Positions 1-64,000 of a stretch of DNA of 64,000 nt are shown here, piece by piece (position 1 is the stretch's first letter; every line of letters starts with the position of its first letter). The translations under genes were made by a program, and so were the position numbers. Location of the stretch: contig CAXXKJ010000002.1 of NCBI GenBank assembly GCA_963675295.2, positions 1,056,001 through 1,120,000 of the forward strand, read 5' to 3'. The notes beneath the pieces are model-generated. The model was not told the DNA's origin. It did no database searches and saw only the letters and a list, made by a program, of their open reading frames with translations. This DNA comes from a bacterium. Lineage in GTDB: Bacteria; Electryoneota; Electryoneia; Electryoneales; Electryoneaceae.

Positions 1-492
1 CCCCAGATACAATGGTTTCACAACAACGCACTGATCAGTATAAAACGTCCCCAAGGTCGAATCCCACCCCCCGAGAGAACCTACGCGAATTGGATATTCT
101 GTGTTACCATGAAGAGAAAGCAGGATTGGATACCCACCTTGATGTGTAGGCGCACCGGCTCTTGGGTACCGAACAAACGCGTAGTGCAATCTCGAGGCGT
201 TGTTGTACTCGATGGAATGCCGGATCACATCAACTCTGTATTTCCTTCCTGTCCCATCTGTAGGATTGCAAAATCCTCCTTCAGTCTCGACGGCAAATCC
301 TGAACAGGTATTTGTCGGGAGGGCGAGCCGATGGTTGATCAAGGCATCGATTTCGGCTTGTGTCGGTGAATGGTTCAAGATGTCATACGGCGGATACATG
401 TCTGGTTCCCAATACCGGCCAAACCCATTGACATGTCCTCGTGGTCCGAAAAAACCACCAGCAAAGCGTCCGGGTTGGTTTGGCAGTATCAT
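1..492 (-). CDS. Partial (runs off the left edge) putative alpha/beta-hydrolase-fold protein
   Basis: Not in the ORF track. Manual translation from ATG at 492 is open to position 1 (MILPNQPG...YAFVRYP...YPILLSLHGN...CVVVKPLYLG). The start overlaps the upstream stop as ATGA. PILLSLHG resembles the hydrolase oxyanion-strand motif. Confidence 0.55.
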   Translation of the reverse strand, partial: MILPNQPGRFAGGFFGPRGHVNGFGRYWEPDMYPPYDILNHSPTQAEIDALINHRLALPTNTCSGFAVETEGGFCNPTDGTGRKYRVDVIRHSIEYNNASRLHYAFVRYPRAGAPTHQGGYPILLSLHGNTEYPIRVGSLGGWDSTLGTFYTDQCVVVKPLYLG

Positions 493-1034
493 GTGTTCGG
501 GAACCTCGTATAAAATACACGCAGTCTGAACTTGATTTTCACATAACCGGGAGGCTCAGGTATGGACGTTGGTCCATACGCATCCATTTTCAACGAAATG
601 CCATCAACATCTGAAACTGTATCCCGGAAAAGTGGGGTTGCAGAAGGTGTCTGCGGATTTACAAAGTAGATGTAATAGATGTTTCCTGTATCGAGCATGG
701 ATGGTGATATGCTTTGCAGCATGGCGTAATCCGGCAAACTCACATCTTTTGGAGCTGATGCAGCATTCAAGTCGACATAGACAGGAAGGTAACCTCCTGT
801 ACCAGGGTCTTCAGGATCACCATTTTCATCGAGAACGATGGGTCGCCACCCGAGGCTGATGTTTGAAAAGCTCTCATAACCATCCACATCCACAACCTCA
901 AGGACACCACTCATGTAACCAACGGAATTCAGCATATAGATCTCCGTATCGTTGGTACTTACATAGGTGTGTCCGCCTTGGGTAAGAGTAATTTCTAAAA
1001 GGACTGGGCCGGAGTCGGCTGTTTTGATTGGCAT
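489..1034 (-). CDS. Hypothetical protein (181 aa), low GC
   Basis: ATG at 1034 preceded by GAGAGGG; translationally coupled to the downstream ORF; no family recognised. Confidence 0.65.
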   Translation of the reverse strand: MPIKTADSGPVLLEITLTQGGHTYVSTNDTEIYMLNSVGYMSGVLEVVDVDGYESFSNISLGWRPIVLDENGDPEDPGTGGYLPVYVDLNAASAPKDVSLPDYAMLQSISPSMLDTGNIYYIYFVNPQTPSATPLFRDTVSDVDGISLKMDAYGPTSIPEPPGYVKIKFRLRVFYTRFPNT

Positions 1035-1094
1035 GATTTTCCCTCTCTCTAGTTTCTGTTTAAAAAGATTCCACAAACTCACGATACGCTCTTG

Positions 1095-1105
1095 CCCCCC
1101 CCCCC
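1095..1105. repeat. C11 homopolymer in a divergent promoter region
   Basis: 11 consecutive C between the divergent starts at 1034 and 1157. Confidence 0.85.
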
Positions 1106-1156
1106 TTCGCAAGTCGTAAACTCCAAGAGCTGAGAGACAAAGCATACCGTAAAGAC

Positions 1157-2758
1157 ATGAGGTTTATCATGAACGTGTTAAAATACAAGTGCTTACATAT
1201 CGTAGTATGTTTGCTACTTGGAGTGCTTATAGCCATACCCTCTAATGGCCAACCAGAGGTAGTATGGCAAAGACTACTCGACTATACGTACTCCGGTTCG
1301 CTTATTGAACTTCCGAACGGCGATTTGCTACTCGGTGCTGATTATCTTGATGAACCCAATGGTATAGGCTTGGTAAGAATGAGTTCAGATGGAACTATCC
1401 TTGAGGAGTACGATTTTGATAATCCTGAGTACATCGCTTCAAATTTTGAACTCATATCGCATAATAATTTGCTGACATCGCTACGATACGAGTCCGGCCA
1501 ATATTGTAGCTTTGGCGTTTTGGATCATGAAGCGACTCTTTTGTTCGAATCTGATCTGATACTGGGAAATGGACGAACAACACCCGATGGATATGGAGGA
1601 TTTGTTACAGGTTCCCGTTACGACGAGATTCAAGACAGTAGCACTGCAATAATAACCAAAAGCGATTCAGTTGGTCATATTGAATGGTCTTTGGATTATA
1701 CAGATATGTTTTTAAGCCTAGATAATGTTTCTGTAAGTGTTAATAGTAATATATACGCTCCTATAAGCTTGAGTGGTTATGATATTATGGGAGAACTATT
1801 TATAAAAATAATTAGCGGGGAGGGATACGAAATTAGTAGTATTGTTTTTGGTCCTGTAGATGGTTTGCTTAACCCACATAACTCCTATTTCTTACCTGAC
1901 GGTAACTTATATCTTATGGGAAAATTTGATCTATATGTAGACCAATCATATAAATCAATAATATTGTCTCCAGATGGTGATTTGCTGGAAACACTCAGCG
2001 ATTATGAGGTAAATTCAGTTCACAATGAAATCCATACAATGCCGGACGGCGGTTATTTATCTTTCAAAGGAATTCCAGAAGGAGGTATGCACGAATATGT
2101 TCATACGTTGCGATTGCGACGATTTGATGCGTCGTGGAATCTGTTATGGAGCTATGATTACGAGAACAATCAATTCAACTACGATGAATTCTTTCAGGTA
2201 ACTCCTGTGGTTACGAGTGAAGGCGAAATCGTTCTCTTTGGCCACTTTCTGGTCTTCGATCCCTGGCCGGATGTCGAGGTCGGGACTTTCATCACGAAGC
2301 TAAGCAGTGTCCCAACCGACTTGGAAATCGACATCTCACCTATCAGCAATGTTCACGGTGTCCCAGCGCCGGGACGTATCAACTGGCATGGCGCATTGAC
2401 CAACAATACAGATGCGGATATTGTCACCGACGTGTGGGTGATTGTGCGCGGACCGGACGGATATCCCAGCGAACCGTTGCGAGTGTGGGAGGACATCACC
2501 GTTCCGGCGAACGGCTTTTACGAAGCCGATTTACAGCAGAATGTCCCGGCGGACGCGGCCTCCGGTGAGTACAACTACATCCTCCGCGCGGGGACGTACG
2601 AGCCCGGCGATCCGCAACACACCATCCAAGCATATTTCCCGTTGACCGTCACTGGTGGCACCGAGGTCAACCTCGACCCGCCACGGACTCGCGGAGTTGT
2701 CGCCGCGCCATTCGAGAGACCAAAAATGGTTGAGCTTGCACCGGAGCTGAAGAAGTAG
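1157..2758 (+). CDS. Secreted beta-propeller-like protein with C-terminal Ig-like module, no T9SS CTD
   Basis: Signal peptide; repeated 'S.DG..L/W' blade-like motifs; C-terminal module DVWVIVRGPDG...VPADAASGEYNY shared with other genes in the window. Confidence 0.75.
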   Translation: MRFIMNVLKYKCLHIVVCLLLGVLIAIPSNGQPEVVWQRLLDYTYSGSLIELPNGDLLLGADYLDEPNGIGLVRMSSDGTILEEYDFDNPEYIASNFELISHNNLLTSLRYESGQYCSFGVLDHEATLLFESDLILGNGRTTPDGYGGFVTGSRYDEIQDSSTAIITKSDSVGHIEWSLDYTDMFLSLDNVSVSVNSNIYAPISLSGYDIMGELFIKIISGEGYEISSIVFGPVDGLLNPHNSYFLPDGNLYLMGKFDLYVDQSYKSIILSPDGDLLETLSDYEVNSVHNEIHTMPDGGYLSFKGIPEGGMHEYVHTLRLRRFDASWNLLWSYDYENNQFNYDEFFQVTPVVTSEGEIVLFGHFLVFDPWPDVEVGTFITKLSSVPTDLEIDISPISNVHGVPAPGRINWHGALTNNTDADIVTDVWVIVRGPDGYPSEPLRVWEDITVPANGFYEADLQQNVPADAASGEYNYILRAGTYEPGDPQHTIQAYFPLTVTGGTEVNLDPPRTRGVVAAPFERPKMVELAPELKK

Positions 2759-2840
2759 GGACGGACAGTCCTGAGTCTTGAGTCCTGAGTCCTGAGAAAA
2801 AGACGACGGACGCGAGATTCGAGATATGAGATGTGAGATA

Positions 2841-2868
2841 AGCGGGGAGCCTTTTGGCTCCCCGTTTT
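2841..2868. terminator. Intrinsic terminator between convergent genes
   Basis: CGGGGAGCC-TTTT-GGCTCCCCG followed by TTTT. Confidence 0.7.
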
Positions 2869-2885
2869 GTATGAATATGTGCGGA

Positions 2886-3359
2886 CTACGGCAACACCGT
2901 CACCTGCGACACGATGTCCTGCAGCTTGGTCAGCATCTGCAGGTAGCGGTGGTAGTAGATGCGTGAGACGGCGCTGACGATATCGAACCCAACCGTCTTG
3001 TTTTCCTCGAGCAGTTGCAGCAAAGGTTTCGCCTCGATCGCCATCACGCGGCAGCCGGAGATGCAGCGTGCTTCCGCCGTGTAATGCGAATGGTTCATCA
3101 ACGCCGACAGGCCGAAAATCTCGTTCCGGATCACCCGTGCGAAGGCGAGGTTGAGTTCCTGGCCACGGTCGGGCAGCATCAGGTGGACAGTGCCCTCCAT
3201 CAGCATGTAAATGTGCGAGCACTTGTCCTGCAGTTTGAAGACGGAATCGCCTTTGGCGTAGTCGACGATGTGGCTGAATTTGTCGAGTTGTTTGATTTCA
3301 TCCACGTTGAGTCTGGCAAACAGGTCATGCCGGTGCAGTCCGTTTGTCGTCGCATCCAT
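2886..3359 (-). CDS. Cyclic-nucleotide-binding (Crp/Fnr N-terminal) domain protein without HTH
   Basis: LF..L...E...L, Y.KGD.VF, IY.L.EG.V.L, FGLSAL, YTAEA pattern; AGGAG RBS. Confidence 0.85.
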   Translation of the reverse strand: MDATTNGLHRHDLFARLNVDEIKQLDKFSHIVDYAKGDSVFKLQDKCSHIYMLMEGTVHLMLPDRGQELNLAFARVIRNEIFGLSALMNHSHYTAEARCISGCRVMAIEAKPLLQLLEENKTVGFDIVSAVSRIYYHRYLQMLTKLQDIVSQVTVLP

Positions 3360-3781
3360 GAGTCACTCCTTTCCATGTGGGGGGAATGAAGTTCTCCTCT
3401 ATATGCACGAGCCGGTTCCGGGTACGTGTGGCTGGTGTCCGGCTCGATAGCGGACGCGTCGCGGGGGGCGTGGATACACGCGCGGTGGTTGGGGGAAAGT
3501 TAGTCTAAACAAATATACGGCGAAATCAGCGTGACGACGAAATTTTCCGGCCTGCTGATTTTCGCATCTGACTCCGGGAGGGGTGAGGAACGACGGTAAA
3601 CGGTAATCGGTACTTGGTGATCGGTAACAGCCCGGCGTGGAGCAAATTCCGTGGGGATGATCTGCCGGCCCTGAACGCCGAGCTGAAAAAGTAGGGAAAG
3701 ACAGTCTTGAGTCTTGAGGAAAAGAAGGGCTGCGCTGATAGATCGACGCAGCCCATTTCTATTGTCCAGAATCGATCATGC

Positions 3782-4036
3782 CTATACAAATTCCTGGTGG
3801 CTTTTAATCAGGGTACTCACCGGATCAACTTGCCTCGATTCATCATTTGTAAGTTTGTATTTCTCTTTAACGGCCTTGCCAATGGTTCGGTTTACGGTAC
3901 CAACACCGTGTTCCTCAACAGCGTGCAGATATTCTTGCATCAATTCACGATCGTTTTGGATGATCAGAAAGATTTCGTCTGTAATCCGCTTGTCCAATTT
4001 TGCGAATGCTCTTTCACCAATCTGTTCCGGAGTCAT
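3782..4036 (-). CDS. Small hypothetical protein (84 aa)
   Basis: AAGGAG RBS, plausible composition, hairpin downstream at about 3727-3754. Confidence 0.7.
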   Translation of the reverse strand: MTPEQIGERAFAKLDKRITDEIFLIIQNDRELMQEYLHAVEEHGVGTVNRTIGKAVKEKYKLTNDESRQVDPVSTLIKSHQEFV

Positions 4037-4118
4037 GATTTTCTCTCCTTTTGTGTTGAACTACGAACTAGCCAGATGAGACAGCTGAGTCTCACAGTAC
4101 CAGTATAGTACGTGACAT

Positions 4119-6290
4119 TCACAACGCCGACGTCACAAACCACGTCGCCTTGAGGCGAATGGTACGGTCGCCGGGGCGGGCGTTGAAAACGTCGGACTCG
4201 TCCCGGTTCTCGCCGTAGACCACGTAGAACCAACTTCCCGGGTGCCAGTTCCAGGCGAAGACGACGTTCGCCAGCAGTTGCTGCGCGTCGTCGTTGGAAT
4301 TGTCGACATACTGTAGCGTTCCGCGGATGGAGGTGTTCAGCACCGGCGACCAGTCGACGCCGAAACGCCAGACGCGGAAGTCGGTTTCGGATCCGTTCGC
4401 GATGTCGTACACCTGCCACACGTGCGACCAGCGCAGCGCGACGCTGAAGGTGAGGTTGTTGCGTGGCGTGAGATAGAGGTCGGGGTTGACGTAGACACGT
4501 TGCCCGTCCCTCAGGCTCTGATGCGCGGCTTCGAGGTAACCGTGCAGCGGTTTCCGGTAGTCGGATTCGACCCACGCGTTGTAGGACCATGAGTCGTACC
4601 GTTCGGTGACATAGTCGCCGAAATTGTCGGTCAGGATCATGCGGTCGGTGGTTTCGTCTTCGTCGAGGTAGTTGCGGCGGACCGTGTCGCCATAGTAGCC
4701 AAACACGCCCCAGCCCCACGTGTTGCGCAGGTGGGTGGCGTAGCCGAGCGTGGCGGTGCCGAAGCCGTACCGTGTGTCCTGATGCGACTCCTGGTACAGG
4801 TTGAGGTAGAACCGGTAGTTCTCGATCACGCCGTCCCGGGGGAACCAGCGCCGCTGCAGGCGTGCCCAGTTCCAGATCTGGTCGGAATAGCGTCCCCAGC
4901 CGAGATGATTGATCATGAAGTCGCGCCCGCGGAAGCCGGCCTCGTAGTTCATTTCCACCTGCCACGGACCCTCGACGAACGTTTCGCTTTCCACGCTCAC
5001 CGGCTGCTCATCCCAGCCCGGTACATCCGACACCGCGCCGATTAGCACCGTTTCGTTGCGCCGGCCCCAACGTAAGGTGGCGTCAAACGCTGCAGCGGAC
5101 ACGTTCTCGCCGTCCACATGCTGATGCGTGACCGTCCCGCCGAGGGTGTTGCGGTCCGAAACGCTCCACAGCGCCCGCGCGGCGAAATCGTCTTCGCGTT
5201 GCCCATCCTCGTTGAGGTTGCTGGCGTAAAGGCCGCTGGCTCGTACGGTGGGTTCCTGGCCGGTGACCCGGACACCATACACCGGATCGGCGATACGGCG
5301 GGTGTACACCAGTTGGATCGGCTGCTGCTGGAACAGGTCGAGTCCTTCGAGGAAAAACGGACGTTTCTCCGACAGAAAGACCGGATAGTCGGAGAGGTTG
5401 ATCACGATATCGTCGACATCCACCTGCGCGAAATCGGGCTGGTACGTTGCGTCCACCGACCACGACGGGTTGAGCACGATTTTCCCGGTGATCCCGACGT
5501 TGTCCCAGTCGTTTTCCGACCGCCACTCGTCAGCGGGGGAATCATCCCATCGCGCGACGGCGTGCGGGATCAGCTCGACGTGTGATGAGCCGGGAATGCC
5601 GGTCAGTCCGGTGACAGGAAGGAAACCGTCAATGCGGATCTGTGCGCGGCGGTCGAACGCCGGCAAGGTGGACCATTCCTGCGCGCGGTGGACGAAGCGT
5701 TCGAAGACCACGGTCCACGGTTTCCGTTCCGGGTCGCCGTGCCGGAAGGTGTCGAACGGGATCTCGAGCAACGCCTGCCAGCCGGTTTCGGTTTTCGCCA
5801 CCGATGAGCTCCAGACACCATCCCAGTTGCTGTCGCTGCTGTTGACGTTGGACATGGTCGCGTCGGTCTGAACGTTTCCCGCCGTAACCCGGAACCAGTA
5901 GCCGTTTTTGGCGTCGCCGAACGGGCTGATGCCGAAGGTGACGAAGTCGCTGCGGGAGGACCGGTCACGGCGTTGCAGGAGATGCGCGACGCTGTCCGGG
6001 TCGGGGTCGTCGCAAATGAAGAGCACATACAGCTTATCACTGTCATACCGCAGCCAGACACGGGTCGGGAAACGCGAAGATTGACCGTCGAACGGCTCGA
6101 TCTGGATAAAGGTGGCGGCTGTGGGCGGCGTGTTCAGCCATGCGGAATCGTGGTCGACCGGCAGAGTTGGCGCGGAGCCGTCCGGGACACGTTCCGCAGA
6201 CAGGGTGCCGTGAGACAGTTGCGCGGCAGCAGGAACCGTGACTACCGGGATCAGGGTCAACAGAGCGAGCAGGAACGTCAGACGATACAT
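4119..6290 (-). CDS. CBM9-like / DUF5916 family outer-membrane-associated protein
   Basis: Signal peptide from MYRLT; YDSDKLYV, WDGVW.S, EIPF, PDFAQVD.D...NLS.Y...EKRPFFLEG, YTRRI motifs. Confidence 0.85.
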   Translation of the reverse strand: MYRLTFLLALLTLIPVVTVPAAAQLSHGTLSAERVPDGSAPTLPVDHDSAWLNTPPTAATFIQIEPFDGQSSRFPTRVWLRYDSDKLYVLFICDDPDPDSVAHLLQRRDRSSRSDFVTFGISPFGDAKNGYWFRVTAGNVQTDATMSNVNSSDSNWDGVWSSSVAKTETGWQALLEIPFDTFRHGDPERKPWTVVFERFVHRAQEWSTLPAFDRRAQIRIDGFLPVTGLTGIPGSSHVELIPHAVARWDDSPADEWRSENDWDNVGITGKIVLNPSWSVDATYQPDFAQVDVDDIVINLSDYPVFLSEKRPFFLEGLDLFQQQPIQLVYTRRIADPVYGVRVTGQEPTVRASGLYASNLNEDGQREDDFAARALWSVSDRNTLGGTVTHQHVDGENVSAAAFDATLRWGRRNETVLIGAVSDVPGWDEQPVSVESETFVEGPWQVEMNYEAGFRGRDFMINHLGWGRYSDQIWNWARLQRRWFPRDGVIENYRFYLNLYQESHQDTRYGFGTATLGYATHLRNTWGWGVFGYYGDTVRRNYLDEDETTDRMILTDNFGDYVTERYDSWSYNAWVESDYRKPLHGYLEAAHQSLRDGQRVYVNPDLYLTPRNNLTFSVALRWSHVWQVYDIANGSETDFRVWRFGVDWSPVLNTSIRGTLQYVDNSNDDAQQLLANVVFAWNWHPGSWFYVVYGENRDESDVFNARPGDRTIRLKATWFVTSAL

Positions 6291-6706
6291 GGGAATCCGA
6301 AAGTGGCGGCGACTCGAGTATCGCGGAATATAGCGTTCCGCCTGTCGCGTTTGAGGGACCCAGGGGAGCACGACCTCGCGGGGCGGAATGGGGCAGCCTG
6401 GAAATGTTGAGCAACCTTTCACAAGGCTTCCCGAAACATGGAGAGCCACAACGTTGTGCGACCGTATTCCCAAGCCGCCCGGAGCTACTGGCTTGCATTT
6501 TCGCTAGTTATCGTTATTTTAGAGTATTAACAGTATCAGACCTCTCGATCTAGAATTATCATGGAGTTACCTGTCGGATATAATTCTAACTCTAGTATAA
6601 ATTTTAGAAGAAACGTTCGTTTTCCTGTTTTTTACTCCAACTTGTGATAGACGTAACATAAACTGAGCAAGCAGGGGATCCTTGTTGGTTAAACATGGGT
6701 CCACCC

Positions 6707-8031
6707 CACAGCTGTCCCATTGAGCGATTAGTGAATCATCTGTAAGCGTTGTGGTTGTTGGGTTTGAGGGGTGTTGTTTTTGAAATCGATTTGAACTTGG
6801 TGTTTGAGTGCATGTTTTCACCTTCAGCGTCGATTCGCGAGGTGGAAGATGCACACGGGCCGGATGGTGTTTTCTCAGTTGATGGACGTGGTGTCCATGC
6901 AGGATTTTCGCAGTTGTGTCGTCCGGTACGGCGGCGAGTGGCGGGTGCGGCGTTTTTCCTGCTGGGATCAGTTTCTCTGCATGGTTTTTGCGCAGCTGAC
7001 GCACCGGGAGAGCCTGCGTGACATCGAACTGTCGCTTCGAGCGGTTCAACGCAACCTGTACCACGCCGGGATTCGTGCGCGGGTGGCACGCAACACGCTG
7101 GCCAATGCCAACCGCCATCGGGACTGGCGCATCTGGCAGGACCTGGCGCTGGGCCTGATTGACCAGGCACGGGCGCTGTATGCCGGCGATCCGCTGGCCG
7201 TAGACTTGGCGGGCACGGTTTACGCGTTCGATTCGACGATGATCGACCTCTGTCTAACGCTGTTCCCGTGGGCGCCATTCGAACGCAGCCGCGGCGCGGT
7301 GAAGTTGCACACCATGCTGGATTTACGCGGAAATATCCCCACGATGTGCGTCATCACCCACGGGCGGGTGCACGACGTCACCGTGCTCGACTGGATCCCG
7401 TTCGAACCAGGCGCGATCTATGTGCTCGACCGCGGCTACGTCAGCTACGCACGCCTCTGGCGCATCCAGCAGGCAAGAGCGGGCTTTGTCATCCGCGCGC
7501 AGCGAAACCTGAAAGCGACCGTCGTCGCAACGCATCCGGTGGATTCGGCAACAGGTGTACTCGAGGATCAGACAATCGTGCTGGCGATCCCCCACAGCCG
7601 AAGCCGCTATCCGGATCAACTGCGGCGTATCTGCTATCATGACCGTGAAAACGACCGCACCCTGACCTACCTCAGCAACCTTTTCACACTGCCGGCACGA
7701 ACCATCGCCGATCTCTACCGGGAACGCTGGCAGATCGAATGCTTCTTCAAATGGATCAAGCAACATTTGCGCATCAAACGCTTCTACGGGACCAACAAGA
7801 ATGCCGTCAAAACACAAATCTGGATCGCCATCACCACCTATCTGCTCGTCGCGATCCTCAAAAAACAGCTCCAACTCGAACCCAGTCCCTACCAGATTCT
7901 GCAAATTCTGGGCATCTCTCTCTTCGAACGCGTGCCTATAAAACAACTATTTAGCAACAAGCACGCGACCCTGTTTACCGACCACGATTCCAACCAGTTG
8001 AGTTTCCTCAACTTTTAATGGGACAGCTGTG
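6707..8031 (+). mobile_element. IS4-family insertion sequence, 1325 bp
   Basis: Perfect 15-bp terminal inverted repeats CACAGCTGTCCCATT / AATGGGACAGCTGTG; direct target duplication GGTCCACCC at 6698-6706 and 8032-8040 (an 11-bp register is also possible). Confidence 0.93.
6849..8018 (+). CDS. IS4-family DDE transposase (DUF4372 N-terminus)
   Basis: FAQLTHRESLRDI, DSTMIDL, DRGY, and YRERWQIECFFKWIKQ (YREK motif). Confidence 0.95.
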   Translation: MHTGRMVFSQLMDVVSMQDFRSCVVRYGGEWRVRRFSCWDQFLCMVFAQLTHRESLRDIELSLRAVQRNLYHAGIRARVARNTLANANRHRDWRIWQDLALGLIDQARALYAGDPLAVDLAGTVYAFDSTMIDLCLTLFPWAPFERSRGAVKLHTMLDLRGNIPTMCVITHGRVHDVTVLDWIPFEPGAIYVLDRGYVSYARLWRIQQARAGFVIRAQRNLKATVVATHPVDSATGVLEDQTIVLAIPHSRSRYPDQLRRICYHDRENDRTLTYLSNLFTLPARTIADLYRERWQIECFFKWIKQHLRIKRFYGTNKNAVKTQIWIAITTYLLVAILKKQLQLEPSPYQILQILGISLFERVPIKQLFSNKHATLFTDHDSNQLSFLNF

Positions 8032-8069
8032 GGTCCACCCCCCGTTTTTTCTTGATCAGGAGAGAAGTC

Positions 8070-11030
8070 ATGACGCGGTTCAAGAACAGTTTAGCAGCAG
8101 TGGTTTTCTTTGTGATGGTGGCGAGTATAGCCATGGGCCAGACTCCCGCGCCCTTCGGGTTGCAGGCGGATGTGGATCGCGCGACGGGCGCGACGACATT
8201 GAACTGGTACGAGTACAACCAGGACATGCTCGGCTACCACGATGGTTCGCTGGAGACTGCCTGGACCTCGACGACTGCCCCCGGGAATGCCTGGGCGGTA
8301 CACATGGTCGTGGACAATGAGGTAACACTGGATGCGGTCAGTGTTTACACCCTGGCGGCGATGGGAAACAACGGCTGGGTGCCGATGGAAGATGTCCAGC
8401 TGATGGTGTTGGACAGCAGCGGTGGGAGCGAACCGGGCACGGTGCTGTACACGTCCGATCCGCTTTCCGGCGATCCGGACGGCTGGGTGACGGTCGATGT
8501 CAGCGCGGAGAACTTCACGTTTACATCTGATTTCTGGGTTGCGGTGGTGTTTACGCAGACTGGTCGTCCGTTCATCGGTTGTGACTACACCGATCCGCAG
8601 TTGGGCGTGATGTACCAGGGTCTGCCGCCGTACACCTCCTGGGACCTGATGACCGCGTATTACAACATCGCGATCCAGGCACTGGTCAGCTCCAACGGGA
8701 CCGTTTCGTTGCTGGCTCCGGAAAGTGGCGCGAACACGGAACCGGTACAGGACGTGGAAAACGTGATGCAATGGGACGCTCCGGAAGGCATGAGCGCGCC
8801 GATGGGCATCCCGGCGGCGTGGGATTCGCAGGCGAACGAGCTGGATGATTTCATCACGTACAAGGTGTACCGTGACGGCAATGAGATCGCGCAGACGACC
8901 GACGATACCTACACGGACTACCTCACTGCGGAAGGCAGCTACGAGTATTCGGTGACGGCGTTGCATGACAACGACGAATCCGATCCGACGATCGCGGACG
9001 CATACTGGACGGGCAACATCGCTCCTGCGATCAACCCGGCGGTTGCGGTGAACTCGGGAACGGGCGAAGCGACGGTTTCCTGGGATGCGCCCGAATGGGG
9101 CAACCCGGCTGTGGTGATGGGTGAGTTTGAAGAGCCGGCCGCCAACCAGTGGTACTGGGAAGGCGGAACGTTCTGCATGAAGTTCACGCCGGCAGAATTG
9201 TGCCGTCTGATCGCGGTGCGTATGCACCTCGTCGGTGCAGCCGAGTTCGGCGTGCGGTTGTTCGACGTCGAAAACGGCTGGCCGAACAACATGATCCTCG
9301 ACATGGTTCACGGTGAGCACGAACCGGGCTGGGTCGAGATCAACCTCGAAGATCAGTTCCTGTTCTTTGACGAACCGTTCGTGGCAGGTTTCCTTGACAT
9401 GAACAGCCAGAACCGGATCACGTACAACAACGCGGTTGGCGCGAACAGCTTCCTGTGGAATCCGAGCGGCAACTGGGGCAACTTCAACGGCGGCGAACTC
9501 GCGCTGTACATCGAAGCGGTCGTTGAGTATCCGAACGGGTCGCAGGCGATGCTCGGCGGTGGCAACCAGATCGACGACCTCGCCGGATTCCAGATCTTCC
9601 GTGATGGCAACATGGTCGGCCAGGTCGGTCCGAACGCACGTGAGTACACCGACACGCTTCCGGGATCGGGCAACTATGAGTACACGGTTGTCGCGCATTA
9701 CAACGAAGGCGTTGCGCCGGCCAGCGCTCCGGTCTATGCCAACTGGGAAGAACCGGTACAGATTGCGGACATCCAGACCGATCCGGATTCCTATCTCGGA
9801 ACGGAAGTCACGCTAGTTGCTGTTGTCACGCAGGGCCACAACACCGTTCACACTGAATACGTGGACGTTTACATCCAGGACAATTCCGGTTACGGCATCG
9901 CGGTGTACTCGTGGGATCCGGCCCTGGGCGTCGGCCTCGACCGTGGTGATTTGATCGAGATTACGGGCACGATTGACCAGTACTTCGATACGACAGAGCT
10001 GATCAACTTTACGTTCACCGAGCTGTCCAGCGGGAATCCGTTGCCGGAACCGATGGTATTTGCAACTGGCGATATCGACGACTCAGTGCCTTTTGAGGGC
10101 GTATGGGCGGAAATTACCGGCACGCTCCAGTGGGATCCGAGCGAGCCGGGAACCAGTTTCAACATTTGGGTTGACGACGGATCCGGTCCGGCCGATGTGC
10201 GCATCTGGGGGGACGCCTACCTGGATTTCAGTGGGTTCCTGGGCGGTGACGAGATCACGTTGCGCGGTACGCTCGATTCCTACAACGGCATTGGGCAGCT
10301 CCAGCCGAGCGAGCAGGAAGACATTGAAGCCCCGCAGAACAACGATCCGGCGGTGTTGACCCTGACACCGGTTCAGACCACGGTCCCGCCGAACGGTGGC
10401 AACGTGGTGTACAACCTGCACCTGCAGAGCTTCCTGCCGGGTTCATATCCGAACCTGTATTACAAGACCTACGCGCACCTTCCGAACGGCACACTGTATG
10501 GTCCCGTCAGCAACCAGACGTTCACGATGACGCCGTTCATGAACGTGACGTTGAACAACCAGACGTTGTCCGTTCCCGCGATGGCGCCGGCTGGTGTGTA
10601 CACGTTCGAGGGCCGTGTCGGGATGAACGCGAACCTGTACATCCTGGACACGTTCGAGTTTACCAAGAGCGCCAGTGGTGTTGAGTCCGATGACGTGGTG
10701 ACTGAGTGGGCGGCCAGCGAAGTGGCGTTCAACGGTGCCGCCGCGGCGACGGTCGAGCTGCCGGACGAGTACGACATGGGCCAGGCGTGGCCGAACCCGT
10801 TCAACCCGACGTGTGCAGTGGATGTGCGTCTGCCGGAAGCGTCCGAGCTGACTGTCAGCGTATTCAATGTGATGGGGCAGCGTGTGGCGACCCTGGCCAG
10901 TGGAATCACGCCGGCTGGAGCGCATACGTTCAGCTTTGACGGTTCGCAGTTGAGCAGTGGGATTTACTTCATCCGCGCGGAAGTGCCGGGCCAGCTGAAC
11001 GAGCTGCGCAAGGTGACCCTGATGAAGTAA
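8070..11030 (+). CDS. T9SS-CTD secreted multidomain protein (FN3-like, OB-fold-like and Ig modules)
   Basis: AGGAGAG RBS, signal peptide, two Y.VYRDG...YEY.V.A FN3-like units, YIQDNSG and VDDGSG OB-like units, C-terminal WPNPFN...LRKVTLMK. Confidence 0.9.
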   Translation: MTRFKNSLAAVVFFVMVASIAMGQTPAPFGLQADVDRATGATTLNWYEYNQDMLGYHDGSLETAWTSTTAPGNAWAVHMVVDNEVTLDAVSVYTLAAMGNNGWVPMEDVQLMVLDSSGGSEPGTVLYTSDPLSGDPDGWVTVDVSAENFTFTSDFWVAVVFTQTGRPFIGCDYTDPQLGVMYQGLPPYTSWDLMTAYYNIAIQALVSSNGTVSLLAPESGANTEPVQDVENVMQWDAPEGMSAPMGIPAAWDSQANELDDFITYKVYRDGNEIAQTTDDTYTDYLTAEGSYEYSVTALHDNDESDPTIADAYWTGNIAPAINPAVAVNSGTGEATVSWDAPEWGNPAVVMGEFEEPAANQWYWEGGTFCMKFTPAELCRLIAVRMHLVGAAEFGVRLFDVENGWPNNMILDMVHGEHEPGWVEINLEDQFLFFDEPFVAGFLDMNSQNRITYNNAVGANSFLWNPSGNWGNFNGGELALYIEAVVEYPNGSQAMLGGGNQIDDLAGFQIFRDGNMVGQVGPNAREYTDTLPGSGNYEYTVVAHYNEGVAPASAPVYANWEEPVQIADIQTDPDSYLGTEVTLVAVVTQGHNTVHTEYVDVYIQDNSGYGIAVYSWDPALGVGLDRGDLIEITGTIDQYFDTTELINFTFTELSSGNPLPEPMVFATGDIDDSVPFEGVWAEITGTLQWDPSEPGTSFNIWVDDGSGPADVRIWGDAYLDFSGFLGGDEITLRGTLDSYNGIGQLQPSEQEDIEAPQNNDPAVLTLTPVQTTVPPNGGNVVYNLHLQSFLPGSYPNLYYKTYAHLPNGTLYGPVSNQTFTMTPFMNVTLNNQTLSVPAMAPAGVYTFEGRVGMNANLYILDTFEFTKSASGVESDDVVTEWAASEVAFNGAAAATVELPDEYDMGQAWPNPFNPTCAVDVRLPEASELTVSVFNVMGQRVATLASGITPAGAHTFSFDGSQLSSGIYFIRAEVPGQLNELRKVTLMK

Positions 11031-11056
11031 AGCTGATGTGAACGAGTGGTATCTCG

Positions 11057-11087
11057 ACCCCCATGCCGGTCCGGTGTGGGGGTTTTT
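11057..11087 (+). terminator. Intrinsic terminator
   Basis: ACCCCCATGCCGG/CCGGTGTGGGGGT followed by a T-tract. Confidence 0.7.
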
Positions 11088-11156
11088 CCGTGACGGGGCG
11101 TGAATCGTGGCGGCGAAGACGCGAAAGTGATTTCTCCTCCGTTATTGGTTCCACCC

Positions 11157-11245
11157 TTGCGCGGCGCGATTTGGCGCGGTAGCTTTGCCTTTCCATGATG
11201 CGCATCGGGGAACCGGCGGAGAACCGGCTTCCCCGATGCCTTTTT
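11157..11245 (+). promoter_or_regulatory. Putative sigma70 promoter and leader terminator/attenuator of greA
   Basis: TTGCGC-N17-TAGCTT, then hairpin GCATCGGGGAACCGG...CCGGCTTCCCCGATGC with CTTTTT about 40 nt before the greA ATG. Confidence 0.55.
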
Positions 11246-11285
11246 CTGTGGTTTTTCAGAACGAGTAACGCCAGGAAGTGGAAGC

Positions 11286-11774
11286 ATGAACGAACGGATT
11301 GAAGCCGTCCGCAAAGCCCTCGAGAAAGAAATCGCTGAAGTGACGCATGAGCTGGAAGTCGATCTTCCGATTCGGATTGACGAAGCCCGCCAGAAGGGTG
11401 ACCTGTCGGAAAACGCCGAGTATGAATCGGCGAAAGAGCGTCAGAACTACTGCGCGGTGCGGTTGCAGCAGCTCCGTCACCGTCACCAGCGTCTCGCAAA
11501 CATCGACTTGAACGATGTGGACAAGACGTCGGTAGGCTTATACTCGGTGGTCGATCTCGAGGAAACGGCCAACGGCAAGCGTTACTCGTATGAGCTCGTG
11601 CTCGCCGAAGAGATGGATGTGAAGAAGGGAATGATCTCGATCTTGTCGCCGATCGGGCAGCAGCTTCGTGGTTCGAAAGCCGGTCAGACGGTTGAGATCG
11701 AGACTCCGGCTCGTACCTTCAAGCTGAAAGTACACGCATTTACCAATATCCTCGGGGAGCGTTTCGACGCCTGA
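11286..11774 (+). CDS. greA: Transcription elongation factor GreA
   Basis: AR.KGDLSENAEYESAKE and ISILSPIG motifs. Confidence 0.95.
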   Translation: MNERIEAVRKALEKEIAEVTHELEVDLPIRIDEARQKGDLSENAEYESAKERQNYCAVRLQQLRHRHQRLANIDLNDVDKTSVGLYSVVDLEETANGKRYSYELVLAEEMDVKKGMISILSPIGQQLRGSKAGQTVEIETPARTFKLKVHAFTNILGERFDA

Positions 11775-11867
11775 CCGACTGTGCCGTACCTTCCCCGCGC
11801 TTAAACGTGCGACCTGACTGTCCACGAGCTGGAGTGGAAGAGCTCTGGCTCGGCGGAGTGAAGACCG

Positions 11868-13949
11868 ATGATGGAACCCGAAGACAGCGCTCAATCCCGG
11901 AATCCGTTCAAACGGATCCTGCGTGAAATTCGCCTGATTCCGACCCATGAGTACATTTTCAACTTGCTCATGGGCGTGGTCATCGGCGTGATCGGTGGCT
12001 ACGGCGCGGTCGGATTCCGCCTCGCCATCGGTGCGGTCCAGCTCGGCAGTTGGGGTGTACTCGAACCCACCTACGAATTCCTGCTTGGTGTGCCCTGGTA
12101 CCTGCGTTTGCTGATCCCGGTTGCTGGCGGTTTGATTGTCGGCCCGATCGTCACCTTCTTCGCGTCTGAAGCGAAAGGGCATGGCGTTCCAGAGGTGATG
12201 GCGTCGGTCGCGACCCGTGGTGGGATCATCCGCAGCCGTGTCGCCGCGGCGAAAGTGGTCGCGTCAGCGGTAACCATCGGGTCGGGTGGTTCGGCGGGGT
12301 CAGAGGGTCCGATTGTGCAGATCGGGTCCGGTGTCGCCTCCGCGCTCGGGCAGCTGTTCAAGGTCAGCGCGCGGAAGATGAAGACCTATGTCGGTTGCGG
12401 TGCGGCAGCCGGTATCGCGGCGACCTTCAACGCGCCTGTCGCGGGGATGCTGTTCAGCCTCGAAATCATCATGGGAAACTTCGCGGTTTCCAATATCAGC
12501 CCGATCATCGTTGCCTCAGTGACCGCGACCGCGATTTCCCGTTCGATCCTTGGTGAAGCTCCTGCGTTTGCGGTGCCGGAATATCACCTCGCGAGTCCGA
12601 TGGAGCTGGTGCACTACGCGATCCTCGGTCTTGCCGCCGGGCTGGTCGCGGTGGTGTTTGCCAAGATTCTCGACGGCACGGAAACGTTTTTCGAAAACCT
12701 GCGCGTGCCGGATTGGATCAAACCGGCGATTGGTGGGCTGATCATCGGGACACTTGGCGCGCTCGGTTTGCCGCATGTGTACGGCGTCGGGTACGAATTC
12801 ATCGAAACCGCCTTGCATGGTGAACTGGCGCTCGGGTTATTGCTGATGCTGATCGCGGCAAAGATTGTCGCGACTTCAGCGACGCTCGGCTCCGGCGGTT
12901 CGGGCGGTATTCTCGCGCCATCACTGTTCCTCGGGGCGATGACCGGCGGTGTTGTGTGGTATGCCGCGCACGCGGTATCGCCGGACTTTGTCGCACCGAA
13001 TTTTGGCCCGTACGCATTGGTCGGCATGGCGGCGGTGGTCGCTTCGGCGACACGTGCCCCACTGCAGGCGATCCTGATTCTGTTCGAGCTGACCGGCGGC
13101 TACGCGATTATCCTTCCGTTGATGCTGTCCTCGATTATCGCCACGATCTTCGGCGGACGGCTGATGAAGGAAAGCATTTACACGGTCAAGCTGGTCGCAA
13201 AGGGGATCAAGCTCGGTCAGGTTGGTGAAGTGGACGTGCTCAAGGGCATCCAGGTCAGCGAGATCATGCGGGAAGAATACCTCGCGGTGCCGGACAACAT
13301 GCGTCTGCGGCCATTGCTGGATACCATCAGCGACTCGCAGGAACACTCCACGGTGTTTGTCATCGACCGGGAAGAGAACCTGATGGGGCATGTCTCGTTC
13401 CACGAGCTGCGCCAGATCCTGTTTGACGTCGAAGCGTTGGAACCGGTGTTGGTCGCGGCGGACATTGCCGACCTGACGCCGACCTCGGTGCGTCCGGACG
13501 ACACACTCGATGTTGTGATGCGCCTGTTCGCGCAACGGAACCTCGACGAGCTTCCGGTTGTCGATCCGAAGAATCCGCGTCAGATCATCGGCAGCGTGCA
13601 CCGGGACGATGTCGCGATCACCTATTCTGACGAGATCATCAAGCGCGACCTCGCGGGCTCGCTGGCGTCGCAGGTGCATACCGTGCGGCGGATGCACAAA
13701 TCTCCGCTGGCACCGGGGTACGCGATGGCGGAAATTGAACTACCGGTGCAGTTTGCGGGCAAGACGCTGAAGGAGCTTGATCTGCGCAACACGCACCGGA
13801 TTGATGTGCTGGTGGTGCGTCGACGTGCCGCGGACAAGACCGGCGTGGTGGAAAGCGTGGTTCCGGACGCGGATCTGGCGTTGCAGCATGGGGACGTACT
13901 GCTCATCTCCGGCCCGGAAGAAGTTGTCGAGAAGCTGTCAACAGAGTAA
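11868..13949 (+). CDS. ClC-family chloride channel/antiporter with CBS pair and RCK_C (TrkA-C) domain
   Basis: GHGVPE, GSAGSEGP, AATFNAP, GGILAP motifs; CBS repeats; C-terminal GKTLKEL.LR...GD.L.I.G. Confidence 0.93.
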   Translation: MMEPEDSAQSRNPFKRILREIRLIPTHEYIFNLLMGVVIGVIGGYGAVGFRLAIGAVQLGSWGVLEPTYEFLLGVPWYLRLLIPVAGGLIVGPIVTFFASEAKGHGVPEVMASVATRGGIIRSRVAAAKVVASAVTIGSGGSAGSEGPIVQIGSGVASALGQLFKVSARKMKTYVGCGAAAGIAATFNAPVAGMLFSLEIIMGNFAVSNISPIIVASVTATAISRSILGEAPAFAVPEYHLASPMELVHYAILGLAAGLVAVVFAKILDGTETFFENLRVPDWIKPAIGGLIIGTLGALGLPHVYGVGYEFIETALHGELALGLLLMLIAAKIVATSATLGSGGSGGILAPSLFLGAMTGGVVWYAAHAVSPDFVAPNFGPYALVGMAAVVASATRAPLQAILILFELTGGYAIILPLMLSSIIATIFGGRLMKESIYTVKLVAKGIKLGQVGEVDVLKGIQVSEIMREEYLAVPDNMRLRPLLDTISDSQEHSTVFVIDREENLMGHVSFHELRQILFDVEALEPVLVAADIADLTPTSVRPDDTLDVVMRLFAQRNLDELPVVDPKNPRQIIGSVHRDDVAITYSDEIIKRDLAGSLASQVHTVRRMHKSPLAPGYAMAEIELPVQFAGKTLKELDLRNTHRIDVLVVRRRAADKTGVVESVVPDADLALQHGDVLLISGPEEVVEKLSTE

Positions 13950-13971
13950 AAAGCAGCAACAGTTGAGCATA

Positions 13972-14006
13972 CAAAGCCCGGCGATCCATGGATCACCGGG
14001 CTTTTT
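13972..14006. terminator. Bidirectional intrinsic terminator
   Basis: AAAGCCCGGCGATCC/GGATCACCGGGCTTTTT between convergent genes. Confidence 0.75.
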
Positions 14007-14078
14007 CTCCCCGATCCCAGCGGCTGCCGGGATCTCCCCATCAGGGATACGACGAAACACGCAGTTTGCGAACAGGAT

Positions 14079-15398
14079 CTATTTCAGCAGCACGACTTTT
14101 TGTGTCAGGCCGGAGATGCCGTCCACCTCGGCGTGGAGAAAGTATAATCCGCCCGCGATGTTATTGCCGCTGACCGCGAAGGTGTGCCGTCCCGGCGCGA
14201 GAAAGCCGTCATGGACACGGCGTACCTGCCGGCCGAGGGTATCGAACAGCGCCAGCTCGACGTGCGCCGGTTGCGGCAGATCGAGCACGCAACGCGTTGT
14301 TGCGTTGAACGGGTTCGGGCTTACGGGGTGCAGTTCGAAATGGTCGGGCAGAGTGCGTCGCAGGCCGTGTTCCGGTGCGGAGGTAATGTTGTAAAACACC
14401 GAGTCGAAAAACGCGAAGGTGTACGGGAACCGGTCCGCGAGCGCGTTGTTATGGTCGCCGGGGTGGATGTCAAAGCGGCAGTCGAGCCCCTGTGCAAGCA
14501 CGCTGTCAACGAACGCCGCCGCGACCTCATCCCACAGTTCGTCATCCTCGCCGACCTGGATGTAGATCGCCGGTTGTGTCGCGGGGGTGTGGTCGAGCGC
14601 GAGGTGCGGCGGGTCGTCGTTGACCCATTCGGGCCACACACCGGGGTCGATGTCGCCGTTGTTGTCGATCGGCAGATCGACGGGTTCGGGCTGATTGTTC
14701 AGGTTCGGCGAGAACGCCGCCGCCATGCTGAACAGCACCTCGGACCACACACCAGCGCTTGGCGAGTACGGTCCGGACCCGCCGTTTTCGTCCAGCACCC
14801 ACGGCGTGATGCCGTTGATGGTAGTTGTGAAGTCGATCACGCCACCATGTGTCCCGACCGCACGGAATACATCAGCATGACGGAGCGCGTTGGACAGCGC
14901 GCCGTACCCGCCCATCGAGTGTCCCATAATCGCGCGCTTGTTCGGATCAGCGCAGGTGTTGAAGGTATCGTCGGCCCAAGTAACGAGATCGTTCCAGACG
15001 TAGTCTGAATACGCGCCGTTGACCTCACTGTTGTTCCACCATGTCATCCCGCCGTAGTCGCCGAAGTTGCCGTCCGGCATCACGCAGATCACCGGATGGA
15101 TGTAGCCCTCGGGCGGTTCGCCGTCACCGGTCCAGGTGATGTCGTCGAGTATGTCGATCAGCATCGGGTAGCTGGCGGGGGTCGTGTAGCCGCCGTGCAG
15201 GAAGAAAACCGTCGGGTAGAGGGTCTCGGTGTCGTCCGGATCATACCCTTCGGGCAGGTAGGTAGTGATTTGTTTCAACGAGGTCAGGGACGGCATCCAA
15301 ATCAGGTCGGACTGAACCGTCCCCTCGGCCAGCACACCGCCGGCAAACGCAAATGTCAAGGTCAGGCACAACAGAGCAACCGTCAACGCGCGCATCAT
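14079..15398 (-). CDS. Secreted esterase (alpha/beta hydrolase) with T9SS CTD
   Basis: YLP.GY...YP.VFFLHG, GHSMGG nucleophile elbow, GDH; C-terminal SPNPFN...QKVVLLK. Start may be 15407 or 15395. Confidence 0.9.
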   Translation of the reverse strand: MMRALTVALLCLTLTFAFAGGVLAEGTVQSDLIWMPSLTSLKQITTYLPEGYDPDDTETLYPTVFFLHGGYTTPASYPMLIDILDDITWTGDGEPPEGYIHPVICVMPDGNFGDYGGMTWWNNSEVNGAYSDYVWNDLVTWADDTFNTCADPNKRAIMGHSMGGYGALSNALRHADVFRAVGTHGGVIDFTTTINGITPWVLDENGGSGPYSPSAGVWSEVLFSMAAAFSPNLNNQPEPVDLPIDNNGDIDPGVWPEWVNDDPPHLALDHTPATQPAIYIQVGEDDELWDEVAAAFVDSVLAQGLDCRFDIHPGDHNNALADRFPYTFAFFDSVFYNITSAPEHGLRRTLPDHFELHPVSPNPFNATTRCVLDLPQPAHVELALFDTLGRQVRRVHDGFLAPGRHTFAVSGNNIAGGLYFLHAEVDGISGLTQKVVLLK

Positions 15399-15532
15399 TT
15401 CCCCCATGATCGTGGTTGCGTTCAGGCGGAGTCCACATCTCCGCCATTGTGATCATGGGACGGAGTTCGCGTTTTCCCGGTTACTCCGAAGAGTCGACTT
15501 GATGAAGCTGCTTCAACAGAACGCTGTACCGG

Positions 15533-18073
15533 TCATTTCAACAACATCAGCTTACTGATTTGCTGATCTCTTTCATTCACTGCTTTGACAAAATACATGC
15601 CGCTAGGCAGGGTCGAACCGTCAATCGACAACGTGTGACGGCCTGCGGACAGGTGGCTGTCTGCAATGTCGAGCACATGCTGCCCGAGCACGTTGAACAG
15701 GGCGACCGAAATCTGGCTGGACCGTGGGAGGGTCAATTCAATCGTAGTGCTGGCGTTGAAAGGATTCGGAAAAGGCTTGCCCAACGACCATGAAGTTGGC
15801 AGGATTTGGTTCCCGAGGTCGGTTGCGGCCGGCGGGAAGGCCATCGTCAACGGCCAGTCTGCGGCGTTAACGTCCAGGTCTGCCGACCGCAGCACTCCTA
15901 GCTTGGAAAACTGAAAGCTATCCTGGACTTGCAGTTGCGGATGGTTGACGAATCCGGCACTGAGGGTGAACTGATAGGTACCAGCGGGCGCAATCGCCGG
16001 AATGGTTTGTGTGGCACCAACAACGTGAAGATCCGCATAGGCTGGCAGGGTAAAACGGAAATCCGGTGCAAACTGAATATCCTGGCCATTCGGCAGTCGC
16101 AACGATCTCCAGATAGCCACACTCGGCTGTGGTGAATCAAGGGCGGAAATCAGATGGACATCAAACTCAATTTCTCCGCCTTCTTCCGGTACTTCATTCA
16201 CAGTCGGATCCAGGTTCAAACGAACGGGGGCCGTATCACGATCGACGTAAAACGTCACATCGTCAACGCCCCACCTTCCCCTGGAGTAGTTGTTATTCAC
16301 ATCGTAGAAATACCAACTGATCAAGATGGATGATTCATTTTGCACCCTGTCCGATATGTCGAGAATCTCATTCGTTATGATATCGTCCGGGTACTCGATG
16401 ATCGTATCCCAGCTTTCGCCTCCGTCATTCGACCATTGGACCAGATGGTTTTCACCGTTATTCCAGGAGGTTTGATCAAAAAGCAGCAACACCTGTTGTG
16501 CGTCGCTGACGTCGATTTCCGGAGTGATCAGGCGTTCGAAATAGTCATTCAGCTGGCTGCCTGGCGCTGCGTCCATCAGCATGTACGGTGTCGGATAGTA
16601 GGCATGTTCGCTTCCATCGTCGATATGCCAGGTCACAGTGGCGACGGTGAATTCAATCGACCAAGTCAAAGGCAATCCATCATCAAAGGTTTCATCGAGT
16701 TCAAGTTTCAGTGGGTCGGGGTACAGTTCCGTGATTGGATCCAACAGTTCCGATTCACCGTCCGAATACATCGCTGTCACGTTCCAGTCGTGGAGTCCAT
16801 ATTCCTCAGACGAATCCACGTACTCCAGCTCCAGGGAGGTAGCGATCAGGAAACCATCTCGATAGATGCGATAGTTAATGAATTCGGGATCTTCACCGGG
16901 CGCGGCACTCCATGCGAGCAGCATTCCGTCATCCAAGCGGTTGACTTCGAGGTCAATGGGTTGCTGGGGACGCAGAAACACCATTTCAAGCCAGACGAGG
17001 TCATTGTCATCTCGCAATGGGACTGCCAGATCCAAATCACCATCAGCATCGATATCGCCGGAATCGAACCTTCCCGCATCCGTGAATGGTGGAGTTACAG
17101 CTACCTGACGCCATTGGTCGCCGGTTCCGGGATTGTTGAAGTAGAGCATTTGCGAGATCGTTCGTGTGATCACATCCGGGAAAGAGTCACCATCTACATC
17201 ATAGACCGCAAGATTTTGATATCCTTCGTTGATCGCGATTTCGTGATTAATCCACGTGTTCCCTGTTCCATCCACATTTTCGAACCAACGGAGCCCGGCT
17301 TTGGCCGCGAAAGCGTCCAGATCCCCGTCGAGGTCAACATCTGCGGCGGCGACATCATAGACAGGATGTGAAATGTCTTCGATCACATTCCTCGTAAAGC
17401 CCTGGGCACCATCATTTTCGTACCAGTACAGTGCGCGTGATGATATCGTCGCGAACACATCCAGGTCGCCATCGAGGTCGATATCGCCAACGGAAAACCC
17501 GTTTGGATTATCGTTCAACTCATCGCCGACGTCGTCGATGAGATGGCGGTTGAAGGCACCGGTTCCGTCATTGTCCCACCAGTAGATGATACCTAGTCCG
17601 TATGCGGTACCCAGAATGTCCTGATCGGCATCCTGATCGAGGTCAGATATGACCAGCCAGCGGGGATTGTCTATGTCCTCGTCTACAAAATGCTGTTCCC
17701 AATTCAGCCCGTCACCGTTAAGGTTTTCAAACCAGACGACCTTGTTCAGGATGCGGCTGTCACAAACGACATCATTGTCACCATCATTGTCGAGATCGAC
17801 ACCCCAGATGCTGTAGACACCGTCGATCTCATCGTTGACTTCATGTCGTACCCAGGACTGCCCCTGCCCGTCCTCATTTTCCCACCACGTAATGGGACCA
17901 GCCTGCTGGCCGATCGCGAGAATATCCTTGTCGCCATCCATATCGATGTCAGCAACAGATGCGATTTCAACATCCGGGTAGTAGGTCGTAATGTCGTGGG
18001 CAATCCAGCTTACTGCGGAAGCAGAGGATGCGAGCAAAATGAGCGAGATCAGGATCATCGGAACGGATTTCAT
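15533..18073 (-). CDS. FG-GAP/VCBS repeat protein with FN3, Ig module and T9SS CTD
   Basis: Seven D.D.DGD.D repeats with W.EN; FPNPFN...SKLMLLK. Confidence 0.9.
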   Translation of the reverse strand: MKSVPMILISLILLASSASAVSWIAHDITTYYPDVEIASVADIDMDGDKDILAIGQQAGPITWWENEDGQGQSWVRHEVNDEIDGVYSIWGVDLDNDGDNDVVCDSRILNKVVWFENLNGDGLNWEQHFVDEDIDNPRWLVISDLDQDADQDILGTAYGLGIIYWWDNDGTGAFNRHLIDDVGDELNDNPNGFSVGDIDLDGDLDVFATISSRALYWYENDGAQGFTRNVIEDISHPVYDVAAADVDLDGDLDAFAAKAGLRWFENVDGTGNTWINHEIAINEGYQNLAVYDVDGDSFPDVITRTISQMLYFNNPGTGDQWRQVAVTPPFTDAGRFDSGDIDADGDLDLAVPLRDDNDLVWLEMVFLRPQQPIDLEVNRLDDGMLLAWSAAPGEDPEFINYRIYRDGFLIATSLELEYVDSSEEYGLHDWNVTAMYSDGESELLDPITELYPDPLKLELDETFDDGLPLTWSIEFTVATVTWHIDDGSEHAYYPTPYMLMDAAPGSQLNDYFERLITPEIDVSDAQQVLLLFDQTSWNNGENHLVQWSNDGGESWDTIIEYPDDIITNEILDISDRVQNESSILISWYFYDVNNNYSRGRWGVDDVTFYVDRDTAPVRLNLDPTVNEVPEEGGEIEFDVHLISALDSPQPSVAIWRSLRLPNGQDIQFAPDFRFTLPAYADLHVVGATQTIPAIAPAGTYQFTLSAGFVNHPQLQVQDSFQFSKLGVLRSADLDVNAADWPLTMAFPPAATDLGNQILPTSWSLGKPFPNPFNASTTIELTLPRSSQISVALFNVLGQHVLDIADSHLSAGRHTLSIDGSTLPSGMYFVKAVNERDQQISKLMLLK

Positions 18074-18224
18074 GAATACACTCCCAGACTATTCGTCAAA
18101 TTCATCCAAGAGCTAATCTAGCGGTATTTCTCGATTCAGGCAACAAATTCAGTTCTTTATTTCATTTCACGTCGCTTGCTATGAAAACGCATACTGCAGC
18201 TTCGCTGGGATTACCCGATGTTTA

Positions 18225-18761
18225 TCAAACACTGTCACGGATTCGTGCGACCTGCTTCAGGTGAAGCTCGTCATGCGAGGCGAGGATATGGAAACCCAGC
18301 GCGACGGACTGCGGGCCCATTTCTGAGTGAACATATTCCCGGCGTCGAAACTCTTCCGGCAGAGCGGCATACCACGCGGACGTGTCTTCTGCTTGCGTGT
18401 GGTAAGCGGAAATCGCGCACTGCGGATCGAGGTTCCAGTAATCGAGCGCCTTCGCCCAGTCATCGGCGCTGACGGATGGAACTTGGGGCCGGTCGACCAC
18501 GCACGCCAGCTTCATCCGGTAGACGAAGGTCAGCTCGGTGTCGGCGAGGTGGCGGAAGACGCCGGCGATGGACCATTTGCCCGGCTTCTCCGGCATGGTC
18601 AACTGCTGGTCGGTGAGGCCCTGGACGAGGTCACGGTAGCGTGCCCACGCCTGCTGTCGGACAGTCAGCGGATCTCGTCCGGCGAGATTGTCGATGTGAA
18701 ACTGGACGTATTTGATAAACGGGCCAGCCCCGACCGCGTCCGTAACGTTGTACTCATTCAT
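18225..18761 (-). CDS. DinB/YfiT-family protein
   Basis: PGKWSI...RHLADTE and SHDELHLKQ metal-binding His pattern; GAGG RBS. Confidence 0.88.
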   Translation of the reverse strand: MNEYNVTDAVGAGPFIKYVQFHIDNLAGRDPLTVRQQAWARYRDLVQGLTDQQLTMPEKPGKWSIAGVFRHLADTELTFVYRMKLACVVDRPQVPSVSADDWAKALDYWNLDPQCAISAYHTQAEDTSAWYAALPEEFRRREYVHSEMGPQSVALGFHILASHDELHLKQVARIRDSV

Positions 18762-18783
18762 GGATGTGTCCTCGAAATCCGGA

Positions 18784-19434
18784 TCACTGGAACGGGAACC
18801 AGACGAACACGGCGGCGTCCCAGAGTGCATGACTGACCAGTCCCGGGCCGATGTGGCCGATGCGCATGTACATCAGGCCCCAGAAGATGCCGGCGACCAG
18901 TGCGGCTGCGATCAGGGTCAGGTTCATGCTCGGGATATGGATCGCGGTGTAGAAGAAGGTGGCGATCACGAAGCCTCTCTGCGGGCCGTATTTGTTCATC
19001 AACGCCCGTTGCACCCACGCCCGCCAGAACAATTCTTCGCCCGGGCCGATGGGGAACAGCAAGAGCGTCCCGATCAGGTTCGGCGCGGCCTGGGCCTTGG
19101 TGGAATAGACATTCTCGACCTGTTGCTCGCCCATGAACGGGAGCACGGCGACCAGCTCATTCCCGATCCAGAAGATGGCGTACAACGCGGCCGATCCGAC
19201 GAGGCCGACGACCACATAGCTCAGCCACAGTTTTCCGCTGGCGCGGTACGTGTCCGGGTAGACAATCGACGCTCCAATGACGCCGAGGGTCAGCGTCGCC
19301 GGGGCGATCAACGCCCAGAAGTTGACACCGGGCACGGCGAACAGGAAATACCAGATCACCGCCGCGGCTGCCACGGCGATCCAGGTGAGTACCAGTCCGC
19401 CACGTGGCGGAGTGAGGGGGGTGACGGGTTGCAT
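18784..19434 (-). CDS. CPBP (CAAX/Abi) intramembrane metalloprotease
   Basis: EELFWR, F...H, HALWD motifs; multiple TM helices. Confidence 0.9.
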   Translation of the reverse strand: MQPVTPLTPPRGGLVLTWIAVAAAAVIWYFLFAVPGVNFWALIAPATLTLGVIGASIVYPDTYRASGKLWLSYVVVGLVGSAALYAIFWIGNELVAVLPFMGEQQVENVYSTKAQAAPNLIGTLLLFPIGPGEELFWRAWVQRALMNKYGPQRGFVIATFFYTAIHIPSMNLTLIAAALVAGIFWGLMYMRIGHIGPGLVSHALWDAAVFVWFPFQ

Positions 19435-19543
19435 GGTCAGTCTCGAGTCTCTTGTTGCTAGTACTTGGTCTCTGGTCTCTCGTGACCAGGTGTCTTTCCG
19501 TGCGAAGTGCGGGGTATCCAGATTGTCAACACTTGGAAAGCAC

Positions 19544-19634
19544 GTCATTCTGAACGAAGTGAAGAAGATCCGGCTTATTTTACCGTTAGTTAATCTGGAC
19601 CTTCTTCATTCCACTTCGTTCCATTCAGAATGAC
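19544..19634. repeat. Palindromic REP/MITE-like element
   Basis: GTCATTCTGAACGAAGTGAAGAAGATCC ... GGACCTTCTTCA...CACTTCGTTC...TTCAGAATGAC inverted arms. Confidence 0.7.
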
Positions 19635-19662
19635 ACACATACTGCAGCCTGCCGACCGCAGC

Positions 19663-20097
19663 CTATTGCCTGCAGCTAACGATTTCAATCACCCGCCGGT
19701 CGAGGTCGGTCTCGTCCGGGGTGATGGTGATCCGCCACGTCGCAGCCTCATCCAGTTCGGGAATCCGGTCAGCCCATTCGACGAGCAGCACGCCGCCCTC
19801 TTCGCGGATATCGTCCAACCCGAGCGCGACGAGTTCGTCCGGATCGCTAAGGCGGTAGACGTCCGCGTGGTGTACCGGCGGCGTGGTCGGGTACGGGTTG
19901 ATCAGGGTAAAGGTCGGGCTGCGCACCCGTCCGGCGTACCCCATCGCACGCATGACTCCGCGCACGAAGGTGGTCTTTCCCGCACCGAGCGGTCCGAGCA
20001 GCGAAACCAGGTCGCCGGGCCGCAATGTGTCCGCAAACTCCGCTGCGAGTTGATGGGTCGCGGCTTCCGAATCGATGTGATGGGTCCCGCAGAGCAT
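19663..20097 (-). CDS. tsaE: tRNA threonylcarbamoyladenosine biosynthesis ATPase TsaE
   Basis: GPLGAGKTTF, SPTFTL, HADVYRL, LVEWA. Alternative GTG start at 20115. Confidence 0.95.
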   Translation of the reverse strand: MLCGTHHIDSEAATHQLAAEFADTLRPGDLVSLLGPLGAGKTTFVRGVMRAMGYAGRVRSPTFTLINPYPTTPPVHHADVYRLSDPDELVALGLDDIREEGGVLLVEWADRIPELDEAATWRITITPDETDLDRRVIEIVSCRQ

Positions 20098-20235
20098 GGA
20101 TGCATCCTTTTTCACGTTCGCAAGTATACAACAGGAAAGCGCGCTCCGGGATAAGCAATCCTAACTCCTCAAGCCATTGGATCGAAGGGCTTAATAGTGT
20201 ACTTTTGACCGTTTCATGACAACGGAACCCCCTGC

Positions 20236-21534
20236 ATGGCTCAGAAAGACACCCGCTCTCCAGGTAAGAAGACCACGTCACGCGACCCGATCTCCCGGAT
20301 CTGGGATACGCTGAAATCCATGAAGTTCGCGATCATTCTGTTGCTGGTGATCACTGCGTTGACAGTGGTCAACCTGTTCGCGAATGAATTCATCGTGCCG
20401 GTGCGTGGCGGCGAACCCGGTATGGCGTATTCCGTCTACAACCAGGAGTATGGCGAACCGCGCGCGACCATCCTGACGATGCTGCAGATGTACTCGCCGT
20501 ATCGATCATGGTGGTACAGCGGCCTGCTCGGTTTGCTCACGCTGTCGTTGCTGGTCTGCGTTATCGACCGGACGGGACTGGTGTGGAAACTTGTCACGGG
20601 TACGCGATTCATCGCGGCGGAGAGTCAATACGACGGGCACGATCACTACGCGGAGTTGAAGGGTGACTCCGGGATGAAGGAGCGTGCGCTCGAAGCGATC
20701 CGTAAAGCCGGTTTTGCGGTCAACACCAAGGACACGTCGAAGGCGACGCTGGTTCATGGACGGCGGGCAGCCATCGCGCATTCCGGCGCCTATATCGTTC
20801 ACATCGGGTTCATCCTGCTGGTGATCGGCGGGGCGTTGATTGCGCGCGGTCAGTACCGTGAGCATGTCTCCGGCCTGCCCGGCGACCTGCTCGCGGCGGA
20901 CGAAAGCGCGTGGGGATTCAACGTTCGCGTCAACGATTTCGTAATCGAGTACTATCCGTTGCGTGATGGGCAGTATGTCTCTGTGGACGGCGGCCAGCGT
21001 GTCGGCCGGATCGACGACATGATGCCGGACAGCACGGCGAACGTGGAAATCCTCTGGCCGTCGCGTGGCTTCGAGGAAGGGGTCACGTTGGACCGGCTGA
21101 CCAACCGCATTGACCGCCGGTTTGGCGGGGGACGGCTGGACCAGTCGAACATTGCCGACTACATCGCAGACCTGACCGTGATCGAGAACGGGCAGGAAGT
21201 GATGAACAAGACCATCGAGGTGAACGCTCCGTTGCGCTACAACGGGTATCGTTTCTACCAGTCCTCGTTTAACGACACACGTACCGATGCGAACGGCACG
21301 TGGACGACGGTGATCGAGGTCCGCAAGGACAGCGGGTCGCCGTTTGTCTGGGCCGGAATCATCGTTGTCAGCATCGGCCTGATGCTCGGCTTGTATCTCG
21401 CCCCGCGCGACATCTTCGCCCGGATTGAAGAGGATGAAGGCGGGACACGTGTCCTGCTCGCGGGAGTCTCGAAGGGCCGAGCCGCGGAGTTCGAGCAACA
21501 GTTCCAAACGATGGTGCAGCGCATCCAAGCGTAA
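20236..21534 (+). CDS. resB: Cytochrome c biogenesis protein ResB/CcsB (System II)
   Basis: LKSMKFAI.LL, YRSWWY, conserved His in HIGFILLVIG, IEVNAPLRYNGYRFYQSS, C-terminal TM. Confidence 0.9.
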   Translation: MAQKDTRSPGKKTTSRDPISRIWDTLKSMKFAIILLLVITALTVVNLFANEFIVPVRGGEPGMAYSVYNQEYGEPRATILTMLQMYSPYRSWWYSGLLGLLTLSLLVCVIDRTGLVWKLVTGTRFIAAESQYDGHDHYAELKGDSGMKERALEAIRKAGFAVNTKDTSKATLVHGRRAAIAHSGAYIVHIGFILLVIGGALIARGQYREHVSGLPGDLLAADESAWGFNVRVNDFVIEYYPLRDGQYVSVDGGQRVGRIDDMMPDSTANVEILWPSRGFEEGVTLDRLTNRIDRRFGGGRLDQSNIADYIADLTVIENGQEVMNKTIEVNAPLRYNGYRFYQSSFNDTRTDANGTWTTVIEVRKDSGSPFVWAGIIVVSIGLMLGLYLAPRDIFARIEEDEGGTRVLLAGVSKGRAAEFEQQFQTMVQRIQA

Positions 21535-21550
21535 ACGGTGGAGATTGTTG

Positions 21551-22090
21551 ATGAATGGCAAGGCGATCGCGTTTATCGTAATCGTGGTGGTGGTCGGTCT
21601 GGCGATCTGGTTGCTGCCGGGGAACAACGAACCCGAGGGACCGGCGTCGGTTCCGCAGAACCGGATGATGTCGCAAACGTCACAACAGCAGGCGCATCAA
21701 CACGCCGACCTGCCCCAGATCGACTCGTTGAAGGTATCGGTTCAGGACAGCACCGGAACTGATCTGGCGACTCTGGTGTTGACGCCGGATGAGGCCGTCA
21801 CGCTACCAGGCACGGATTATTCGCTGAAGCTTACCGATTTCTATACGCATTTCATGATGGAAGATGCCGGGCCTGTGAACGTTTCTCCGCATCCGGAGAA
21901 TCAGGCCGCGCGCATCGAGATTTATGACGGCGATGAACTCGTCGACTATACGTGGACCTTTGAGAAAGTGCCGTTTTTCCGCATGAGTGGCATGGGAGGT
22001 CCGCATGACGGTGCCTCGACCGGTCTGGCATTTGCCGTGGTCGACGTGTACGGTCTCGATGCACCACACGCTGAGTCCCCCAACCCGTAA
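21551..22090 (+). CDS. Membrane-anchored periplasmic protein in the cytochrome c maturation operon (resembles DUF2155 / ResB periplasmic subdomain)
   Basis: GGAG RBS, N-terminal TM, DFYTHF...N.S..PEN.AARIEI...WTF...PF. Confidence 0.7.
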   Translation: MNGKAIAFIVIVVVVGLAIWLLPGNNEPEGPASVPQNRMMSQTSQQQAHQHADLPQIDSLKVSVQDSTGTDLATLVLTPDEAVTLPGTDYSLKLTDFYTHFMMEDAGPVNVSPHPENQAARIEIYDGDELVDYTWTFEKVPFFRMSGMGGPHDGASTGLAFAVVDVYGLDAPHAESPNP

Positions 22091-22098
22091 GGTTATCG

Positions 22099-23421
22099 AT
22101 GGAACGTCTGGACGCAATTTTGTACGGGGTATCGTTTTACGCGTATCTCGTATCGTTTGTTCTTTTCATTCTGCACATCGCGCTGAAGAAAGATGTGCTC
22201 GGCAAGGTGGCGACGGGCCTCGGCGCGGTCGGCCTGTTACCACACACAGCGGCGATTATCGCTCGTGGCATTCAGCAGGGCCACGTGCCGTTGGCCAACA
22301 TGTACGAGTACATGGGGCTGATGGCGTGGATGGTCGTGCTTGGCTTGATCATCTTCATTATCCGTTACCGCAACACGCGAATCGGTGTGTTCATGATGCC
22401 GATTGCGGTGATGCTGCTGGTGACGGCGAGTTTGTTACCGTCGGATGTAAACCGTCAGTTGATGCCGGCGTTGCAGTCGACGTGGCTCGCGATTCACGTC
22501 TCGCTGGCGGCGCTGGGTTCGGGATCGTTCCTGATCTCGTTCGCGGCGGCGGCGCTTGTGTTGCTGACCTCAGGGTCGGACAGCGACAAGCTGCACAGCG
22601 CGAAGGTGAAGGAGCTGAAAGCGTTCTCGTGGCTTGAGTTCGGTCTCTTCTGGATCGGCCTGCCGCTGGTCGTGTGGTTGCTGCTCAGCATTGCCGGGCT
22701 GCTTCCGCCGCAGGTGAACATCGCCATGGCCGGGAATCAGCAGGGCGCGTTCACCTCGTTCGCGGTCGGCAAGGGCATGGACGCCAGCCTGCTTGGTGGA
22801 CTGGCGATCGGGCTGGGGATCGGGCTGGTGGTGACGGCTATCGCGTGGCCATTCATCCATTTCCGGCTGCCGCTGAAGATGCGTGGCAACGGGATGCACG
22901 AATTCATGACGATTGTGCTGGCGCTGTTGTTGTCCGCGATCCTTGCCGGATTCCTGGTCAAGAACGGGTCGATCACGCTGACGCCGCGCAGCTACCTCAA
23001 GATCTTCGAGTTCTTCGGGCCGGTGTTGGTGCTGAGCTGGGTTCTGACGCCGATCGTGCACGTGGTGATCGGCTCGAGTGCGGCTGGTTGGTTGCCGAAG
23101 ATGGGTGTCGCGCGTCCGGTGCTGCAGGAGATCTCGTACGCTTCGGTCGCGATTGCGTATCCGCTGTACACCGTCGGCGCGCTGTTCGCCGGTGCGATCT
23201 GGGCGGAACAGGCGTGGGGAACCTGGTGGAGCTGGGACCCGAAGGAAGTCGGCGCGTTGATCATCTGGCTGTTCTACACTGTCTTCCTGCACGCCCGCTA
23301 TCAGCGTAAGTGGTCGGGTGACCGTGCGGCGGTGTTGCTGGTGCTCGGAATGCTGTTTGTCTTCATCAGCTTCTTCGGGAACTACTTCTTCGGTGGGTTG
23401 CACTCGTTTGAGGTGACCTGA
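22099..23421 (+). CDS. ccsA: Cytochrome c biogenesis protein CcsA/ResC (System II)
   Basis: H.P.ANMYE, LMPALQS.WL.IHV, GAIWAEQAWG.WWSWDPKE (WWD domain), C-terminal GLHS. Confidence 0.95.
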   Translation: MERLDAILYGVSFYAYLVSFVLFILHIALKKDVLGKVATGLGAVGLLPHTAAIIARGIQQGHVPLANMYEYMGLMAWMVVLGLIIFIIRYRNTRIGVFMMPIAVMLLVTASLLPSDVNRQLMPALQSTWLAIHVSLAALGSGSFLISFAAAALVLLTSGSDSDKLHSAKVKELKAFSWLEFGLFWIGLPLVVWLLLSIAGLLPPQVNIAMAGNQQGAFTSFAVGKGMDASLLGGLAIGLGIGLVVTAIAWPFIHFRLPLKMRGNGMHEFMTIVLALLLSAILAGFLVKNGSITLTPRSYLKIFEFFGPVLVLSWVLTPIVHVVIGSSAAGWLPKMGVARPVLQEISYASVAIAYPLYTVGALFAGAIWAEQAWGTWWSWDPKEVGALIIWLFYTVFLHARYQRKWSGDRAAVLLVLGMLFVFISFFGNYFFGGLHSFEVT

Positions 23422-23596
23422 TCGACGGGGAGTTGGCGACTGATTGTCAGGGGCGGCCGGAATCGGCTGTCCCTTTTGTCTGTGGTGGATTGCCGGCCTC
23501 TGAGAGTTTTGTTCGGAGACGGTGAGGGTAACATTCTGATTCTCGCGGTACTTGCGGGAAAAATTGTGTACCTTGGCTTGGATTTGTGGAGTGGCC

Positions 23597-24078
23597 GAGG
23601 AGGTTGGACGGTCGCCTGCGTCTCGTCAATGCTGCTTGGAAAGCCGCGCTTGAGGTGGGACAGGGGAGGAAAGTCCGAACTCCAGAGGACAGGATGCCGG
23701 CTAACCGCCGGGCGCCGTGAGGCGACGGACAGTGCAGCAGAGAACAGACCGCCGATGGCCGGGGCGGAGGCGTGACACAGGATTGTCATGCGTCCGTCCC
23801 GGCACAGGCAAGGGTGAAACGGTGGGGTAAGAGCCCACCGCGCGGCTGGTAACAGGCGTGGCACGGTAAACCCCATCCGGAGCAAGGCCAAATAGGCGGG
23901 GAGGCCACTGAGGAAGTGCCCGTGTTTGCTTGCAAACGCGGTCGTTCCGGCCACGTGATTGTCCGTCACGGTTGCACCCGCGGGTAGGCTGCGTCGAGCG
24001 CGTTGGAAACAAGGCGCCCAGATCGATGACCGTCACTCTCCTCTGTGAGAGTACAGAATTCGGCTTACAGACCCCCTC
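23597..24078 (+). ncRNA. rnpB: RNase P RNA (bacterial type A)
   Basis: GAGGAAAGTCCGAACTC, ACAGAATTCGGCTTA, AGGGTGAAACGGTGGGGTAAGAGCCCACCG, GGTAAACCCCATCCGGAGCAAG; 5' and 3' ends pair as P1. Confidence 0.95.
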
Positions 24079-24220
24079 ACCGCTCCCTGATCTTTGAGAG
24101 GAACCGTCGAGCACCTGCCGGATTGTTGAACCGGAGTGTGAGTGCCGACGACATGACGCCGGAACAAATACCCCGGCGTCCCCAGGCTTTGAAACACGTG
24201 AACAACCGATAGATTCTAAC

Positions 24221-25948
24221 ATGCTGAAACACTGGGAGTTGGCTGCAGAGGCCGACTCCGCGTCTGTGCTCGCCCTGTCTCGTGAGATGGGAGTGAAACC
24301 AGTCGTGGCCCGTTTGCTTCTGCAACGGGGCATTGAGACCCCCGAACAGGCGGACGCGTTCTTTCATCCGGAACGTTCCGCTCTGCACGATCCTTTCCTC
24401 TTCAAGCACATGGAAGTCGCGGTCGAACGCGTCATCCGTGCCCTGCAGGACAAGCAGCTGATTTACATCTTCGGCGACTACGACGTGGATGGTATCACGT
24501 CGTGCAGTCTGCTGTATCTCTTTTTCCGTGACCTCGGCGGCAATGTCCGCTACTACATCCCGAACCGTGAGGACGAGGGATATGGCGTCTCGGTGGAGGG
24601 GGTAGAGCTGGCGAAGCGAGCCGGCGCGGAGTTGTTGATCACGGTGGATTGCGGGATCACGGCGGTCGAGGAAGTACACCGCGCCCGTGAGCTGGATATG
24701 GACATCATCGTCTCCGACCACCACCAGGCTGGCGAGGAGATTCCGGAAGCGCTGGCGGTGATCAACCCGAAGCTGCCGGGATCAACCTATCCGTTCAAGG
24801 AGCTGGCCGGCTGCGGGGTCGCGTTCAAATTGGCGCAGGCGGTCGCGAAGCAGCTCGAGCTTGGCGAAAGCTACCTCGACCGCTATCTCGACCTTGTTGC
24901 GGTGGGGACCGCGGCGGATATAGTCCCCCTCGTCGATGAAAACCGCATTCTCGTCAACCTTGGCTTGAAGAAGGTGAACCGGGACCCGTTGATCGGGCTG
25001 GCAGCGTTGATCGAAACCGCGCATCTGCGTGGCGGCCAGATTGATGTCGGCCAGATCATTTACGGCATCGCGCCACGGATCAATGCCGTCGGGCGTCTCG
25101 GCTCCGCCGACCGTGCGGTCGACCTGATGATCACGCAGAATGCCGAGCGCGCGCGTCATCTGAGCATGGAGCTGGAGCAGGAAAACCGCAACCGGCGCCG
25201 GATTGACACCCATACCCTAGACGAAGCACTCGCGGAAGCGGAGGAGACGCACGATCCGGAAGAGGATTACGGGCTCGTGCTCGCGCGCGACGAATGGCAC
25301 GGCGGGGTGATCGGGATCGTCGCCAGCCGTTTGATCGAGAAGTATTACCGTCCGACGGTGATGATCACGATCAAGGACGGTATCGGCAAGGGGTCCGCGC
25401 GTTCCATTCCTGGCTTCGACATCTACGACGCGCTCAACCAGTGCAACGATCTGCTCGAGCAGTTCGGCGGGCATACGTACGCCGCCGGCTTGTCGATCCG
25501 TTCGGAGAACATCGAAGAGTTCCGTCAACGGTTCAATGCAGTGGCCAAGGATTCGTTGACCGAAGAGGATTTGATTCCGAAGCTGCACATCGACGCCGAG
25601 CTTCCGTTGGAGCAGGTGAACGACGAGCTGCTGGAATACCTGAAGAAGTTTGCCCCGTTCGGACCGAACAACCCGATGCCGGCATTTGTCAGCTACGATG
25701 TCGCGTTGTCCGGCTATCCGCGGATTGTCGGCACGAATCACCTGAAGTTCAAGGTGCGGTCGTCCCGTTCGGTGATTGATTGCATCGGCTTTAATCTCGG
25801 TGACCGGCTGCAGCGGATGGACCCGAACCGTGCGACGAATCACATCGTGTACACGGTGCAGGAAAACGAGTGGATGGGGCGTGTTTACCTGCAGCTCCAC
25901 ATCCTCGACGTGAAGTCGGGTCCACATCCCGAGGTACGCAATGGATGA
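24221..25948 (+). CDS. recJ: ssDNA-specific exonuclease RecJ
   Basis: GDYDVDG, TVDCG, SDHH, PRINA.GR, GSARS, FGGH..AAG, PFG.NNP.P. Confidence 0.97.
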   Translation: MLKHWELAAEADSASVLALSREMGVKPVVARLLLQRGIETPEQADAFFHPERSALHDPFLFKHMEVAVERVIRALQDKQLIYIFGDYDVDGITSCSLLYLFFRDLGGNVRYYIPNREDEGYGVSVEGVELAKRAGAELLITVDCGITAVEEVHRARELDMDIIVSDHHQAGEEIPEALAVINPKLPGSTYPFKELAGCGVAFKLAQAVAKQLELGESYLDRYLDLVAVGTAADIVPLVDENRILVNLGLKKVNRDPLIGLAALIETAHLRGGQIDVGQIIYGIAPRINAVGRLGSADRAVDLMITQNAERARHLSMELEQENRNRRRIDTHTLDEALAEAEETHDPEEDYGLVLARDEWHGGVIGIVASRLIEKYYRPTVMITIKDGIGKGSARSIPGFDIYDALNQCNDLLEQFGGHTYAAGLSIRSENIEEFRQRFNAVAKDSLTEEDLIPKLHIDAELPLEQVNDELLEYLKKFAPFGPNNPMPAFVSYDVALSGYPRIVGTNHLKFKVRSSRSVIDCIGFNLGDRLQRMDPNRATNHIVYTVQENEWMGRVYLQLHILDVKSGPHPEVRNG

Positions 25949-26633
25949 GGTTTCCGACTCTGTTACCGGTTTGGCGTTGCACCAGGATTTTGTGCTGCTG
26001 GCATTGAATCCGGAAACCGGTCAGTTTCGTGGGAACTTTCAGTCATACGCCTGCGCCGGCGCGGTGATCATGGAGTTGGCGCTACGCGGTCATATCTCGG
26101 CCGAGGGCAAGAAGGTCATGGTCGCCGGCAACGCCGCATTCGGTGATCCGATTGTCGACCGGATGCTGGAGCAGATCAGCTCCGCGAAACGGCCCAAGTC
26201 ATTGCGGGGCTGGGTGTCCAAGCTGGGCGGGCGGAGCAAGCTGACGCATGAGATCGCGCAAACGCTGGAAACACGCGGGATTGTGCGTTCTGAACGCAAG
26301 CGGTTCCTCGGTCTCATCCCCTACACGACCTACCCGTTGATCGATCCGGGGCCACGTGACCGTCTGGTTACGGATCTGCGTCACGCCTCGCTGGAGGCGG
26401 AGATTCCGCCGGTTCGCCTTTCCACCCTCGCCGCGTTTTGCGATTCCACCGGCATTCTGCGCCATTTCTTCGACCGGCAGGAGCGTTCACTGGTGAAGAA
26501 ACGGCTGAAACAGTGGAAAAAGGACGACGTCTACGCCCGCGCGGTTGGAGAGACCATTGCCGGGGTGCAGGCGGCGGTCGCGTCCGCAGTGGCGGTCAGC
26601 GCGGCGGCAGCGAGTACCTCCGGCGGTTCCTGA
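25941..26633 (+). CDS. GOLPH3/GPP34-family protein
   Basis: LLAL..E.G, GA..MELALRG.I, L..RGIVR.E.KRFLG.IP...YP, Ala-rich tail; overlaps the recJ stop. Confidence 0.85.
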   Translation: MDEVSDSVTGLALHQDFVLLALNPETGQFRGNFQSYACAGAVIMELALRGHISAEGKKVMVAGNAAFGDPIVDRMLEQISSAKRPKSLRGWVSKLGGRSKLTHEIAQTLETRGIVRSERKRFLGLIPYTTYPLIDPGPRDRLVTDLRHASLEAEIPPVRLSTLAAFCDSTGILRHFFDRQERSLVKKRLKQWKKDDVYARAVGETIAGVQAAVASAVAVSAAAASTSGGS

Positions 26634-26970
26634 TCCTTTTTTCCCGATGTAACCTGATTCTCCTGCTCTTATTCCCGCACCCAGTGCATAATTTCCGTAC
26701 TCATGCTGCCCAGGAATTTTGGCAGGTCCGATCACTGTGCTCCGATTCTTGACTCTCCTCTTGTTTAGTTTCATACTTAAGTCGTTCGTAATCCTGAAGA
26801 TCGCACCAGTTTCCGCAGATAGAGCAGAGAGTGAGAAAGTTTTGTTAGCACAATTTTTTCTGGATTGAAATGTTAGGCTAGCCTATCTTGGGCCAACCGT
26901 TGCGTCAGGGGGGATGAGACGGTACGACGGATTTACTGAGTACAGCTTACACTGTTTAAGGGAGAGAAAG

Positions 26971-28191
26971 ATGAAGAAGACACTTCTGACGCTTTGTGCG
27001 GTCGTAGGAATTGCATCCATGGCAATGGCGTATTCTGGTGGCCCGCCCGCTGGCTATGCCGGCAACAACGGGTCGTATTGCACGCAGTGTCACAGCAGTT
27101 TCGGGTTGAATTCCGGTGATGGCATGCTCGATTTGACTCAGATGACCGAGTATACGCCGGGCGAGACCTACACGATGGAAGTGATGTTGAGTGACCAGGG
27201 TCAGAACCGCTGGGGTTTCCAAGTCGCGGCGGAAGATGGCGGCGGCAGTTTCGCCGGCATGTTCGCGATCACGGATCCGACGAACACTCAGCTGAACAGC
27301 AGTAACTATGTCAACCACACGTCAGCCGGCACCAACGCTGGTGATCCGAGCGGCAACATGTGGACGTTTGACTGGACGGCTCCGGCAGCTGGTACCGGCC
27401 CGGTGACGTTCTATGTGGCGGGTAACGCAGCCAATAACAACTTCAGCAGCTCGGGCGACTACATCTACGCGATCGAAATGACGGTGGATGAAGCGGCTCC
27501 GGCTTTGTATGGTCTGACCACGACCGGCATCAACACCATGATTCCGGCGTCCGGTGGCAACGTGACCTACAGCATTGATTTCTTCACCAACGTGCCGCAG
27601 TCGTTCAGCAACGTGAACTACTGGACAACGGTGACTCTGCCGGACGGCAGCGAATCCAACCGTCTTGCGTTCATCACGACGAATGTTCCGGCGAACGCCG
27701 ACATCTTCATTCCGATGATGGCGCAGGAAATTCCGTCGTTCGCACCGGCTGGCATGTACACGCACAACTCGTTCCTGGGCTACTTCCCGAACGCTGTGTT
27801 GATGGATTCGTTCAGCTTCGAGAAGTCGGCGAACGGTTCGAACTCGGTGCCGGTGCATGGTTGGGACGCGTCCGGTGAGTGGCTGGAAGTGACCGCCGAC
27901 GGCGAGTCGGTTGTCGACCTGCCGACCGAGTACGCGCTCAATGCGGCGTACCCGAATCCGTTCAACGCGATGACGAACGTTTCGGTGACGTTGCCGGAAA
28001 CCGCGGACATGAAGTTGCGCGTGACCAACCTGCAGGGTCAGGAAGTTGCGATCCTCAGCGAGGGTAGGCTCAGCGCGGGTCAGCATACGTTCAGCTTTGA
28101 CGCCGGCGACTTGAGCTCCGGCATGTACTTCATCCACGCGAATGTTCCGGGCAAGATGAGCCAGGTGCAGCGTGTAACACTGGTGAAGTAA
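26971..28191 (+). CDS. Reeler-like (choice-of-anchor V-like) CxxCH protein with Ig module and T9SS CTD
   Basis: AGGGAG RBS, signal peptide ending AMA, CTQCH, Y.PGETY, GFQ, WTAP..GTG.VTFY.AGN...GD.IY, YPNPFN...RVTLVK. Confidence 0.88.
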   Translation: MKKTLLTLCAVVGIASMAMAYSGGPPAGYAGNNGSYCTQCHSSFGLNSGDGMLDLTQMTEYTPGETYTMEVMLSDQGQNRWGFQVAAEDGGGSFAGMFAITDPTNTQLNSSNYVNHTSAGTNAGDPSGNMWTFDWTAPAAGTGPVTFYVAGNAANNNFSSSGDYIYAIEMTVDEAAPALYGLTTTGINTMIPASGGNVTYSIDFFTNVPQSFSNVNYWTTVTLPDGSESNRLAFITTNVPANADIFIPMMAQEIPSFAPAGMYTHNSFLGYFPNAVLMDSFSFEKSANGSNSVPVHGWDASGEWLEVTADGESVVDLPTEYALNAAYPNPFNAMTNVSVTLPETADMKLRVTNLQGQEVAILSEGRLSAGQHTFSFDAGDLSSGMYFIHANVPGKMSQVQRVTLVK

Positions 28192-28212
28192 CCACAAGCA
28201 GTATTGCGGTTT

Positions 28213-28248
28213 GAAAAACGCGGCCCTGCGGAGGTGGCCGCGTTTTTC
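28213..28248 (+). terminator. Intrinsic terminator
   Basis: GAAAAACGCGGCC...GGCCGCGTTTTTC. Confidence 0.75.
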
Positions 28249-28446
28249 TTGTCTCGGACGGTTAACACGGTCAGCCCGAAAGTGTCTTCAGAGAAGGGAA
28301 CTCCGGGAGTTCTGGCGTATCCGGATGTAGTACAACTTTCGAGCTCGATTGCCGATATTAGGTGTTCCTAACACAGGAAACGTGAAAAACGCGAGAATAC
28401 CGAACCTGCGTTGAATATCGCAGGACAGGTTTGAGAGGGAGGTGTG

Positions 28447-31400
28447 ATGAAGCGGAAGGTTCTGATGCTGGCGGCGGCATTGATGCTGGTCGGCAGCGCA
28501 TGGGCGACGGTGATCAACGTGCCCGCGGATTACAGCACGATCAATCAGGCGATTGACAACGCGGTTGCCGGTGATACGGTGCTGGTCGCGGCGGGAACGT
28601 ACGCGGAATCCGTCGATTTCGACGGCAAGGAACTGGTCGTGCGTGGCGACGTCAACAACCCGGCGTTGGTCGTAATCGATGCGTCTGGACAGAGTGTTGG
28701 TGTGCGTCTCGACGGTGGTATCAGCAACGCGGCGGTGCTGGAAGGCTTCACGGTTGATGGCGCGACGAACAACATCTATGTCAACACCAATTCGAATCCG
28801 ACGGTCCGTCACAATGTGATCAGCAACGCGACCGACTATGCGATCTATGTGCTCGGCGGTTCTGGAATCAACGTTGATGGCAACAGCTACACTGGAAACG
28901 CGTTCGATGCGATTCGTGTCAACAACAACCGCATCAGCACCAGTGTCAATCTGACCAATGACGGCGTCCCGTATCATTTCCTCAACGACTGCTACGTGTG
29001 GGCATATGCAGGCGACCCGTTGGCAAAGCTGACCATTGATCCGGGCACGCAGTTGCTGTTTCAGGCGGACGTTGGTTTGCAGATCGGTACGCTGAGTGAT
29101 CGTCGCGGCGAGCTGCACGCCGTCGGTACGATGGCCGAGCCGATTGTGTTTGATGCGATCACCGGCGTCCCGGGTGAATGGGCCGGCCTGGTGTTCGGCA
29201 ACGGCAGCGACTACGCGCTGAGCGAGTCGACCCTGGACTGGTGCGAGATCAACAACGCCGGTGGACCAGGCCTTGGCGGCTTGGCCGGGATCGTGCTGGA
29301 TGACACCCAGCAGCCGACGATCAGCAATTGCACGATCACAAACAGTGCATCGCACGCGATGCTGCTCACCAACGGCGCGCATCCGGCGTCGATCACCAAC
29401 CTGACGGTTTCCGGCAACTCGCCGGACGCCATCGGCATCAACGGCAACACCTACTTCGACGACTGCTATTTCGATTCGGAAGGCGTGCCGTATGAAGTGC
29501 TCGGCAACCTGTTTGTCTGGGATTACAACGGTAATCCGATTCCGCGGATGACCATCGCGGCGGGCAACACCTTCCAGTTCACCGACGGCACCGGCATCCA
29601 GTTCGGTACACTGAGTGATCGTGCCGGTGAATTGTATGCGGTGGGTACGTTGAGCGAGCCGATTACGTTCACTTCTTCGTCCGGAGCGACGAGCGGCTGG
29701 AACGGTCTGCTCTTCGGCAACGGCAGCGACCACGACGAAGCCCAGTCGACGATGGAATACTGTGTCGTCGAATACGCCGGGCAGGAAGGCTGGGGATACC
29801 CGGCGGGTATCATCAGCGATGACACCTTCCAGCCGACGATCACCAACAGCGCGATCCGCAACAACGATGGCTACGCGGCGTTCTTTGACGGCAAGGCGTT
29901 CGCGACGATGTCGAATAACATCATCAACGGCAACACGATCAATGCGATCGGTGTTTCCGGTCACACGATCGATTACGATCTGACGTGGCTGGTCAACGAC
30001 GCGCCGTACCACGTGCTCGGCGACATTTACGTCTGGGATTACAGCTCGGCGACGTCCGCGCCGCGTGTCACGGTTGAGCCGGGCACGACGATCCTGTTCG
30101 CGGAAACCTTCGGTCTCGACATTGCGAACATCGCGGATCGTTGGGGCGAATTGTACGCCATCGGTACCGAGTCCAACCCGATCACCTTCGGCGCGATCAA
30201 CGGCATGCCCGGTGGCTGGGGCGGCATTCAGTTCAACGCCGGCAGTGACCACAGCAGCGCGAACTCAGTGCTGGACTATTGTGAACTCAAGCATGGCGGT
30301 CACCCGCGCTGGAACGGGGCGGAGGCGACGGTCAGCTCGTTCGCGACGGATGAGCCGAGCATCAGGCGCAGCACCTTCAGCGAATCGGGCGCGTATCCGT
30401 TGTACATCCATTCGGACGCCAGCCTGACATTGATCAACAATACCTACGTTGACAACGCGATCGAAGCGATTGCGTTTGAAGGCCGGACGTTGTCGGACGA
30501 CTACACCATCCAGAACGATGGCGAACCGTACCACATCTTGTCCTACGTGTACGTGCAGCGGACGTCGGTGCCGTACCCGACGCTGACGATTGAGCCGGGC
30601 GCGACGCTTCAGTTCGCCCAGGCGGCCGGGCTTCGTATCGGTGCCGGTTCCCCGTATGCCGGGATGCTGAACGCTGTCGGTACCGAAAGCTCGCCGATCA
30701 CGTTCACCTCGTTCACCGGCACCAGTGGTGGCTGGGGCGGCATACTGTTCGACAACGGGTCGGATACCGGAGACGCCGTCTCGACGATGGACTGGTGTAA
30801 CGTCAACCGTGCCGGCTACATCAGTTCGCTCGGGTTCGAGGCGAACATGCGTTGCTACCTGACATCCCAGCCGACGATCAGCAACAGCAGCTTCAACGGC
30901 TCGTCAGTGGACGGTCTCGTCCTCGATGGTTACCTCGGTGAGATCAGCGACAGCCGTGCGAGCCTGAACCAGGCGGACGGAATCGTGGTGCAGAACTCGA
31001 CGGTGACGCAGCTGATACGTGTCGAGGTGTCCGGCAACACGGATGACGGCCTCACGGTCGCCAACTCGCCGGACCTGATCGTCGGCGGCAATGCGGTCTC
31101 GACGTGCCAGTTGTACGGCAACGATGGCTACAATTTGCGTGTCGTCGCGGGCACGGACACGATCGCGGCGGGTTACAATTACTGGGGAACGCTCGTCCCG
31201 GCGCAAATCGAAGCTTCGATCTATGATTTCTTTGATGATCCGGCGCTTGGTGTGGTGGATTGGGAACCGGCGGTCAATGTCGGCACCGGCCAGAACGTGG
31301 TCATCGAGATGACGCCCTACCACAACCCGACGGTGATCGGTCCCGCTGGTGGCTACTTCCGCTTCACTGCCAGCATTGAGAACCAGGAAACGTTCACCAC

Positions 31401-32007
31401 GCAGATCGACGCGTGGTCGGAGTTCATCCTGCCGAACGGCTCGGTGTACGGACCGGTGGTGCTGTACGAAAACCTGAACCTTCCGGCGGGGTACACGTTG
31501 AGCGTATCGCCGTTCCAGGAAGTGCCTGGCTATGCGCCGACGGGTACGTACCAGTTCGTGGCGAAGGTGGGTGATTATCCGGCGGCGATTGATTCGTCAA
31601 GCTTCGAGATCCTGAAGATCGAGTTGAGCGCGGCGGATCGCTGGTTCCAGGGCTGGAACAATTACGGTTGGTTCGGCGCGGACGACGCGGACAAGATCGC
31701 GGAGCTGGAAGCGGCCGAAGCCACGGCAGACCTGCTGCCAACGGAGTTCGATGTGGGCAATGTCTATCCGAACCCGTTCAACGCGATGACGAACCTGCGG
31801 CTCGCGTTGCCGGAAGCCGCGCCGGTGAGCGTGGTGGTGTACAACGTCACCGGGCAGCGGGTGATGACGGTTGCGCGTGGCGACATGGCGGCGGGGTATC
31901 ACACGTTGACCGTGGACGGTTCCCGTCTCGCAAGTGGGCTTTATTTCGTCAGTACCGAGATCGCCGGCCACATGAACAGTGTGCAGCGGATGGTGTTGAT
32001 GAAGTAA
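28447..32007 (+). CDS. Right-handed beta-helix repeat protein with Ig module and T9SS CTD (paralog 1)
   Basis: VPADYSTI..AI...GDT.LV..GTY N-cap; four LTI.PG...F...G..IG...G.L.AVGT...PI.F...W.G repeats; YPNPFN...RMVLMK. Confidence 0.9.
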   Translation: MKRKVLMLAAALMLVGSAWATVINVPADYSTINQAIDNAVAGDTVLVAAGTYAESVDFDGKELVVRGDVNNPALVVIDASGQSVGVRLDGGISNAAVLEGFTVDGATNNIYVNTNSNPTVRHNVISNATDYAIYVLGGSGINVDGNSYTGNAFDAIRVNNNRISTSVNLTNDGVPYHFLNDCYVWAYAGDPLAKLTIDPGTQLLFQADVGLQIGTLSDRRGELHAVGTMAEPIVFDAITGVPGEWAGLVFGNGSDYALSESTLDWCEINNAGGPGLGGLAGIVLDDTQQPTISNCTITNSASHAMLLTNGAHPASITNLTVSGNSPDAIGINGNTYFDDCYFDSEGVPYEVLGNLFVWDYNGNPIPRMTIAAGNTFQFTDGTGIQFGTLSDRAGELYAVGTLSEPITFTSSSGATSGWNGLLFGNGSDHDEAQSTMEYCVVEYAGQEGWGYPAGIISDDTFQPTITNSAIRNNDGYAAFFDGKAFATMSNNIINGNTINAIGVSGHTIDYDLTWLVNDAPYHVLGDIYVWDYSSATSAPRVTVEPGTTILFAETFGLDIANIADRWGELYAIGTESNPITFGAINGMPGGWGGIQFNAGSDHSSANSVLDYCELKHGGHPRWNGAEATVSSFATDEPSIRRSTFSESGAYPLYIHSDASLTLINNTYVDNAIEAIAFEGRTLSDDYTIQNDGEPYHILSYVYVQRTSVPYPTLTIEPGATLQFAQAAGLRIGAGSPYAGMLNAVGTESSPITFTSFTGTSGGWGGILFDNGSDTGDAVSTMDWCNVNRAGYISSLGFEANMRCYLTSQPTISNSSFNGSSVDGLVLDGYLGEISDSRASLNQADGIVVQNSTVTQLIRVEVSGNTDDGLTVANSPDLIVGGNAVSTCQLYGNDGYNLRVVAGTDTIAAGYNYWGTLVPAQIEASIYDFFDDPALGVVDWEPAVNVGTGQNVVIEMTPYHNPTVIGPAGGYFRFTASIENQETFTTQIDAWSEFILPNGSVYGPVVLYENLNLPAGYTLSVSPFQEVPGYAPTGTYQFVAKVGDYPAAIDSSSFEILKIELSAADRWFQGWNNYGWFGADDADKIAELEAAEATADLLPTEFDVGNVYPNPFNAMTNLRLALPEAAPVSVVVYNVTGQRVMTVARGDMAAGYHTLTVDGSRLASGLYFVSTEIAGHMNSVQRMVLMK

Positions 32008-32030
32008 GGCAATACTAACACGACGGATTC

Positions 32031-32062
32031 AGCGCGGCCATCCTGCGATGGTCGCGTTTTTT
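32031..32062 (+). terminator. Intrinsic terminator
   Basis: GCGCGGCCATC...GATGGTCGCGT followed by TTTTT. Confidence 0.7.
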
Positions 32063-32241
32063 ATTGTTTGTTTTACAACTATCTAGGCCGAATTAAAATC
32101 CTAAAAACGTCCTCTCCGAGTCGCTATCTCTTTTTGTGAATTACAGTTACAAGTTTGTTAGTCAAAACGGAATCCGTCTAAATTGCTAACAATGCACCAT
32201 AGCAGTGATCATACAAAGTCCGGTAGACAAGGGGGAAAAGG

Positions 32242-35200
32242 ATGAAGAATTTAGTGGCAGGTTGCGTGCTGATCCTGATATGGGCAGGAGTGGCCGGTGC
32301 AGTCACGGTCACCGTGCCCGGGGAATTCAGCACCATCAACAGCGCGATCGATAACTGCGTATCCGGTGACACAATTCTGGTCGATCCGGGGAGCTACGAT
32401 GAAATTGTTACTTACGATGGCAAGGATCTGGTCATCATCGGCGACGTTGCCGATCCGAGTACAACCGTGATCTATGGTACCGGCAGCACGTATGCGGTTC
32501 GAATGAACAACACTGAAACCTCCGCCGCAGTGCTGGAAGGCTTCCAGGTGGATGGATCAACTTACTTGATCCAGGCAGGCAATAGCGCAAATCCGACGGT
32601 CCGTGATTGTATCCTGTCGAACGCGACAGCCTACCCAGTGTATTTGACGCAGGGATCCGGTATCAATCTCAGCGATAACGAGTACACGAACAATGATACC
32701 GAAGCGATTTATGTCGCGGCGGGCACGATAGGTGAAGATGTAAACTACACCAATGATGGCTTGCCGTATCACATGTTCGGGACAGTGTCCGTGTGGGATT
32801 ACAGTGGTAACCCGATTCCGCGCCTGACCATTGATCCCGGTTGCGAACTGTACTTCGCCACGGGAACGGGATTGCAGATCGGCAACACAGCGGATCGCGG
32901 CGGTGAGCTGTACGCGGTCGGGACGGTGTCACAACCGATCACTTTCACCGCGTTGACGGGGATTTCAGCTGGATGGGCCGGGATTCATTTTAACAATGGC
33001 AGCGACTACCTGTTGTCGGAATCGCGAATGGAATACTGCATTGTCGACAAGGCGGGCGGAACCGGCTGGGGCCATGCAATTGGTGTGTTGTTGACGGAAA
33101 CGCTGCAGCCTACGTTCGTCAACTCGCAAATCTCAAATTGCGCGGGGCATGCGATGCGGCTTAACAGCAAGGCGCACTTCGCCTACATCGACAACGTCAC
33201 GCTGACCAACAACGAATTCAACACCATCGCGATTCCAGCGACAACATTCAGTTCTGACTTCACGTACGATTCAAACGGCATTCCATTCGAGGTGCTGGGG
33301 GATCTCCAGGTCTGGTCGTATGTCGGCAACCCGATTCCGCGTCTCACGATTGAGCCCGGAAACACGTTCATGTTCGCAACAACTGCTGGAATCCAGATAG
33401 GTTCATCCGCAGACCGTGGTGGTGAACTGTATGCCGTTGGAACCTACAACGACCCGATCGTGTTCACTGCGTCTTCTGGGATCCCCGGAGGATGGGACGG
33501 AATCTACTTCGCCAACGGCAGTGACTACGAGACGTCCACCTCAAGGATTGAATTCTGCCTCATTGAGTATGCTGGGAATACTGGCTGGGGTTACCCGGCG
33601 GGGATTGTCTGCGATGATACCGATGAGCCGTTTGTTACGCACTCGATGTTCGAGAACAACGACGGCTATGCTGTCTGGTTGCAGGACACGGCGATGATCA
33701 CGATGACTGGGAATGTGATCGAGGCGAACACCTACGATGCGGTCGGTGTATCTGGCAGAACGATTCAGGATTCGTTCACCTGGCCGCGGGGTGATGTGCC
33801 GTACCACGTGATGGGGCTGTTCTATTTCTGGGATTACGACACAGCGGTGGAAGCTCCGACCATGACGATTGAACCGGGTACGGAGATCCTGTTCGCGGAA
33901 ACCATGGGATTGCAGATCGGAGCAGCTGCAAACCAGTGGGGCGAGATTTACGCAGTCGGCACCGCCCAGGACCCGATCATTTTTGGTGCGATCAACGGCC
34001 AGCCCGGCGGTTGGGGCGGCATCCTGTTCGCCAACGGGTCGGACCACAATGGGTCGGAATCCACACTGAGCTACTGCCAGTTTAACGATGGCGGCTATGC
34101 CCGCTGGTACTCCGTGCAGGCAACTGTCAGCTCCGCGACCACGACACAGCCGTCCATCAGCAACTGCGCGTTCAACGAATCGAGCGTCTATCCGCTCTAC
34201 ATTCACTCGGACGCCAGTATCAGCATTACTCCGGACAACACGTTCACCGGGAACGGAATTCAGGCCATCGGATTTGAGGGGCGAACCGTTGGCAGTGACT
34301 ACGTCATTCACAACGCGGGATTCCCATATCATGTGATTGATACGATATACATCCACTATACAACCAACGCGCCGTATCCGACGCTGACCATCGAACCCGG
34401 CGTAGAGCTTCGTTTCAGCGAGGATGCAGGGATGCGGATCGGGAGCGGTTCCAGCTACGCGGCACAACTGATGGCAGTGGGGACGGAGCAGATGCCGATC
34501 ACGATGACATCGTTCAGCGGTGCGCCCGGTGGATGGTCTGGTCTGTATTTCACCGACGCGTCGGATGCGGACGGTGTCGAGTCGGCGATGAACTGGTGCT
34601 ATGTCAAATATGCCGGTGCGAACCTGGCAGGATTCGGGTCCACCGCCGGTATCTACCTCTACTACACCAGCCAGCCGACGCTGGACAACTGTGCCTTCAC
34701 CTTCTCCGGCGATCTGGGGATGAAGTTCAGGAATTACACCGGCGTCATTGAGGATTGCCGTGCGAGCCTGAACGAGGGCGACGGTGTCGAAGTCACCAGC
34801 AGCGATTTCCAGCTTGTCCGTGTTGAGATGAGCGGCAACGGTGACGACGGTATCGAACTTGTGAACACTCCCGATCTGACCATCGGTTCCGGTCCGGGGG
34901 CGACCTGCCAGATTTTCGGCAACACGGGATATAACGTGCGCGTCGAAGCAGGCGCGGACAGCATCTCGGCCCGGTACAACTACTGGGGGACGCTGGTGCC
35001 GACTGAGATCGAGGCATCGATCTATGACGAACAGGATGATCCGGGCCTCGGACGTGTGAAATGGTATCCGGCGGTCGATATCGGCCAGGGTCAGGATGTG
35101 TTTATCACCATTACTCCATTCCACACGCCAACCCTGATCGGCCCGGGCGGCGGGTATTTCCGTTTCCAGGGTACGCTACACAATGATGAATCGTTTACGG

Positions 35201-35817
35201 TGCAGGTCGATGCGTGGACCGAGTTCATTCTGCCCAACAGCACGGTCTACGGGCCGGTCGAACTGTATCAGGATATCAACATGCCGGGCGGGTACACGAT
35301 CAACGTGGCACCGTTCCAGGAAGTGCCCGGCTATGCGCCAAACGGAACCTACCAGTTCGTCGCCAAGATCGGTACGTACCCAACAGCCACCGATTCATCC
35401 AGCTTCGAGGTGATCAAGATCGAGTATCCGGCGGCGCAACGCTGGTTCTCGGGCTGGCAAACGTACGGTTGGTTCGGTGATGACGAGTTCGAGGAGGAAG
35501 TTGTGCTCGCGATGTTGACCGGCGGTGAGCTGTCCACGGAACTGCTGCCGACGGAGTTTGTGGTCGGGGAGGTGTATCCGAACCCGTTCAACGCGATGGC
35601 GAATCTGAGCATTGCGTTGCCGGAAGCCGCGCCCGTGAGTGTGGTGGTGTACAACGTGACCGGGCAGAGGGTGATGACGGTTTCCAGCGGCGACATGGCG
35701 GCGGGGTATCACACGTTGACCGTGGACGCGTCTTCGTTGGCGAGTGGATTCTATTTCGTCCGCACGGCTGTGCCGGGGCAAATCAATGCGGTGCAGAAGA
35801 TGGTGGTGGTGAAGTGA
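32242..35817 (+). CDS. Right-handed beta-helix repeat protein with Ig module and T9SS CTD (paralog 2)
   Basis: Colinear with 28447-32007 over its full length. Confidence 0.9.
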   Translation: MKNLVAGCVLILIWAGVAGAVTVTVPGEFSTINSAIDNCVSGDTILVDPGSYDEIVTYDGKDLVIIGDVADPSTTVIYGTGSTYAVRMNNTETSAAVLEGFQVDGSTYLIQAGNSANPTVRDCILSNATAYPVYLTQGSGINLSDNEYTNNDTEAIYVAAGTIGEDVNYTNDGLPYHMFGTVSVWDYSGNPIPRLTIDPGCELYFATGTGLQIGNTADRGGELYAVGTVSQPITFTALTGISAGWAGIHFNNGSDYLLSESRMEYCIVDKAGGTGWGHAIGVLLTETLQPTFVNSQISNCAGHAMRLNSKAHFAYIDNVTLTNNEFNTIAIPATTFSSDFTYDSNGIPFEVLGDLQVWSYVGNPIPRLTIEPGNTFMFATTAGIQIGSSADRGGELYAVGTYNDPIVFTASSGIPGGWDGIYFANGSDYETSTSRIEFCLIEYAGNTGWGYPAGIVCDDTDEPFVTHSMFENNDGYAVWLQDTAMITMTGNVIEANTYDAVGVSGRTIQDSFTWPRGDVPYHVMGLFYFWDYDTAVEAPTMTIEPGTEILFAETMGLQIGAAANQWGEIYAVGTAQDPIIFGAINGQPGGWGGILFANGSDHNGSESTLSYCQFNDGGYARWYSVQATVSSATTTQPSISNCAFNESSVYPLYIHSDASISITPDNTFTGNGIQAIGFEGRTVGSDYVIHNAGFPYHVIDTIYIHYTTNAPYPTLTIEPGVELRFSEDAGMRIGSGSSYAAQLMAVGTEQMPITMTSFSGAPGGWSGLYFTDASDADGVESAMNWCYVKYAGANLAGFGSTAGIYLYYTSQPTLDNCAFTFSGDLGMKFRNYTGVIEDCRASLNEGDGVEVTSSDFQLVRVEMSGNGDDGIELVNTPDLTIGSGPGATCQIFGNTGYNVRVEAGADSISARYNYWGTLVPTEIEASIYDEQDDPGLGRVKWYPAVDIGQGQDVFITITPFHTPTLIGPGGGYFRFQGTLHNDESFTVQVDAWTEFILPNSTVYGPVELYQDINMPGGYTINVAPFQEVPGYAPNGTYQFVAKIGTYPTATDSSSFEVIKIEYPAAQRWFSGWQTYGWFGDDEFEEEVVLAMLTGGELSTELLPTEFVVGEVYPNPFNAMANLSIALPEAAPVSVVVYNVTGQRVMTVSSGDMAAGYHTLTVDASSLASGFYFVRTAVPGQINAVQKMVVVK

Positions 35818-35858
35818 GGCCGGTCATGAGTGATGAGTAGTGAGTGATGAGCAACTGG

Positions 35859-35896
35859 GAACAACTGCCACAGACTTCGGTTTGTGGCAGTTGTTC
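35859..35896. repeat. REP-like hairpin (TGCCAC.GAC family), possible terminator
   Basis: GAACAACTGCCACAGAC-TTCG-GTTTGTGGCAGTTGTTC. Confidence 0.7.
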
Positions 35897-36112
35897 ATGT
35901 GCTTGTTAAAGTGGTCAATCTGTAAGATTTAGGATAGGACAATATATCCTAATTAGGGGAGTAGAACATATCTAAATAATTGATTATTAATAAAATAGTT
36001 GAATTGATCCGTTGGCAAAGTTTCGTCTTTCACGCTTGCAGGGCTATGGATGCCGCCAGTCCCATGTTACACTGATTGCCTACCCCAACTACCACAGAGG
36101 AGCGAGCGAATC

Positions 36113-37330
36113 ATGAGAGTCATGGGATTGGTGTTGATTTTACTCTTGCTGGCGGGTGGCGCCCATGCCTACCCCAATTTTGTGCCCTCCGGTTATGCGT
36201 ACGATCCACCTGACAACGATACCTGCCGGAATTGTCACAGTAGCTATCCGTTGAACTCCGGCGACGGCACGTTCAGCAGTGACCTGCCGGACGCTTGGGA
36301 ACCAGGCGAATCCTACACCATTCACCTTGTGTTGACGGACAATGTTACGCGGGCTGGATTCCAGGCGACGTTTAAAGACATGAGCAATCAGTTTGCGGGT
36401 CAAGTGTATGTCGTGGATGCCCAGCACACCCAGCTTTCCGGTACCTACTACATCAACCAGACCTCATCAGGCACCTACACCAGCTCCAACGGCGGCGAAT
36501 GGGATATCGGCTGGACAGCTCCGGCGGCAGGAACAGGTGATATCCGTTTCTGCATCTCGGCTGCAGCGTGCAATGGCACCGGCGGAACCAGCGGCGACCA
36601 CATTTACGGCTGGCATATCATCATCCCGGAAGCCACGCAGGATCCGTATGGTTTGACCATCACCCCGATCGTTGACACGGTTCCGGCATCCGGTGGCAAC
36701 ATCACCTACAGCGTCGAGTTCTTCACCGACCTGCCAAACCCGTTCAATGGCGTGAACTACTGGACCACGGTTACCATGCCAGACGGTGCGGAAACAGGCC
36801 GTCTGTTCTTCATCACCGCGAATATTCCGCCGTACGCGGATATCTACATTCCGTTGATGGCGCAGGAGATCCCATCGTATGCGCCAGCGGGTACCTATAC
36901 CCACAACGCGAAAATGGGCAACTATCCCATGCCTGTACTGATGGACTCGTTCACGTTTTCCAAGTCAGCGACCGGAACCGACGCCGAGCCGGTAACCAGT
37001 TGGACCGCGAGGGGAGATTGGGCGGAGGTCACGGGCGAAGAATCGCAGGGGGTGGACATTGCGGCTGAGTTCGCGTTGAAAGCAGCCTATCCGAATCCGT
37101 TCAATGCAGCGACGAGAGTATCGGTCACGTTACCGGAAACCGCGGATTTGGATCTGTTGGTCTACAACGTGATGGGCGAAGTGGTTGCGGATCTCCATCA
37201 CGGTGTGCAGACCGCTGGTGCCCATTCGTACACGCTGGATGGCACGAATCTCAGCTCGGGTTTGTATTTCGTGCAGGCGATTGTGCCGGGCAAGCTGAAC
37301 CAGATTCAGAAGGTTACGCTGTTGAAGTGA
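36113..37330 (+). CDS. Reeler-like CxxCH protein with Ig module and T9SS CTD (paralog of 26971)
   Basis: GAGGAG RBS, signal peptide ending AHA, CRNCH, GFQ, WTAPAAGTG, GDHIY, YPNPFN...KVTLLK. Confidence 0.88.
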   Translation: MRVMGLVLILLLLAGGAHAYPNFVPSGYAYDPPDNDTCRNCHSSYPLNSGDGTFSSDLPDAWEPGESYTIHLVLTDNVTRAGFQATFKDMSNQFAGQVYVVDAQHTQLSGTYYINQTSSGTYTSSNGGEWDIGWTAPAAGTGDIRFCISAAACNGTGGTSGDHIYGWHIIIPEATQDPYGLTITPIVDTVPASGGNITYSVEFFTDLPNPFNGVNYWTTVTMPDGAETGRLFFITANIPPYADIYIPLMAQEIPSYAPAGTYTHNAKMGNYPMPVLMDSFTFSKSATGTDAEPVTSWTARGDWAEVTGEESQGVDIAAEFALKAAYPNPFNAATRVSVTLPETADLDLLVYNVMGEVVADLHHGVQTAGAHSYTLDGTNLSSGLYFVQAIVPGKLNQIQKVTLLK

Positions 37331-37369
37331 CGGAAGTTGTGAGTGATGAGTTTTGAGTGGTGAGTTAGC

Positions 37370-37397
37370 AATGCCACGGACCGATGTCCGTGGCATT
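37370..37397. repeat. REP-like hairpin / terminator
   Basis: AATGCCACGGAC-CGAT-GTCCGTGGCATT followed by a T-rich tract. Confidence 0.7.
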
Positions 37398-37524
37398 TTC
37401 TTTCCTCACAGCTCAGGGCCGTGTTCGCCGGAAATTCACAGTACAAGTGGCAGCCAGGCTTTGCTCGACTGTCCACTGCATGTTTCAACTCATCACTTAC
37501 AACTCAGAACTCATCTCTCGCCGT

Positions 37525-38181
37525 TCACACCTGCCCGAAAATCATCTGGTGCAGGCGGCGGTCGGCGGTACGTTCCGGGTGGAACGTGGCGAGCCAGATG
37601 TTGCGTTGCCGGACGAGCACCGGGTCGCCGTTGTACTCGGCGAGGACATCCACCTCAGGTCCGATGCGGGTGAACTTCGGCGCGCGGATGAAGACGGCTT
37701 CAAACGGGCTGTCGAGCCCGTTGATCTCGATCGGCGCGATGAAGGAATCCACCTGGCGGCCGTACGCGTTGCGCTCGACGTCCACGTCGACCAGCCCCAA
37801 CGGTGTCACTTTGTGGTGTTCGCCCTTGCCAAGCCAGATCGCCCCGGCGCAGGTGCCGAACAGGATTTTGCCGGACGCGGCGAACGCGCCCATCAGGAAG
37901 TCGAGTCCGTAGCGGCGCCCGAGCAGGTCGATGGTGGAGGATTCCCCGCCGGGCAGGATGAGACCGTCCGGTGACGGTTTCAACGCGATCTCATGGTCCC
38001 GTTGCTTCATCAACGACGACCCGCGTTCCGCGCCTTCCTTGCGGGCGTAGCGTGGCGCTTTCGGGTTCATGAAGCCGGCGTCTTCTGGCCGGCGCACCTC
38101 GACCGCTTCGATTCCAATGTCGCGCAACGCCTGCGCGTGGGTTCCGTAATCGCCCTGCAGGGCAAGCACTCCAACCAGCAC
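37525..38181 (-). CDS. pdxT: PLP synthase glutaminase subunit PdxT
   Basis: GVLALQG, LPGGESST, GTCAG, RNAYGRQVDSF, FIRAP, FHPE. Confidence 0.96.
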   Translation of the reverse strand: MLVGVLALQGDYGTHAQALRDIGIEAVEVRRPEDAGFMNPKAPRYARKEGAERGSSLMKQRDHEIALKPSPDGLILPGGESSTIDLLGRRYGLDFLMGAFAASGKILFGTCAGAIWLGKGEHHKVTPLGLVDVDVERNAYGRQVDSFIAPIEINGLDSPFEAVFIRAPKFTRIGPEVDVLAEYNGDPVLVRQRNIWLATFHPERTADRRLHQMIFGQV

Positions 38182-38205
38182 CGTTTACTCCCAGGCAGTT
38201 AAGAA

Positions 38206-38305
38206 CGGGGACACGTTGAAAACGGGGACACTTTGTCCTCAAAGTGTCCCCCGTAATGTATGTCAGCTGTTGGGAATCGGGGACACATACGGAGTAAGTG
38301 TCCCC
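38206..38305. repeat. Cluster of GGGGACAC/GTGTCCCC REP-like hairpins
   Basis: Half-site at 38206; hairpins at 38222-38254 and 38279-38305; homolog at 42116-42147. Confidence 0.75.
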
Positions 38306-38351
38306 AGGTGTTACTCACAACTCATCACTCACAACTCAGGACTGTCTTCTC

Positions 38352-39287
<936 letters not shown>

Positions 39288-39608
39288 ACTGCCCTCAAAC
39301 TGTATGGGTTCTGTGTTGAAAACTGGGGGTGGGGGGATGGAAATCCAGCCTCCGCGCAATCCTGAATATAACACAATCAACCGGAATCGTTCGGACACGC
39401 GAGATCGTTCAGAGCCGTTGCGCAACCGGTTCCATTTCTCTGTTTACGACCTGTTCGGATCTGCGCCACACATTGGGGAGGAGTGTTTGACTCCCCTATG
39501 TACGGACGGAAATTACCGAGAACCATGATCTTCCTGTCACATGGAAGTTTGGAATTGTACCTTCCACAGGAGAGTTGTCACAATTACAAACAATGAGAGG
39601 GAAGAGCG

Positions 39609-41393
39609 ATGAAAGTACGTCATTTTCTGTTTCTGATTCTGGTTCTGGTCCCGGCACTCGCGACAGCGCAAATGATCTGGACAGAACACGTGATCTCAAC
39701 CGAAGTTTCCGGGCCAAAAGGTGTTAATCTCGTGGACCTTGATGGTGATGGTGATCTCGACGTTCTTGGCGCTACGTATGTCAACGCCAGCGTGTACTGC
39801 TACTTCAACGACGGCGGTTTGTTCACGGAGGCGTCATTTACCAGCCCATTCGACGAGTCGAACGCCTTCGGGCTGGGTGATTTCGATCTGGATGGTGACC
39901 CCGATATCGTTCTCTCGGACGGTGAGCTGCTTGCGATTGGCGACAACAACGGCAGCGGGCAGTTCACCTTTACCACGTTGGATGGATTCACAGCGGAATA
40001 TCTGACAAACGCTGACATTGTGGATCTGGACGGTGACGGCGACAGCGATCTGTTGCTCTCGGACTTCAGCGGTGACGTTGTCACTTGGCTTGAGTTCGAG
40101 GGTGAGACCTGGACGCAGCATACCATCGGCACCGGCTATTATCCGCAGGATGCGGACGTTGCGGATGTCGATGGGGACGGCGATCTGGACGTTGTGTACA
40201 CGAGCCTGTTGGGCCATCCGTGTTACATCGCGTTGCAGACAGCTACTGGTTGGGATGTGTCCGAGCCGGATATCCGGCCGAACCAGGCGTCCCAGGTCGA
40301 ACTGGCAGACTATGACGGGGATGGTGACATTGACATCGTCTGCGGTGCCTCCACCGGATACCTCACGATGTATACCAACGACGGTCAGGTTCCGCCAAAC
40401 TGGGAATACACCGATCTGGGCGACATTGAGGCCAGCAGCCTGAAAGCGGCCAATTTCGGGCAGAATGACTACGTCGAGTTTGTTGCTGCGTCCTACGACC
40501 AGCAACCCCGTAACGTTCTGGGCTATCGCTATGTCTACGGCGAGTGGCACAGTTCGGTGATCACGACGAACGATCATTTTGACTGCGGTATCGACATCGG
40601 TGATGTTGACGGCGACGGCCGTCTCGATGTCCTTTCCGCCGACTACAACCAGATCAGCTGGCTGCAGTACAACGTACCCACGCCAGGCGAATTGACCTTG
40701 ACCCCGGACGAACCGTCGCCGACCGTGCCGCCGGGCGGATCGTTCGGTTATGCCTTTCACCTGGAGCTCTCGCTGGACGAGCCGATGCCCGGCCGGATCT
40801 GGACCGATGTTGTCCTGCCGAACGGTACCGTGTACGGTCCGATGCACAATTGGTCGAGGACGTTTACAGGGGACGATGTGTTCGATATGCCGAACCGGGT
40901 GCAGAACGTTCCGTTGGGAATCGCGCCGGGCACCTACACGTTCCGGGCGTTCGTCGGGGATGAAGATTTTGCCGTCGGAGCGTGGGATTCCTTCGACTTT
41001 GAGGTCACGGCTGCGGGCGCGGTTCTGGTTACGGATGCAACCGTCGATGAGTGGGCTGCAGGTTCGGTTCCATTCCCCGGTGTGAGCGGCTTGCAGGGGC
41101 AGGCGGGCTTGGTGCAGGATGGGTGTGGTCATCGTTTGAAGCTGGAAGGAGTCAGTCCGAACCCGTTTAACCCGGAAACCTCAGTGCGGATTTCCCTCGC
41201 GGAGAGTTCGACGTTGCGAGTTCGTGTCTTCAACGCGCTCGGCCAGCGGGTGGCGTTGCTCGCGGACGGTCCTTACTCCGCGGGAGAACATCGATTTGTG
41301 GTGGATGGATCAACTTGGGCGTCTGGAATCTACCTGATCCAGGCGAAGGCGGGTGGCGAAACCGTGCAGCAGAAGATCATTCTGATGAAATAG
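39609..41393 (+). CDS. FG-GAP repeat protein with Ig module and T9SS CTD
   Basis: Signal peptide, D.DGDGD.D repeats, SPNPFN...QKIILMK. Confidence 0.9.
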   Translation: MKVRHFLFLILVLVPALATAQMIWTEHVISTEVSGPKGVNLVDLDGDGDLDVLGATYVNASVYCYFNDGGLFTEASFTSPFDESNAFGLGDFDLDGDPDIVLSDGELLAIGDNNGSGQFTFTTLDGFTAEYLTNADIVDLDGDGDSDLLLSDFSGDVVTWLEFEGETWTQHTIGTGYYPQDADVADVDGDGDLDVVYTSLLGHPCYIALQTATGWDVSEPDIRPNQASQVELADYDGDGDIDIVCGASTGYLTMYTNDGQVPPNWEYTDLGDIEASSLKAANFGQNDYVEFVAASYDQQPRNVLGYRYVYGEWHSSVITTNDHFDCGIDIGDVDGDGRLDVLSADYNQISWLQYNVPTPGELTLTPDEPSPTVPPGGSFGYAFHLELSLDEPMPGRIWTDVVLPNGTVYGPMHNWSRTFTGDDVFDMPNRVQNVPLGIAPGTYTFRAFVGDEDFAVGAWDSFDFEVTAAGAVLVTDATVDEWAAGSVPFPGVSGLQGQAGLVQDGCGHRLKLEGVSPNPFNPETSVRISLAESSTLRVRVFNALGQRVALLADGPYSAGEHRFVVDGSTWASGIYLIQAKAGGETVQQKIILMK

Positions 41394-41512
41394 CGGGTAG
41401 AACACGGGAAGGCCAGCCGTCCCCCGGTCTCTTGCGGGCTCAGGAAAATCTCCCGATACTCAGCGAACGTGAAAACCTGCAAAGTTGACCGTTCGTATGG
41501 GGAGTACGAGTG

Positions 41513-42055
41513 ATGAAAGACCGTTTGCTGGAGCTGATTCCTGAGTTCGCCGAGATCAAGGACGAGGCGTTGCGTGAGAACACCATCGGCGCGTGGCTGG
41601 ACGCGATGGACCGTGGCGGCTGGACTCCGGACGATCTGGAGAAATTCCCGTTCAGCCTGTTGATCGAAGGCCTGGACATCAGTTTCCTCGAGCACATCCG
41701 TGCCTGCGCCAAGATGAGCGCGGCGGTGCACGACCTGCTGATCGACCATTACGGCGGCAAGTTGACGCTAAACCGTGACTACCTGATGGCGGGGTCGTTG
41801 ATCGCGGATGTCGGCAAACTGCTGGAGTACAGCCCGGACGCCGAAAAGGGTGCGAAGAAGGCGGAGCACGGGAACTACCTGCGGCATCCATTCAGTAGCG
41901 TCGGCCTCGGCTGGGCACGGAACCTGCCGGACGAAGTGTTGCACATCGCGGCGGTGCACAGCAAGGAAGGCGCGGGGTTCCGTCGCAGTCCGGAAGCGAT
42001 CATTTTCCATCACGCCGACTTCATCGACTTCCAGATCTTCGGTGGAGGGTACTGA
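41513..42055 (+). CDS. HD/HDIG-domain phosphohydrolase
   Basis: LEH, ADVGKLLEY, RHPFS, AVHSKEG, HHAD; GGAG RBS. Confidence 0.85.
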   Translation: MKDRLLELIPEFAEIKDEALRENTIGAWLDAMDRGGWTPDDLEKFPFSLLIEGLDISFLEHIRACAKMSAAVHDLLIDHYGGKLTLNRDYLMAGSLIADVGKLLEYSPDAEKGAKKAEHGNYLRHPFSSVGLGWARNLPDEVLHIAAVHSKEGAGFRRSPEAIIFHHADFIDFQIFGGGY

Positions 42056-42115
42056 AAAGAAGTACGAAGTAAAAAGAAGTACGAAGAAGAAAGATATTCA
42101 GAGTAGATGAGAGCA

Positions 42116-42147
42116 ACGGGGACACTTAGCGGAGTAAGTGTCCCCGT
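42116..42147. repeat. GGGGACAC/GTGTCCCC REP-like hairpin
   Basis: ACGGGGACACTTA-GCGGAG-TAAGTGTCCCCGT. Confidence 0.75.
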
Positions 42148-42160
42148 ATTATTTTCAATA

Positions 42161-42195
42161 CTTTCGACTTTCGACTTTCGACTTTCGACTTTCGA
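42161..42195. repeat. Heptamer tandem repeat (CTTTCGA)x5
   Basis: Five perfect copies. Confidence 0.9.
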
Positions 42196-42196
42196 C

Positions 42197-43078
42197 TCAT
42201 CCCCACGGCGTTTTGCTGGATTTCTTCAGACGAGCGCCGGAGCTGGTCGTGCGTTTGTTGTCCAGCATCGGGTTGTAGCCCTGGCTGGGCGCCGTGGCCT
42301 GTTTGGCGGGTTGTGGTGTGGCGGCGGGCTGCTTGTTGCCGTACGAGCCTTGTCCACCAGACGGCTTCCCTTTTTGCACGAACAGTCCTTGTCCCTGCGT
42401 TTGTTTGCCGGGCTGAGGCGGGTCCGGTTTCTTGCCGCTTTTCTGTCCAAACAGCCCCTGCCCGGGTTGAGTGGCTGGCTTCTGTTTCCTAGCCGACTCT
42501 TTGCGTTGCCGCTGCAATTCCTTTTCGAGATCCTTTTTCATGTCCTTCGGCATCTCGGGCGGTGCGTACGTGTCCGGGAAGCGCCGGCTGAGAATGCCGA
42601 GCAGGTCGTAGACGCCTTTGGAATCGTAGAGGTTCGGCCACAGCCGCACGCTGCCGGTGTGGAAGTTGAGGGTCAGTCGGCTACTCGGACGATAGACTTT
42701 GCCTCGCCGCGCCATCATCCGCGAGGCTTTCCGCATGTGAAACTGCCCGCCCTTGAGCTCGTCGAAGGAGTACCACGATTTCGGTCCGCCCCACGCCTTG
42801 GCGATCCCGATCCCGCGGTCATTGAACCACACCTGCTTCAGATAGAGGTCTAGAACGAAGAAAAGCAGGGTAGCTGTCAAAAGACCGACGATAATGATCC
42901 CGGTGGTGGTGCCAAACCACTCGCCGACCCGTTCCCACCACTCCTCCTGCGCGAACAGGATGGACAGACCGGCAACGATCGGCCCGAGCCGGGCGAGGCT
43001 GGGCTTGAGGCGCCGCAGGTTGGCTTCCAGCGGAAACGGTCCCATCGACGCATCAGACGGTTTCGGTTGATCCTTCAT
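42197..43078 (-). CDS. Hypothetical membrane protein (2 TM, bacterial-PH-like segment, K/Q/P/G-rich tail)
   Basis: AGGGAG RBS; two hydrophobic helices; low-complexity tail with two GQGLF.QK repeats. Confidence 0.7.
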   Translation of the reverse strand: MKDQPKPSDASMGPFPLEANLRRLKPSLARLGPIVAGLSILFAQEEWWERVGEWFGTTTGIIIVGLLTATLLFFVLDLYLKQVWFNDRGIGIAKAWGGPKSWYSFDELKGGQFHMRKASRMMARRGKVYRPSSRLTLNFHTGSVRLWPNLYDSKGVYDLLGILSRRFPDTYAPPEMPKDMKKDLEKELQRQRKESARKQKPATQPGQGLFGQKSGKKPDPPQPGKQTQGQGLFVQKGKPSGGQGSYGNKQPAATPQPAKQATAPSQGYNPMLDNKRTTSSGARLKKSSKTPWG

Positions 43079-43207
43079 GGCAACTCCCTGACCAGACTGC
43101 ACGAAAGGTACAACCGCAGGCGGCGTGTGTGAAAAGGCCGAATCGGATTTGATACAAAGACCGGAACAGCGGTACAGATCACTTCAGCCGGCAGGATTTC
43201 GCACGGT

Positions 43208-44752
43208 TCAGCGCAGGATTGTCAACCGCCGGTAGTCTGTTTGAGCCGTCCCTTCGGCGGCGAGAAAATACGTTCCGGATGCCAGGTTGGGAGCGTTCAG
43301 ACGGAAGGTATGGTAGCCCGGGAGAAGGGCTGGCCGATCAGCAAGAATCGCCGCCGGCCGGCCCAGGATATCGTAGACAACCAGCCGTATCGGTTGGTCT
43401 TCGAGCACCCGCAGCCGTATCACAGTGCTGGAGTTGAATGGATTGGGATAAACAGTGATGATATCGAATGTGTTCGGAAGTGGAGACGAGATCTCGGGTT
43501 CAGGTAATTCCTCTTCGTTTCCCGTGGCGAAGCGAAGTACGTTTGCCCGAAGCTTGCTGTCGTAGTTGTTGGATGGGTCGATGGGGTACTGCACAAACAC
43601 CAGCAGATCACCGTTTTCCGCCACGGTCATGCCGTCGAACAGAACTCCCTGCCAGGAAAGGTTCAGATCCGAAACCACATCGCCATCTGTGTTCAGAAAG
43701 GCGAGTGAATGCGATGTGTTTGGCTGATCAACGACTTCGGTACTACGTGCAATGGCGAACCCATCCGGTATCTCGGCCAGCGCGGTGAGCTGATAGAATT
43801 CCCACTCCTGAGTGCTGTCGATCGCCACTTGCCAGCGAACACTGCCGTCAGCGTTTTGTCTTGTCAGCCAGCCGCCGAGAGGAAACTGGTAGCCGGCGAA
43901 GGCAAAGCCGCCGTCTTCACACCATGTGAAGTCAGTGGTCCGTGTATACATGGAATTGTATACAGTCATCGGGACTGCGATGGAATCGACAGTCAGTCCG
44001 TCATGGTTCACAATCTGCACGAACGGAGTATTGACCTTCACATTCGGGTCGGCATCGCCGGTCAAGGTGACCTCGTCACCGGTTCGTCCGGGATACAGGG
44101 TCATGAACGGGTACTCATCCCACGAGCGCAGGATGGTTTCACCTCCGGATGGTGAAACACGCTTCAGGTACGTGGTGCGTTCACTATCAAAACGGTCGTT
44201 GCGATTCGAGGTTAACATGAACGCATGTCCGGAGTACTCGCCACTCCGGATACTTTCAATGTCGCGGATCGAGGAATAGTTATCGTTCCAGAACTGGGAT
44301 TTGTACTGGTGATCCCAGTCCACCTGACCGGTGGAAAGAACCCGTGCGACACCACTGTTTCCGGTGTCGTAGTCGGACTCATTTGACGTGTAGAAGGAGT
44401 ACTGCAGCAAATAGGAATCGTCTGACAGGCAACAGATCTTTCCGCTCCTGTGCGCAAAAACAGGATCAACCGCCTCGCGGCTTAAAACGTTCCCATAAGC
44501 GTCGAGTTCCCACAACGTCAATGTTGCATGGATCCAGTCCTCGCCGGATGTGTATTGCCTGCCAAATGCAAGCAGGTGGCCGTTTTCCAACTCGACAATG
44601 TCATTGATTTCCGTCTGCTTGTCTCCTGCGGTGAGCCTCGTGCCCCAGCGCAGTTCGGGTGGTTGCGCGTTGGCGATGGACACGAACAGCAGGACGAGAA
44701 GGATCACGAATACCAGTTTGGGTGAACGTGTAACAAGCATCGTTTTCATCAT
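43208..44752 (-). CDS. Secreted beta-propeller-like protein with T9SS CTD
   Basis: Signal peptide; YPNPFN...RRLTILR; start uncertain. Confidence 0.85.
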   Translation of the reverse strand: MMKTMLVTRSPKLVFVILLVLLFVSIANAQPPELRWGTRLTAGDKQTEINDIVELENGHLLAFGRQYTSGEDWIHATLTLWELDAYGNVLSREAVDPVFAHRSGKICCLSDDSYLLQYSFYTSNESDYDTGNSGVARVLSTGQVDWDHQYKSQFWNDNYSSIRDIESIRSGEYSGHAFMLTSNRNDRFDSERTTYLKRVSPSGGETILRSWDEYPFMTLYPGRTGDEVTLTGDADPNVKVNTPFVQIVNHDGLTVDSIAVPMTVYNSMYTRTTDFTWCEDGGFAFAGYQFPLGGWLTRQNADGSVRWQVAIDSTQEWEFYQLTALAEIPDGFAIARSTEVVDQPNTSHSLAFLNTDGDVVSDLNLSWQGVLFDGMTVAENGDLLVFVQYPIDPSNNYDSKLRANVLRFATGNEEELPEPEISSPLPNTFDIITVYPNPFNSSTVIRLRVLEDQPIRLVVYDILGRPAAILADRPALLPGYHTFRLNAPNLASGTYFLAAEGTAQTDYRRLTILR

Positions 44753-44859
44753 CTGTTTAAGTGTGTTAATTATCAGGTGTAAGATAGACAGTTTTGGCAC
44801 ACATTACACTGGTTTGGCTTCCCGAACATATAAAAAGCTGTCTTGAGCTTGTCTCCAGC

Positions 44860-44889
44860 AAAAAAGGCCGGCGGATTCATCCGCCGGCC
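44860..44889 (-). terminator. Intrinsic terminator
   Basis: AAAAAAGGCCGGCGGA/TCCGCCGGCC. Confidence 0.75.
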
Positions 44890-44918
44890 ATACATCTCAT
44901 CTGTTCACCTGGTCGGGT

Positions 44919-46538
44919 TTACTTCAGCAGCAGCACCTTGACGGCTTGTTGCTGGCTACCGGCGATGGCATTGACGAAGTACACGCCCGCCGCCCAACTG
45001 CTGGCGTCAAGCTGCAGCTGATGCGCGCCAGCCGAAACGTTTCCGAGATCCTGCTGCATGACCACACGGCCGAGCACGTCATACACCTGCACCTGCAGGT
45101 TCGACGCCTGATTCATGGTTACCGTCAGCATCGTCGTCGGGTTGAACGGGTTCGGGTACGCGTTCAGGAGCATGTGGTCCACCGGGGTCGAAACCGTGGT
45201 TTCGCCCAGGCCCGTGGTGATCGTGTCGAGTCCTTCGATGTCACCCGGTTCACGCCAGAAATCACTGTTCTGGGCGTACACGACAATCGTCGGCAAGCCG
45301 GGGCAGTGGTCGATCAGACCACCGACGATTTCCACCCAGTCTCCTTCGACCGGACGGTCGGAACCGTTCCCCGGCGAATAGGACATCACGCCGTAGGTAA
45401 GGCGGAAGTCCGCCACGTCATCGGCGTCGATGTCGAGGCCGTACTGGTTGTGGCCGTTCGCGTTTTCGTCGACAACGACGTAGCCTTCGGCCTCAATCGA
45501 GGTCGGACCGGCGTAGTTGCAACCGTTGTGGTCCTGATGCCACTGGCCGCCATGGCTGTTGTGCTGGCCGCCGAGGGAATCCGGAACGAACCAGACGAGA
45601 CCATTGATCTCGAACACGATGACCATCGGAACGTCGCCGGGATGGCCACGGAACAGTTCGCCGCCGACGATGTCGATTTCGTCGCCATTCAACGGCAGTT
45701 CAGCGCCTGACGGCGGTTCGTAGTCCGGAGGACCGAATCCGAGGCGGTAATCCGCGACGCCGTCGTTCTCTTCGTCAATGAAGTATGCGTCGCGGCAGGG
45801 ATCGGGATTGTCAACGACAATCGCCCAGCCACTCAGCGTGACCTCTTCCCAGCCATGTGGTTCGTGTCCGCCGTGATGGCCGCCGCCATGCGGGCCGCTG
45901 CCGTCGAGCACGAAGTCAACCGTCGTCGTGAGATCTTCTTCGACGGTGATGTCAGCTTCATCCATTCCGTAGCCGGTAAGCATCGCACGCGCGACATAAT
46001 CGCCAACAGCGACCTCTTCGAACGTGAACATGCCGTCGGCGTCGGTCCAGGTCTCATAGACCTGCATCATGCCGCCACCACCGTGGCCGCCGCCGTGAAA
46101 TCCATGACGCAGTATGACCCGCGCGCTGTCGAGCGGGGCTGCGAGAGTATCAGTGACGGTGCCGGTGACGGTTCCGACCGCACCCGCCGGTGGCGGATCC
46201 GTGAAGCAATCCAGCACGAAATCGATGGTTACGGTTGCGCCTTCTTCGACGGTGATTTCGGCTTCATCCATGCCGTAGCCGAACAGTGATGCGCGAGCGG
46301 TGTAGTCGCCCGCCTCAACTTCTTCAAGGAGGAACATGCCGTCCGCGTCGGTCCAGGTTTCATACATCAGACCGCCGTGTCCGCCGCCGCCGTGATGCGA
46401 GGAATGCAGCACGACATGCGCGCCTTCGATGGGAACCAGCAGTGAATCGGTGACGGTCCCTGTCACTGTGGCGGCTTGCACGGAGCAAACGCCGGCCAGT
46501 AGCAGAAACAGTACGACCCATACAGAACGAGTCTTCAT
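44919..46538 (-). CDS. T9SS-CTD protein with two carboxypeptidase-regulatory-like domains and His/Gly-rich loops
   Basis: Two GTVTD...P...A.V...TDADG.F....V..GDY repeats; four His-rich linkers; YPNPFN...KVLLLK. Confidence 0.88.
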   Translation of the reverse strand: MKTRSVWVVLFLLLAGVCSVQAATVTGTVTDSLLVPIEGAHVVLHSSHHGGGGHGGLMYETWTDADGMFLLEEVEAGDYTARASLFGYGMDEAEITVEEGATVTIDFVLDCFTDPPPAGAVGTVTGTVTDTLAAPLDSARVILRHGFHGGGHGGGGMMQVYETWTDADGMFTFEEVAVGDYVARAMLTGYGMDEADITVEEDLTTTVDFVLDGSGPHGGGHHGGHEPHGWEEVTLSGWAIVVDNPDPCRDAYFIDEENDGVADYRLGFGPPDYEPPSGAELPLNGDEIDIVGGELFRGHPGDVPMVIVFEINGLVWFVPDSLGGQHNSHGGQWHQDHNGCNYAGPTSIEAEGYVVVDENANGHNQYGLDIDADDVADFRLTYGVMSYSPGNGSDRPVEGDWVEIVGGLIDHCPGLPTIVVYAQNSDFWREPGDIEGLDTITTGLGETTVSTPVDHMLLNAYPNPFNPTTMLTVTMNQASNLQVQVYDVLGRVVMQQDLGNVSAGAHQLQLDASSWAAGVYFVNAIAGSQQQAVKVLLLK

Positions 46539-46909
46539 GGGAGCTCCATGGTTACGCCGATGCATGCCTCGCCCGTCCCCAACGGGTTGTTGCCATGCAA
46601 CGGCAGCAGGTTTACTTGAAACGTCCCAATCAAGTAACCACTCTCCAAGTCAGGCATAATATACGTTCAAAAACAAATAAGGTTGCAATGCTCAAAGTGT
46701 TAGACACTCCTAAACTATTTAGGAAGCAGTAGAAACGGGCATAAACAGGAATGAAAAGCAATATTTACTTGTGCCAATCTCAACAGTTCATGTGAATACT
46801 CTGAGATAAGGTTTTGTATTTCTTGTAATGGGTATAACAGGGTGGTAGAAAGGAATCTAGCGTGCATACGTTTGCATGATCGGGTCTCAGTGTGAAGTTT
46901 GCGCGCACT

Positions 46910-46939
46910 AAAAAACGCCCGATCCACTGGATCGGGCGC
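46910..46939 (-). terminator. Terminator downstream of tRNA-Ser
   Basis: AAAAAACGCCCGATCC/GGATCGGGCG. Confidence 0.75.
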
Positions 46940-46945
46940 TGGTTC

Positions 46946-47038
46946 TGGCGGGGAGACAGGGATTCGAACCCTGGGTACGGTTTTACGCCGTACACTCGCT
47001 TAGCAGGCGAGCACCTTCAGCCACTCGGTCATCTCCCC
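46946..47038 (-). tRNA. tRNA-Ser(GCT)
   Basis: Reverse complement GGGGAGA...CTCGC-CTGCTAA-GCGAG, long variable arm, GGTTCGAATCC, encoded CCA. Confidence 0.96.
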
Positions 47039-47369
47039 GTGGCAAAGTCGGTTGTAAACCTGTACCGCAATGCAACGGGATTTCCATGTGCTTTGCGGCG
47101 CGGAGCAAGATAAACGGGGGAGCTGCCGAGCGCAAACATCCGGAGGGGGGGTCGGCGCTCTCGTGTGAGACCGGTTGGAGCCGTGACCACCCTCGCCGGA
47201 CAGGGTTCAACATGGGCTTGACCGGGTGGCGAGGTCTCGGTATGTTAGCCGCGCGGCGGGAGCGGTTTGCGTCGCGCACGGGGGGCGGTACGGTCGATGC
47301 TCGAACCATGTTGCTGTGACAGCGTTCGGTGTCGCCTGGCGCTTTCCACAATTCAGCCGGGAGCTGCAG

Positions 47370-47960
47370 ATGAATTGGGAAATCCGTCGTATACCGTTGA
47401 TGCCGCTGGTTAAGATCAGCTTCATCGTCTACATGCTGATTTCGCTGGTCGCGATGCTGCTCTATGGTTTATTCCTCGGCAGCGTGGCCGGAGTGTTAAG
47501 CGGCTTGATGCATGAGGAGTTTGGCTCGATGCTTCCGGTGACCGGAGGGGCGTTGATCTTCGGCGGGTTGATCATGTCGGTGATTATGGCGGTGATCTAC
47601 ACCTTCTTCACTTTCCTCGCCGGAGTGGTCTACAACGCTGTCGCGGGCATGGTTGGCGGGCTCGAAGTGGAGTTGGAGCCGGCGAACGGCCCGTCCGAAC
47701 TGGCAAACTACGTGCATCCGCATCTGCCGCAACCGCAGCCGGTTCAGCAGCCGGTCGTGGTGCAGCAACCGGTCTCGCCGCCACCTGCGGAACCCGTGCC
47801 TCAGGCAGCGCAACAACCGCAATCTCAGCCGCCGGCGCAAGATCCGGAATCGTCGTCATCCGGCGGCAAGGATCATGAGCGCTACATGCCGCCGGGCAGC
47901 AAGGAGTCCGGTGAATCCGGATGGGGCTGGGGTGGCGATGAGCCGGAGAAGAAGGACTAG
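47370..47960 (+). CDS. DUF3566-like membrane protein with Pro/Gln-rich tail
   Basis: EIRRI.....KI, YN.VA..VGGLEVEL; upstream TTGACC-N17-TATGTT. Confidence 0.75.
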   Translation: MNWEIRRIPLMPLVKISFIVYMLISLVAMLLYGLFLGSVAGVLSGLMHEEFGSMLPVTGGALIFGGLIMSVIMAVIYTFFTFLAGVVYNAVAGMVGGLEVELEPANGPSELANYVHPHLPQPQPVQQPVVVQQPVSPPPAEPVPQAAQQPQSQPPAQDPESSSSGGKDHERYMPPGSKESGESGWGWGGDEPEKKD

Positions 47961-47996
47961 CTTCAGCACTCAAAACGTTGACGTGAAGGATAGACC

Positions 47997-49496
47997 ATGA
48001 CACCCGTCCGTGTACGTTTCGCACCCAGCCCGACCGGATTTCTCCATATCGGCGGCGTGCGTACGGCCATTTTCAACTACTTGTTCGCCCGTCACCATGA
48101 CGGCCAGTTCCTCATTCGCATCGAGGATACCGACACCCAGCGTTCGAAGCAGGAGTACGAGGATGATATCCTCGACGCGTTGAAGTGGCTCGGCCTGAAG
48201 TGGGACGAAGAACCGTTGCGTCAGTCGACACGGGTGACACGTCACCGTGAGATGGTGGAGGAGCTGATCGAGAAGGGCGCGGCGTTCCGCTGCTTTGTGC
48301 CGATGGAGAAGGCACAGGCGATGAAGGAAGCGGAGATGGCACGTGGTGGGATCAACGCCTTCCGCAGTCCGGACCGTGAGCTGACGCCGAAAGAGTCCAA
48401 GGCGCGGGCGGATGCCGGCGAGCCGTACGCGATCCGTTTCAAGGTGCCGACGCTGGATGTTGCGTTCAAGGACCACGTGCGCGGCACGGTCACCACTCCG
48501 GCGCACACGATCGACGACTTCATCATCCTACGCAAGGACGGCACGCCGACGTACATGATGGCGGTGGTGGTTGACGATTCCGAGATGGAGATCACCACGG
48601 TCATCCGTGGCGCGGACCACATTACCAACACCCCGAAGCAGGTGCTTTTGTACCAGGCGCTTGGCTTGCCGGTGCCGGAATTTGCGCATGTACCGTTGAT
48701 TCTCGGCCCGGACAAGAAGCGGTTGAGCAAGCGTCACGGCGCGGCTGCAGTCACTGAGTATCGCACCAAGGGTTACCTGCCGGAAGCGATCATGTCGTAC
48801 ATGGCGACGCTCGGCTGGTCGGCTGGCGAGGACAAGGACGTGTACACCCGCGAGGAACTGATCGAACAGTTTGATCTCAAGGGGATCAACAAGGCGAGCG
48901 CGGTGTTTGACGAGCAAAAGCTCGAGTGGATGAACGCACAGTTCATGTCGCAGGTGCGGGATTGCGACCTGCAGCAGATGTTGCGTCCCGAATTCGCGAA
49001 ACGCATTGAAGCGGGGCAGTATCCGCACGGGACCGGCCCGATGCTGGCCGAAGCGGTTCGGCTGCTGAAGACACGCGCGCATTTCCCGGTTGACATCCTC
49101 GACAAAGGCGGCTATTTCTTTGAGGATCCGACCGAACTCGAGGATCGCAAGGCGGCGAAGAAGCGGTTGAAGCACGAAGATCTGCCGACACGTCTGGATG
49201 AAATGGCGAAACGCTTCGAGGCGGTGCAGACGTTCGATGAAGAGCAGGCGGAAGAAGCGTTGCGTGTGTACACCGAAGAACTGGGGGAGAACGCTGGTGC
49301 GTTGATCCATCCGGTCCGGCTGGCAGTGAGCGGCATGGGGAGCGGCCCGAGCCTGTTTGAATTGCTGGTGTCGCTGGGGAAAGAAACGGTTGTCCGTCGC
49401 ATCCGGACGCTGGCCGAGCATCTGCGTAAGCATGGTACGCCGCCGGTGCCTGACGATCCGGACCAGCCGTTGCCGAAGATCGAGCCGTTGGCCTGA
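47997..49496 (+). CDS. gltX: Glutamate--tRNA ligase
   Basis: RFAPSPTG.LHIGG, RIEDTD, IRG.DH, RLSKRHG. Confidence 0.97.
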   Translation: MTPVRVRFAPSPTGFLHIGGVRTAIFNYLFARHHDGQFLIRIEDTDTQRSKQEYEDDILDALKWLGLKWDEEPLRQSTRVTRHREMVEELIEKGAAFRCFVPMEKAQAMKEAEMARGGINAFRSPDRELTPKESKARADAGEPYAIRFKVPTLDVAFKDHVRGTVTTPAHTIDDFIILRKDGTPTYMMAVVVDDSEMEITTVIRGADHITNTPKQVLLYQALGLPVPEFAHVPLILGPDKKRLSKRHGAAAVTEYRTKGYLPEAIMSYMATLGWSAGEDKDVYTREELIEQFDLKGINKASAVFDEQKLEWMNAQFMSQVRDCDLQQMLRPEFAKRIEAGQYPHGTGPMLAEAVRLLKTRAHFPVDILDKGGYFFEDPTELEDRKAAKKRLKHEDLPTRLDEMAKRFEAVQTFDEEQAEEALRVYTEELGENAGALIHPVRLAVSGMGSGPSLFELLVSLGKETVVRRIRTLAEHLRKHGTPPVPDDPDQPLPKIEPLA

Positions 49497-49502
49497 CGGG
49501 GC

Positions 49503-49807
49503 GGATGACCCCAGACATGAATGTCTGGGGCATGTTGGCTGAAAGACTTGCCCGCGTAAGCTTGCAGGCGCGGACCTGATGCCGATCAAACAACTGGTCG
49601 GATCAGCCGCGGTAGGAAACCTCCTGCGGGCATCAGCAAGCGAGTTGGCGGAGATAATCCCGGACTGAAGTCCGAGGGCGTAGTTCTGTGGTGGCTTGGA
49701 GGTCTGTGAATCCCGGGCTGAAGCCCGAGGGCATGACTGCACAGGCACAGTGGCTGTATTGTATAACGAGTGGATGACCCCAGACATGAATGTCTGGGGC
49801 ATGTTGG
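49503..49807. repeat. Cluster of REP-like hairpins including two identical 36-bp copies
   Basis: GGATGACCCCAGACATGAATGTCTGGGGCATGTTGG at 49503-49538 and 49772-49807; two ATCCCGG.CTGAAG.CCGAGGGC copies between them. Confidence 0.85.
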
Positions 49808-49834
49808 GAAGTAGTGGTTTGTAGTTATTTACCT

Positions 49835-49960
49835 CCAGGACCCAGGACCCAGGACCCAGGACCCAGGACCCAGGACCCAGGACCCAGGACTCAGGACTCA
49901 GGACTCAGGACTCAGGACTCAGGACTCAGGACTCAGGACCCAGGACCCAGGACTCAGGAC
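49835..49960. repeat. Heptamer tandem array (YCAGGAC)x18
   Basis: CCAGGAC x8, TCAGGAC x7, CCAGGAC x2, TCAGGAC x1. Confidence 0.95.
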
Positions 49961-50038
49961 TCGTGATGATCCCCGACTTGAGCTGGAAGTCGGGCTACTC
50001 AGACGAGAGACGAACGACCAGAGACGAGAGACGTTCCC

Positions 50039-50245
50039 ATGATCGATACCGAACTGTTATCCATTCTCGTATGTCCGTTGAGCCGGGCACCGTTGGTGCT
50101 GGAGGGTGACACGCTGGTCAGCACTGACGCCGAAACCCGCCGCCGCTACCGCATCGACGAAGGCATTCCAGTCATGCTGGTCGAGGAAAGCGAAGAACTT
50201 CCGGAAGCGGAGTGGCAGGCGATCATGAAGAAACACGGGAAGTAA
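50039..50245 (+). CDS. Trm112-like (YcaR/UPF0434) protein
   Basis: LL.ILVCP.....L...Y.I.EGIPVML.EE. Confidence 0.9.
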   Translation: MIDTELLSILVCPLSRAPLVLEGDTLVSTDAETRRRYRIDEGIPVMLVEESEELPEAEWQAIMKKHGK

Positions 50246-50401
50246 ACCTCAGTTCCACCATTTCGCAGGAAACTGGTTATTCAATTCCCCCGGCCGTGAT
50301 TCCTCCCCGAGTCGGGCAGGATCGCTGCATACACAACTCTCCGCATCTCCCCTCATCCAATCAGCAGGTCCAATCCATCAGGTTGAAACGGAGTTGTGCT
50401 C

Positions 50402-51868
50402 ATGCGTTCCGCGCTCATCGTATTGCCTGCTCTTGCTTTTCCCCTCCTGTTGTTCGCCCAGGCACCGCAGGTGAACTGGACACGTTCCCATGGTACTGAT
50501 GTCGCCGAAGCCGCCTATCACGCTGTCGAACTGGACAACGGGGATATCCTTGTCGCGGGCGCGGCAGTAAACACGCAAGGCAATGCGGACGGTTTGTTGA
50601 TGCGTCTGACGGCCGCCGGCGACACGATCTGGTCCCGGACCTACGGCAATGACGGCTTCCAGGAGTTTCTGGATCTGGATGTCAATATGGACGGCGACTT
50701 CCTGCTGGCGGGAAACTGGGAACCATTCCCCGGCACCCCGGATCAGGGGTGGGTGGTGAAGACCGACGCGGACGGGAACGTGTTGTGGGAGGTGACGCGC
50801 CCCTCTGGATCCAACACTGTTGGGAGGTTGTTGAAGCTGGCGGCGACCGATGACGGCGGCGCTGTGGCGACCGGTACCTGGGGCCATCACGACGGCGCGT
50901 GGGTGTTCCGCTTGGACGGCAACGGCAACCTGTTGTGGGAAGAGCAGTTCACGCATCCAGATTACCCATTTGCATTCAGCCACGATGTCTATCCCCATCC
51001 GGATGGGCGCATCACCGTGCTCGCGAAATTAAAGGATCAGACTCAATTGGGCGAGAACTGGCTGTTTGAGATTGACACCGATCGTACCGTGCTGTGGAGT
51101 CACGTTCATGGAGATCCGGCGCGTCACGACGACTCGCGCACTCTTTCGCACCACCCGGGCGGCTACCTGATCAGCGGGGCCAGCGACCAGACCTTCCACC
51201 TGTGGAAGACAGACCAATCTGGCGGATTGTTGTGGAGCGAGTACTATCCGTTCCCCGGCATCGCGAAAGGGTTTGTGCAGGACCATGTTCAAACGGACGA
51301 TACGATTTACCTCGCCGGGACGCGTTTCGGTACGGGCGATACGGACTTAGCAGCCGTAGCAACCGGGTTGGATGGAACGTTCCGGTGGAGTGCCTTCATC
51401 GGACGGCCGGATGGGATCGACAAAGCTTCTGCGGTGATTGCACGGGACAACGATCTGCTGATGGTCGGGCAGGAAGCGAACTATGGTGATGGCGGACCGG
51501 CAGATGTATGGCTGTTGTCGATGCGGGAAACGACGCAACCTGCCGCTGTTTCCGTGCTTGCCGATGCCAGTGCGCTGACCGTACCCGCGGGCGGTGATGT
51601 GCTGCTGGACGTGTTGCTGACGAACACTCTCGCCAGTCCCACACAGGGCGATGTCTGGGCCGTGCTGGTGGCGCAGAATGGTGACCGGACGCTCTTGCGG
51701 CGAGCGCGTCCAACGTTGCAGCCCGGTACTGGCAAACTGGTGCCGGGAGTCGGGCTCACCGTGCCTGCCGATGCAGCGGCTGGCGAATATGATCTGGAGC
51801 TTAACCTGGGACTCTTTCCCACGACCATCATTTCCCAACAACTGGAGACGGTTGTTGTGACAAACTGA
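50402..51868 (+). CDS. Secreted beta-propeller-like protein with C-terminal Ig module, no T9SS CTD
   Basis: GGAG RBS, signal peptide, W..KTD..G..LW blades; terminal VPAGG...DVWAVL...VPADAAAGEY module. Confidence 0.85.
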   Translation: MRSALIVLPALAFPLLLFAQAPQVNWTRSHGTDVAEAAYHAVELDNGDILVAGAAVNTQGNADGLLMRLTAAGDTIWSRTYGNDGFQEFLDLDVNMDGDFLLAGNWEPFPGTPDQGWVVKTDADGNVLWEVTRPSGSNTVGRLLKLAATDDGGAVATGTWGHHDGAWVFRLDGNGNLLWEEQFTHPDYPFAFSHDVYPHPDGRITVLAKLKDQTQLGENWLFEIDTDRTVLWSHVHGDPARHDDSRTLSHHPGGYLISGASDQTFHLWKTDQSGGLLWSEYYPFPGIAKGFVQDHVQTDDTIYLAGTRFGTGDTDLAAVATGLDGTFRWSAFIGRPDGIDKASAVIARDNDLLMVGQEANYGDGGPADVWLLSMRETTQPAAVSVLADASALTVPAGGDVLLDVLLTNTLASPTQGDVWAVLVAQNGDRTLLRRARPTLQPGTGKLVPGVGLTVPADAAAGEYDLELNLGLFPTTIISQQLETVVVTN

Positions 51869-52053
51869 TCGCAACCGTGGTCCGGAAGGCCCGGCACGGG
51901 TGACAGTCATTTTTTGCCATAATCCTGCCTGATAGTTGCCCCGAACGAGTGTTGTCAGTAGGTTGTTTCTGCATCCCTTAATTGGAAAGGCAGGAATCAG
52001 GGATGGGTTGTGTTCAAACTCGTCTGGTATTGACAACAAGGGGGTAATCAGCA

Positions 52054-54141
52054 ATGAAGACGACATGGATTCTGTTCGTGGTGTTGTTACCGGTGCTGGC
52101 GTTTTCGCAGGTCACGTGGGAAGCGCATGTGCTTGACGGGTCTTTCGGCGGGGCTCGGGGAGTGTTCGCCGCGGATCTCGATCAGGACGGTGACACTGAC
52201 ATTATCGCGGCGGGGGAGGATGCGGACCAGGTTGCGTGGTGGGAGAATCTGGGATCCAATACGTTTTCCGCGAAGCATGTGATCAATGATGAAGCTTATG
52301 GCGCACAGAGCGTGTTTGTGGCCGATCTGGATGATGACGGCGACCTCGATGTCCTCAGCGCGCTGGCAGTTGACAACGAGATTGTGTGGTACGAAAACGA
52401 CGGCACGCAGCAGTTCACGCTGCGGGTGATTGACACATTCTTCAATCACCCGATTGATGCCATTGCCGCCGATCTCGATAGTAACGGTCTGCTCGACGTA
52501 ATGGCGACGGGCGCGATTGCCGATGAAGTGCGTCTTTACAACCAGAGTTCGCCGGGTGTCTTCTCCTTTGTTGCGAATTCCTATGCGGGCCAGGAACCGC
52601 GCCAGATGGACACGGGCGACCTCGACGGCGACGGGGATCTGGATGTCGCGGTTACCGCAGCATTGAGCGATGATCTGTTCTGGTTCGAGAACCAGGGCAA
52701 CAATACATTCGGCGTGCACGGGGTGGATCTCACGCTGAACGGTGCCTACGCGGTCGATGCCGCAGACGTGGACGGTGACGACGACATCGATCTGGCTGCG
52801 GTGGGTGTGCTCGAGGATCGAGTGTATTGGTACGAGAATGATGGGACAGGCGTTTTCAGCTCGCACCTGGTCGACAACGATCTGGACGGTGCAGCCGATG
52901 TAATTGTTGGCGATATTGATAACGATTTTGACATGGATATCGTCGCGGTGTCCGTATTTGACGTGTACTGGTACGAACAGATCGACGGCGAGTTCACCAA
53001 GCACCTGGTCGATGCGACGTTTGACGGCGGTCGTGGGGTGTACCTGGCCGATGTCGATGGCGACAACGATCTGGACATTGTTGGCGGCGCAGAGCATGCC
53101 GACGATGTGATCTGGTGGGAGCAGGAAGGCACGCCGCCGGTTGCGTTTCAACTGTTTTCACCGAACGGTGGCGAACACTGGCTGCGGGGCGCGATGCGTG
53201 AGATCCTGTGGGGCAGCACAACACCGGATGTCCCGATCGACATCACCTTGTATGAGGGGATGACACAGGTTCTCGAGATCGCGACAGCGACCGAGAATGA
53301 TGGATCATTCCTCTGGTCCATCCCGGATGATCTGCCGTTGGGCGACGAATACCGGGTGGCCATCGAATTGACCATTGGCGGTGAATACGACGAGAGTGAC
53401 GCCGATTTTTCGGTAGAGTCTGCGCCTGTATTGACGGTGACCGTCTTCGATCCACCGGTCAACATTCAGCCGGGCGGCGGCGGATTCTGGTACTGGATTA
53501 CCGTCGAAAACCTCGCCTCGATTCCGCTTGCTGGCCAGATCTGGACGGAAGCGATCACGCCCGGCGGGAATCACTTCGGCCCGCTGCGTAACTTCCCGAA
53601 GACTATTGAAGCGAACGAAACCTGGGCTTCTGACTTCCCCTACGGCCAGTGGGTCCCGGCGAACGCTCCGGCGGGTGACTACGAGTACGTGGTTCACTTC
53701 GACGCCCCGGGCGAAGGATTCGAGACCAGCCAGGCGTTCGATTTCACCAAGCTAGTCAGTGGAAGTGTTTCCAGTGTTCCGTTGAGCTTGTGGAACATCG
53801 CGGACTGGCACGCACTTGACGGCAACCCTTCGGCAGATGAGGGCGTAGCGGCCGGAACCGGTCCCGAGCTGCCGCAGGAGTATACGCTCGCGCCGGTGTA
53901 TCCGAATCCGTTCAACGCGATGGCATCAGTCAGTGTCGCCCTGCCTGAGGCGGGCGAGTTGACGGTGGCGGTATTCAATGCCGCTGGGCAGCAGGTACTG
54001 ACGCTGCAAGAGGGCTACGTTCAGGCCGGGACACACAACTACAGCCTCGACATGGCACAGTTCGCAAGCGGTCTGTACTTCGTGCGGGCGACGGTTCCGG
54101 GGAAGTTGCACGAGGTTCGCAAGGCGATGCTTGTTCGGTAG
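52054..54141 (+). CDS. FG-GAP repeat protein with Kre9/KNH-like Ig domain, shared Ig module and T9SS CTD
   Basis: Seven D.D.DGD.D...W.EN repeats; SPNGGE.W..G....I.W...NDGSF.W; YPNPFN...RKAMLVR. Confidence 0.9.
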   Translation: MKTTWILFVVLLPVLAFSQVTWEAHVLDGSFGGARGVFAADLDQDGDTDIIAAGEDADQVAWWENLGSNTFSAKHVINDEAYGAQSVFVADLDDDGDLDVLSALAVDNEIVWYENDGTQQFTLRVIDTFFNHPIDAIAADLDSNGLLDVMATGAIADEVRLYNQSSPGVFSFVANSYAGQEPRQMDTGDLDGDGDLDVAVTAALSDDLFWFENQGNNTFGVHGVDLTLNGAYAVDAADVDGDDDIDLAAVGVLEDRVYWYENDGTGVFSSHLVDNDLDGAADVIVGDIDNDFDMDIVAVSVFDVYWYEQIDGEFTKHLVDATFDGGRGVYLADVDGDNDLDIVGGAEHADDVIWWEQEGTPPVAFQLFSPNGGEHWLRGAMREILWGSTTPDVPIDITLYEGMTQVLEIATATENDGSFLWSIPDDLPLGDEYRVAIELTIGGEYDESDADFSVESAPVLTVTVFDPPVNIQPGGGGFWYWITVENLASIPLAGQIWTEAITPGGNHFGPLRNFPKTIEANETWASDFPYGQWVPANAPAGDYEYVVHFDAPGEGFETSQAFDFTKLVSGSVSSVPLSLWNIADWHALDGNPSADEGVAAGTGPELPQEYTLAPVYPNPFNAMASVSVALPEAGELTVAVFNAAGQQVLTLQEGYVQAGTHNYSLDMAQFASGLYFVRATVPGKLHEVRKAMLVR

Positions 54142-54328
54142 CAAATTCAGAAATACGCGCACCAGTGTTCACAGCATTGTTCCAGACATGGGAGCAATGC
54201 TGTTTTTTTGTGCATTTCCGTTTCTGCTCTTGGGTCGTTTTTAACGATTTCAATGGATTAGTTTGCTTTGATGACAGGATCGCGAAAAACTGTAACTGTC
54301 AGCTATAACAAGAGTTTGAGAGACGGTG

Positions 54329-54356
54329 TTGAAATTATAATTGACATTTTTATAAT
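54329..54356 (+). promoter_or_regulatory. Putative sigma70 promoter with overlapping inverted repeat
   Basis: TTGAAA-N16-TATAAT; ATTATAA-N9-TTATAAT palindrome at 54334-54356. Confidence 0.5.
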
Positions 54357-54465
54357 CGCCGTATAAGTTGCATATGAATTGGTTCACCAGATCTGTATTG
54401 TTTCTGGGGCCTGCCAGCAGAAGGAGTGTCAATACAGACAAGTGCCAACGTACACCGGAGCAATC

Positions 54466-56571
54466 ATGTTCAAAAAAGCGAAGATGTTGACGGTGATCAT
54501 CGTCGGATCATCCATCCTGTTGTCCATCAACCTCCTCCAGGCATGGTTGGTCACTCGTGCGACAGCGGCCGGTGAGATGGCAAGTACCTCGGTTGTGTGG
54601 ACCATGACCGGGATAACACTGATGCTGATTCTCGGATTGCTGATGTACGTGGTGCATGTCGTGTTGAAGCCGATGGGATCGCTCAGCCGGTTTGCCCGTG
54701 CAGTGGCGAAAGGTGAAAATGTTACCTACTCCAGCGCGGTCTGCTGCAGTGAGTTCGACCAGGTGACGCAAAGCCTTTTGTTTATGGCAGAACGGTATCA
54801 GCGGAATGTGAAGACGGCTTGCCGGATGGCGCGTGGTGAACTGACGGCAGACGATTTGAAGCAAGTTTATGACAATGACCCCCTCGGAGCGGCCCATTCG
54901 GAGATCCGGGAGATGATTCACACGTTGGCGACGGAGCTCACGAATCTCGCAACCGCCGCCGTTCATGGGCATCTGGATCGCCGGGCTGAGGCCGGATCGT
55001 TGCAAGGCAAATACGCGGAGATTGTGAACGGCTGCAATCAGGTCATGGACACGTTGGTTGGGCACCTTGACTCCGTACCCGCGCCGGTGATGATTGTCGA
55101 TACCGAGTTCAACGTGCTGTACATCAACGAGGCGGGCGCGAAGGTGAACGCCGCTACGCCGAAGGAGATGCGGGGCAATAAGTGCCACGATTTCTTCAAC
55201 ACCGGCGATTGCCAGACCGAGAATTGTGCCTGCCGCCGGGCGATGATTGACAAGCGGGAATCGTCCAGCAGCACCCATGCCCACCCGAACGGGATGGATT
55301 TGTGGATTAATTACACCGGGACGCCGTTCCGGGATGCCAGCGGCAAGGTGATCGGCGCGCTCGAAGTGGTGTCGGATCAAACCGCTGTGGTGAAAGCGCA
55401 GAAAGTTGCGGAGAAGCGGTCGGCGTTCCAGACGGCTGAGGTTGAGAAGCTGTCGCATGCGTTGCAGCAGATGGCTCAGGGCGACCTGACGGCGACGTAC
55501 TCGGTGGCAGCCGCGGACGATGACACCGAGGAGATCCAGGGAGCGTTTGAGGAGGTCGGGGACGCGTTCGGTGAGGCGTTGGCCAGCCTGAACGAGCTGC
55601 TGAGCCAGGTCGCGATGGCGGTGGAGCAGGTGTCGAGCGGATCGCAGCAGGTCAGTAGCGCCAGCCAGTCGTTGTCGCAGGGTGCTACGGAGCAGGCGAG
55701 TTCGCTGGAAGAGGTGTCCTCCTCGATGGAGGAAATCGGCGCACAGACAACGCAGAACGCGGAGAACGCCGGCGAGGTGAGCAGCTTGTCGTCCGGGTTG
55801 GGTACGGCCGCTGCGACCGGTCAGGAGAAGATGACGAACATGCTCGAGGCGATGGCGAGTATCGGCGAAGCCTCAACGCAGGTTGAACGGATCATTAAGG
55901 TGATCGATGAGATCGCGTTCCAGACGAATTTGCTGGCGTTGAACGCAGCGGTCGAAGCGGCACGCGCGGGAGTGCATGGCAAGGGTTTCGCGGTGGTCGC
56001 GGAAGAGGTGCGCAACCTCGCCCAGCGCAGTGCAACCGCGGCAAAGGAAACCACCGAGCTGATCGGTGGATCCGGCCAGCGTACGGAGAACGGACGCCGG
56101 ATCGCGGAGGAAACCGCGGCGTCGTTGAACGAGATCGTGGAGAATATCGGCAAGGTGAACAGCCTCGTTGACGAGATCGCCAGCGCGTCTAGGGAGCAGG
56201 CGAACGGGGTCAACGAAGTCAACCAGGCGATCAAACAGATTGACGATGTCACCCAGACCACAGCGGCGAACGCTGAGGAGAGCGCGGCGGCGTCCGAGGA
56301 GCTGTCCGGGCAGGCGACGCAGTTGTCCGATCTGCTGCAACGGTTCACACTGGCCGACTCAGCCCTGCAGTCCCGTCGTGCCGCCCGGGCTGGGTCGGTT
56401 GGCAACGGTCACGGGAACGGCTGGTCGAGCGGAAACGGGTTCAAGCAGCGGAACGGAAATGGGAAGGCGTCTAACGGCAACGGACGCCACCCGGAATCCG
56501 CCGGTGAATCTCGCCTTCCCGAGGACATCATCCTGCTGGACGACGATGATTCGGGATTCGAAGGGTTCTAG
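54466..56571 (+). CDS. Methyl-accepting chemotaxis protein (2 TM, HAMP, PAS)
   Basis: [36 protein letters not shown]; PAS segment; GGAG RBS. Confidence 0.95.
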
Positions 56572-56650
56572 CGGAGAAGTACGGACAGCAGTTCTGATCC
56601 TGCATGCAACACGATGGTAGCCCCCATTCCCCCTTGATGGGGACCGCGCG

Positions 56651-56682
56651 AACCTGCCACGGACGTGAGTCCGTGGCAGGTT
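56651..56682. repeat. REP-like hairpin (TGCCACGGAC family)
   Basis: AACCTGCCACGGAC-GTGA-GTCCGTGGCAGGTT. Confidence 0.75.
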
Positions 56683-56804
56683 GTCTCTGGCTGGACCTTA
56701 GCTCGGGAATCGTCGCAACGTTAAAACGTTTTGCACTCACTGATTTGGTTGCCAGCGAACCGCTCGCTATTTTTAGCGATTATTCGAACCAAAGGGGATA
56801 GAAA

Positions 56805-57050
56805 ATGAAAATGACCCGCTGCCTGTTGCTCCTGCTCAGTACCCTCCTGACCGTGTCATCCGTTTTCGCGGAGGCGCCCTATTTCGAGTCCAACCGGATT
56901 GTGGATGATATCTGGGTGCTCAACCTGGTGCCGGCAGACATGGATGGCGATGGCGACGGTGAGCATAGCGTTGTCGGCGGGCTGTACTTCGTGCGGGCGA
57001 CGGTTCCGAGGAAGATGCACGAGGTTCGCAAGGCAATGCTTGTGCGCTAA
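56805..57050 (+). pseudogene. Internally deleted FG-GAP/T9SS gene (signal peptide, one D-loop, last 23 aa of a CTD)
   Basis: ADMDGDGD joined in frame to GLYFVRATVPRKMHEVRKAMLVR, nearly identical to the 52054 gene tail. Confidence 0.75.
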
Positions 57051-57145
57051 GCTGCATGGTGAGGATGCGGATGCCAGACTGTACTGCCAAACACAGGCAG
57101 CTACTTTGGAGAAGTGATGATCAATGTTCGGTATTGAACACTTGA

Positions 57146-57742
57146 TTACTTCTTTGAATACTTGGAAAGCAGATCGATTTCACCGGGTCTTTTTTCCTTG
57201 ATGCCTTGCTCGCCTTTTTTCCAGTTAGCGGGACAAATTTCACCGTGTTCATCGTGAAAACGCAATGCATCCAAGGTGCGCAATGCTTCATCTACACTGC
57301 GACCTAAAGGTTGATCGTTGACTAGTGCGTGGCGTATGATCCCCTCTCGATCAATCAGAAACAGTCCACGTAGGGCGACTTCCTCGTCGAAAAGGATTCC
57401 GTAAGATCGAGAGATCTCCCTGGACATGTCTGAAAGTAACGGGAACTGGATATTTCCGATTCCACCTTCATCAACAGGGGTTCGCCGCCATGCGGCATGT
57501 GTGTGTGGTGAATCAACTGAAATGCCAAGCACAATACAGTCTCTCTGCTTGAAATCATTCAGCTTTCTATCGAACGCAAGAATTTCGGTAGGGCATACGA
57601 ATGTGAAATCAAGTGGATAGAAGAGCAAGAAGACATAGTGTCCCCGGAGTGAATCCAAGTCGAGTTTCTCCTGAAACTTGCCATCTGGCAGTACAGCCTT
57701 CGCTGCAAATGAAGGAGCTTTTCTCGTAACCAGAAATGACAC
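57146..57742 (-). CDS. ahpC: 2-Cys peroxiredoxin (AhpC/TSA family)
   Basis: FYPLDFTFVCPTE, GRSVDE.LR, ICPANW; GTG start after GAGG. Confidence 0.93.
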   Translation of the reverse strand: MSFLVTRKAPSFAAKAVLPDGKFQEKLDLDSLRGHYVFLLFYPLDFTFVCPTEILAFDRKLNDFKQRDCIVLGISVDSPHTHAAWRRTPVDEGGIGNIQFPLLSDMSREISRSYGILFDEEVALRGLFLIDREGIIRHALVNDQPLGRSVDEALRTLDALRFHDEHGEICPANWKKGEQGIKEKRPGEIDLLSKYSKK

Positions 57743-57813
57743 GGATGTCACCTCACTCTTCTACCGCGGGACTGAACATGAAACAAGGTTTACCGATCAA
57801 TGAAGTCGTCCAT

Positions 57814-57993
57814 CTAGTCGTTCTGGGGATTCTGAGATTCATCCACGCAGATCTTTTTCAGATCGCTTTCACTGGGATTCTCAGTTCCCAGTCGCTTGAA
57901 TGCAGGCAAAGGACATAGATAACTCGTACCCGAATCAGCTTTTACCCACTTCACGCCGATTTCCCTCTTGAATTCCTGGAGTTCGTCAGCCAT
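57814..57993 (-). CDS. Small two-Cys hypothetical protein (59 aa)
   Basis: AAGGA RBS; overlaps the thioredoxin stop; lies between trx and prx. Confidence 0.7.
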   Translation of the reverse strand: MADELQEFKREIGVKWVKADSGTSYLCPLPAFKRLGTENPSESDLKKICVDESQNPQND

Positions 57994-58372
57994 TCTTTTT
58001 CCTTTCTTTCTGGGTTGCACGTTGCGATGATTCGAGATCTGTTCGAACCATCTCCATATCAATGGATTCCGCTTGATCTACAATACTTTGCAGGTCGTTT
58101 TCACTAAAATTACCAGGTTTGCGAAATAATAATAATCCGTCACGGTACAGCATGATACTAGGAGTATACTCAATTTCGAAGAACTCACCCAGTTTTTCAT
58201 CGGTAAGAACGTTCATACGAGTAAAAATATGCTTCTTGTTTCTATCTGCTACTTTTTTATACACAGGATCGAATTGAGCACAGACTCTACAGCCAGGTGA
58301 CCAGCACTCAATCAGGACAATGGCTTTCTGGTTAACTATTTTCTTAAAGTTTGTTCTGGTTAATTCAATCAT
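57986..58372 (-). CDS. Thioredoxin-family protein
   Basis: LT..NF, W..GCRVC..F.P.Y, cis-Pro (YTPS), G.LLF..PG; start may be 58402. Confidence 0.85.
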   Translation of the reverse strand: MIELTRTNFKKIVNQKAIVLIECWSPGCRVCAQFDPVYKKVADRNKKHIFTRMNVLTDEKLGEFFEIEYTPSIMLYRDGLLLFRKPGNFSENDLQSIVDQAESIDMEMVRTDLESSQRATQKERKKNG

Positions 58373-58891
58373 TCGAGTATCAACCCCGTTTGTTCTAAAC
58401 ATAACATCGTACTCTTTTTTCAACTAAAATACAATAAAAATACTTAAATAAGGCGTAGTGCCTTACAAAGGATCTTTTCAGCCCTCTTTACATCTCAAAG
58501 TAATATCAACAGTTACAAAGGACATTGGCTCGTCAGTCTTGAGGTGGAATTTCCAATGGTAACATGAACTGACTCAATATAGCAGAGACGGATTCGTAGA
58601 AAAAGAGGTCAATTTCAAGAATATACTCCACGTGAGATCCAAAACTCATTCGACTTATATTCAGGAGCAATAATGGCTTTTTTTGCACTTAAACTTAAGG
58701 ATATCAATAAATTACCTTGTAGTTTGGAATCGGCAATACAATAATGTCGACTACAGAATATAGTTACAATACTAAAACGGCATATTTCTACTTAATTATC
58801 TTTGCCAAAAATCAACAATTTCAATCCGATATAAACCATTGGTATTCATCTTCAACTTGATTTGTGAAGAGATGTTGGCATTATGTACAAA

Positions 58892-61800
58892 TTATAAAAA
58901 CGCGCTGATTTCCATCCGTCCAACGTGGATCGGTTCGCGGCCTTGGTCGAGGCGGACGGAATAGGTCGCGCGTCCGGTGAGGTGGTCGCCGAGCTGGTAT
59001 TCGGCGCGCAGGTTGCCGCGTCCGTTGCGGCCGGCGGGGCGTCCGTTCGCCAGCTCGTACGGGATCACCGCCAGGTTCGATTCCACCCACAGCGCCTCGA
59101 AATCGCCGGAGATCCGCCCTCGTTCCCGCACGGCGTAGACCACGCCCGGCGTCAGTGACAGTCCGGAAACATCCTCACCCGCCGCGATGTCATGGTCGAG
59201 CAGCCCACCCAGCCGCAATGTCAGCCGCCACGTTGAGTTCGGCCGCCAGCCGAACTGGTTGCTGAGCCGTAGCAGCCGGAAACGGTCGGTAGAGTTTCGA
59301 CGGGCGAGTTGTTTCGTCAGGCGTTCGTAGCTGGCTTCGGTCTCGAGGTCGAACGTGCGGGACAGCGGCATCCGTCCGAGGGCGCTGAGTTCGTCACGTC
59401 CGTACCGTTCCGCTCCGGTCAGGTACAGATTCGCGAGGCGTTTTTCAGCGAGGTACCGGAAGCGCAGGTTACCGTTTCGGGACGATCGGAACAAGTACAC
59501 GTCCTGCCGTAGCGTGAGCCGCCCCTCGACGGTCGAATCGCTCTGGAACGCGCTCAGGTTGAGCAGGTAGATGTCCGCCGGGTTGGGCCAACTGCTGATT
59601 TCCTGCACCTCGAGTTGCGTCACCAGCGAAATGTCTTCCCAGCCGAACCCGTCCTGCCGTCCGACGCCCCCGGGCAGACGGTGCGGCGACCAGTCGAAAT
59701 TGAGCGCCGCCGCGAGGTCGGTGGTCGGCAGGGCGTCGCCGGTGGGTTCGGGCCGGAGGATGATATCGCCGACCTCGGGGTCATAGACGTATTCGTCATC
59801 GACGCGGATGTAATCGCCCTGGCCGGCGGGGACGCTGTACGCGATCAATGCGTTGGGACGGCTGACCGTGCGGCTGAGCTGGTAGTTGAGGTCGCTGGTG
59901 ATCGCCCCGGCGAGCGGAGCGTAGCCCGCGCTTAGCGCCGCGAGGTCGGTGGTGACATCGGCGCTGTCGGCGATGGAGAAGCGTTTTTCGTTGTGGCTGA
60001 ATTCGAGTTGGCTGCGCCACGAGGACGTGGCGGGCCGCCAGTTCCAGATCGCGCCGTAGCCGGAGCTGCGGTAGACTTCGTCGAACCGGTCGGCGGCGGC
60101 TTGCGTGTCACGCCGGCGCTGCTGCACGAAAATCGAGCCGGAGTGTCCGTTGGACTCGAGTAGGCCGAGGGTTGGTCGCACGCGCCAGTAGCGGTGGCCG
60201 ATGTAGATCAGCGAATCGCCGAGGAACGCGTCGTCGCGGTTCTCTTCATACTCGCCGTCAATGCCTGGCGCGACAAGCTCGGCGACACGGTAGACGGCGT
60301 TTCCCCGTGCGCGGGTGATTTCTCCGGATGACACGGCCTGACCGGATGTTTGGGTGCCGGACTCGCTCCACGGGTTGTCGAGGATGCGTTCGACGAACGC
60401 GTTGGCATCGGCAACACGGGATGCCCACGACGCGGACGCGTCCCCACGCAGGCGCTTGTCGCTTTGTTCGAGGTAGGCCGCGCCGGAGCTGACAGTCAGC
60501 TCACGCATCGGGCGGGCGTCGAGGCGGAGTTCGGTCTCGAGCTGATCGTCGGCGTTGTCGGTAGAATCCAGTCCCCAGCGGCGGTTGTATTCGACATCCT
60601 GCGTGCGGCCGAACGGCTGGTACTCGGCGGGTTCGTTACGGACCCGCGCGGTGATCTCCAGCGGCGCGGCGGGCAGGCGATCGCCGCCCTTGCCAAACGG
60701 TGTCGCGCTGAGCCGGACATTCTGTGCGAAACCGGTGTTGTCGTTGTCGTCGCGGGAGGAGAAGGTGTTGGCGTCCACGTCGGACAGGCCGAGGTCGGCG
60801 TGCAACGTGATGTTCTCGTGCTCACCGGCGATCAACGAGAAGGCGGCGTTGCGGCGGCGTTCGGGCAGTGGCAGCGACCGTTTCGCGGCGTACGATCCGT
60901 TCCCCGGTCCAACCCAATTGTATTTGTAGAGGCCGAGCACGGCGTCATACTCGCGCTCGTAGTCGCCGGACCCGCTGCCGACATCGCTGAACGGCACCCG
61001 CCAGTTGCCCTGTGGGTCGCCGTTGTCGTCCGGTTCGACGAAAACGAAGATGTCGTAGGTCTGGTTGTCGGTCCACGTCGTGTCGCGGCGAACGTAATCG
61101 GCCTCACCGTACTCGACCTCCTCGGCGGTGGGCACGAGGATGCGGCCAGTTTGATCGCCGGCGGCCGCCAGCTGGTCGCGGATGCCCGAGGTCATGTCGA
61201 AACCATACGGCCGTTCGCCGTCGTCGCCCTCCTGCGCGAGCATGAAGCTGGCGCGGAAGCGTTCTGCGGGATCACGCCACGTTACCTCACCAGCGTACAG
61301 GTTGCGCGGGTAAGCTTCCGGGCTGTACTCGAAATCGACCTCGATGCGGGACTCGGAGGTAATCGGGCGGCTGGGGGTGAAGGTGATTTCGCCACGCGAG
61401 TAGTCGATCGTGTAGTCGGCGGCGGCACCGCGTTGCATCTGGACGCCGTCCACCCAGACCGTTTCCGACCCGCCGACGACGAGGAAGTCCTGTTCGCCGT
61501 CGCGTCCGACCAGGCGATACGGGCCCTGGATGCCGTCTACGCCGTTAAAGGTGTAGGTATGGAAGACAGCGCGCGTCACCGCTCCGGCGGCGGTGACGGA
61601 TATGTCCGGGCCGTCATAGGACGCGCGTCCACCCTCGAGCCGGCGGTCGATCTCGCCGTAGCGTCCCGCGCCGGTTTCGAGATGGTAATCGCCGAACCGG
61701 CCTTCGGTGCGTCCCGCCTGGATTTCAACGTATACCTGGTCGATCTCATCGAGACGGCGGCTGGTGCCTTCCGGCGCGATCGGCAGGTTGCGGTCGTCGA

Positions 61801-62497
61801 GCAGTGCGTTGACCTCGATGTCCTGCGCCAGCCGTCCCTCGAGCGCCAGCCGGAGGCCGGATTCGAGGCTGACGTCACGCCCAGTCCCCACCTGCACGCC
61901 ACGTGTGATGTGGCCGGACCGTCTCAACGAGGACGCGAACCCGCGTTCCGGCTGCGCGAACGGGTCCCGTTGTGGCAGAGAGACCACCTCCTGCCCGGCG
62001 AGCAACGAATCGACGACGGCGATCGGCAACGGTTGCTGCAGCTGCACCGGCGCGGGCGGTGTCAGCGGCAGGTAGCGGTAGGTGACGATCAGCGTATCTG
62101 CGTCACTGGCCGCCAGTTTCAGGACAGCCGATCCGGGATCGAATTCGTAGTCGTTAACCGGAATGCCGCCAAGCGTGGTGATGGACAGAGTGGCTGGATC
62201 GATGAACCGGTCGGGCAGGTGCACGACGCCGTTGCTGTCAGCGATGACCATCCCGTGGAACAGGCCTGGTGTGACGGTGCTATCCGGGGACACTTTCTCC
62301 GAAAGTGTCCCCGGATAGTACGGTTCTTCTTGTGTCTCGTGTGTCTGCGCAACAGCGATACCCAGGTTGCCAGACAACCCTGGCCACCCACCAGATCCTT
62401 CACACGGTGAAGCTGTGTTCAGGATGACAGCCATCCACGCCACGAGGGCCGGGACGTGAACAAACACGCGCCGCCGTTGTCCACCGAATCGCCTCAC
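58892..62497 (-). CDS. Large putative outer-membrane beta-barrel protein
   Basis: G.ITRG..VG...D..L.SGLRL.L.G, DYTIDY.RGEITF, many amphipathic strands, aromatic near the C-terminus; GTGA overlap with the upstream gene. Confidence 0.8.
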   Translation of the reverse strand: MRRFGGQRRRVFVHVPALVAWMAVILNTASPCEGSGGWPGLSGNLGIAVAQTHETQEEPYYPGTLSEKVSPDSTVTPGLFHGMVIADSNGVVHLPDRFIDPATLSITTLGGIPVNDYEFDPGSAVLKLAASDADTLIVTYRYLPLTPPAPVQLQQPLPIAVVDSLLAGQEVVSLPQRDPFAQPERGFASSLRRSGHITRGVQVGTGRDVSLESGLRLALEGRLAQDIEVNALLDDRNLPIAPEGTSRRLDEIDQVYVEIQAGRTEGRFGDYHLETGAGRYGEIDRRLEGGRASYDGPDISVTAAGAVTRAVFHTYTFNGVDGIQGPYRLVGRDGEQDFLVVGGSETVWVDGVQMQRGAAADYTIDYSRGEITFTPSRPITSESRIEVDFEYSPEAYPRNLYAGEVTWRDPAERFRASFMLAQEGDDGERPYGFDMTSGIRDQLAAAGDQTGRILVPTAEEVEYGEADYVRRDTTWTDNQTYDIFVFVEPDDNGDPQGNWRVPFSDVGSGSGDYEREYDAVLGLYKYNWVGPGNGSYAAKRSLPLPERRRNAAFSLIAGEHENITLHADLGLSDVDANTFSSRDDNDNTGFAQNVRLSATPFGKGGDRLPAAPLEITARVRNEPAEYQPFGRTQDVEYNRRWGLDSTDNADDQLETELRLDARPMRELTVSSGAAYLEQSDKRLRGDASASWASRVADANAFVERILDNPWSESGTQTSGQAVSSGEITRARGNAVYRVAELVAPGIDGEYEENRDDAFLGDSLIYIGHRYWRVRPTLGLLESNGHSGSIFVQQRRRDTQAAADRFDEVYRSSGYGAIWNWRPATSSWRSQLEFSHNEKRFSIADSADVTTDLAALSAGYAPLAGAITSDLNYQLSRTVSRPNALIAYSVPAGQGDYIRVDDEYVYDPEVGDIILRPEPTGDALPTTDLAAALNFDWSPHRLPGGVGRQDGFGWEDISLVTQLEVQEISSWPNPADIYLLNLSAFQSDSTVEGRLTLRQDVYLFRSSRNGNLRFRYLAEKRLANLYLTGAERYGRDELSALGRMPLSRTFDLETEASYERLTKQLARRNSTDRFRLLRLSNQFGWRPNSTWRLTLRLGGLLDHDIAAGEDVSGLSLTPGVVYAVRERGRISGDFEALWVESNLAVIPYELANGRPAGRNGRGNLRAEYQLGDHLTGRATYSVRLDQGREPIHVGRMEISAFL

Positions 62498-63459
62498 GGA
62501 CGGCTCGAGTTGCGTTCAACGGTAAAGCGCCGCACGGTCGTCCCCTGCGCGACGATGAGACGGTCGCCGTCGCACGCGAGGTCGTGAATCGCGCCGTTGC
62601 CGAGATCGGTCGCCGTCCACTTACGGATCGTTTGTCCGCGCGGATCGAGCAGACACAACAGGTCCGGTCCGGCGACGAACAGCGAATCGTTGAGCCAGGT
62701 GACGGTTGTCGGGCCGGGCGTGCCGCCGGTCCACGGCCGTCGTCCGCGTGGCGTGCCGAAACGGTCGAACAGGAAAACGGTCTGTTGCGCGGGGTCCGCG
62801 ACCGCGAGTTTGCCGTCCGGAGCGACAGCTACCCGTCGCGGATCGCCGAAGGACTCGTCCATCTCGCCGAATGAGCCGATCCGTTCGACCAGCCGTCCGG
62901 ACGCATCAATCAGCCACGCTTCCGCGCGATCCTGTTCGATCAGGACGGCGTCCCCGGAAGCAGCGCGTGCGATCGAAACAGGCCGGGAGAAGGGAACGTC
63001 CTGGCCCTGTTCAACGACGCTGTTCCACGGTTCCAGCGGCGCGAGGCGGGTGTCGTACCGGACAATTCGTGCCGCCAATGGATCGCAGGCCCAGATCTCG
63101 AAGCCGGCGCGTGTGATGTCGGTCGCGCCACGGAGGGAGCCATCCCCGAAGCCGAACCCGCCCGCCTCGCCAATGAAGACGCCTCGCCGGTCGAAGCGCA
63201 GCAGCCGCTGGTTGCCGTTTTCGAGCGCGAGGAAACCGGATTCCGGATGAAAGTCGACGGCGATGATCTGCCCGAGTTTCGGTGCCGCGGGTATGCCTGT
63301 CAGATCCGGTAGCAGGGCCAGGTCGATGGATGGGTGCCCCGGGTCATCTTGTGAATCGGGTATCCCGGTTTGCGAGTGCCCGTTTCCCCAAATCAATAGC
63401 AGACCGAAAAATGCCAGCACGGTGAGTGTGCGTAATCGTTGTATGACGTAGGTGCGCAT
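62494..63459 (-). CDS. NHL-repeat beta-propeller protein, exported
   Basis: Signal/TM segment, GGFG...G.L, F.RP.SIA, IG.FG....F..P..VAV..DG...VAD. Confidence 0.85.
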   Translation of the reverse strand: MRTYVIQRLRTLTVLAFFGLLLIWGNGHSQTGIPDSQDDPGHPSIDLALLPDLTGIPAAPKLGQIIAVDFHPESGFLALENGNQRLLRFDRRGVFIGEAGGFGFGDGSLRGATDITRAGFEIWACDPLAARIVRYDTRLAPLEPWNSVVEQGQDVPFSRPVSIARAASGDAVLIEQDRAEAWLIDASGRLVERIGSFGEMDESFGDPRRVAVAPDGKLAVADPAQQTVFLFDRFGTPRGRRPWTGGTPGPTTVTWLNDSLFVAGPDLLCLLDPRGQTIRKWTATDLGNGAIHDLACDGDRLIVAQGTTVRRFTVERNSSRP

Positions 63460-63647
63460 GGGCCGATTGGTGTGAGTGGGTTTCTTTAACGTACAGCCGC
63501 AAGCCCAGTGCAGACAACCGGCGTGTAACGTTCGTGCCCGTGCTTCATCCAAACTGTGAAGCAAGAGTGGTCAGCGTGTGAACTTGCCGGTTGCCTCAGC
63601 CGGTTGGATACGAGTATGTTGACCCCGCGAGTTAAACACGGCTAACG

Positions 63648-64000
63648 ATGAACCCGATCCCTACCCTGACGAGCTGGTTACGTATTCCGGCGGTGCTGCT
63701 GCTTGCGGCGTACCTGCTAGTGACCGGTACGCTCGATCTGCATCACAATCACGGCAGTGTCGATTGTGGTGGGATGGGAGTCTGTGAGTCCGGGCAGGTT
63801 CCGGACGACGCCGGGTTGACGTTGACCGAACCGGGCAACACGGCTCCGTGCCCGGTGTTGCAGTTTACCTTATCCCACGCACCCGGTCCGCCTCCAGCTC
63901 AGGATGCGGTGCGGGTTGTGTATTCCCTCTGTTGCCAGATTGATATCGACGAACCGCTCGTTGCGTCAGTCGTTCTTCCCTCTCCTCGCGCTCCGCCGGT
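63648..64000 (+). CDS. Partial DUF2946/CruR/CutF-like leader protein with RAPP motif
   Basis: Manual translation, absent from the ORF track because it has no stop in the window: signal/TM segment, HHNH, several Cys (CPV), ending ...PSPRAPP. Confidence 0.7.
   Translation, partial: MNPIPTLTSWLRIPAVLLLAAYLLVTGTLDLHHNHGSVDCGGMGVCESGQVPDDAGLTLTEPGNTAPCPVLQFTLSHAPGPPPAQDAVRVVYSLCCQIDIDEPLVASVVLPSPRAPP

Follow-up and report, generated by a model that had tools for sequence, protein, structure and literature searches.

Does this locus encode exported mono-haem cytochromes, and if so, what would occupy the sixth coordination position of the iron? The window analysed, a 64,000-nucleotide stretch of DNA from an uncultured bacterium of the family Electryoneaceae, contains two related genes whose products, P0001 and P0002, are 51% identical over 394 aa (E 5e-139). 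Both products display the same layout: a Sec signal peptide, one CxxCH motif, a beta-sandwich, a spacer and a C-terminal domain (CTD) of the T9SS type (Table 1). With moderate confidence, we explain them as mono-haem c surface cytochromes built on a Reeler-type beta-sandwich, serving as electron carriers and possibly ligated by the N-terminal amine.

Gene products and their maturation and export setting

The N-terminus of P0001 reads MKKTLLTLCAVVGIASMAMA up to the predicted cleavage site and continues with YSGG, while that of P0002 reads MRVMGLVLILLLLAGGAHA followed by YPNF. Shine-Dalgarno-like sequences (GGGAGAG or GAGGAG) were observed upstream of both proposed starts. The database record's own call for the first gene (P0005, 390 aa) begins at Met17, so that the signal peptide would be missing. 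An earlier sequence-only reading had located both genes and both CxxCH motifs, and these positions were correct when the sequence was read again. Its interpretation is supported, as every one of its proposed checks that was run turned out favourably. Its assignment of T9SS CTDs was also borne out, as both proteins exceed the cut-offs of PF18962 (27 bits) and TIGR04183 (23 bits).

Table 1. Features of the locus and its upstream context (positions within the window).
Feature	Coordinates	Strand	Evidence
P0001 (406 aa): signal peptide, choice-of-anchor V (Reeler-fold CxxCH) domain, spacer, T9SS CTD	26971..28191	+	profiles, sequence
P0001 Sec signal peptide, predicted cleavage between AMA and Y	26971..27030	+	(-3,-1) rule, family conservation
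P0001 mature N-terminal domain (NF041895, Reeler fold), putative mono-haem cytochrome head	27031..27501	+	profiles, AF2
P0001 CTQCH, putative haem c attachment site, mature residues 17-21	27079..27093	+	sequence, conservation
P0001 beta-rich spacer, common to the C-terminal parts of P0003 and P0004	27508..27948	+	alignment
P0001 T9SS type A C-terminal sorting domain	27949..28188	+	PF18962 36.7 bits, TIGR04183 35.0 bits
P0003, 1187-aa T9SS cargo, repeated right-handed beta-helix (NosD-like) modules	28444..32007	+	PF13229 96.3, PF05048 51.8, PF18962 34.2 bits
P0004, 1191-aa paralogue of P0003, beta-helix T9SS cargo	32242..35817	+	PF13229 97.5 bits, PF18962 38.0 bits
P0002 (405 aa): layout as P0001	36113..37330	+	profiles, sequence, alignment to P0001
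P0002 Sec signal peptide, predicted cleavage between AHA and Y	36113..36169	+	(-3,-1) rule, family conservation
P0002 mature N-terminal domain (NF041895)	36170..36634	+	NF041895 84.1 bits, AF2 pLDDT 93.1
P0002 CRNCH, putative haem c attachment site, mature residues 19-23	36224..36238	+	sequence, conservation
P0002 T9SS type A C-terminal sorting domain	37088..37327	+	PF18962 36.0 bits, TIGR04183 32.0 bits
ResB/CcsB, System II cytochrome c biogenesis (upstream context)	20236..21534	+	PF05140 184.4 bits
CcsA/ResC, System II cytochrome c synthase (upstream context)	22099..23421	+	PF01578 114.6 bits
Terminator-like hairpin 3' of P0003, 12-bp stem and T run	32031..32058	+	pattern match only
Terminator-like hairpin 3' of P0002, 12-bp stem	37370..37397	+	pattern match only

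The genes for ResB and CcsA (20236-23421) lie approximately 3.5 kb upstream of P0001, and a second set is encoded elsewhere in the genome. Because ResB and CcsA are present and no CcmE was found in the genome, the maturation type was assigned to System II. For the T9SS, the components searched were PorU (NF033707, 708.7 bits; cut-off 420) and SprA (TIGR04189, 830.1 bits; cut-off 200), and the system looks complete. The maturation and export setting expected from the sequence-only reading is therefore present in the genome. Furthermore, two ORFs with five predicted haem sites carry T9SS CTDs, one of them 3.6 kb from another family paralogue (L005); judged from their sequences, these pentahaem proteins show that the organism routes cytochromes to the T9SS.

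Family membership, the CxxCH motif and the mature N-terminus

P0001 and P0002 are members of the NCBIfam family NF041895, named "choice-of-anchor V", with scores of 120.4 and 84.1 bits against a curated cut-off of 42. Five paralogues of this family are encoded in the genome, all above the cut-off (55.7-123.6 bits). The observation of these two candidates holds, and their domain is already catalogued under this entry. The family comprises at least 6111 representative homologues, found in Poribacteria, Eisenbacteria, Zixibacteria, Calditrichota, Ignavibacteria, Gemmatimonadota, Acidobacteriota and others, and it is present in 48 of the 79 genomes of the source organism's phylum. P0001 and P0002 share with NF041895 (and with NF041894, MXAN_6652 family) the layout of a domain behind a signal peptide combined with a C-terminal sorting signal; in other members the C-terminal ends are of the dockerin or FlgD_ig type. 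The entry provides a name with no assigned function, and haem binding, a cytochrome f-like fold and a constraint on the N-terminus are what we infer from the present analysis. A full-text literature search returned no paper naming the choice-of-anchor V family or tying the Reeler domain to CXXCH.

Conservation was analysed in the best-scoring 258-277 of the at least 6111 homologues, so remote members may be less conserved. Both cysteines and the histidine of the motif are invariant in all 258 aligned homologues, which is the conservation that the sequence-only reading had proposed to check. The spacing between the cysteines varies (two residues in 223 homologues, three in 21, four in 13 and five in one) with the CH pair fixed, and CxnCH spacing variants are known for haem c sites. 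Since CxxCH occurs in only 49 of the 3591 ORFs of the genome and is invariant in the homologues, its presence in P0001 and P0002 is not attributed to chance. A conserved CxxCH or CxnCH motif in an exported protein, characteristic of c-type cytochromes, was thus found, with signal peptides recognised by rule. PF01578 was detected in 40 of 41 family-carrying genomes from many phyla; within the phylum of the source organism it occurs in all 79 genomes, family carriers or not, so the synthase test does not discriminate there. Judged from these patterns, P0001 and P0002 likely bind haem c.

An improbable alternative is that no haem is bound and that the Cys pair forms a disulfide, or a metal site together with the His and Asp163, which steadies the N-terminal arm. 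In that case the Reeler-type module would serve in adhesion or glycan binding, and P0001 and P0002 would be ordinary T9SS surface adhesins beside beta-helix proteins. The varying Cys spacing beside an invariant CH makes a plain disulfide a hard explanation, as it would leave the His after the second Cys unaccounted for in 258 of 258 homologues with spacings of 2-5. In addition, adjacent Cys and His residues seldom bind the same metal ion, and the occurrence of the cytochrome c synthase in nearly all carrier genomes argues against this alternative.

The cleavage sites of P0001 and P0002 were predicted from the (-3,-1) rule and family conservation, and in P0001 an alternative cleavage after SMA, two residues earlier, also satisfies the rule. 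Across the 258 homologues, the -1 residue is A, G or S in 96% and the -3 residue is A, V, L or S in 84%; the rule and a hydrophobic core are both satisfied in 216 of 247. The sequence-only reading had placed a Tyr at mature position 1. The aligned residue is indeed aromatic in 211 of 247 homologues (Y 120, F 87, W 4), behind a small -1 residue, but Tyr is not invariant: the three other genomic paralogues begin with Leu, Phe and Asp, and the non-aromatic residues of the remaining 36 homologues and of two of the five paralogues are S, N, R, H, L or D. The consensus of the mature N-terminus is [YF]-S-x-G-P-P, and in 228 of 247 homologues the first Cys falls at position 18 or 19 of the mature protein. 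A likeness of YPNF...DLPDAWEP to cytochrome f had also been noted; it is visible in P0002 but peculiar to it, departing from the family consensus, and the sequence searches found no homology to cytochrome f.

The choice-of-anchor V domain is single and N-terminal in all 277 proteins, whose lengths range from 175 to 1923 aa. A free amino terminus acting on the haem would demand such an extreme N-terminal position. In the AlphaFold2 (AF2) models, the first ten residues have pLDDT values of 88 (P0001) and 81 (P0002), and the arm is a coil with a helical turn only at CxxC.

Resemblance to the Reeler domain and to cytochrome f

The AF2 models of the mature domains, which carry no cofactor, reached pLDDT values of 95.2 (P0001) and 93.1 (P0002), and they were searched with VIA-align against 48,161 representative chains and with Foldseek. 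The choice-of-anchor V domain is a relative of the Reeler domain. The mature domain of P0001 matches PF02014 with 29.9 bits (E 9e-7; gathering cut-off 21) and that of paralogue L003 matches it with 23.6 bits, while the P0002 domain alone gave no match at E<=1; among 142 family members, only 38 matched at this threshold. The best structural match of P0001 is the Reeler domain of F-spondin (2zot_A, Z 13.0; rmsd 3.0 Å, 124-127 residues aligned, 23-24% identity), with 3coo at Z 11.0 and a Foldseek E of 1.6e-8. P0002 matches F-spondin Reeler with Z 10.5, so the Reeler-like, beta-rich domain of the sequence-only reading was recovered in both proteins. The relationship extends to sequence, as the family profile reaches Spondin-1 (E 4.3e-6). 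This profile match is confined to the beta-sandwich (profile positions 54-154) and leaves out the CxxCH arm, whereas the structural match to F-spondin extends to model residues 6-12 and so spans the motif position. The Reeler domains of eukaryotes do not bind haem, and cohesins and pilins are also similar to the sandwich, both in line with a haem-free adhesion module; alignments to cohesin and integrin-type sandwiches begin no earlier than about residue 24-30.

Among the 48,161 chains, cytochrome f ranked first for P0002 (Z 10.7, 142 residues aligned from residue 1) and second to third for P0001 (Z 10.4, 138-143 aligned, model 1..157 to chain 1..252). For P0001, the cohesin score (Z 9.9) lies less than one Z unit away, which the tool counts as a tie, and the fold score is not unique. 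Most cytochrome f entries gave Z 10.0-11.0 (two gave 9.4-9.7), with rmsd values of 3.0-4.1 Å and 135-145 aligned residues. The alignments to the large-domain fold of cytochrome f (PDB 1ctm, 1q90_A, 2jxm_B, 4ogq_C) place the N-terminus in register, with model residue 1 or 2 paired to chain residue 1; the register was judged from the alignment starts. The structure searches suggested as a check of the fold therefore returned both Reeler and cytochrome f, and only cytochrome f was aligned from residue 1.

At the sequence level, a search of the whole genome with PF16639 (Apocytochr_F_N) at E<=10 gave no match on any of the five paralogues; the sole match (E 0.43) lies inside a pentahaem ORF. The family profile retrieved no cytochrome f chain from PDB sequences at E<=10, and the full-text literature search returned no paper on a cytochrome f-like protein, homologue or origin. 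To our knowledge, cytochrome f stands alone in combining an all-beta fold with N-terminal amine ligation, with no relatives known outside the b6f complex.

The likeness to cytochrome f consists of an all-beta sandwich, a single CxxCH near the mature N-terminus and an aromatic first residue next to the signal peptidase cut; the models overlay its large domain at Z 10.4-11 with an rmsd of about 3.1 Å. The differences are considerable. Detectable sequence similarity is absent (10-17% identity in structural alignments), and the domain of about 155 residues lacks the inserted small domain, its 135-145 paired residues being spread over cytochrome f residues 1 to about 250. The C-terminal membrane helix is replaced by a T9SS CTD. 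The N-terminal arm of cytochrome f has short helices, whereas that of choice-of-anchor V is a Gly/Pro-rich coil, and the first Cys is mature residue 17-19 rather than 21 (the figure given for cytochrome f in the sequence-only reading). Finally, choice-of-anchor V proteins are not part of a b6f complex and occur in non-photosynthetic phyla.

Cytochrome f uses the alpha-amino group of its first residue as sixth haem ligand. As in cytochrome f, the choice-of-anchor V family offers no conserved His or Met for this position: across the aligned homologues no second conserved His or Met was found. Outside the motif, His reaches 50% in a single column, position 116 (H 69%, Q 31%), and no column contains at least 10% Met. 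Provided that haem is bound, the conservation data incline us towards ligation by the N-terminal amine. A less likely reading is that haem c is attached with the sixth position empty (five-coordinate) or filled by Tyr166 or another side chain, giving a catalytic or ligand-binding haem, for instance peroxidase-like or involved in sensing or binding O2, NO or sulfide, with the N-terminal arm only a structural lid. Tyr166 (98% conserved) or Asp163 (100%) could ligate the iron in place of the amine, and a family with no conserved His or Met suits a five-coordinate haem just as well. The variable +1 residue in the 36 homologues and two paralogues also fits this reading, but the alpha-amino group is independent of the side chain, so this variation does not exclude the amine. 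Neither the fixed spacing between N-terminus and motif nor the strict N-terminal position of the domain is required by a non-amine haem, and superposition from residue 1 with cytochrome f alone likewise favours amine ligation.

Domain fusions, gene neighbourhood and proposed role

A PQQ-dependent sugar dehydrogenase domain (PF07995) was identified in 12 of the 21 homologues longer than 711 aa and additionally in P0176, and the choice-of-anchor V domain precedes it in 13 of 96 long homologues. Other redox fusions include a cupredoxin (P0036), a SoxA/TsdA domain with a CCP_MauG dihaem cytochrome (P0044) and a quinohaemoprotein amine dehydrogenase domain (P0143). Every redox fusion retains the CxxCH motif and the N-terminal arm. 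A cytochrome fused to a PQQ dehydrogenase is the classic quinohaemoprotein arrangement, in which the cytochrome accepts electrons; the cytochrome domains of quinohaemoproteins and cellobiose dehydrogenase are the built-in electron acceptors of extracellular dehydrogenases. In these fusions, choice-of-anchor V occupies the place of such a built-in cytochrome before the dehydrogenase, whereas P0001 and P0002 themselves have no enzyme domain. The fold with its putative c-type, N-terminal-arm haem attachment differs, by description, from class I cytochrome c and from the sandwich that holds haem b in cellobiose dehydrogenase. The redox fusions point to an electron transfer role, which we consider reasonably probable compared with catalysis or sensing. 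Their recurrence tells against both the haem-free module and the non-amine haem, although the joining of P0044 to a dihaem peroxidase-type module suits a catalytic haem.

The majority of the domains fused to choice-of-anchor V belong to types common in surface proteins (Ig-like spacers, dockerins, FG-GAP or CHRD modules) and would also suit an adhesin. No conserved redox partner was found near family genes, at least two CxxCH motifs being present in only 4 of 659 neighbouring ORFs at 80 loci; the missing redox operon is similarly compatible with a haem-free module. At the present locus, the neighbours are beta-helix proteins without CxxCH (in P0003 the motif was looked for in the sequence and not found), which would likewise suit an adhesin.

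P0001 and P0002 are probably cell-surface electron carriers of a large, catalogued and unstudied family. In the proposed pathway, Sec would export the protein and signal peptidase I would cleave directly before the Tyr. The System II synthase (ResB/CcsA) would then join haem to both cysteines of CxxCH, with the motif His as proximal ligand, and the conserved N-terminal arm would fold back across the haem, most likely offering the free alpha-amino group of residue 1 as sixth ligand. The C-terminal domain would hand the folded holoprotein to the T9SS, and the haem head, either kept at the cell surface or set free from it, would carry single electrons between redox partners in the envelope or outside the cell. 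Candidate partners are the pentahaem T9SS cytochromes of the genome, surface enzymes or minerals.

If haem is bound in the manner of cytochrome f, the latter would gain a structural relative, or a striking convergence, in non-photosynthetic bacteria. The animal Reeler domain would be tied to a redox ancestor, thousands of proteins would be added to the inventory of cell-surface electron carriers, and the T9SS would be shown to carry holo-cytochromes. Choice-of-anchor V proteins may escape screens for multihaem or classical cytochrome c families. A wider and rather doubtful idea is that choice-of-anchor V supplies the bacterial relatives long missing for cytochrome f: widespread mono-haem cytochromes of Reeler fold, with the N-terminal amine as iron ligand, from which the large domain of PetA would have been derived. 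T9SS, PEP-CTERM/MYXO-CTERM-type anchors or dockerins would then present the domain at the surface, where more than ten phyla, most of them uncultured, would use it as a general module for extracellular electron transfer; it would also be the cytochrome built into a class of secreted PQQ dehydrogenases.

The two cargo types of the locus are related through their C-terminal parts, residues 213-406 of P0001 aligning to residues 986-1187 of P0003 (33% identity, E 3e-31). A beta-helix module of the P0003 type is joined to a choice-of-anchor V domain in the homologue P0249, and P0265 pairs the domain with a PF13229 beta-helix according to the precomputed Pfam list.

Gene cluster and its setting in the window

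The segment 26971-37330 comprises four genes on one strand, in which the paralogous genes for P0001 and P0002 flank P0003 and P0004 (see the table of feature coordinates). On balance, P0001 and P0002 are somewhat likely to be mono-haem c cytochromes with a Reeler fold that System II matures and T9SS displays, where they would carry single electrons. The sequence-only reading had proposed both proteins as T9SS-exported, cytochrome f-like mono-haem candidates, and the sequence and models, within their reach, support this interpretation.

The two paralogues share 51% identity across 394 residues (E 5e-139), and Shine-Dalgarno-like sequences precede both starts. The gene call of the record for P0001 is 390 aa long and begins at Met17; since this start drops the signal peptide, the start at 26971 is preferred. 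According to the (-3,-1) rule, the predicted signal peptides end at AMA↓Y in P0001 and AHA↓Y in P0002, and the rule equally permits an alternative cleavage in P0001, SMA↓M, two residues upstream. Each protein continues with a beta-rich domain and then a T9SS C-terminal domain (CTD), scored at 36.7 and 36.0 bits for PF18962 (cut-off 27) and at 35.0 and 32.0 bits for TIGR04183 (cut-off 23), for P0001 and P0002, respectively. The features first read from the sequence, namely AxA followed by Tyr, the CxxCH positions, the beta-rich domain, and the T9SS CTD, were all present. No shared motif was found upstream of the four genes, and the three promoter-like matches were below expectation (shuffled mean 5.7).

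P0003 and P0004 each contain approximately four repeats of a module of about 190 aa (PYH..., TIEPG..., GEL.A.GT..., PI.F..., G.W.G) that scores as beta-helix/NosD-like. Both proteins are without CxxCH, and P0001 shares 33% identity with them over the pre-CTD region and CTD. The gene directly upstream of P0001 encodes GPP34 (Golgi phosphoprotein 3-like, PF05719, 156.8 bits). Elsewhere in the window, a DDE transposase (DUF4372 and DDE_Tnp_1) was observed within a region of reduced G+C (0.44-0.53) at the window start. Additionally, an ORF of 1201 aa has no Pfam match at E<=1e-5; a short stretch of it matches the SprA model weakly (E 5e-6).

Coordinates of the features discussed (window positions unless another label is given)
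Feature	Position	Strand	Description
DDE transposase	6804-8018		
ResB	20236-21534		ResB/CcsA pair, ~3.5 kb upstream of P0001
CcsA	22099-23421		ResB/CcsA pair, ~3.5 kb upstream of P0001
GPP34 gene	25941-26633		overlaps recJ end
P0001	26971-28191	same as P0002-P0004	406 aa
CTQCH of P0001	27079-27093		mature residues 17-21
P0003	28444-32007	same as P0001	1187 aa
P0004	32242-35817	same as P0001	1191 aa
P0002	36113-37330	same as P0001	405 aa
CRNCH of P0002	36224-36238		mature residues 19-23
1201-aa ORF	58892-62497	-	
SprA-model match in 1201-aa ORF	61325-61480		
Paralogue L005	C2:409481-410974		
Pentahaem ORF	C2:414612-417035 (L092:10612-13035)		five CxxCH and T9SS CTD
Pentahaem ORF	C2:425569-428586 (L093:1569-4586)		five CxxCH and T9SS CTD
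749-aa ORF	L082:3088-5337		five CxxCH
Family gene	L082:5607-6092		

Conserved motif and mature N-terminus

The N-terminal ~150 residues of both proteins belong to NCBIfam NF041895, the choice-of-anchor V family, with 120.4 bits for P0001 and 84.1 bits for P0002 (cut-off 42). The family is already catalogued, and the window contributes members rather than a new family. Five copies were identified in the host genome, all above the cut-off and all with a T9SS CTD. An exhaustive HMMER search retrieved 6111 representatives at 50% identity with E<=1e-3, and 3410 with E<=1e-10. Among the carriers with a named lineage are Poribacteria, Eisenbacteria, Zixibacteria, Calditrichota, Ignavibacteria, Gemmatimonadota, Acidobacteriota, Planctomycetota, WOR-3, Krumholzibacteriota, and Armatimonadota. 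In the host's own phylum, the domain occurs in 48 of the 79 genomes. The record of one homologue, P0044, bears the label Methanosarcinales archaeon, suggesting that the family may reach archaea. At the level of listings and abstract openings, a full-text literature search returned nothing on choice-of-anchor V or MXAN_6652.

Conservation was counted in the best-scoring 258-277 of at least 6111 homologues. Both cysteines and the histidine of the motif, whose conservation had been named as a check on the haem assignment, are invariant in the 258 aligned homologues. The pattern C-x(2-4)-CH was found in 257 of 259 sequences, with a spacing of two residues in 223, three in 21, and four in 13; the remaining two are an N-terminally truncated fragment beginning inside the motif and a C-x5-CH variant. 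CX3CH and CX4CH also occur as haem sites. Judged from the alignment, a histidine that stays invariant after the second cysteine while the cysteine spacing drifts is a signature of haem c attachment and not of a disulfide. This combination speaks against the reading in which the cysteines form a disulfide, and we consider it quite improbable that no haem is bound at all.

Mature N-termini usually vary freely, and in this family few positions are better conserved than the mature N-terminal residues. In 96% of the best-scoring homologues, A, G, or S occupies position -1, and position +1, the residue after the cleavage site, is Y in 120, F in 87, and W in 4 of 247. The following positions are S (87%), any residue, G (87%), P (95%), and P (83%), which gives the family consensus [YF]-S-x-G-P-P. 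In 228 of the 247, the first cysteine falls at mature position 18 or 19, and a simple signal-peptide rule is satisfied at exactly this cleavage site in 216. The sequence-only reading had emphasized Tyr1: an aromatic residue at +1 is mostly kept, although the other three paralogues of the host genome begin with Leu, Phe, and Asp. Its further parallels with cytochrome f, YPNF and DLPDAWEP, are present in P0002 but private to it.

Only one other column contains at least 50% His, position 116 (H 69%, Q 31%), and no covariation of His/Gln116 with the type of +1 residue was found (146:66 vs 24:12). No column reaches 10% Met. A conventional sixth haem ligand thus appears, from the conservation pattern, to be absent from the family. 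A sixth ligand provided by the free alpha-amino group would demand a strictly N-terminal domain position. Among the best-scoring homologues, all 277 proteins (175-1923 aa) carry a single copy of the domain that immediately follows the presequence, and no internal copy was found in these, including 96 multi-domain proteins. The N-terminal amine is therefore the favoured candidate for the sixth ligand of P0001 and P0002. A rather doubtful alternative is a haem c with another sixth ligand, or with none, that acts in catalysis or sensing; the conservation of two potential ligands, Tyr166 (98%) and Asp163 (100%), is consistent with it. For the cytochrome f-like reading, the constraint on the N-terminus, the strictly N-terminal position, and the absence of another conserved ligand are new evidence; together with the modelled structure, they make up four independent lines that bear on this reading.

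Fold compared with Reeler domains and cytochrome f

AlphaFold2 models of the mature domains reached a pLDDT of 95.2 for P0001 and 93.1 for P0002, with 88 and 81 over the first ten residues. As the proposed fold search had anticipated, Reeler and cytochrome f were both among the top matches. With P0001, Foldseek ranked the Reeler domain of F-spondin first (E 1.6e-8) and cytochrome f 17th (E 1e-4). When its 999 candidates were realigned with VIA-align, Reeler entries (Z 12.6-13.0) were followed by 15 cytochrome f entries, with Z mostly at 10.0-11.0 and two at 9.4-9.7, rmsd of 3.0-4.1 A, and 135-145 residues aligned. In a search independent of Foldseek (48,161 representatives), P0001 gave Reeler 11.0, cytochrome f 10.4 twice, and cohesin 9.9, and P0002 gave cytochrome f 10.7, Reeler 10.5, cytochrome f 10.4, and cohesin 9.4. 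If only Z is considered, cytochrome f and the cohesins are tied for P0001. The cytochrome f alignments start at residue 1 or 2 of the model and extend to ~157, against chain residues 1 to ~250, whereas the alignments to generic sandwiches cover 103-127 residues and start at model residue 24-30. Cytochrome f is set apart from them because it alone covers the N-terminal arm.

The NF041895 sandwich is a true relative of the Reeler domain. The family profile matches human Spondin-1 (E 4.3e-6), and the mature domain of P0001 reaches 29.9 bits with the Pfam Reeler model (cut-off 21); the domain of P0002 alone had no Reeler match at E<=1, and such a match was observed in only 38 of 142 family members. 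A protein atlas returned only bacterial clusters that were unnamed or called 'Reeler domain-containing' (score 0.92), and a single-sequence query of PDB sequences gave only chance-level matches (E>=0.17). Listings and abstract openings yielded no literature tying the Reeler domain to CXXCH, heme, or a bacterial cytochrome, and nothing on the NF041895 family in searches on a cytochrome f-like protein, homolog, origin, or fold.

Compared with cytochrome f, the domain has no detectable sequence similarity: none of the five host paralogues matched Apocytochr_F_N (PF16639) at E<=10, and the family profile retrieved no cytochrome f chain from PDB sequences at E<=10. The small domain and membrane anchor of cytochrome f are also lacking, and in the models the Gly/Pro-rich arm is coil except for a helical turn at CxxC. 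Lacking the sequence match, the small domain, and the anchor, P0001 and P0002 therefore fail PetA family membership; at the haem, they may work like cytochrome f.

Maturation, export, and fusion partners

Upstream of P0001, beyond recJ and the GPP34-like gene, lies a ResB/CcsA pair, and a second set is located elsewhere in the host genome. CcmE was not found in this genome, and the machinery is therefore assigned to System II; the host organism can make haem c proteins. The three genomes of the same genus likewise have a CcsA gene and a family gene 3-4 kb apart. Across phyla, PF01578 was present in 40 of 41 carrier genomes, the sole miss being a 3.0-Mb metagenome-assembled genome; within the host phylum this co-occurrence is uninformative, since PF01578 is present in all 79 genomes.

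The host genome also encodes PorU, at 708.7 bits against a cut-off of 420, and SprA, at 830.1 bits against a cut-off of 200. An HMM built from 26 CTDs and run on 3591 greedy ORFs of this genome (G000) identified T9SS CTD-like ends in 394 (11%). This cargo set is unusually large, and the window itself contains at least nine T9SS-CTD proteins. CxxCH was found in eight CTD-ending ORFs, comprising the five paralogues, one ORF of 643 aa, and two pentahaem proteins; putative cytochromes routed to the T9SS thus recur in the host organism. The pentahaem CTDs exceed the Pfam cut-off (36.2 and 37.6 bits), one ORF lies 3.6 kb from paralogue L005, and one has a sub-threshold MtrC/MtrF-like match; both are candidate T9SS-exported multihaem cytochromes. 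No literature on T9SS-routed cytochromes was found in listings and abstract openings.

The fusions of the domain point to a role in electron transfer, and those to PQQ dehydrogenases are likewise new for the cytochrome f-like reading. A PQQ-dependent sugar dehydrogenase domain (PF07995) was present in 12 of the 21 homologues that exceed 711 aa. No COX1 fusion appeared among these 21, which came from a word-limited search and so argue only weakly against such fusions. In a further set of 75 homologues (331-1923 aa), we identified one more PQQ dehydrogenase fusion (P0176), a cupredoxin fusion (P0036), a domain of the quinohaemoprotein amine dehydrogenase type (P0143), and a protein of 466 aa (P0044) whose fusion partner is a cytochrome module of the SoxA/TsdA and CCP_MauG types; the others carry Ig-like spacers, dockerins, FG-GAP, CHRD, beta-lactamase, or beta-helix modules. 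All PQQ dehydrogenase, cupredoxin, cytochrome, and amine dehydrogenase fusions keep the motif and the N-terminal arm. Quinohaemoproteins have a layout in which the cytochrome is N-terminal to the PQQ dehydrogenase.

Furthermore, P0249 combines the domain with beta-helix modules of the P0003/P0004 type (E 2e-7 pairwise), which lends some support to a functional link of P0001 and P0002 with the two genes between them; in P0265, the domain likewise occurs with a PF13229 beta-helix according to the precomputed Pfam list. Only a close relative (L012, 90% identity) retains the beta-helix neighbourhood of P0001-P0004. The wider neighbourhood is uninformative: the clusters that recur represent Poribacteria synteny without redox genes, and at least two CxxCH occur in only 4 of 659 neighbouring ORFs from 80 loci. 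In an Ignavibacteria metagenome-assembled genome (L082), an ORF with five CxxCH is located directly upstream of a family gene, and the C-terminal end of this ORF is similar to the P0003 CTD (41% identity).
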